Source: Candidatus Krumholzibacteriota bacterium (GTDB lineage Bacteria; Krumholzibacteriota; Krumholzibacteriia; LZORAL124-64-63). Taken from it: a stretch of 18,232 nucleotides of DNA. How positions within the stretch are numbered: position 1 is the stretch's first letter; each line of letters opens with the position of its first letter. The stretch spans positions 1 to 18,232 of the forward strand of contig JBDLKA010000075.1 of the NCBI GenBank assembly GCA_039714075.1. Reading direction: 5' to 3'. The translations under genes and the position numbers were made by a program. Below, in pieces: positions 1 through 18,232 of this stretch. The notes below the pieces were generated by a model, which made no database searches, was not told the DNA's origin, and worked only from the letters and a program-made list of their open reading frames with translations.

Positions 1-560
1 TGGATGCCGATCCCACCGGCCCCGATGCAAACTGCCAGATCACCGGCGGCCAGTCCCGAGCTGCGCACCGACTGGAAGGGCGTGGTGATGGCGTCGGCAA
101 CCACCGACAGCTCCCACAACTCGTGCTTGGCCATGACCGCTTCAGGCACCGGGCACACGTATCGGGAGGGCACCGTCACATGGGTGGCGAATCCTCCGTG
201 GCGATCGTTGCCGGGCATGACCTGGGCCGGGCAGATGCGCCCCTGACCACCCTGGCATAACTCGCACTCGCCGCAGGGCATGACCGCGGGCACGAGCACG
301 GCCTGGCCAAGCAGGGTCTCGTCCACGCGGTCGCCCAGTTTGACGACCTTGCCGCTGATCTCGTGACCCAAAGCCAGGGGCAGCGGCGCCCGGGTGGGAA
401 CGCCCATGTGAAGGAAAGAGATATCGGTATGGCACACGCCGCAGCCGGCGACTTCGACGACCACTTCGCCGGCCGGCGGAGTGGCCAGGGTCTCGGTGAC
501 GGATTCGCAGGGCTGGCCCTGGGCCGTCATGACCCAACGGGTGACTTGCAATTCACTCAT
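1..560 (-). CDS. had: 6-hydroxycyclohex-1-ene-1-carbonyl-CoA dehydrogenase (Zn-dependent MDR family); 3' end outside window
   Basis: Not in the ORF track because it runs off the edge. Manual translation from ATG 560 gives MSELQVTRWVMT...VAGCGVCHTD...LPLALGHEISG...PAVMPCGECELC...ICPAQVMPGND..GGFATHV...VVADAITTPFQ...IGAGGIG. Catalytic and structural Zn motifs and Had-like segments are present. ATGA overlap with the upstream stop (557-559); dch/oah context. Confidence 0.88.
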   Translation of the reverse strand, partial: MSELQVTRWVMTAQGQPCESVTETLATPPAGEVVVEVAGCGVCHTDISFLHMGVPTRAPLPLALGHEISGKVVKLGDRVDETLLGQAVLVPAVMPCGECELCQGGQGRICPAQVMPGNDRHGGFATHVTVPSRYVCPVPEAVMAKHELWELSVVADAITTPFQSVRSSGLAAGDLAVCIGAGGIGI

Positions 561-1369
561 CGGTTCTCTCCTATCTGGCTGAGGGGATGGTTCTGTTCCT
601 GGAAAACCCACAGCGCGGCTCCCACGGCCCCGGCCAGGATGGGTTGGGGAATGGCTTCGACATGGTTTCCGGTCTTGTTCGCGATGGCCGTCAGCACGCC
701 GGGGAAGTATTCGGCCACCCCGCCGGTCACGAAGACCGGATCGGTGAAGCGCCCGATCTCGATGACGCGGTCGGCGATGGAGTTGATGCAGCCGAGGGCC
801 ACCGATTCCCGCGAAACACCTTCACGCAGTTTTTCCAGGATGTCCTGCCCGGAGAACATGCTGCAGTAGCTGCCCACCTCGCAGGACTCGTCGGTACGGC
901 CGGCCATTTCCTGCAGATGACTGGGGTGCACGTCGAGATGGCGGGCGGCGAAGATCAAAAACGTACCGATGCCCGCGGCGCAGCGGCGCAGGGTCTGGAT
1001 TCCCGTGGGCCGGCCCTGGTCGTCGACCTGGATCGCCTTGGGGTCGCGGCCGCCGATATCGATGACGCACATGGCCTTTTGATGATGGTGGAACGCGCCC
1101 AGGGCGTGGCAGGCCGCATCACCCAGAAAGGTCGAGGCCATGGGCACGCAGTTTTCGGCGAAACCCGTGGCGCAGATGCCGGCCAGGTCACCTTCGCTCA
1201 CTTGGGCGTCGTCCAGGGCGATGGGAAAAGCTTCACTCACCCGGTCCTGGAAATAACCCCTGCGGGCCACGATGGAGTTGCCCAGCAGGACACCCTGGTC
1301 GTTGACCACGGCTACCTTGATGCACTCGGTGCCCACGTCTATACCCACGCTGATTTTCGGCTCTGACAT
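557..1369 (-). CDS. BadF/BadG/BcrA/BcrD-family ATPase (acyl-CoA dehydratase activase / class I benzoyl-CoA reductase ATPase-type subunit), divergent
   Basis: Motifs GIDVG, ATG, CHALG, IDIGG.D.K, CAAG.G.FL, second Cys in SYCSMF, TGGVA and GAVGAAL. GGAG-type RBS upstream. Confidence 0.85.
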   Translation of the reverse strand: MSEPKISVGIDVGTECIKVAVVNDQGVLLGNSIVARRGYFQDRVSEAFPIALDDAQVSEGDLAGICATGFAENCVPMASTFLGDAACHALGAFHHHQKAMCVIDIGGRDPKAIQVDDQGRPTGIQTLRRCAAGIGTFLIFAARHLDVHPSHLQEMAGRTDESCEVGSYCSMFSGQDILEKLREGVSRESVALGCINSIADRVIEIGRFTDPVFVTGGVAEYFPGVLTAIANKTGNHVEAIPQPILAGAVGAALWVFQEQNHPLSQIGENR

Positions 1370-1377
1370 GGGTCCTC

Positions 1378-3696
1378 CTATCCTTTTGCCCTGGATTCTC
1401 CGGCCCCGGCGGCCAGTTCCTGGATCTCGATGAAGTCGCGCAGTTTCTGCATCACCTGGTTCATGGAGAACAGGCGCAGGTCATGGGTGTCGCCTTCGAG
1501 GACCAGCGCCTTCAACCCGGTGCGACGACCGAGGCGGACTTCCAGACCGTAGCGGACATTGCTTTGGGAAGGCGTCGTGCGTCCTTCGTGGTAGATGACT
1601 CCGTCCACGCCGAAGTCGTTGAAGGCGGTCACCAGGTGATCTTCCTTCCAGGCGTCGGAGCGGTTGTGGAAGATGCCCGTGTAGACCCCCGCCATGCTCT
1701 CGATGGGGTTCTTGGGGTCGATGCCGGGCAGGGCGGCGATGCTGCAGTAGGTCGACCCCACCACGGCCACCTTGTGGTTCAGGAACAGGTCGGCCAAGGG
1801 TCGCAGGGCCGGCCAGATGGGCGGTCCTTCCCAGTAGAAGCGGAACCGTTCACCCGGCACCGCGGCCATTCCGTTGGCCACCCGGTCCTGCACCTCGGCC
1901 TTGAGCAGGGTGTAGTATTCCACCGCTTCGGGTGTGCCGCGCATGATGATCGCCGGCGCCAGGTGGATCAGGGTGTCGAAGAAGGTCAACGGCGAGGGGA
2001 CCTGGCGGCACAATTCAAGGATCTCTCCCCACAAACGGTTGCACTTGTTGGACAGGCGGACCACCTCGGCCAGCTTGTCGTAGTCCAGTTTGCGGTCGAA
2101 GTGTTTCTCCAGGTTTTCCACCATCTGCAGAATCTGCAGGGTGGCCGCGCCCACTTCCAGCTCGCCGACTTCGTTCAGCGAGGTGGAGGGATGCAAACCC
2201 AGCACGGGTTTGTCGAAGTGCCTTCCGTAGTATTCGAACCAGCGGATCAGCTCGTTGCCGTAGTTGGTATTGTAGGCCAGGACATCCGGCGGCGGGGGAC
2301 CTTCGATGTCGTGCACCGACACCAGGGGGCTGTCCCCTTCGAGCATGGCGCCGATATCGCTGGCCATGGCGCTGTTGGCGAACTGGGAGAACCCTTCCTG
2401 CAGGGCGCGGGGGATATACAGGCCCGATTGCCGGCTGGCTCCGATCAGGGCCGCGTGGTTCTCGGGAAAATAGACCGCCAGGCCCAGGGCGCGCAGGATT
2501 TCCACGGGCCCGGTGCCCGAACACCAGGCCACCGGTCGGGCGGGGTCGTTTCTGGCTTCTTGAAGATCACGGTAATACCCCGTGATCAGCTTCTTCAGCT
2601 TGGGCGCGGTTTCCAGGGGCACGCGGCTGTCGGGCATGCCGCCGCCGGGCGCCGGACGAATGGGCCGCAGGGCCTGGGCCGAACGCTTCTGCGGCGCGGC
2701 TCCGGGAGCCCCGTTTTCATCCCCGTTCCGGGCGGCCGCTCGCAGGGTCGCCGCCACCTCCTGCTTGCGCAGGAAGCTCACGTTTTCCCGCGAGTGGATG
2801 AAGTTGACCAGACCGCGGTTGTGGGGCGCGTCCAGACCCAGTTTTTCCGCTTCGCGCACCACCGCGCCGTTGATCGCGTCGACTTCGGTGCGGTAGGAGC
2901 GCGCCAGATCCTGCCACATACTGGGCCGGTTCTTGCCCAGGGCCTTCTGCGAGCCGACAACCGGCCGGTAGGGGTCCTCTTCATCGACGATGGGCACGCC
3001 GCGCGCCTTCATCACCGCGATGATCTCCATGCACAGATCCCGCATGAAATCCTGCAGATGGGGATCGTCCAGAAGTTCGCGGCAGGTCAGGCCCGTCAGG
3101 GCGGAGACGGGATTGACCACGGCGTTGTGCAGCAGCTTTTGCCAGATCACGTTGTCGATCTGTTCCGCTACTTCGGTGTTCAGGCCCGCTTTACGGAACA
3201 CCTCGCCCACCGCCAGGATCTCCGGGGTGACCTTGCCGTCGTAGGGGGCGATCTGGATCGGCTTGATGCCCGGCCGGTAGCGGATCCGGTTCGGTCCGAC
3301 GTGCTGGATGCTGTGGTAGGTGATTCCGCTCAGCACCTGGCGCGGTTCGATGATCTCGGCCATGGTGTCGGTGTTGCCGATGCCGTTCTGCATGGACAGG
3401 ACGAAGGTGTCCGGCCCGATCACGGGCAGGCAGGCGCGCAGGGCGGGTTCGGTCTGGTAGGTCTTCACCGAGACGAAAACCAGGTCGGCCACGGGCAGTC
3501 CCTCGACGCTGGTGGCCACTTTCACCGGCACGCAGGTCTCGCCCTTGTTGCCTTCGGCCACGAAAAGGCCCGTTTCGTTCAGAAGCTGGGTGCGGGCCTC
3601 GTTGATCTCGATGAGAGTGACGTCTTCGCCGCCGGCGGCCAGCTGCGCACCGACCAGTCCGCCCAGAGCCCCGGCGCCGACAATGACGATCTTCAT
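1378..3696 (-). CDS. Fusion protein: N-terminal ketopantoate reductase (PanE/ApbA) domain, Pro/Ala/Gly linker, C-terminal 2-hydroxyacyl-CoA dehydratase/benzoyl-CoA reductase subunit-like (HGD-D) domain
   Basis: N-half has GAGALG, VKTYQ, QNGIG, WQKLLHNAVVNP, SMWQD and TEVDAING. C-half has AWCSG..P.EILRALG..VYFPENH, PDVL, R.YWEGPPIW, DGVIYH and LEGD..D.R. ATG 3696 preferred (GGAG RBS, ATGA overlap with dch stop) over the track start at 3708. Confidence 0.85.
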   Translation of the reverse strand: MKIVIVGAGALGGLVGAQLAAGGEDVTLIEINEARTQLLNETGLFVAEGNKGETCVPVKVATSVEGLPVADLVFVSVKTYQTEPALRACLPVIGPDTFVLSMQNGIGNTDTMAEIIEPRQVLSGITYHSIQHVGPNRIRYRPGIKPIQIAPYDGKVTPEILAVGEVFRKAGLNTEVAEQIDNVIWQKLLHNAVVNPVSALTGLTCRELLDDPHLQDFMRDLCMEIIAVMKARGVPIVDEEDPYRPVVGSQKALGKNRPSMWQDLARSYRTEVDAINGAVVREAEKLGLDAPHNRGLVNFIHSRENVSFLRKQEVAATLRAAARNGDENGAPGAAPQKRSAQALRPIRPAPGGGMPDSRVPLETAPKLKKLITGYYRDLQEARNDPARPVAWCSGTGPVEILRALGLAVYFPENHAALIGASRQSGLYIPRALQEGFSQFANSAMASDIGAMLEGDSPLVSVHDIEGPPPPDVLAYNTNYGNELIRWFEYYGRHFDKPVLGLHPSTSLNEVGELEVGAATLQILQMVENLEKHFDRKLDYDKLAEVVRLSNKCNRLWGEILELCRQVPSPLTFFDTLIHLAPAIIMRGTPEAVEYYTLLKAEVQDRVANGMAAVPGERFRFYWEGPPIWPALRPLADLFLNHKVAVVGSTYCSIAALPGIDPKNPIESMAGVYTGIFHNRSDAWKEDHLVTAFNDFGVDGVIYHEGRTTPSQSNVRYGLEVRLGRRTGLKALVLEGDTHDLRLFSMNQVMQKLRDFIEIQELAAGAGESRAKG

Positions 3697-4448
3697 GCGT
3701 TTCTCCATTCGGGAGCGCGTTTGCCGTAGAAGGCTTCGATGCCTTCGACCGGATCGGCGGAGGTCATCAGATCCTCCAGGAAGACCTTTTCGGCCTGCTC
3801 CAGCCGGGCGGCGAAGTTGCCGGGCCGGCTCGCCTTGAGGGTCCGCGTGTTCAGGCGCAGGACCAGGGGGCTGGCGGCGCGGAAATCGTTCAGGGTGTTT
3901 TCCAGGGTGTCGTTCAGTTCCTCGGCCGCGACCACCCTGCTGACCAGGCCCATGTCGGCCATCTCGGCGGCGGTGTAGGGCCGGCCCGAGCAGGTGATTT
4001 CCATGGCCCGGGCGCGTCCCACCAGGTCCGGCAGCACGACCACGCCCACGGGCGCGAAAAATCCCAGGCGGATTTCCGGCTGGCCGAACTTGGCCTTCTC
4101 CGCGGCCAGCAGCACGTCCGCCATCAGGATGAGCTCGAACCCGGCGCCCATGGCCGCGCCGCCCACAGCCATCACCACGGGCACTTCCAGGGCGTCCAGT
4201 TTGCGGAACAGGCGGCCGAAGGATTCGATCATATCGGCGGCCTGTTCGGGGCGGTGTTCGCCCACGTCGGCGCCGGCGCAGAAGGCCTTGCCTTCGGCGG
4301 TGACGGCCACGGCCTTGATGCTGCCGTCGCCGGCCACGGTTTCCAGCAGCCCGCTCATGTGGTCCATCACCGCGGCGGACATGATGTTCACCGGGGGATT
4401 GTTCAGGTGGAGATAGGCGACATCGTTTTCCACGCGGTAATCGATCAT
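3693..4448 (-). CDS. dch: Cyclohexa-1,5-diene-1-carbonyl-CoA hydratase (crotonase family)
   Basis: LNNPPVN, FCAGADVGEH, GAGFEL and FGQPEIRLGFFAP (Dch-like). Start ATG 4448 has an AGGAG RBS and ATGA overlap; pathway context. Confidence 0.78.
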   Translation of the reverse strand: MIDYRVENDVAYLHLNNPPVNIMSAAVMDHMSGLLETVAGDGSIKAVAVTAEGKAFCAGADVGEHRPEQAADMIESFGRLFRKLDALEVPVVMAVGGAAMGAGFELILMADVLLAAEKAKFGQPEIRLGFFAPVGVVVLPDLVGRARAMEITCSGRPYTAAEMADMGLVSRVVAAEELNDTLENTLNDFRAASPLVLRLNTRTLKASRPGNFAARLEQAEKVFLEDLMTSADPVEGIEAFYGKRAPEWRNA

Positions 4449-4909
4449 GTTGATTCTCCTGATTCGGGGCCGGTTTTCACCCAGGTGGTGCCGGGTTTTT
4501 CCAGTGTGTAATGGACCTTGATGTCCGGGGATTCCTCGCACAGGCGGGGCACCACCTGCACGGGCATGTCGATGGTGATTCCGTCCGGTGCGATCGTGTC
4601 GCCGAAGCCGGCCAGCAAACGCCCGCCTTCTTCCAGGTCGACCACGCCCAGATTGAAGGGCGCCTCTTTCTCGAATCCGGCCGGAGCGGCGTCGATGGTG
4701 GTGAAGGTCATCAGGGTGCCCCTGCCGCTCATTTCGGTGAACGCGAACTCACCCTGGAGGCAGGCCGGGCAGTCGGCGCGGGGCGGAAAACTCAGGTGAC
4801 CGCAGGCGGTGCAGGTCGAACCCATCAGGCGTCCGGCCCTCAGGTGGGCGGCGAAACCGTCAACCTTGGTGTGAGGGCAAAAATTTACTTTTCCAAACCA
4901 TTCGAACAC
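4445..4909 (-). CDS. DUF35 Zn-ribbon/OB-fold protein (thiolase partner)
   Basis: CTACG..FPPR..CPAC zinc ribbon followed by OB-fold segments (G.L.TFT, VDLEEG.R). Directly downstream of the thiolase; GTG start. Confidence 0.88.
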   Translation of the reverse strand: MFEWFGKVNFCPHTKVDGFAAHLRAGRLMGSTCTACGHLSFPPRADCPACLQGEFAFTEMSGRGTLMTFTTIDAAPAGFEKEAPFNLGVVDLEEGGRLLAGFGDTIAPDGITIDMPVQVVPRLCEESPDIKVHYTLEKPGTTWVKTGPESGEST

Positions 4910-4913
4910 GGCG

Positions 4914-6074
4914 TCAATCCTTTTTGAAGACGTTCACGAAACAGTACTGGCCGATACCGCCCACATTGTGGGTCAGGCCGACGTCGGCGTCCGGCACCTG
5001 TCTGGCCTCGCCGGCTTCACCGCGCAGTTGGCGCACCATTTCGCAGGCCATGGAAACGCCGGTGGCCCCGACCGGATGGCCTTTGGCTTTGAGCCCGCCG
5101 TCCACGTTCACGGGGGTCGCGCCCCCGATGTACGATTGCTTCTCCGCCACGAAAGCCCCGCCTTCGCCCTTCCCGCAAAAACCCAGGTCTTCGTAGGCCA
5201 TGATCTCGGCGATGGTGAAGCAGTCGTGCACTTCAGCAACCTTCACGTCACCAGCCGAAATGCCGGCCATTTTGTAGGCCTGGGCCGCCGCTTCTCTGGC
5301 TGAAGGCAAACCTGTCAATTCGGGGCGGCGCAATACGGACATGCTCGCCGTCGCGCAGCCGTTGCCATCGAGCCACACTTCCCTGCCCGCGCCCAGCTTG
5401 CGCGCGGCGCGTTCCCCGGCCAGGATGACACAGGCCGCGCCGTCGGCGTTGGCGCAGCAGTCGTAGACCGTCAACGGGGCGGCGACCGGATCCGAGGCCA
5501 GCGCCTTGGCCGTGGTGATTTCCTTCTGGAAGAGCGCCTTGGTGTTGCGGGCGCCGTAGTGGTGGTTCTTGACCGCGACCTGGGCCAGGTGTTCGTTCGT
5601 GGTGCCGAACTCGTGCATGTGGCGCCGGGCGAACATGGCGTAGTAGCCGGGGAAGGTGGTTCCGAAACCCGATTCCCACTGAACGTCGCCGACGCGCCCC
5701 ATCAGGGCCAGGATCTCGGCGGTTTCCAGTTCGGTCATCTTCTGGCAGCCGATCACCGCCACCACGTCGTGCACCCCGGCCTTGATGGACAGCCAGGCGG
5801 TGCGGATCGCCGCCGAGCCCGAGGCGCAGGCGACCTCGGTCAGCCAGGTCGGTTTGGGGTTCAGATTGAGGTATTCCTGGATGACTCCGGCCAGCGAACG
5901 CTGCTTGTGGTATTCGGGTACCGAGCCGATCACGGTGGCCTCGATGACGTCCGGGTCCAGGTCGCCGTCTTTCAGGGCGGCCCGGTAAGCCTCGAAGGCG
6001 AGCTCCTGCACCGTGGCGTCGCTGCGCCGTCCGAAAACCGTATGGCCGATGCCGACAATGCCGACTCTGCTCAT
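4914..6074 (-). CDS. SCP2-type thiolase (acyl-CoA C-acyltransferase)
   Basis: ACASGS catalytic Cys, EVHDCF, N.DGGL..KGHP.GATG and HNVGG. ATG 6074 with GAGG RBS. Confidence 0.9.
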   Translation of the reverse strand: MSRVGIVGIGHTVFGRRSDATVQELAFEAYRAALKDGDLDPDVIEATVIGSVPEYHKQRSLAGVIQEYLNLNPKPTWLTEVACASGSAAIRTAWLSIKAGVHDVVAVIGCQKMTELETAEILALMGRVGDVQWESGFGTTFPGYYAMFARRHMHEFGTTNEHLAQVAVKNHHYGARNTKALFQKEITTAKALASDPVAAPLTVYDCCANADGAACVILAGERAARKLGAGREVWLDGNGCATASMSVLRRPELTGLPSAREAAAQAYKMAGISAGDVKVAEVHDCFTIAEIMAYEDLGFCGKGEGGAFVAEKQSYIGGATPVNVDGGLKAKGHPVGATGVSMACEMVRQLRGEAGEARQVPDADVGLTHNVGGIGQYCFVNVFKKD

Positions 6075-6083
6075 GAACACCTC

Positions 6084-6851
6084 TTAAATGTATTGACCAC
6101 CATCGACGCGGATCACCTGCCCGGTCACGTGCCGGGAGAAATCCGAACACAGGAAAGCCACCACATGGGCGATGTCCGCCGGGTCGGCCAGGCGGCCCAG
6201 CATGGATTCGCGCACGGCGGCGTTGCGGAACTCGGGCGCCAGTCCGGCGGCCATTTCGGTGGCCACCATGCCCGGGGCCACGGCGTTGACCGTGACGTCG
6301 AACTTGCCCAGCTCGCGGGCCAGGGTCCGGGTCAGGGCGTTCACCCCGCCCTTGGCCGCGGTGTAGTTGGCCTGGCCGAACTTGCCCCGTTCCCCGTTGA
6401 TCGAGGAGATATTGACGATGCGGCCGCGCCGCTGGTCCTTGAACAGCCGGGCCGCCGCGCGGTTGAAGGTGAAGTAGCCGGTCAGGTTCACCGCCAGGAC
6501 ATCGTCCCAGGCCTTGTCCGACATGTTCCACACCACGGCGTCGCGGGTGATGCCCGCGTTGCAGACCAGCATGTCCAGACCGCCCAGCTCGGCCACGGTG
6601 CGGGTCACGGCATCCTCGGTGGCAGCCGAATCAGCCGCATCGGCTTCCAGCGGCAGGGCCCGCCGGCCCAGTTTCTCGATGGCGCCCACGGTTTCGTCCG
6701 CCTCGCCGGGTTCGCCCACATAGGTCAGGGCCACATCGCAGCCCTGCCGCGCCAGTTCCCGGCAAACCGCGGCGCCGATGCCCCGGCTGCCGCCCGTCAC
6801 CAGGGCGACCCGGTCGTTCAAGCCCAGTTGCAGGTCCGCATTCCGCGCCAT
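6084..6851 (-). CDS. Short-chain dehydrogenase/reductase (FabG/PhaB-like 3-hydroxyacyl-CoA dehydrogenase)
   Basis: TGGSRGIG, NAGITRD, ISS, YTAAK (YxxxK), VNAVAPG and TGQVIRVDGG. Confidence 0.9.
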   Translation of the reverse strand: MARNADLQLGLNDRVALVTGGSRGIGAAVCRELARQGCDVALTYVGEPGEADETVGAIEKLGRRALPLEADAADSAATEDAVTRTVAELGGLDMLVCNAGITRDAVVWNMSDKAWDDVLAVNLTGYFTFNRAAARLFKDQRRGRIVNISSINGERGKFGQANYTAAKGGVNALTRTLARELGKFDVTVNAVAPGMVATEMAAGLAPEFRNAAVRESMLGRLADPADIAHVVAFLCSDFSRHVTGQVIRVDGGQYI

Positions 6852-6854
6852 CGC

Positions 6855-7496
6855 CTACCGCCCTTCTCCGGTCAGTCCGTTCATGACCATGGCCACCATT
6901 TCCTCGCCCAGTTCTCCGGCGTGATCGTCCTTGGCGGGGTCGTACCACATGAACACCCAGTTCAGCATGCCGAAGATGAACAGGGTGCGATGCCGGACCT
7001 GCCGGTCGGTTTCCGCCCGCTCGGCGGGTACCCCGCTCATTTCGCCGACCACCTGGGCCATGCACAGGTAATAGCGCCGCCTGAGCTGGGCGATGTTCTC
7101 GTATCTTTCCCCTTGCAGTGATTCCAGTTCGAAGGTGCAGACCTTCAGCTCGTTGAAGTGGCTGATGAAGTAGGCGAGATGGTTCTTCACCAACCGGCGC
7201 AGGCGTTCTTCGGCCGGGCCGCCGCCGGCCACGGCCTGTTCCTGCATTTCCAACAACGAACCGAAGGTCTTTTCCTGGATCAGGAAGAGCAGGTCTTCCT
7301 TGCTCTTGAAGTAGTAGTACATGCCGCCCAGGCTGAAGCCGCTGGCGGTGGCCACGTCGCGAATGGAGGTCTGGCTGAAACCGCGCGTGGCCATCAGTTC
7401 GGCCGAGACGGTCAGCAACCGGTCCAGCTTGGGGGCCGTGCGCGAAGTCCGGCCGCCGCTCGGGACGGGGATGTCATGGGGAGCGCCCTCAGCCAC
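6855..7496 (-). CDS. TetR/AcrR family transcriptional regulator (KstR2/PaaR-like C-terminal domain)
   Basis: HTH GFSQTSIRDVA...GGMYYYFKSKEDLL and C-terminal GMLNWVFMWY. GTG start overlaps the upstream stop. Confidence 0.9.
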   Translation of the reverse strand: MAEGAPHDIPVPSGGRTSRTAPKLDRLLTVSAELMATRGFSQTSIRDVATASGFSLGGMYYYFKSKEDLLFLIQEKTFGSLLEMQEQAVAGGGPAEERLRRLVKNHLAYFISHFNELKVCTFELESLQGERYENIAQLRRRYYLCMAQVVGEMSGVPAERAETDRQVRHRTLFIFGMLNWVFMWYDPAKDDHAGELGEEMVAMVMNGLTGEGR

Positions 7497-10329
7497 GTTT
7501 TTCTTCCTTCTGTCTCTTCAAACCGGCCAGGATCTTTTCCGGGGTGATGGGCAGTTCGGTGACGCGCACCCCGCAGGCGTCGTAGATGGCGTTGCCGATG
7601 GCGCCGAGGATGGGCGGCAGGCAGCCCTCGCCGATTTCCTTGGCCCCGAACGGACCCCGCGGTTCGTAACTTTCGACGGCCTTGGAAATGATGTGCGGCG
7701 ACTCGGCAATCGTCGGCACCAGATAGCCGTGCAGATCCGGATTGACCAGCGACCCGTCCGGCCGGACCAGGGTGTCCTCCATCAGCGTTTCACCCAGGCC
7801 CATGATGATGCCGCCCTCGACCTGGCCGTGGAAGGTCACGGGATTGATCACGGTGCCGGAATCGCTGAAGTCGTAGAACCTGTCCACGTCGACGTACCCT
7901 GTTTCCAGGTCGACGGTGACCTCGCACACGGCGGTGGAAAAGCTGTAGGCGGGCGAGGTGCCCACCGCGGCTCCCTTGTAATTGCCGCCCAGGCCCGGCG
8001 GCGGCGAGTAGTGGCCGGTGCCCGTCACGGGTCCGCCGCGGGAGAAGACCTTCCGCGCGACTTCATCCCAGGCGATTTCCACCTCGGGGTGCTGGGAGAC
8101 GAAGATCTTTCCGTCCCGCGCTTCCAGCCCGTGGACATCGCAGCCCAGCATTTCGCCGGCCATCTTCAACAGCTGGGATTTCACCTCGGCCGCGGCCATG
8201 CGCACGGCGTTGCCGGCCATCAGCGTCACGCGGCTGGAATATGACCCCAGGTCCGTGGGCGCGAGCACCGAATCGCTTTCCACCAGCCAGATCCGGTGGT
8301 AGGGGATGCCCAGTTCTTCGGCCGCGATCTGGGGCAGGATGGTGTTGCAGCCCTGTCCGATTTCCGCCGCGGCGATGTGCAGCGAGGCGGCCATGCCGTC
8401 TTCGGACAAACGGATCAGGGCGTTGGAGTGCGGGAATTTCGAACGGTAGATGGGATAACCCGCGCCCGACACGAACCCTCCGCAGCCCACGCCGATGCCC
8501 TTGCCCTCGGGCAGTGATTTCCGCTTGGCGTCCCACTCGGTGAACTCGCGCGCCTGCTCCAGGGTGGCCGTGAACTCGCACGACGAGATGTCCAGGTCGT
8601 TGCAGGTCAGGGTGTCCGGCTGCATGGCGTTCTTCAGCCGCACGTCGAAGGGATCCAGGCCCAGCTTCTCGGCCGCCATGTCCATCAGCGTCTCGAAGGC
8701 GTAACGCGGCTGGGGCACGCCGTGGCCGCGCATGGCTCCGCTGGCCGGCAGGTTCGTGTACATGCGGAAGCCGTCGTATTTGTAGTTGGGAATGTTGTAC
8801 AGGGTCGGCACCATGGAACCGGCGTAGTAGGCGGTCACGATCCCGTACGAAGTGTAGGCGCCGCCGTCGAGCAGGATGTGACTCTGGCAGGCGGCGATGG
8901 AGCCGTCCTTCTTCAGCCCCAGCTTCATGTCGATGTACTGTTTGTGGCGGCCGCGGAAGTGGTGGACCATTTCCTCGCGGGAGTACTTCATCATCACCGG
9001 ACGGCCGGTCAGGCGGGCGAAGACCACCGCGCACAGATCCAGCGGCGTGGCCTCGGCCTTGACCCCGAAACCGCCGCCCACGCAGGGGCTGATGGTGCGG
9101 ATGTCGCCCTGGGGAATGTCGAACACCCGGTTGAGCATGTGCCGCAGATAATGGGGCGCCATGGAGGAGGACCAGATGGTCAGCTTGCCCGCGTGGTGTT
9201 CCCAGCGCGCGACCGCGGCGTGGGGTTCGATGGGGGACTGGAACGGCCGGTTGCCGATGAAGGTGTCCTCGACGATGACCTCGGCCTCGTCGAAGCCCTG
9301 GTCCACGTCGCCGAAGTGCCATTCAACGCGGGTGTTGATGTTGTTGGCGTACTTCTCTTCCTCGGGATGGATCTGCGGCGCGCCGTCCTTGATGGCCTCG
9401 CGTGGATCGAAAACCGCCGGCAGTTCTTCGTACTCGACCTTGATCAGCTTGACGGCCTCTTCGGCGGTGGTTTCGTCCTCGGCCACCACGGCCGCGACCT
9501 CGTCGCCGACATACCGCACGCGATCGACGGCCAGGATGTGCTCGTCGTACCGGGCGGGCGAGACCCCGTACTTAATTTCGGGCACATCCTTGGCCGTGAT
9601 GACCGCCAGCACGCCGGGCAGGGCCTCGGCGGCGCTGGTGTCGATGCTCTTTATCAGTCCGTGGGCGATGGTGCTGCCCAGCAACTTGCCGTGGACCATG
9701 TCCGGCAGTTTCAGGTCGGCGGTGTACTGCTCGCGGCCGGTGACCTTGTCCGGACCGTCATAGCGGGTTACGCCCTTGCCCACGACGCTGTGGTCGCGTT
9801 CCTGGTCGCGCTCGTCGTGTTCGCCGGGATCGGTATCCAGCTCGACGCCTTCGAATTTTTGCCAGTTGCCCACCGCTTCCATGACGCGCGGATAGGTGCC
9901 GCAGCGGCACAGGTTGCCGCCCAGGGCCTTCTTGATCTCGGCGGGCTCGGGCTTTGGGTTCTTCTCGATCAGTTCCAGGCTGGAAATGATCATGCCGGGG
10001 GTGCAAAAACCGCATTGCAGGGCGCCGTGCTTGATGAAGCTCTTCTGCAACGGATGCAGGTCGTTGCCGTCGGCCACGCCCTCGATAGTTTTGATCTCGG
10101 CCCCGTCGCAGGTGGCGGCCAGCACCAGGCACGAATTGACGGCCTTGCCGTTCATCAGCACGCTGCAGGCCCCGCAGTCGCCCACGTCGCAGCCGCTCTT
10201 GGTGCCGGTCAGCCCCAGATCTTCGCGGATGACCTGTTTGAGGGTGGCCTCCGGCGGCACGGCCAGCATGTGGCGCCGTTCGTTCACGGTGATGGTGATC
10301 ATTACGGCTTGTTCGTTCCGGCGGCCCAT
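7489..10329 (-). CDS. Xanthine-oxidase-family molybdoenzyme, fused 2x[2Fe-2S] and molybdopterin-binding subunit; 4-hydroxybenzoyl-CoA reductase gamma+alpha-like
   Basis: N-terminal GTKSGCDVGDCGAC...NSC and QCGFCTPG...NLCRC. Mo domain has GGGFG, GGAY.SYG, YTN.P..GAMRGHG, FVSG, IGQG.NT, D.GSYSSRVT.M.GNA and GPFGAKEIGEG, resembling recalled HcrA. Start 10329 by TGATG overlap (10302 also possible). Confidence 0.8.
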   Translation of the reverse strand: MGRRNEQAVMITITVNERRHMLAVPPEATLKQVIREDLGLTGTKSGCDVGDCGACSVLMNGKAVNSCLVLAATCDGAEIKTIEGVADGNDLHPLQKSFIKHGALQCGFCTPGMIISSLELIEKNPKPEPAEIKKALGGNLCRCGTYPRVMEAVGNWQKFEGVELDTDPGEHDERDQERDHSVVGKGVTRYDGPDKVTGREQYTADLKLPDMVHGKLLGSTIAHGLIKSIDTSAAEALPGVLAVITAKDVPEIKYGVSPARYDEHILAVDRVRYVGDEVAAVVAEDETTAEEAVKLIKVEYEELPAVFDPREAIKDGAPQIHPEEEKYANNINTRVEWHFGDVDQGFDEAEVIVEDTFIGNRPFQSPIEPHAAVARWEHHAGKLTIWSSSMAPHYLRHMLNRVFDIPQGDIRTISPCVGGGFGVKAEATPLDLCAVVFARLTGRPVMMKYSREEMVHHFRGRHKQYIDMKLGLKKDGSIAACQSHILLDGGAYTSYGIVTAYYAGSMVPTLYNIPNYKYDGFRMYTNLPASGAMRGHGVPQPRYAFETLMDMAAEKLGLDPFDVRLKNAMQPDTLTCNDLDISSCEFTATLEQAREFTEWDAKRKSLPEGKGIGVGCGGFVSGAGYPIYRSKFPHSNALIRLSEDGMAASLHIAAAEIGQGCNTILPQIAAEELGIPYHRIWLVESDSVLAPTDLGSYSSRVTLMAGNAVRMAAAEVKSQLLKMAGEMLGCDVHGLEARDGKIFVSQHPEVEIAWDEVARKVFSRGGPVTGTGHYSPPPGLGGNYKGAAVGTSPAYSFSTAVCEVTVDLETGYVDVDRFYDFSDSGTVINPVTFHGQVEGGIIMGLGETLMEDTLVRPDGSLVNPDLHGYLVPTIAESPHIISKAVESYEPRGPFGAKEIGEGCLPPILGAIGNAIYDACGVRVTELPITPEKILAGLKRQKEEKRG

Positions 10330-11204
10330 CAGCACTTCCCTTCCGCACGTTCGCACGCCTGCGTCAGCGCGCGGGCGGTCAACACCTGGACCACGTCGCG
10401 GCGGTACTGTTCGCTGCCGCGCAGGTCGGAGATCGGTTGCGCCTCGGCGGCGGCCTGGGCGCCGGCTTCGGCAAAGAGTTCGTCGCCGGGGTTTTTTCCA
10501 GCCAGCAGGTCGGCGGCTTTTGTGGCCGACAAGGGGACAGGTCCCACCGAACCGAGATAGATGCGGGCTTCGGCGATGATCCGGTCTTCCATGCGGACCC
10601 AGGCGGCGACCGAGGCCACGGCCAGCGCGGAACCCCGCCGCAGGGAAAAGCGCTGGAAACTGGCGCCGGCTCCTGTCGGCTGTTTGGGAAAGCGGATCTC
10701 GGTAAGGATCTCGCCGGGATTGAGCACCGTCACCCGCGGGGCGAGCACGAACTCACGGGCGGCCACGGTGCGGCTGCCGTCGGTTCCGGTGAGCACGACT
10801 TCGGCGTCGGCGGCGCAGGAAATGGGCGGGGTATCCGAACAGGGCACGCCGCAGCAGAAATTCCCGCCCATGGTGCCCAGATTGCGGATCTGGCGGCCGG
10901 CCATGGTCTCGATCGCGTCGCTCAGGGCGGGGAAATGGGATTTCACTTCAGCGGACTCGGCGATCTCGCTCAAGGGCACCAGCGCCCCGATGCGCAGCAC
11001 ATCCTCTTCCCTGGTGATGTGTTTCAGTTCGTCCAATCCCCCCAGGGAGATCACGTGGCACACGGACTTGCGGCCCGAGCGCAGATCCACCAGCAATTCG
11101 GTCCCACCGGCCAGATAGGCCGATTTGCGGCCGTATTCGAGGCCCAGGGCGCAAGCTTCGGCGGTGGTCGAGGGCTGATGATAGTTGAAACGACCAAAAG
11201 ACAT
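10329..11204 (-). CDS. FAD-binding subunit (CoxM/XdhB/HcrB-like) of the molybdoenzyme
   Basis: LAGGTEL, LRIGAL, QIRNLGTMGGN, PGEIL.EI and PISDLRGSEQYRR. First gene of the operon. Confidence 0.9.
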   Translation of the reverse strand: MSFGRFNYHQPSTTAEACALGLEYGRKSAYLAGGTELLVDLRSGRKSVCHVISLGGLDELKHITREEDVLRIGALVPLSEIAESAEVKSHFPALSDAIETMAGRQIRNLGTMGGNFCCGVPCSDTPPISCAADAEVVLTGTDGSRTVAAREFVLAPRVTVLNPGEILTEIRFPKQPTGAGASFQRFSLRRGSALAVASVAAWVRMEDRIIAEARIYLGSVGPVPLSATKAADLLAGKNPGDELFAEAGAQAAAEAQPISDLRGSEQYRRDVVQVLTARALTQACERAEGKC

Positions 11205-11251
11205 GTAGTTACGTCGCCTTTGTGGATGAGATGCGGGTGAGGTGATGGATT

Positions 11252-11267
11252 TCGAACTGACGTTCGA
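11252..11267. promoter_or_regulatory. Inverted-repeat operator TCGAAC-N4-GTTCGA
   Basis: Perfect 6-4-6 inverted repeat immediately downstream of the minus-strand -10 box, covering the predicted start site of the large operon. Confidence 0.6.
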
Positions 11268-11268
11268 T

Positions 11269-11298
11269 AGACTACGCCAAACGGGGGTGCCGGGTCAA
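11269..11298 (-). promoter_or_regulatory. Sigma70-type promoter of the hcr...had operon
   Basis: Minus strand TTGACC (11298-11293), 18 nt, TAGTCT (11274-11269), with an AT-rich tract upstream. Confidence 0.6.
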
Positions 11299-11386
11299 TA
11301 AAAATCGGGGTTCAAAAAGTGACGGTGACGCTCCTCCCGAAACATTTCCCCCAATAAGTTTAAATGCATTATTTTCTTAACTTTAC

Positions 11387-11415
11387 TTGCCTTTTTCGCT
11401 AAATTTTCGTATATT
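11387..11415 (+). promoter_or_regulatory. Sigma70-type promoter of the HNH gene
   Basis: TTGCCT (11387-11392), 17 nt, TATATT (11410-11415), in an AT-rich island 40 nt before ATG 11456. Confidence 0.6.
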
Positions 11416-11455
11416 GATTTCACCTCCCAAAGGACCCATTTCCAAGGATGGAATC

Positions 11456-12535
11456 ATGCCCAATATACTCGAATTTCGCCCCAATCTGGGTGCCGACCAA
11501 GCCCATATCGCCCTTAAAGACAGTATTGAGACCCTGGACCATGCCCAGCATTGTGCCCTGCTGTGGTTCGGCGAGATCATGCGCCGAAAGCTGTTCCGCG
11601 ACCTGGGGTACGGCACCATGCGTTCCTATGCCACCGAAGCGCTTGGATTCTCCCCGACCCGGGCCGGGGATTTCATACGTCTGGCCAGGAAACTGGAATC
11701 TTTGCCGATGGTGAAAGAGGAAGTGGCCGCCGGCAAGCTGGGCTACACCAAGGCGCGCGAGATTGCTTCGGTGGCCGACCCGACCAACGAGAAGGAATGG
11801 GTGAAGGTGGCGAAGGAGAAATCACGGCGCGAACTGGAGGCCACGGTCCGGCGGGCGAAAAAACAGGCTGTCCAGGAACGTCGAGAGAACCCCGCCCAGA
11901 GTGAGTTGATGCCGCGGCCGGAATCGCCCGCGCCCCCGGCGGCTGTGCCCGTGCGCGTGGGGTTCGAACTCACTCCGGCCCAGTATGCCCGTTACGAGGC
12001 GATGCTCGCGAAGATCGGGCACCGCGGCAGCAAGGCCGACCTGTTGCTTGAGATGGTCGAGGCGCTGTTGACCAAAGACGAAAACGCCCCCCGGGGGGCG
12101 TTTGCCGATCCCCACTATCAGATCCACGTCCACGAATGTCCGGCCTGCGCCAAGGCCACCGTCCAAACGCCGCCCGGTGAAATGGAGCTCACAAAACCCG
12201 AGGTCGAAACCGCCAGGTGCGACGCTCGAATCCACGAATCAGGCAAGCGCAACAAAGCCACCATTCCGCCCCGGATCCGCCGCGAGGTCCTGGCCCGCGA
12301 TCGGCACCACTGCCGCCGCAAGGGGTGCCACCACACCAGGTTTCTGGATATCCACCACATCGTCCCACGGTCGGCGGGCGGTAACAACGATCCGGAAAAC
12401 CTGGTCACGCTGTGCCCCGCCTGCCACGCCCTGTGTCATGAGCGCGGGGGAAATCTGGGCGGAATTTTGACTCAACCGTCGGAAGATACCGGTGCCGCAA
12501 ACCCCAGCACGTACCCGTCGGCGTCCAGGCAATAA
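11456..12535 (+). CDS. HNH endonuclease with DUF222-like helical N-terminal region (probable selfish/mobile gene)
   Basis: C-terminal IPPRIRREVLARD...C...GC....LDIHHIVPRS.GG.ND.ENLVTLC..CH...H, N-terminal LGY...Y..E.LG..P...IRLAR.L..LP.......GKLGYTK, and an internal CPAC. ATG 11456 preferred because TTG 11387 is the -35 box. Confidence 0.85.
   Translation: MPNILEFRPNLGADQAHIALKDSIETLDHAQHCALLWFGEIMRRKLFRDLGYGTMRSYATEALGFSPTRAGDFIRLARKLESLPMVKEEVAAGKLGYTKAREIASVADPTNEKEWVKVAKEKSRRELEATVRRAKKQAVQERRENPAQSELMPRPESPAPPAAVPVRVGFELTPAQYARYEAMLAKIGHRGSKADLLLEMVEALLTKDENAPRGAFADPHYQIHVHECPACAKATVQTPPGEMELTKPEVETARCDARIHESGKRNKATIPPRIRREVLARDRHHCRRKGCHHTRFLDIHHIVPRSAGGNNDPENLVTLCPACHALCHERGGNLGGILTQPSEDTGAANPSTYPSASRQ
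12081..12103. repeat. 22-bp perfect palindrome AAACGCCCCCCGGGGGGCGTTT (12082-12103) inside the HNH gene; 18-mer repeated at 12882-12899
   Basis: Read directly. AAAACGCCCCCCGGGGGG occurs at 12081-12098 and 12882-12899. Confidence 0.85.
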
Positions 12536-12855
12536 CCCGCCAGGTCGCCCCAGTCACGGGCAGCACATTCACTGAGCAGCCGGGCCCCCGCCGTGACCGC
12601 CCGTCGCAGGCACGCCCGCGGGTCGTCGACCAGCAGGTAGACCTCCGCGCGCAGGCCGCCATCACCGAAAGCCGGCTCGGGCAACGCCTCGCCCAGCAAC
12701 TTCTGGATCCCGGCCTCGGGCATCAGACCCAGCGATGACCCGTCCAGCAATTCAAACTCGGTCATACCCGGCACATCCAGCACCGGCTCCCGCTCCAGAA
12801 TGGCGGCGTAAAAATCCCGGCTGGCCTGCTGGTCGGACACGTAAAGGATGAACAT
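12472..12855 (-). CDS. VOC/glyoxalase family protein
   Basis: MFILYVSDQQASRDFY..IL..P.LDVPGMTEF...EVYLLVDD...WGD.AGYCLDADG. ATG 12855 has an AGGAG RBS; the track's 5' extension runs through a terminator. Confidence 0.82.
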   Translation of the reverse strand: MFILYVSDQQASRDFYAAILEREPVLDVPGMTEFELLDGSSLGLMPEAGIQKLLGEALPEPAFGDGGLRAEVYLLVDDPRACLRRAVTAGARLLSECAARDWGDLAGYCLDADGYVLGFAAPVSSDG

Positions 12856-12879
12856 GGCGGACTTCTCCTGCGACAATGG

Positions 12880-12913
12880 AAAAAACGCCCCCCGGGGGGT
12901 GGACCCGGGGGGC
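12880..12913 (-). terminator. Intrinsic terminator after oah
   Basis: Minus strand GCCCCCCGGG-TCCACCC-CCCGGGGGGC-GTTTTTT (10-bp stem plus U tract), about 30 nt after the oah stop. Confidence 0.7.
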
Positions 12914-12942
12914 AATCGTCATCAACAACCGGGCCGAACGGC

Positions 12943-14076
12943 CTACGCTTTCTTCGGCTTCGGCAGCACGGCGGCGAACAGCTCGTCGTCCATCATTGCC
13001 CCGGCCGCGATCAGCTGCCGGTACTGGATGAAGTCGATGGTGTCGATGCCGGTCATCTTGCGGCTGTTGAACGCGGTGAAGCCCAGGAAGGCCTCGCCGG
13101 TCATGTTCGCGGCCAGCCAGTGGCGGTTGGCGAGCTTGGTCTGGTCCCAGAAGAACTTCTTCTTGGCCCGGATGCCGTCGATGGACTTGATCAGGCAACC
13201 GGGGAACAGATTGGCGAACCGCCAGACGATCCTGTCGATCTCCGCGTCCAGACCACTGAAGTCGACCTCGCCGGATTTGAGAACTTCGCGAGCCGCGCGC
13301 CCGTCATCGCCGGTCTTCATGTCGCCGTAGACGATGTCGCCGCCGGCGACGTAATCCTCGGTGACCACGCCGGGGTTGCGCACGATGTCGCCGCCGACCC
13401 GGAGCACGGGCACCGCGGCGGTGATCAGGCCCTTGAGCTTCATCTTGTAGGACGACCACATCTCGCACGAGATGCAGTTCCACATGGCGTCCTCGGTGGG
13501 CAGCATCCAGGGCAGAAAGTCGGTGCTGCCGCCGTCGGGAGCCGAACCGTGTTTGGGGCCGGCCTGGCCGAAGATGGCCAGATCCGACGATACGGTCAGG
13601 TCGCAGGCCATGCCGATTTCCTGTCCGCCGGCGATGCGCATGCCGTTCACACGGCAGATGGTCGGCTTCTTGCAGCCCAGGATGCCGTCGACCATGGCGT
13701 TGAACAGGTCCATGTACTCGCCGTATTCGTTGGGCCGGCGGCTGTAGTACTCGGCGTACTCCTTGGTATTGCCGCCGGTGCAGAAGGCCTTGTCGCCCGC
13801 GCCGGTGAAGATCACCGCGACCACCGACCGGTCCGACGAGGCGGCCTGGAAACCGGCGATCACGCCCTTGACCATCTCGGTGGTGTAGGAGTTGTACTGG
13901 GCGGGGTTGTTCAGGGTGATCCAGGCGGTGAAAAGGCCGTCGACAACCTTGCCGTCCGCGTCGGTCACCGGACGTTTTTCATAAACCGTGCACGGGGCCT
14001 CGGTGCCCCAGTGCTCGGTGCCGAAAAGGGCGTGGTTCTTGATCTCGTCGTCGCGGGGCAACCATTCCAGTGACAT
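12943..14076 (-). CDS. oah: 6-oxocyclohex-1-ene-1-carbonyl-CoA hydrolase (Oah/BamA/BzdY)
   Basis: NNPAQYNSYTT.MVKGVI, FCTGGNTKEYAEYY, RVNGMRI.GGQEIGMACD, FGQAGPKHGSAP.GG.TDFLP and WLA.NM.GEA.LGF.AFN, all hallmark BamA/Oah segments. Confidence 0.95.
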   Translation of the reverse strand: MSLEWLPRDDEIKNHALFGTEHWGTEAPCTVYEKRPVTDADGKVVDGLFTAWITLNNPAQYNSYTTEMVKGVIAGFQAASSDRSVVAVIFTGAGDKAFCTGGNTKEYAEYYSRRPNEYGEYMDLFNAMVDGILGCKKPTICRVNGMRIAGGQEIGMACDLTVSSDLAIFGQAGPKHGSAPDGGSTDFLPWMLPTEDAMWNCISCEMWSSYKMKLKGLITAAVPVLRVGGDIVRNPGVVTEDYVAGGDIVYGDMKTGDDGRAAREVLKSGEVDFSGLDAEIDRIVWRFANLFPGCLIKSIDGIRAKKKFFWDQTKLANRHWLAANMTGEAFLGFTAFNSRKMTGIDTIDFIQYRQLIAAGAMMDDELFAAVLPKPKKA

Positions 14077-14108
14077 GGGACCGTCTCCTTAAAGGCTGAA
14101 GTCGAAAA

Positions 14109-15275
14109 CTATCGAAATGACGGAATACCGGTGATCTCGGCGCCAACGATGAGCGTGTGAATATCGTGGGTGCCCTCGTAGGTGATGACCGATTCCAGGT
14201 TGGTCATGTGCCGTCCGGGCGAGAACTCGTCGGTGATGCCGGCGGCGCCCAGGATGTCCCGCGCCGTGCGCGCGCAATCGAGGGCCATGGCCACGTTGTT
14301 GCGCTTGGCCAGCGAAACGATCGGCGTGGGATTGATGCCGTCGTCCTTCAGCCGTCCCATCTGCAGGCACAGGCCCTGGGCCTTGGTGATCTCCGTCAGC
14401 ATGATCACGAGCTTCTGCTGCACCAGTTGGAACGAGGCAATGGGTTTGCCGAACTGCTCACGTTCGCCGGCGTAGCGCAGGGCGGTGTCGTAGCAGTCGG
14501 CGGCCGACCCGACCACGCCCCAGGCGATGCCGTACCGCGCCTGGTTCAGGCAGTTCAGCGGCGCCTTCAGGCCGATGGCGTCGGGCAGGCGGTTGCTGTC
14601 GGGAACGCGCACGTCGTCGAAGACCAGTTCGCCGGTGTCGCTGGCCCGCAGGCTGTATTTGCCGTGGATGGGGTTGGTCGAAAACCCGTCCATGCCGCGT
14701 TCGACCAGGAACCCGCGCACGCCTTCTTCGGTGCGGGCCCAGACCACGGCCACATCGGACAGGTTGGCGTTGGTGATCCAAAGTTTGGAACCGTTCAGGA
14801 TCCAGCCGTCGCCATCCTTCACCGCGCGGGTGTCCATGCTGCCGGGATCCGAGCCGTGATTGGCCTCGGTCAGCCCGAAACAGCCGACTTTCCGGCCCGC
14901 GGCCAGGTCCGGCAGCCAGCGTTCCTTCTGCTCGTCGGTGCCGAAGTTGGCGATGGGCCACATGACCAGGCTGCCCTGCACGGAAGCGAAGCTGCGCAGG
15001 CCGCTGTCGCCGCGTTCCAGTTCCTCGCAGATGATCCCGTACATGGTGCCGCTCAACCCGGGACAGCCGGGGCCCTTGATGCTCGAGCCCAGCAGGCCCA
15101 GGGACCCCAGTTCGGGGATGAGTTCGGTAGGAAAGGTGCCGGCCTTGAAGTGTTCGCGCACCAGCGGCATGAAGCGGCGTTCCACGAACTGGCGCACGGT
15201 GTCGCGCACGCTGCGTTCCTCGTCGCTGAAATTACGGGAAAACCGGTAGAAATCGACGCCCTGGTAGTCTGCCAT
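14109..15275 (-). CDS. gcdH: Glutaryl-CoA dehydrogenase (decarboxylating type)
   Basis: ELERGDSGLRSFASVQGSLVM.PI, FGLTE.NHGSDPGSM, LNQARYGIAWG, KRNN and TYEGTHDIH. ATG 15275 preferred. Confidence 0.88.
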   Translation of the reverse strand: MADYQGVDFYRFSRNFSDEERSVRDTVRQFVERRFMPLVREHFKAGTFPTELIPELGSLGLLGSSIKGPGCPGLSGTMYGIICEELERGDSGLRSFASVQGSLVMWPIANFGTDEQKERWLPDLAAGRKVGCFGLTEANHGSDPGSMDTRAVKDGDGWILNGSKLWITNANLSDVAVVWARTEEGVRGFLVERGMDGFSTNPIHGKYSLRASDTGELVFDDVRVPDSNRLPDAIGLKAPLNCLNQARYGIAWGVVGSAADCYDTALRYAGEREQFGKPIASFQLVQQKLVIMLTEITKAQGLCLQMGRLKDDGINPTPIVSLAKRNNVAMALDCARTARDILGAAGITDEFSPGRHMTNLESVITYEGTHDIHTLIVGAEITGIPSFR

Positions 15276-15339
15276 GCATCCTGACCTTGTTGGAATTGCG
15301 GAAGAATTAACTCCCAAGGTGTTTTTTTGGCCAAGGCGC

Positions 15340-15368
15340 ACCATATCGGGTTTGGGAGGGGATTGCAA
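15340..15368 (-). promoter_or_regulatory. Sigma70-type promoter of gcdH-oah
   Basis: Minus strand TTGCAA (15368-15363), 17 nt, TATGGT (15345-15340). Confidence 0.55.
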
Positions 15369-15586
15369 GGGGGCGAGGCGGCTCCCTGAGGCAGCGGAAG
15401 GCATATCAGGCAAAAACATCAAATTCAGGATAAATCCTATCTTAAATCAGGATATTCTCTACCAAAGAAGTTCTATTTATGTTATGGTGTACCAAATGAT
15501 CTTTAATCAGGCCGCTTTATGGCGCTATTAAGCGGTCTGGGTCGAAATATGGGGAATCTCTGGTAATCAAATTGGAGGGGATCAAA

Positions 15587-17353
15587 ATGTTGATTCGCAA
15601 AATCACCCTGTTGACGGTTTTGGCCGTCCTTGTCCTGGCCTCAGGCTGCAGCAATGGACCGGAATTGACAGCACCGGTCGGGAGCGGCAATCAAGGTTCC
15701 GTTGGAAAGAACGGTACCGAGACCTTGGGACCGCCCAGCATTGCCATCGCTTCGGGGACGGGATTTGCCGAAGGCGGCGTGGGCATGGTCGGTATTGATA
15801 CCGGCCGGCTCAGGGTCGAAGTTCCCGCGACCGCCCAGGTCGTGCAGGCCCTGCTGTATTGGGCCGGGGGCTCGACCACGGGCAGTGGCGACGATGAAAT
15901 CAGCCTCGACGGGGTCCTGGTCCAGGGCGAGCTGATCGGTGGCCCGGTGCTGTTTTTCGGCGACTACGAGTTTTTTGCCTACCGGGCCGATATCACGGCC
16001 CTGGGCGCAGTACAAGCCGGCATGAACACCTTTACCGTGTCCGATTTCGATTTCACGGGTACGACCCTGGATGAAAACAACGGCGCCAGCATTCTGGTGA
16101 TCTACGACGACGGGACCGATGCGAACCTCACCCTGCGCGACGGTCTCGATATGGCCTATTTCGGATTCGAACCCACCCTGGACGCCACCGTGCCCCAGGT
16201 GTTCAGCGTTGATCCGGCCAACAGCGCCCGGACGGCCGACCTGGCCCTGGTCGCGGCCAGCGTGGGCGAGAACCGTCCCAGCGTGATCAAGGTCACCACC
16301 AGCGCCGGCGATCAGCTTTTCGAAAACGTGCTCGGCAGCCTGGACGGTCTGACCTGGGATTCCCTGATCCTCGAGGTCGATGTTCCCGCGGGAGCCGATG
16401 AACTTTCCGTCCAGATCATTTCCACCGAATCCACCGACCCGCTGGGGGCGTCGCTGGGTTGGGTGGCGGCGGGTCTGGTCGTGGAGCCCATCCCGGTCGA
16501 GACCTTCACCGTCAGCGGCGTGGTTTTCGAGGATGCCACCTATGACAGCTATTATGACGGTATCGAGTGGGGCATCGGCGGCGTGGTCATGGAATTGAAC
16601 GACGGCAGCGGGACCGTGGCGACCGCCACGACCGATTTCTTCGGCCAGTTCATGATGGAGGCACCCGCCGGCGACTACACGGTGAACCTCAGCCTGACGG
16701 GTTATCCCGACGACTTCAACGCGGACCTGGCTGTCCATTTCGAGGCCACCACGCCGTTGTCCATCGACGTGACGATCGGTCCGGACAGCACGTTCAACAA
16801 CTTCGGGTTCGCACCCCTGGTCGAACAGCTCATTGCGGATGTAACCGGTGACGTCCTGCCCAGCAACGGCTATCCCGCGGATTACTGGACCACTCTGTTC
16901 AGGCGCGCCCTGATCGAGGAACAGTCCGAACGCGAAGCCCTCGGTCACGAAAACGCCAACGGCCAGGGCGGGGGCTGGGGCCATGGTGAAAACTTCTATG
17001 CGGGCGACGACCTGCTGGTGTTTGCCGACCTGATCGAAGGCCTCTATCTGTTCGAACCCTATCAGTTCACCGACGGCCTGGAGTTCCAGGAAATCTACGA
17101 CATCCTGAAAAGCAAACCCCGGACCGACCTGGGCAAGCTGCACCGGGAATTGCTGGTCACGGAGCTGAACTTCGCCGCGGGTCTGGGACTGATCGACGAG
17201 GCGGATATCCTGGGTGTGTTGATCTCCTGGGGTGAATCCCTTATCGCGGAAAACAGCAAGTCGCTGGACAAGGGCCGCAGTGGTGACATCACGTTCGCCC
17301 TGGAATTGTTCGAAGCCATCAACACCGGCGGCGGTGGAGGTGTCGACGAATAG
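15587..17353 (+). CDS. Large acidic surface lipoprotein with an SdrD-B/CnaB-like domain; function unknown
   Basis: Signal peptide MLIRKITLLTVLAVLVLASG-C (lipobox) and GGAGG RBS. VSGVVFED....YD..E.GIGGV.MEL.D..G....TTD..G.F......GDYTV is SdrD-B-like. Confidence 0.75.
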   Translation: MLIRKITLLTVLAVLVLASGCSNGPELTAPVGSGNQGSVGKNGTETLGPPSIAIASGTGFAEGGVGMVGIDTGRLRVEVPATAQVVQALLYWAGGSTTGSGDDEISLDGVLVQGELIGGPVLFFGDYEFFAYRADITALGAVQAGMNTFTVSDFDFTGTTLDENNGASILVIYDDGTDANLTLRDGLDMAYFGFEPTLDATVPQVFSVDPANSARTADLALVAASVGENRPSVIKVTTSAGDQLFENVLGSLDGLTWDSLILEVDVPAGADELSVQIISTESTDPLGASLGWVAAGLVVEPIPVETFTVSGVVFEDATYDSYYDGIEWGIGGVVMELNDGSGTVATATTDFFGQFMMEAPAGDYTVNLSLTGYPDDFNADLAVHFEATTPLSIDVTIGPDSTFNNFGFAPLVEQLIADVTGDVLPSNGYPADYWTTLFRRALIEEQSEREALGHENANGQGGGWGHGENFYAGDDLLVFADLIEGLYLFEPYQFTDGLEFQEIYDILKSKPRTDLGKLHRELLVTELNFAAGLGLIDEADILGVLISWGESLIAENSKSLDKGRSGDITFALELFEAINTGGGGGVDE

Positions 17354-17378
17354 TCTTCGGTTCTGATTCCCTCCTTTG

Positions 17379-17409
17379 AAAAGCCCCGGGCTTCGGCCCG
17401 GGGCTTTTT
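17379..17409. terminator. Intrinsic, potentially bidirectional terminator
   Basis: AAAAGCCCCGGGC-TTCG-GCCCGGGGCTTTTT, 25 nt after the lipoprotein stop. Confidence 0.9.
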
Positions 17410-17434
17410 CTGTTGCCGCCGCGCGGATAATTAT

Positions 17435-17479
17435 TTGACCCGGGAGCTGAAGAGGCTATTTTTGTGCATATGAACAAAA
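17435..17479 (+). promoter_or_regulatory. Promoter (TTGACC-16-TATTTT) with overlapping palindromic operator TTTTGTGCATATGAACAAAA
   Basis: -35 at 17435-17440 and -10 at 17457-17462. A 20-bp palindrome with one mismatched pair at 17460-17479 lies directly before the GGAGG RBS. Confidence 0.6.
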
Positions 17480-17491
17480 CGGAGGTTTCAG

Positions 17492-17794
17492 ATGGGACGA
17501 CCCAGAAAACGACGCTGCTGCCGGGAATTCGAGGGGGACCGGGTTTTCAAGCCCCGCAGCATCCCCATGTCACAGCTCGATGAGGTCCGTCTGGAACTGA
17601 GCGAACTCGAGGCGATGCGCCTTTGCGACCTGGAGCGGTGCGAACAGGAGGAAGCCGGTCGCCGGATGGAAGTTTCCCGGGGCACCGTGTTCCGTCTGGT
17701 GAAAAGCGGCCGCGCGAAAATCCTGGAAGCCATTCTCGAGTCCAAGGCTCTGGTCATCGCGGAAGGACAGGAGGACACCGATGAAGACGAATGA
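17492..17794 (+). CDS. DUF134 family predicted DNA-binding (HTH) protein
   Basis: MGRPRKRR.C......FKP..IP...L.EV.L...ELEA.RL.D....QEEA...M.VSRGT..R...S.R.K...A...K.L.I. Confidence 0.9.
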   Translation: MGRPRKRRCCREFEGDRVFKPRSIPMSQLDEVRLELSELEAMRLCDLERCEQEEAGRRMEVSRGTVFRLVKSGRAKILEAILESKALVIAEGQEDTDEDE

Positions 17795-18232
17795 TTCCTA
17801 CGACGTGATCCTGGTGGGAGGAGGTCCCGCTTCCCGGATCCTCAACAAATACCTGCACAAACTGCGTACCGGCATCCGCACCGTCGTGATCCGGGACGAG
17901 GACCGCATCATCAACCACTGCGGGACGCCCTACATCGTCGAGGGGGAGATTCCCTGGGAAAAGGGCCTGATTCCCGAAAAACTGGTTACCGGTTTCGATA
18001 CCGAGATCCTGGTGGATCCCCTGGTGGGCGGCGACCCCGCCAACAAGGAGATCGAGCTGAAATCGGGACGGCGTCTGCGTTACGGTACCCTGGTCTGCGC
18101 CACGGGCACGGACCAGGTCGTTCCCCCCGTTCCCGGGGCGGACCTCGCCGGCGTGCTGAAGGTTCGCCGCACCGAAGATGTGCAGGCGGCCATGGAGATG
18201 CTGGGGGATGTGAAACGCGCCGTGGTGGTCGG
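17781..18232 (+). CDS. FAD-dependent pyridine nucleotide-disulfide oxidoreductase (CoA-disulfide reductase/NADH oxidase-like); 3' end outside window
   Basis: Not in the ORF track. ATG 17781 (AGGAGG RBS) gives MKTNDSYDVILVGGGPAS...NHCGTPYIV...LVCATGT...PPVPG...KRAVVV, with a single redox Cys motif (CGxPY). Confidence 0.82.
   Translation, partial: MKTNDSYDVILVGGGPASRILNKYLHKLRTGIRTVVIRDEDRIINHCGTPYIVEGEIPWEKGLIPEKLVTGFDTEILVDPLVGGDPANKEIELKSGRRLRYGTLVCATGTDQVVPPVPGADLAGVLKVRRTEDVQAAMEMLGDVKRAVVV

Follow-up and report, generated by a model that had tools for sequence, protein, structure and literature searches.

A ketoacid reductase fused to a cluster-less HGD-D domain

The gene FUS in the window (18,232 nt from Candidatus Krumholzibacteriota, positions 1 to 18,232 of contig JBDLKA010000075.1, assembly GCA_039714075.1) was predicted to encode an intact PanE-type NAD(P)H ketoacid reductase, flexibly tethered to a HadB/BzdO-type domain termed HGD-D*. 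Judged from its residues, HGD-D* would be unable to bind the [4Fe-4S] cluster of its family, and the same would hold throughout the orthologue family. FUS is most likely a docking partner of a cluster-bearing sister subunit, HGD2, in a pathway that leads into the anaerobic breakdown of aromatics.

FUS (1378..3708, minus strand) was an open ORF of 776 aa, in which a PanE/ApbA reductase was followed by a linker and the cluster-less HGD-D domain. Translation probably begins at the second ATG (3696; 772 aa), where start codon and stop of the upstream gene overlap as ATGA; the consensus N-terminus of the family was MRIVIVGAG. Pfam placed ApbA at residues 7-157, ApbA_C at 184-307 and HGD-D at 401-762 (E 2.4e-46), the last with 159.3 bits against a PF06050 gathering score of 28.4.

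The PanE/ApbA ketoacid-reductase domain (residues 7-307; 2788..3690, minus strand) was recognised by Pfam, TIGR00745 and PDB matches. It scored 256.4 bits with TIGR00745 (cut-off 141.35), matched the KPR structure 3hwr (E 5e-38) and kept the glycine-rich loop VGAGALGG. N108, K191, S263, D267 and E275 were invariant among 68 sequences; the Asn/Lys/Ser/Glu set corresponds to Asn98, Lys176, Ser244 and Glu256 of E. coli KPR. Score, GxGxxG motif and catalytic-type residues thus placed the domain in the TIGR00745 subfamily, and its fold was that of D-mandelate dehydrogenase (TM 0.81-0.84). All NCBIfam equivalogs for true PanE were missed (best NF005091, 179.2 vs 252), indicating that ketopantoate is probably not the substrate.

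The linker (residues 311-395; 2524..2778, minus strand) was characterised by AF2 pLDDT and dN/dS. Residues 317-360 had pLDDT <50 and were predicted to be disordered; the linker was also the fastest-evolving segment of FUS (dN/dS 0.09-0.6), and a conserved GGMPxxRVPL segment closed it. HGD-D* (residues 401-762; 1423..2508, minus strand) was assigned the HadB/BzdO fold without the [4Fe-4S] ligands by Pfam, phmmer and Foldseek, the last superposing it on HadB with a TM of 0.93-0.94 and an rmsd of 1.9 A. The AlphaFold model of FUS (pLDDT 85, pTM 0.57) had no fixed contact between PanE and HGD-D.

Loss of the three cluster cysteines

In phmmer searches against the PDB, HGD-D* matched HadB (3o3m_A, E 2.1e-38), MbdO (9g87_A, 1.3e-18) and BzdO (8s02_A, 2.2e-9). 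The HadB and MbdO alignments placed a Cys opposite each of N445 (codon 2374..2376, minus strand), G484 (2257..2259, minus strand) and T712 (1573..1575, minus strand), which replace the first, second and third ligand, respectively. The BzdO alignment, weak in its second stretch, set Cys128 opposite G484 and Cys380 opposite T712. The available text of PMC11971306 names Cys95, Cys128 and Cys380 as the BzdO ligands, with coordination in HadB alike. An earlier note on this DNA had proposed the loss of all three cysteines from consensus motifs, and the alignments bore this out. Its codons agreed exactly with the ORF computation, and its consensus motifs recurred almost letter for letter in HGD2 of the same genome (SPDICSYLTSD, NTNQCRD and HDAKTCPN).

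The orthologue set comprised 115 full-length fused proteins of 59-92% identity, six shorter ones among 121 having been omitted. Column 445 held S in 72, N in 35, C in 5, H in 2 and P in 1; column 484 was G in 114 and S in 1; and column 712 was A in 63, S in 25, T in 20, C in 6 and E in 1. The three-Cys triad occurred in none of the 115. The frame, described beforehand as intact with well-kept flanks, was indeed so, the flanks SQFA-x-SAM, NTN-x-G and EGRT-x-P..S being almost invariant among the 115. The remaining cysteines of the domain were considered as a replacement site, but C396 (84/115), C556 (49/115), C567 (50/115) and C655 (69/115) were poorly conserved, ruling out a family-wide replacement.

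HGD-D* thus did not have the three-Cys [4Fe-4S] with open fourth site that characterises catalytic subunits of the HadB/BcrB/BzdO type, and it fell below the NCBIfam equivalog cut-offs for HadB (169.2 vs 750), BcrB (116.9 vs 486.55) and BzdO (46.5 vs 448.6). The electron-relay models NF052456, TIGR02263 and TIGR03190, whose ligand Cys were likewise absent, gave no match at E <=1e-5; the real BcrC of the same genome did match them.

Selection and distribution of the family

In close pairs (dS 0.45-0.72), w was 0.069-0.126 for HGD-D* and 0.086-0.106 for the PanE domain; only pairs with dS below about 0.75 are quoted because dS was near or beyond saturation in more distant ones. HGD-D* is under strong purifying selection (about 0.07-0.13), comparable to that on the reductase domain, and the dN/dS check suggested in the earlier note thus gave no sign of relaxed selection. 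Targeted, family-wide ligand loss (0/115 triads) in a kept fold (TM 0.93), together with purifying selection, argues for repurposing rather than decay, as had been inferred from the single sequence.

The 115 full-length orthologues fell under at least six phylum-level labels, including Krumholzibacteriota, Eisenbacteria, Acidobacteriota, Gemmatimonadota and Myxococcota, which are uncultured soil and sediment phyla. Their current annotation labels, '2-dehydropantoate 2-reductase' or 'BcrC/BadD/HgdB', are mislabels.

Forty short relatives (181-422 aa, at least 53% identity) were all cluster-less in pattern, and many began at a conserved internal Met. At all 8 metagenome loci nearest the short protein P0141, an uninterrupted frame shared with PanE extended upstream, showing that the short forms there are gene-call or contig-end truncations; unfused cluster-less forms were rejected for these loci. 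A short frame in genome G018 was likewise rejected as an unfused form, being cut by the contig end. Seventeen metagenome loci (of 43) were examined, and all 17 had PanE in frame, HGD-D* and ATPase1.

The cluster-bearing paralogue HGD2 and the two ATPases

HGD2, a paralogue of HGD-D* with 38-44% identity, was found outside the window on contig C4 of the same genome. Its best PDB match was HadB (E 1.6e-49), and all three ligand Cys were kept, being invariant in 43/43 orthologues. With the HadB, BcrB and BzdO models HGD2 scored 225, 153 and 80 bits, and HGD-D* 169, 117 and 46.5; neither matched the HadC, BcrC or BzdN models. At the position of BzdO His131 the alignment read Val in HGD2 and Leu in FUS.

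ATPase1 (557..1369, minus strand) was identified by Pfam and by likeness to HgdC (1hux) as a BcrAD/HgdC-type activase of 270 aa with the bridging-cluster cysteines C130 and C169. Both Cys aligned with HgdC (E 1.4e-31) and were kept in 69/69 orthologues; the TIGR00241 score was 144 bits (cut-off 125.4). ATPase1 lay directly downstream of FUS at 68/68 loci; FUS is thus adjoined by an ATPase of the HgdC/BcrAD type that carries two Cys in each monomer. A second activase, ATPase2, adjoined HGD2 and kept both cluster Cys in 41/41.

At 62 loci the downstream sequence extended to 2.4 kb or more; HGD2 directly followed ATPase1 in 35 of these and was present anywhere in the locus in 43. The directly downstream position was the arrangement in most other phyla. 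Five genomes were checked for the 19 loci without it, and in all five an orthologue of HGD2 (70-87% identity) was located at another site. The FUS/ATPase1 and HGD2/ATPase2 pairs occupied separate operons in the window's own lineage. In a phylum sample of 201 genomes, FUS occurred in 27, and HGD2 in 25 of these; it was not found in G133 (91% complete) and G129 (96%). FUS was absent from 5 of the 30 HGD2-bearing sample genomes, three of them single-contig, in which HGD2 was the sole PF06050 gene, showing that the pairing of HGD2 with FUS is not obligatory. In the tree, HGD2 of the FUS-less genomes nested within the HGD2 clade. The closed FUS-less genome G084 had one HGD-D gene and one activase; its HGD2 was surrounded by molybdate uptake genes and MoeA, which gave no substrate hint. 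G046, G053 and G098 had exactly two HGD-D genes (FUS and HGD2) and two activases. These copy numbers are what co-duplication, from a homodimer:homodimer to an asymmetric system, would leave. Rooting the FUS/HGD2 split with a BcrB/BcrC outgroup gave branches of 5.7 and 10 changes per column, which are overlong, and the tree is therefore silent on the order of events.

The FUS:HGD2 complex was modelled with an ipSAE of 0.86 (0.85-0.86 in three runs), and the best of three controls reached 0.00; the mark used was passed by 116/157 solved complexes and 2/215 mismatched pairs. Contacts agreed by at least 94% between runs, and the partner pLDDT was 91. This score may stem from likeness to the solved HadBC and BzdNO dimers. 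The modelled FUS interface comprised residues 438-444, 481-493, 506-528, 684-686, 708-724 and 736, and it flanks 445, 484 and 712. The flanks of the lost cysteines would thus belong to the dimer interface, which would explain their conservation. Of 142 invariant or near-invariant HGD2 positions, 75 were identical in FUS, and the cluster neighbours Y94, Q130, R132, D136, N303-W305, E325 and N362, invariant or nearly so in HGD2, were variable in FUS.

Neighbouring genes and pathway context

All neighbouring genes described here are on the minus strand. Downstream of ATPase1, a Zn-alcohol dehydrogenase of the Had (6-hydroxycyclohex-1-ene-1-carbonyl-CoA dehydrogenase) type (3..560) was cut by the window end; its present half scored 232 bits with TIGR03201, and its ATG overlapped the ATPase1 stop (ATGA). 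Profile matches identified an enoyl-CoA hydratase, ECH1 (3693..4541), for which a dienoyl-CoA hydratase model was the second-best match, below cut-off; a DUF35/OB-fold protein with an SCP-x-type thiolase, a BbsA/BbsB-like pair (4445..6080); an SDR of the 3-oxoacyl reductase/dehydrogenase type with a TetR regulator (6084..7496); and a xanthine-dehydrogenase-family Mo enzyme with a fused 2Fe-2S and MoCo subunit and an FAD subunit (7489..11204). The fused subunit resembled the alpha subunit of 4-hydroxybenzoyl-CoA reductase (904 bits vs a cut-off of 994.55). An Oah/BamA ring hydrolase, above its TIGR03200 cut-off (574.6 vs 464.45 bits), and an acyl-CoA dehydrogenase lay at 12943..15422.

Oah over cut-off was present in 25/27 FUS genomes, compared with 23/174 others. 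A CoA ligase always adjoined the system, ADP-forming in this genome and AMP-forming at locus L047. Through the surrounding Hcr-like, Oah and Had genes the system is linked with benzoyl-CoA metabolism, and it is this gene context that suggests both the substrate and the type of reaction, dehydration or reduction. BcrCBAD was encoded elsewhere in the same genome, and four BcrB-less FUS genomes had one AOR-family gene each, possibly a class II BCR. FUS/HGD2 is therefore not needed as the only benzoyl-CoA reductase of the cell, and that role was rejected as unnecessary.

Proposed function and alternative explanations

On balance, the evidence leans towards HGD-D* being a cluster-less scaffold partner (alpha*) of HGD2 in a four-protein system, the pathway below included. 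HGD-D* would pair with HGD2 through the usual HGD-D dimer interface, ATPase1 and ATPase2 would join into an ATP-driven electron injector, a heterodimer like that of class I benzoyl-CoA reductases, and radical chemistry would occur at the HGD2 cluster only, with HGD-D* keeping the PanE reductase within the complex. Co-occurrence, synteny and the complex score, the last from a model only, point to such a heterodimer, set against the solitary occurrence of HGD2. Less surely, PanE would convert a 2-oxo acid to an (R)-2-hydroxy acid, the co-located CoA ligase would activate it, and HGD2/alpha* would dehydrate it to an enoyl-CoA; ECH1, the SDR and the thiolase/DUF35 pair would then shorten the side chain to (4-hydroxy)benzoyl-CoA, which the Hcr-like Mo enzyme, then BcrCBAD, Had and Oah would process. 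Aryl-pyruvates and aryl-lactates from Phe and Tyr would fit best, also less surely. Against this reading stand the HGD2-bearing genomes without FUS, the separate operons of the two pairs in the window's lineage, the two FUS genomes in which HGD2 was not found, the possible origin of the complex score in likeness to solved dimers, and the following. The partner subunit's cluster takes up and parks the electron in canonical dehydratases, according to the available text of PMC8473912, so that a one-cluster dimer departs from the known mechanism. Also, with a CoA-ligase step between the PanE and dehydratase steps, the fusion joins non-consecutive reactions. Of the two ideas in the earlier note, that of a scaffold docking onto the real reductase is the one favoured by the HGD2 co-occurrence, the synteny and the complex model; the partner would be the Cys-bearing paralogue outside the window and not BCR itself.

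The same four proteins could instead form an ATP-dependent BCR-like reductase for substituted (e.g., hydroxylated) benzoyl-CoA, with PanE using NAD(P)H to reduce the ring product in its keto-tautomer form. Two ATPases and two HGD-D genes between a Dch-like hydratase and Had mimic bcr/bzd clusters, distinct ATPase subunits with MbdQ/MbdP matches follow the BCR pattern, the association with Oah is strong, and G070 and G037 combine true Oah and Had with HGD2 as their sole HGD-D gene. However, HadB was the best-scoring of the three models (HadB, BcrB and BzdO) for both HGD2 and HGD-D*, Val replaces the catalytic His131 of BzdO in HGD2, the window's genome has a full BcrCBAD, FUS genomes lacking BcrB hold an AOR-family gene, and G084 and G034 have HGD2 without Oah or Had over cut-off; such a reductase is unlikely. 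It is rather unlikely that the complex is an asymmetric single-cluster BCR/HAD member, in which one-electron chemistry, fed from the ATPase pair to the HGD2 [4Fe-4S], and hydride chemistry with NAD(P)H at PanE would act on one CoA substrate and the vacated HGD-D* pocket would be a second acyl-CoA site handing over the intermediate; for example, a hydroxylated aryl-CoA would be reduced in its ring or side chain and then undergo ketoreduction without release.

The idea that HGD-D* is a free-standing pseudo-enzyme, which would use the former substrate channel to bind an acyl-CoA or CoA and control PanE allosterically, was also raised in the earlier note and is unsupported, though not refuted. HGD-D* retains the fold and many channel-domain residues that it has in common with HGD2 (W560, F577, D578, R590, Y598/Y599), it is under purifying selection, and an archaeal KPR crystallised with CoA (5ayv) was among the top structural matches of PanE. 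It is nonetheless very unlikely, since the linker is disordered and the model predicts no contact with PanE, the former cluster surroundings consist of residues turned variable, the best-conserved surface is the predicted dimer interface, and neither the invariably adjacent, cluster-competent ATPase1 nor the dependence on HGD2 is explained. Equally improbable is a separate machine of FUS and ATPase1 homodimers with no electron transfer to FUS, acting as an extra HGD2 activator or in ATP-driven non-redox handling of CoA esters. An own ATPase after each HGD-D gene, the different operons of the two pairs in the window's lineage and the self-sufficiency of HGD2 with ATPase2 elsewhere would suit it; against it, ATPase1 keeps its redox cluster yet would find no acceptor in FUS, FUS lacks HGD2 in only 2/27 genomes, and the heterodimer model passes. 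The missing cysteines alone would suggest a decaying remnant or an annotation or assembly artefact, which is refuted by the open frame, the 115 full-length orthologues across phyla, the low dN/dS and the confident model.

ATP-driven radical chemistry at very low potential has its textbook example in the BCR/HAD enzymes, and to our knowledge all described members have Fe-S clusters in both core subunits. A core subunit that lacks the cluster, yet is conserved, strongly selected and joined to a hydride-transfer enzyme, would demonstrate that the second cluster is dispensable, and FUS/HGD2 would provide a natural one-cluster variant. Engineered BzdNO Cys-to-Ala variants were too unstable for study, as stated in the available text of PMC11971306. 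Tied as it is to the benzoyl-CoA pathway, FUS is probably a marker of an as yet undescribed peripheral route by which carbon from aromatics or amino acids is turned over anaerobically.

Comparison with known systems

HadBC with HadI of Clostridioides difficile (3o3m/3o3n) matched HGD-D* best in both sequence and fold and was also the best PDB match of HGD2, and it shares with the FUS locus an adjoining HgdC/HadI-type ATPase with cluster Cys. Clostridial dehydratase pathways also include a dedicated reductase forming the (R)-2-hydroxyacid. The HadB equivalog cut-off was, however, missed widely (169 and 225 vs 750 bits), two different ATPases are present here, and a CoA ligase replaces the CoA-transferase. 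The available text of PMC8473912 describes canonical dehydratases as alpha/beta heterodimers with one three-Cys [4Fe-4S] per subunit and a homodimeric activator, whereas both subunits here are alpha-type paralogues, one of them cluster-less with a fused PanE.

Like BcrCBAD, BzdNOPQ and MbdONPQ, the system comprises a pair of HGD-D genes and a pair of distinct BcrAD ATPase genes, four in all. The three-Cys [4Fe-4S] of the catalytic subunit in class I BCR (BzdO Cys95/128/380) is also predicted in HGD2, and the neighbourhood with hydratase, Had, Oah and CoA ligase is alike. Unlike class I BCR, it has a cluster-less alpha paralogue in the place of the BzdN/BcrC-type subunit, which would carry an [8Fe-9S] or a second cluster; BzdO His131 is replaced in both subunits, and a genuine BcrCBAD is elsewhere in the genome.

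In the double-cubane cluster protein DCCP with its ATPase DCCP-R (6eno, 7yyl), both the HGD-D protein and the activase are homodimers, and HGD2 with ATPase2 in FUS-less genomes likely represents a DCCP-like homodimer state. DCCP is called the archetype of the family in the available text of PMC11971306. Six Cys bind its [8Fe-9S]; five Cys are invariant in HGD2, and HGD-D* has none of the ligands. The match of HGD2 to DCCP was weak (E 0.018-0.029; 55.8 bits vs a cut-off of 350).

Members of the PanE/ApbA family (KPR and D-mandelate/D-2-hydroxyacid dehydrogenases; 3hwr, 5ayv, 3wfi, 8wl1) have the same fold as the reductase domain (TM 0.81-0.91). None fused to HGD-D was found in the literature searched, outside which lay most subscription journals. 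The phenyllactate dehydratase system FldH/FldA/FldBC/FldI of Clostridium sporogenes converts an aryl-pyruvate via the (R)-aryl-lactate and its CoA ester to cinnamoyl-CoA, the same logic as proposed here. It is fermentative, its D-2-hydroxyacid dehydrogenase has a different fold, and it employs a CoA-transferase and two subunits that each bear a cluster, whereas the product of the FUS/HGD2 system would be oxidised further to benzoyl-CoA.

Structure of the fusion protein

The fusion gene FUS is a single long ORF with 776 codons open (1378..3708, minus strand; residues are numbered on this 776-aa ORF). Pfam placed a PanE/ApbA ketopantoate-reductase-type region in its N-terminal half (ApbA, residues 7-157; ApbA_C, 184-307) and, past a linker, an HGD-D domain at residues 401-762 (PF06050, E 2.4e-46). 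The true protein probably has 772 aa, since the second ATG (3696) shares the tetranucleotide ATGA with the stop codon of the hydratase gene upstream and the family consensus begins there as well. Two such ATGA start/stop overlaps in the operon, hydratase/FUS (3693-3696) and ATPase1/Had (557-560), point to translational coupling along it. A 748-aa open frame runs antisense to FUS (window 1483-3729, plus strand), and other long antisense frames lie opposite real genes; long antisense open frames are typical of G+C-rich DNA.

The PanE domain is intact. It passed TIGR00745 (256 bits vs 141) and in the profile search scored over no true-PanE equivalog model. Residues N108, K191, S263, D267 and E275, a set linked to the E. 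coli KPR catalytic residues, were invariant. An AlphaFold2 model of FUS (alignment of 68 sequences) had a mean pLDDT of 85.1. Residues 317-360 fell below a pLDDT of 50 and the pTM was 0.57, indicating that the two domains are predicted to be tethered rather than packed on each other. The modelled N-domain matched ketopantoate reductases at TM 0.85-0.91 and D-mandelate dehydrogenases at TM 0.81-0.84, and the C-domain matched HadB at TM 0.93-0.94 (rmsd 1.9 A).

Loss of the cluster cysteines

When all PDB chains were searched with phmmer, the relatives of the C-terminal domain (HGD-D*) were HadB (3o3m_A, E 2.1e-38), MbdO (9g87_A, 1.3e-18) and BzdO (8s02_A, 2.2e-9). The cysteines of HadB and MbdO aligned opposite N445, G484 and T712, whose codons are 2376-2374, 2259-2257 and 1575-1573, exactly where the earlier note had placed the replacement of three ligand cysteines. 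BzdO Cys128 and Cys380 fell opposite G484 and T712, the second BzdO stretch being weak by itself. PMC11971306 gives Cys95/128/380 and water as ligands of the catalytic [4Fe-4S] cluster in BzdO, with the same coordination in HadB.

A search of a 5.8-billion-protein collection listed 120 relatives of FUS at 59-92% identity, nearly all PanE+HGD-D. The alignment retained 115 of 121 proteins, each of at least 740 aa; six shorter ones, on 2.1-3.4 kb contigs, were left out. Among these 115 fused orthologues the residues were S72/N35/C5/H2/P1 in column 445, G114/S1 in column 484 and A63/S25/T20/C6/E1 in column 712, and none of the 115 carried the full three-Cys triad. Judged from the alignment, ligand loss is thus a family trait and not peculiar to the window copy. 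The flanks of the three columns were almost invariant. The other cysteines of the domain, proposed earlier as a possible site, do not form a replacement because they were kept in only 49-84 of 115 proteins. The suggested dN/dS check on fused orthologues (Nei-Gojobori, window vs three closest relatives, dS 0.45-0.72) gave 0.069-0.126 for HGD-D*, 0.086-0.106 for the PanE domain and 0.091-0.160 for the linker, so that selection is not relaxed. HGD-D* is a cluster-less domain under selection; it belongs to the HGD-D fold family but lacks the three-Cys cluster that defines catalytic subunits, and it gave no match to relay subunits. A literature search that covered subscription journals thinly turned up no paper describing the fusion or any core subunit without a cluster.

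Annotation labels within the family were inconsistent ('2-dehydropantoate 2-reductase', 'BcrC/BadD/HgdB'). Public sets also hold many 'stand-alone' cluster-less domains of ~417-422 aa (P0122-P0161), whose first residue is a conserved internal Met (GGMPxGRVPL). These were rejected as real short forms: in the eight loci nearest one such protein (among L093-L102) the PanE frame runs on to the internal Met without a stop, showing that they are gene-calling artefacts.

The activase and a cysteine-bearing paralogue

Directly downstream of FUS lies ATPase1 (557..1369, minus strand), an HgdC/BcrAD-type ATPase. Both cysteines of the HgdC bridging [4Fe-4S] cluster were aligned and present, and they were invariant in 69/69 orthologues. 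FUS provides no acceptor for this cluster-bearing electron injector, and one was therefore sought elsewhere in the genome. The genome holds four HGD-D genes: FUS, BcrC, BcrB and HGD2. The BcrC/BcrB pair with BcrA/BcrD (484, 678 and 352 bits, over the cut-offs; BcrA 552, just under 578) is a genuine Thauera-type class I benzoyl-CoA reductase (BCR). HGD2 is a solo HGD-D protein of 414 aa on another contig, C4 (L088 5414-6658), followed by a second activase gene (ATPase2), an ADP-forming acyl-CoA synthetase and an SSF transporter. It was 38-44% identical to HGD-D* and, among solved structures, again closest to HadB (E 1.6e-49); all three ligand cysteines are present, in exactly the motifs given in the earlier note. 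Two cluster-competent ATPases and a Cys-bearing paralogue thus accompany FUS.

Five cysteines were invariant in the HGD2 family (43/43 orthologues), namely the ligand triad, C43 and C302, and all five were present in 76 of 80 short database relatives (42-47% identity). The two extra cysteines were partly retained in FUS (C396, 84/115; C655, 69/115), and the first of the two positions is a Cys in MbdO as well. Neither HGD2 nor HGD-D* matched the beta/N-type models (HadC, BcrC, BzdN), indicating a system of two alpha-type paralogues, one cluster-bearing and one without a cluster.

Synteny and co-occurrence

The 79 FUS loci from species genomes, all MAGs, were labelled Krumholzibacteriota, Eisenbacteria, Acidobacteriota, Gemmatimonadota, Myxococcota/Anaeromyxobacter and others; FUS of Krumholzibacteriota, probably the window's phylum, was 88-92% identical to the window's. 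ATPase1 came next after FUS in all 68 loci with enough sequence. HGD2 directly followed ATPase1 in 35/62 loci and lay somewhere in the locus in 43/62; where the retrieved flank showed no HGD2 (19 loci), five genomes were tested and all five had an orthologue elsewhere. In one locus (L047) each gene in the series FUS, ATPase1, HGD2, ATPase2, AMP-forming ligase and Had abuts or overlaps the next. Among 43 metagenome loci, 17 were examined and each of the 17 had HGD-D*, ATPase1 and an in-frame PanE.

Across 201 genomes sampled evenly from the phylum (related to each other, and scored by identity and frame length), FUS occurred in 27 genomes, 25 of them with HGD2; the exceptions were G133 (91% complete) and G129 (96% complete). 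HGD2 occurred without FUS in 5 of 30 HGD2 genomes, three of the five being single-contig, and was the sole PF06050 gene in each of the five. This pattern indicates that FUS depends on HGD2, not the reverse. Copy numbers fit co-duplication of HGD-D and activase genes, with one of each in G084 and exactly two of each in G046, G053 and G098. An unrooted tree divided FUS C-domains from HGD2 by a long, well-supported branch, with the FUS-less HGD2 sequences nested within the HGD2 clade.

HGD2, ATPase2, the ADP-forming acyl-CoA synthetase and the SSF transporter make up a four-gene module complete in itself (L090 10091-15820 of G084; L091 of G070), found in genomes with HGD2 as the only HGD-D gene; in G084, ATPase2 is the only activase. 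This arrangement suggests that the radical enzyme is an alpha2 homodimer, in contrast to the alpha/beta dehydratases described so far. True Oah and Had genes occur in G070 and G037, where HGD2 is the only HGD-D gene.

Predicted docking of the cluster-less domain on HGD2

A complex of HGD2 and FUS residues 390-776, modelled with a separate alignment for each, reached an ipSAE of 0.86 (three runs, 0.85-0.86), and the best of three controls reached 0.00. The model passed a mark that was reached by 116/157 solved complexes and 2/215 mismatched pairs; the runs shared at least 94% of contacts and the partner pLDDT was 91. Since solved dimers (HadBC, BzdNO) exist in the family, the pass may reflect mere likeness to them. 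The modelled FUS interface includes residues 438-444, 481-493 and 708-724; these segments are the flanks of the lost cysteines, and their place in the interface would explain their conservation. Of 142 invariant or near-invariant HGD2 positions, 75 were identical in FUS, and the cluster neighbours (HGD2 Y94, Q130, R132, D136, N303-W305, E325 and N362) were variable in FUS. This conservation pattern points the same way as docking of HGD-D* on HGD2.

Pathway context and proposed mechanism

The window encodes a true Oah (574.6 bits vs 464.45) and, cut off after its 5' half, a Had-type dehydrogenase that scored 232 bits over the half present. A TetR regulator is encoded too, as are an SDR, a hydratase, an acyl-CoA dehydrogenase and a thiolase paired with a DUF35 protein. 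The window also encodes a 4-hydroxybenzoyl-CoA-reductase-like (Hcr-like) Mo enzyme of two proteins (7489-11204, minus strand). One, of 955 aa, fuses 2Fe-2S (gamma-like) and MoCo (alpha-like) parts and, at 904 bits, just missed the HcrA cut-off of 994.55; the other, of 291 aa, is the FAD subunit. True HcrB has an extra Fe-S loop. The FAD subunit matched XdhB best and the HcrB model by its N-terminal part only, so it may lack the loop, and the Mo enzyme may not be a reductive dehydroxylase. An HNH endonuclease/DUF222 gene (11387-12535, plus strand) lies between the FAD-subunit and Oah genes on the opposite strand; it appears to be a mobile element inserted in the catabolic island, because Oah and FAD genes are adjacent without it in the relatives L012, L025 and L064. 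A 593-aa ORF (15572-17353, plus strand), also opposite in strand and beside catabolic genes, had weak CarboxypepD_reg and SdrD_B-like matches below gathering scores.

Oah was found in 25/27 FUS genomes vs 23/174 others. BcrB was present in only 13/27 FUS genomes, and four BcrB-less genomes each had one AOR-family gene, possibly a class II BCR, indicating that the FUS system accompanies the benzoyl-CoA pathway regardless of the type of ring reductase, as would suit a peripheral role in feeding that pathway. The system always has a CoA ligase beside it, but a non-orthologous one in different phyla: AMP-forming in a Gemmatimonadaceae locus (L047 15091-17106), ADP-forming (an NDP-forming acyl-CoA synthetase) in the genome of the window (L088 2529-4604) and its relatives.

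The main alternative to a dehydratase would be a BCR-like enzyme that reduces a substituted benzoyl-CoA and yields a keto product for PanE to reduce in turn. A dehydratase route is preferred because PanE-family enzymes include D-2-hydroxyacid dehydrogenases and HGD2 scored best against HadB; D-mandelate dehydrogenase structures were among the matches of the PanE domain. By the dehydratase route, a 2-oxo acid would be reduced to an (R)-2-hydroxy acid, converted to its CoA ester, dehydrated to an enoyl-CoA and shortened in a beta-oxidation-like manner to (4-hydroxy)benzoyl-CoA. From the gene context, the substrates would be aryl-pyruvates and aryl-lactates from Phe/Tyr. FUS:HGD2 with ATPase1:ATPase2 would most likely make up an asymmetric complex in which radical chemistry is confined to the HGD2 cluster and HGD-D* serves as a scaffold bearing the PanE reductase. 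In the canonical dehydratase (PMC8473912), the cluster of one subunit receives the electron and passes it to the cluster of the other, where the substrate binds; between turnovers the electron is parked back. The proposed FUS:HGD2 pair, which would have the HGD2 cluster only, departs from this scheme, in which both subunits hold a cluster.

Follow-up and report, generated by a model that had tools for sequence, protein, structure and literature searches.

A ketopantoate-reductase-family domain fused to a HadB-like domain without cluster cysteines in benzoyl-CoA-pathway gene clusters

Described relatives of the fusion

The closest known system to the gene reported here is the (R)-2-hydroxyisocaproyl-CoA dehydratase HadBC of Clostridioides difficile with its activator HadI (3o3m), together with the related phenyllactate dehydratase FldBC/FldI, since it is HadB that the HGD-D fold of our protein most resembles. 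In these pathways a 2-oxo acid is reduced to an (R)-2-hydroxy acid, which is converted to its CoA ester and then to an enoyl-CoA. The clostridial systems use an enzyme of the D-isomer-specific 2-hydroxy-acid dehydrogenase family instead of the ketopantoate reductase (KPR) family; KPR-family enzymes yield a D/(R) product, the stereochemistry used by 2-hydroxyacyl-CoA dehydratases. These dehydratases use one homodimeric activator, whereas two activase paralogues are typical of the stoichiometric, ATP-coupled class I reductases (BcrA/D).

The class I benzoyl-CoA reductases (BCR; BcrCBAD, BzdNOPQ and MbdONPQ) belong to the same superfamily and, like the module described below, combine two HGD-D-type with two ATPase-type proteins in a benzoyl-CoA pathway cluster. 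According to structural work, the [4Fe-4S] cluster is ligated by Cys95, Cys128 and Cys380 of BzdO, with equivalent coordination in HadB, Glu65 and the catalytic His131 lie beside [4Fe-4S]-OH2, and the subunit BzdN carries a six-Cys [8Fe-9S] relay (PMC11971306). Also in this superfamily is the double-cubane protein DCCP (6eno), which like our module has an ATP-driven electron donor, its ATPase reductase. For the other half of the fusion, the relatives are PanE/ApbA and the KPR-family D-2-hydroxy-acid dehydrogenases, such as D-mandelate dehydrogenase (3wfi, 5x20 and 8wl1), with the same Rossmann and C-terminal helical domains (TM 0.76-0.91); here, however, the KPR domain is joined to a 410-aa HGD-D domain, and the operon that encodes it is catabolic rather than biosynthetic.

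The fusion gene, its neighbours and its spread

The window, that is the whole 18,232-nucleotide stretch analysed here (contig JBDLKA010000075.1 of a Candidatus Krumholzibacteriota bacterium), holds on its minus strand an uninterrupted ORF (3708..1378, 776 aa), the ORF list and translation agreeing with the single frame of about 772 aa first proposed. The ATG at 3696 (772 aa) is a likelier start than the alternative ATG at 3708 (776 aa), since it overlaps the TGA of the upstream gene as ATGA and has a GGAG 6 nt upstream. Residue numbers below follow the 776-aa form, in which the ESM Atlas entry for the protein begins at residue 5. The features of the locus are as follows.

3..560, minus strand: had (6-hydroxycyclohex-1-ene-1-carbonyl-CoA dehydrogenase), 5' part, running off the window (TIGR03201)
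557..1369, minus strand: act1, activase-type ATPase of 270 aa (BcrAD_BadFG Pfam; TIGR00241, 144 bits against a cut-off of 125)
1378..3696, minus strand: complete fusion gene (772 aa, ATG at 3696, TAG stop at 1378-1380)
1414..2625, minus strand: HGD-D domain (BCR-I/HAD family) of the alpha (HadB/BcrB/BzdO) type, without the three [4Fe-4S] cysteines (Pfam, PDB, Foldseek)
2626..2778, minus strand: flexible Ala/Arg/Gly/Pro-rich linker, residues 311-361 (conservation and pLDDT)
2779..3696, minus strand: KPR/PanE-family NAD(P)H oxidoreductase domain, residues 5-310 (Pfam ApbA and ApbA_C; TIGR00745)
3693..4541, minus strand: crotonase-family enoyl-CoA hydratase (Pfam ECH_1), coupled to the fusion by the ATGA overlap

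Pfam places ApbA at residues 7-157 (122 bits), ApbA_C at 184-307 (118 bits) and HGD-D (PF06050) at 401-762 (159 bits). Each score is well clear of its cut-off (22, 23 and 28 bits, respectively), which bears out the architecture that had been predicted. Our literature searches found no paper describing it, in keeping with the earlier statement that no characterised protein has such an architecture. The linker of about 50 residues, originally described as rich in Pro, Ala and Gly, was also found and is rich in Arg as well; only 2 of its 51 columns are at least 90% identical, its length varies from 35 to 58 aa among 70 homologues, and residues 326-339 have a pLDDT below 50 in the AlphaFold2 model.

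The unconserved, low-complexity linker could raise the suspicion that adjacent panE-like and HGD-D genes were joined there by a sequencing or assembly error, and a singleton fusion of another kind (P0125) does have only unfused relatives. However, the same uninterrupted three-domain architecture is common to 118 of the 120 protein clusters among the matches listed (60-92% identity), from several independent sources, and there are 69 full-length copies from 79 independent genome loci, as well as an Atlas cluster of 77 members. We therefore reject an artefact, the chance of which is negligible: the gene is real, and the fear raised with the original prediction, that no other genome might hold it, is contradicted by these counts. 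The hosts span at least six phyla and include MAGs of Krumholzibacteriota, Gemmatimonadota, Acidobacteriota and Myxococcota with benzoyl-CoA pathway genes. With at least 90% identity in 122 of the 306 PanE-domain columns and 134 of the 404 HGD-D-domain columns of the family alignment, added to this recurrence, the sequences indicate that the fusion is under selection. Its HGD-D domains form one clade in the tree (SH-aLRT 100), nested among stand-alone paralogues (HGD-D2, see below) with BcrB outside, which indicates a single origin.

The crotonase, fusion, act1 and had genes are tightly coupled for translation: act1 begins 8 nt downstream of the fusion, and the had start (ATG at 560) overlaps the act1 stop as ATGA. 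The activase lies directly downstream of the fusion in all 68 loci with enough sequence; it has both bridging-cluster Cys motifs, and R-CA-G-GtFL and SYCSvF are conserved in 69 act1 sequences. The partial had scores 232 bits with TIGR03201 over model positions 1-179, half of the model, and a full-length homologue in locus L024 scores 441 bits (cut-off 338), so that the predicted order of activase and then had after the fusion holds. The crotonase gene, directly upstream of the fusion in 49 of 66 loci, does overlap it as had been proposed; its earlier label of dch (dienoyl-CoA hydratase) is plausible but unproven, with 158 bits against a cut-off of 292 for TIGR03189 and about the same for generic enoyl-CoA hydratase models. 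It could possibly be a dienoyl-CoA hydratase or a hydratase for an enoyl-CoA product of the module. Genes like those of 4-hydroxybenzoyl-CoA reductase surround the module together with had and oah, joined in relatives by bcrCBAD, and the original placement in a benzoyl-CoA-pathway (dearomatization) operon was right.

Domain comparisons and the partner HGD-D2

The GxGxxG motif, the Lys of WQKL and the Glu of TEVD, on which the PanE assignment had been based, are all there: GxGxxG is present in the 60 of 60 alignment rows that cover it, and Lys191 and Glu275 are invariant in 70/70 fusion-family members, as are N108, N195, N199, N260 and S263. The Lys and Glu we take to be catalytic and the Asn/Ser set to bind the 2-oxo carboxylate, as in the E. 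coli KPR. The domain passes the broad subfamily model TIGR00745 (apbA_panE; 256 bits against a cut-off of 141), but none of the NCBIfam ketopantoate-reductase equivalog models, the best being NF005091 with 179 bits against 252. The closest structures found by Foldseek include true ketopantoate reductases (TM 0.87-0.91), among them 5ayv with bound CoA, as well as D-mandelate dehydrogenases (TM 0.76-0.85), members of the KPR family whose substrates are aromatic 2-oxo acids. Judged from its sequence, the domain looks catalytically intact and is predicted to be an NAD(P)H-dependent 2-oxo-acid reductase.

The HGD-D-type domain of the original prediction is confirmed by its 159-bit Pfam match, but it is not a normal one, a point that had been overlooked: the three cluster-binding cysteines are gone, their positions being taken by N445, G484 and T712 in the window protein. 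None of the three is kept in 62 of 70 fusion-family members and one in the remaining 8, compared with all three in 103 of 112 other HGD-D family representatives. The fold, in a family marked by two alpha/beta domains and a helical insert, is closest to that of HadB, the best PDB match (3o3m_A, E = 6e-38; TM 0.92-0.94 in Foldseek, with an rmsd of 2.0 A at TM 0.92), and the FPENHAALIGASR motif is conserved in the cluster-less domain. The NCBIfam scores of 169 bits for HadB, 117 for BcrB and 46 for BzdO are below the equivalog cut-offs (750, 486 and 448 bits, respectively).

Many relatives encode in addition HGD-D2, a stand-alone paralogue of the fusion HGD-D domain (40-45% identity) that keeps all three cluster cysteines in 41 of 43 sequences. 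It scores 197-216 bits with HadB, below the cut-off of 750, 127-139 with BcrB and 72-76 with BzdO, and its best PDB match is again HadB (3o3m, E = 5e-51), with the three cysteines aligned. Both proteins match the alpha models HadB, BcrB and BzdO, while HadC, BcrC and BzdN are absent among their model matches; the nearest characterised type for the two is the dehydratase alpha subunit HadB. In the alignment HGD-D2 has a Val at the column of the catalytic His131 of BzdO, and the Glu is kept. Its five to six conserved cysteines (C31, C80, C118, C288, C345, plus C379 in 34 of 43), of which C288 aligns by eye with a Cys of 6eno, outnumber the needs of a HadB-type cluster, and a cluster of greater size would be more in keeping with a reductase.

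HGD-D2 adjoins the fusion in 37 of 62 loci, in all of which the fusion, HGD-D2 and two activases are adjacent, and lies within 10 kb in 44. The second activase, act2, sits beside HGD-D2, and a CoA ligase follows act2 or act1 (AMP-forming in 18 loci, ADP-forming in about 11); these usual companions had been overlooked when the module was described as the fusion followed by an activase, which is correct for act1. HGD-D2, act2 and the ligase are all absent from the window itself, and HGD-D2 was not found within 10 kb in 18 of the 62 loci, including the closest relatives of the window (L001, L015, L016 and L017). Its absence from a 10-kb flank is weak evidence, since HGD-D2 operons can sit more than 5 kb from the fusion on the other strand (L004, L007, L009 and L040); judging from the neighbouring SSS/ACD genes at its edge, the locus may be cut short in L005 and L008. 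The Anaeromyxobacter-like locus L062 has no benzoyl-CoA genes and holds the unit fusion-act1-HGD-D2-act2-ligase, adjoining FadB-like and thiolase genes, Liv-type ABC transporters and a PaaK-like ligase; a FadB-like gene occurs in 20 loci.

A complex model of the fusion HGD-D domain with HGD-D2 reached a score of 0.83 (best control 0.00), a mark attained by 116 of 157 solved and 2 of 215 mismatched pairs, with at least 96% of contacts agreeing between runs and a partner pLDDT of at least 91, but it shows likeness and not binding, since like complexes (HadBC, BzdNO) have already been solved. Together with the synteny (44/62) it suggests a heterodimer. Compared with HadBC/HadI and FldBC/FldI, and with the adjacent ATP-dependent activase gene shared with HadBC/HadI, such a module differs in that its second subunit is an alpha-type paralogue without cluster ligands rather than the HadC/beta type with a [4Fe-5S] cluster, that a KPR-family 2-oxo-acid reductase is part of the same polypeptide, that there are two activase paralogues and not one, that relatives carry a CoA ligase in place of a CoA-transferase, and that the hosts are not amino-acid fermenters; the scores of 169-216 bits against 750 also set both proteins apart from HadB. 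Unlike class I BCR, the module has no subunit of the BcrC/BzdN type, and its fusion has no [8Fe-9S] site; HGD-D2 is without a counterpart of His131 (PMC11971306), and real bcrCBAD lies beside the fusion in relatives. DCCP matches weakly, at 29-46 bits where its cut-off is 350, and is a homodimer with two [8Fe-9S] clusters, whereas one subunit of our module is cluster-less, although the extra C31 and C288 of HGD-D2 are where a second sub-cluster could sit.

Possible roles of the fusion

The fusion probably helps to bring 2-oxo or 2-hydroxy acids into anaerobic aromatic breakdown. Quite possibly, if somewhat short of probably, it belongs to an ATP-activated (R)-2-hydroxyacyl-CoA dehydratase of the HadB-like kind, as the partner subunit without a cluster, its KPR domain making the (R)-2-hydroxy acid from the 2-oxo acid. 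This radical enzyme, activated by ATP, would fall in the benzoyl-CoA-reductase-I/2-hydroxyacyl-CoA-dehydratase (HGD-D) family and have the two-domain fusion as one of its subunits. The C-terminal domain, an alpha-type (HadB-like) subunit that arose by duplication and no longer has its [4Fe-4S] cluster, would serve as the non-catalytic, pseudo-symmetric partner of the cluster-bearing HGD-D2, with electrons supplied by act1 of the window and the act2 beside HGD-D2. The KPR domain would reduce the free 2-oxo acid, and the CoA ligase whose gene adjoins act2 or act1 in relatives would make the thioester. From this the HGD-D2/fusion heterodimer would remove water by way of a ketyl radical, and the resulting enoyl-CoA would then be β-oxidised by the crotonase, dehydrogenase and thiolase of the cluster. 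Given that the module is surrounded by had, oah, genes like those of 4-hydroxybenzoyl-CoA reductase and, in relatives, bcrCBAD, aryl 2-oxo acids are the likeliest substrates, and phenylpyruvate or 4-hydroxyphenylpyruvate (or the lactates), leading by way of cinnamoyl- or coumaroyl-CoA to (4-hydroxy)benzoyl-CoA, may be tentatively put forward. The original suggestion, in which the PanE domain would supply the pathway by reducing an arylpyruvate or similar 2-oxo acid, is close to what we consider the best explanation, the substrate being its least certain part. Several points count against a dehydratase. HGD-D2 is missing near the closest relatives of the window and has the surplus cysteines noted above, and the equivalog cut-offs of characterised dehydratases are not reached by any score. 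The crotonase, SDR and thiolase near the fusion fit the ring pathway just as well (as dch, as 3-hydroxypimeloyl-CoA dehydrogenase and thiolase, and in L047 as a BadI-like ECH2) and argue only weakly for side-chain β-oxidation, and the two conserved activase paralogues resemble those of the reductases.

The fusion is not the benzoyl-CoA reductase, since 18 of 79 loci have bona fide bcrCBAD genes or Bcr-like subunits in the cluster that holds it, as in L024, where bcrC, bcrB and bcrD (478, 744 and 352 bits against cut-offs of 421, 486 and 312, respectively) come right after fusion-act1-had; these genes had been missed in the original prediction. The fusion, HGD-D2 and both activases could still form a new ATP-dependent reductase of the class I BCR kind, with stoichiometric ATP use, acting on a substituted aryl-CoA or alicyclic CoA ester and not on benzoyl-CoA, the KPR domain then reducing a keto group of the product or a co-substrate. 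This would account for the composition of two HGD-D and two ATPase proteins, for the bridging-cluster cysteines kept in both activase families, for the surplus cysteines of HGD-D2 and for the place of the module between a dch-like gene and had, and bcrA-D genes were counted in Krumholzibacteriota MAGs in a survey by automatic annotation (PMC10936416). We nevertheless think it unlikely: the BCR equivalog scores are far under their cut-offs (BcrB 117-139 against 486, BzdO 46-76 against 448), HGD-D2 has no His131 equivalent, the partner subunit is cluster-less where BzdN has its relay (PMC11971306), genuine bcrCBAD coexists, and it is hard to see what a hydride-transferring KPR domain with all its carboxylate-binding residues would do with a CoA ester.

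Somewhat less likely again, the fusion and act1 may form a self-contained homodimeric unit without HGD-D2, with a chemistry new to the HGD-D family, such as an NAD(P)H-linked step on a ring intermediate that lies between dch and had, or service to the neighbouring BCR as an accessory or maturation factor. The 18 loci without HGD-D2 nearby agree with this, as do L024 and L011, where bcr genes come directly after fusion-act1-had and HGD-D2 is absent, and the tight coupling of the operon, but an act1 with intact cluster cysteines needs a redox acceptor, which the fusion does not offer, distant HGD-D2 operons could explain the absences, and there is no precedent. Finally, the PanE domain could be a true ketopantoate reductase that ties pantoate and CoA supply to a CoA-consuming pathway, with the HGD-D domain as a CoA or acyl-CoA sensor, given the TIGR00745 score, the retained catalytic residues, the CoA-bound 5ayv among the closest structures and a cluster-less domain that could still bind a CoA ester through its conserved motif. 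We hold this to be very improbable, since the ketopantoate-reductase equivalogs are not passed, D-2-hydroxy-acid and D-mandelate dehydrogenases belong to the KPR family as well, other pantothenate/CoA biosynthesis genes are absent from the window and the annotated loci, and the universal act1 neighbour and the HGD-D2/act2/ligase module would be left unexplained. The earlier proposal of CoA-precursor supply to a CoA-sequestering pathway thus found no support, the partner, neighbours and relatives being those of a catabolic radical-enzyme module.

If the dehydratase reading is correct, the fusion, widespread among bacteria yet unstudied, might tentatively be seen as a branch new to the BCR-I/HAD family of radical enzymes, in which one subunit has lost all of its cluster and has gained an NAD(P)H ketoreductase; that a single ATP-primed complex would both make and dehydrate the (R)-2-hydroxy acid is part of this reading and just as doubtful. 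Loss of Fe-S sub-clusters is known in the family, and such a branch would take it one step further. A decarboxylation-free route from phenylpyruvate or 4-hydroxyphenylpyruvate to benzoyl-CoA is, according to PMC13416013, so far only hypothesised, with no dehydratase assigned. Such a route, running from Phe and Tyr or from aryl-lactates via cinnamoyl- or coumaroyl-CoA, would then be available to respiring or facultative anaerobes in at least six phyla.

The fusion gene, its operon and its distribution

As originally predicted, a ketopantoate reductase (KPR/PanE) domain, a linker and an HGD-D domain are joined in a single ORF, which is uninterrupted over 776 aa and in which Pfam places ApbA at residues 7-157, ApbA_C at 184-307 and HGD-D at 401-762. 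The more probable start is the ATG at 3696 (772 aa), which overlaps the crotonase stop codon as ATGA and has a GGAG 6 nt upstream; the Atlas copy of the protein begins at the same residue. The genes of the operon in the window (G+C ~64%), named by Pfam and NCBIfam, and two genes upstream of it are:

14109-15422, minus strand: acyl-CoA dehydrogenase, upstream of the operon
12943-14076: oah/bamA, upstream of the operon (575 bits, cut-off 464)
10329-11204, minus strand: molybdenum hydroxylase FAD subunit
7489-10356, minus strand: fused 2Fe-2S (gamma) and Mo (alpha) subunits in one 955-aa ORF (904 bits with the 4-hydroxybenzoyl-CoA reductase (4-HBCR) alpha model TIGR03194, cut-off 994)
6855-7496, minus strand: TetR regulator
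6084-6851, minus strand: SDR
4914-6080, minus strand: SCP-x-type thiolase
4445-4909, minus strand: DUF35/OB partner of the thiolase
3693-4541, minus strand: crotonase
1378-3708, minus strand: fusion ORF
557-1369, minus strand: activase-type ATPase (act1)
3-560, minus strand: start of had (6-hydroxycyclohex-1-ene-1-carbonyl-CoA dehydrogenase), inside which the window ends

The act1 stop overlaps the had start in the same manner as the crotonase and fusion ORFs overlap, and since both junctions are so arranged, the crotonase, fusion, act1 and had genes appear to be translationally coupled. An Rfam scan of the window gave no matches.

The FAD subunit of the molybdenum enzyme matches XdhB (201 bits) better than the 4-HBCR beta model (122 bits, cut-off 405), and the enzyme may therefore be without the extra Fe-S loop of true 4-HBCR and may differ in substrate or direction. 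Between the FAD-subunit gene and oah lies a stretch of lower G+C (11205-12942; 0.57-0.59 vs ~0.65) around a plus-strand gene at 11387-12535 with Pfam HNH and DUF222 domains and a weak IscB-like HNH match. It looks like a mobile insertion into the cluster, since in three relatives (L017, L004 and L056) the FAD-subunit gene abuts oah directly, with nothing between. The acyl-CoA dehydrogenase is glutaryl-CoA-dehydrogenase-like (210 bits vs a cut-off of 470), and its longest ORF has ~65 extra N-terminal residues ahead of the Pfam domain, the true start being probably further in. On the plus strand, a gene at 15572-17353, in a stretch of lower G+C, encodes a 593-aa protein with a signal-peptide-like N-terminus, CarboxypepD_reg and SdrD_B matches that are weak and below cut-off, and no NCBIfam family.

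An architecture search, proposed with the original prediction, showed that the fusion recurs. Among 5.8 billion proteins, of which 8000 candidates were scored, 396 matches were obtained, and PF06050, PF02558 and PF08546 occur together in 118 of the 120 listed (748-806 aa, 60-92% identity), the remaining two being shorter fragments. A scan of one genome per species gave 79 loci (L numbers) from the best 80 of 103 confirmed stretches, and the Atlas holds one 77-member cluster with the fusion architecture; together these rule out an assembly artefact. The loci are in MAGs labelled Krumholzibacteriota, Eisenbacteria, Acidobacteriota, Gemmatimonadota, Myxococcota/Anaeromyxobacteraceae and others, and those labelled Krumholzibacteriota (88-92% identity) probably represent the window's own lineage. 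No description of this architecture was found in the open-access papers searched.

The two domains and the putative partner protein HGD-D2

The AlphaFold2 model of the fusion, built with 69 sequences, has a mean pLDDT of 91.3 and is disordered at residues 326-339, and with a pTM of 0.60 the mutual packing of the two domains is not readable from it. In Foldseek comparisons HadB matched the C-terminal domain (TM 0.92-0.94, rmsd ~2 A), and the N-terminal domain aligned with ketopantoate reductases at TM 0.87-0.91 and with D-mandelate dehydrogenases at TM 0.76-0.85. When the window protein was aligned with 69 full-length copies, at least 90% identity was reached in 122 of 306 columns of the PanE part and 134 of 404 of the HGD-D part, and in 2 of 51 columns of the linker, which is 35-58 aa long.

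In all 70 fusion proteins N108, K191, N195, N199, N260, S263 and E275 are invariant, residues which we take, from E. coli KPR, to be the catalytic Lys and Glu and those holding the 2-oxo carboxylate; the N-terminal domain thus looks catalytically competent. It scored 256 bits with the broad apbA_panE subfamily model (cut-off 141) and fell short of every equivalog model for ketopantoate reductase (179 vs 252 bits for the best). Since the KPR family also includes D-2-hydroxy-acid and D-mandelate dehydrogenases, it is safest to say that the domain would reduce a free 2-oxo carboxylic acid with NAD(P)H.

The HGD-D domain is of the alpha (HadB/BcrB/BzdO) type and is absent from the matches of the HadC, BcrC and BzdN models. 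The catalytic [4Fe-4S] cluster of BzdO is bound by Cys95, Cys128, Cys380 and water, with the same coordination in HadB (PMC11971306). Aligned with HadB (3o3m_A, E = 6e-38), the window protein has Asn, Gly/Tyr and Thr at the three Cys, and the other fusions show comparable replacements:

Residues at the three ligand Cys columns in 70 fusions
First Cys column: S 44, N 16, Q 3, P 3, C 1 (five commonest, 67 of 70)
Second Cys column: G 66, S 3, A 1
Third Cys column: A 26, T 18, S 18, C 7, D 1

None of the three Cys is retained in 62 of the 70 fusions, one in eight and two in none, and the domain holds no invariant Cys. All three are kept in 103 of 112 HGD-D representatives of at least 380 aa, drawn from an exhaustive HMMER search (1293 matches at E up to 1e-3). 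The C-terminal domain thus appears, from its sequence, to have lost its iron-sulfur site. Cluster loss may have happened more than once, since P0162, an unfused HGD-D protein of 413 aa on a long branch near the HGD-D2 clade, is also without the three ligand Cys (Q, G, N).

To survey the neighbourhood, the 79 loci were searched by tBLASTn with the window's proteins as queries. The act1 gene lies directly 3' of the fusion in all 68 loci with enough sequence and the crotonase directly 5' in 49 of 66. In 37 of 62 loci the fusion is followed by HGD-D2, a stand-alone paralogue (~410 aa, 40-45% identical to the fusion domain), and then by act2, a second activase ~33% identical to act1; HGD-D2 is within 10 kb in 44 of the 62. 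A CoA ligase 3' of act2 is AMP-forming in 18 loci (at least 54% identity) and is replaced in ~11 by an ADP-forming acyl-CoA synthetase, in many cases accompanied by a sodium:solute symporter. An HGD-D2-act2-ligase-transporter operon stands 5-8 kb away on the opposite strand in L004, L007, L009, L023 and L040. A conserved 513-aa ORF 5' of HGD-D2 in L004, which matched nothing in Pfam or the PDB, was discarded as an antisense frame of a FadB-like gene. In the window's closest relatives (L001, L015, L016 and L017) no HGD-D2 module occurs within the 3-8.6 kb covered, and in L017 the operon terminates at had, followed by unrelated genes.

HGD-D2 keeps all three ligand Cys in 41 of 43 copies; C31 is present in 41, C288 in 43 and C379 in 34 of these. 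Among solved structures it is closest to HadB (5e-51), MbdO and BzdO; the ligand Cys align, and Val takes the place of BzdO His131. Its NCBIfam scores are all below cut-off (HadB 197-216, BcrB 127-139, BzdO 72-76 bits). When the L036 copy (13208-14440) and 42 homologues were compared, C31 fell two residues ahead of where BzdO has Trp46, the residue occupying the site of the lost sub-cluster, and C288 matched, as judged by eye, a Cys in the double-cubane protein 6eno; HGD-D2 may thus hold a cluster larger than [4Fe-4S].

In a quick IQ-TREE maximum likelihood tree of 54 rows, the fusion HGD-D domains form one clade (SH-aLRT 100) with a long stem, nested with HGD-D2-type proteins in a 38-row clade (100) outside which genuine BcrB falls. 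The cluster-less fused domain therefore goes back to one old duplication in the HGD-D2 lineage. A distinct PanE-HGD-D fusion, P0125 (728 aa), keeps all ligand Cys and falls in the HGD-D2 clade. It was rejected as a second fused lineage, being a singleton from one Myxococcota MAG among unfused relatives (119 others listed, ~412 aa, frequent in MAGs of Bacteroidota, Ignavibacteria and Aminicenantes), and may be an artefact; it gives a weak hint of a panE-like/HGD-D2 neighbourhood.

A complex of the L036 fusion domain with the L036 HGD-D2, predicted from alignments, scored 0.83 (best control 0.00), a mark reached by 116 of 157 solved pairs and 2 of 215 mismatched pairs; the contacts agreed at 96% or more between runs and the partner pLDDT was at least 91. 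Because HadBC and BzdNO are solved, what the prediction shows is resemblance to those heterodimers and not binding.

Benzoyl-CoA reductase genes and other genomic contexts

The fusion is not the cluster's benzoyl-CoA reductase (BCR), as genuine bcrC, B, A and D genes accompany it in L024, in the order fusion-act1-had-BcrC-BcrB-BcrA-BcrD-oah (bits/cut-off: had 441/338, BcrC 478/421, BcrB 744/486, BcrA 522/578, BcrD 352/312, oah 558/464). Gemmatimonadota loci have BcrA/BcrD and a GNAT gene ahead of the Mo-enzyme genes (BcrD of L047, 342 bits, cut-off 312). Relatives of these Bcr subunits, at 45% identity or more, are present in 18 of the 79 loci. All BCR models also fail on the fusion itself. 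Because it falls below equivalog level as HadB, as BcrB/BzdO and as ketopantoate reductase, the fusion is placed inside the HGD-D superfamily and in no characterised enzyme family. A published Prokka-based survey (PMC10936416) listed bcrA, bcrB, bcrC and bcrD, at one apiece, in the three Krumholzibacteriota MAGs from which L001, L016 and L033 come; these counts fit a separate BCR in the window's lineage.

The Anaeromyxobacteraceae-like locus L062 has fusion-act1-HGD-D2-act2-AMP-ligase with no had, oah or Mo genes nearby; the unit's neighbours are a divergent FadB-like gene with a thiolase, two Liv-type ABC transporter sets and a PaaK-like ligase, which scored 454 bits with the phenylacetate-CoA ligase model (cut-off 646). 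From this unit, and with the FadB-like gene found in 20 loci, the conserved core is a 2-oxo-acid reductase domain, two HGD-D paralogues, two activases and a CoA ligase, near beta-oxidation genes.

A second crotonase, BadI/oah/MenB-like (L047, 7444-8418; oah 198 and BadI 190 bits, both below cut-off), occurs at 76% identity or more in 24 loci of the Gemmatimonadota, Acidobacteriota and Eisenbacteria clusters. It is accompanied by a classical thiolase, with BcrA/BcrD and the GNAT gene upstream, a layout reminiscent of the bad cluster of Rhodopseudomonas. As proof of cinnamoyl-CoA beta-oxidation, the crotonase, SDR and thiolase genes are weakened by this second crotonase, because they can belong to the ring pathway.

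A candidate 2-hydroxyacyl-CoA route and its alternatives

Starting from the observed domain identities, residues and synteny of the module, we infer, as the simplest reading, a fusion/HGD-D2 heterodimer with dehydratase chemistry and the following order of steps. The KPR domain would reduce a 2-oxo acid to the (R)-2-hydroxy acid, the ligase would convert this to its CoA ester, and HGD-D2, primed by the ATPases, would dehydrate the ester through a ketyl radical, with the cluster-less fusion domain as a structural partner; such ketyl-radical dehydration is known for HadBC, FldBC and HgdAB. The enoyl-CoA product would then enter beta-oxidation. The substrate is a guess from the context: for window-like clusters the most sensible product would be cinnamoyl- or 4-coumaroyl-CoA, leading to benzoyl- or 4-hydroxybenzoyl-CoA, the presumed substrates of the adjoining Mo enzyme and BCR. 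Just such a route, from phenylpyruvate through phenyllactyl-CoA and cinnamoyl-CoA to benzoyl-CoA, was hypothesised for a sulfate-reducing benzene degrader, where no enzyme was assigned as the dehydratase (PMC13416013).

Several points speak against the dehydratase reading: the crotonase, SDR and thiolase may serve the ring pathway instead; the two conserved activase paralogues resemble a BCR-type ATPase module more than a dehydratase activator; HGD-D2 has two to three conserved Cys beyond HadB's need, one of them being that aligned with 6eno; and in 18 of 62 loci HGD-D2 is not nearby. A new ATP-dependent reductase is therefore retained as an unlikely but real alternative, and a self-contained function of the fusion and act1 as a somewhat less probable one. 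The original prediction had offered either CoA-precursor supply or reduction of a 2-oxo acid by the PanE domain; the second is close to the reading favoured here, and the first, given that the ketopantoate equivalogs are not passed, seems very improbable.

The family can be compared with the BCR-I/HAD enzymes, whose diversification has been ascribed to Fe-S sub-clusters being lost step by step, from DCCP through BzdNO to HAD (PMC11971306). Compared with that series, the fusion family would stand one step further, with one subunit without any cluster, which is an alpha-type duplicate and not beta-type, and which carries a fused NAD(P)H reductase. It would be a natural experiment on the role of the second subunit and its cluster; in the heterodimer proposed here the second cluster would be dispensable.

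Benzoyl-CoA reductase and the 2-hydroxyacyl-CoA dehydratases belong to one oxygen-sensitive radical enzyme family, of which the fusion is a conserved, uncharacterised member. Because the source names among the listed matches are only '2-dehydropantoate 2-reductase' or 'hypothetical', pathway surveys would tally the fusion as CoA biosynthesis, or the genes around it as 'bcr' subunits. With their small size, and side by side in many MAGs, the fusion, act1, HGD-D2 and act2 genes lend themselves to expression and to standard anaerobic assays. If the proposed route is true, it would connect the anaerobic benzoyl-CoA pathway with the degradation of aromatic amino acids or aryl-lactates, in Gemmatimonadota, Acidobacteriota, Krumholzibacteriota, Myxococcota and Eisenbacteria that are widespread in soil, sediment and the subsurface.
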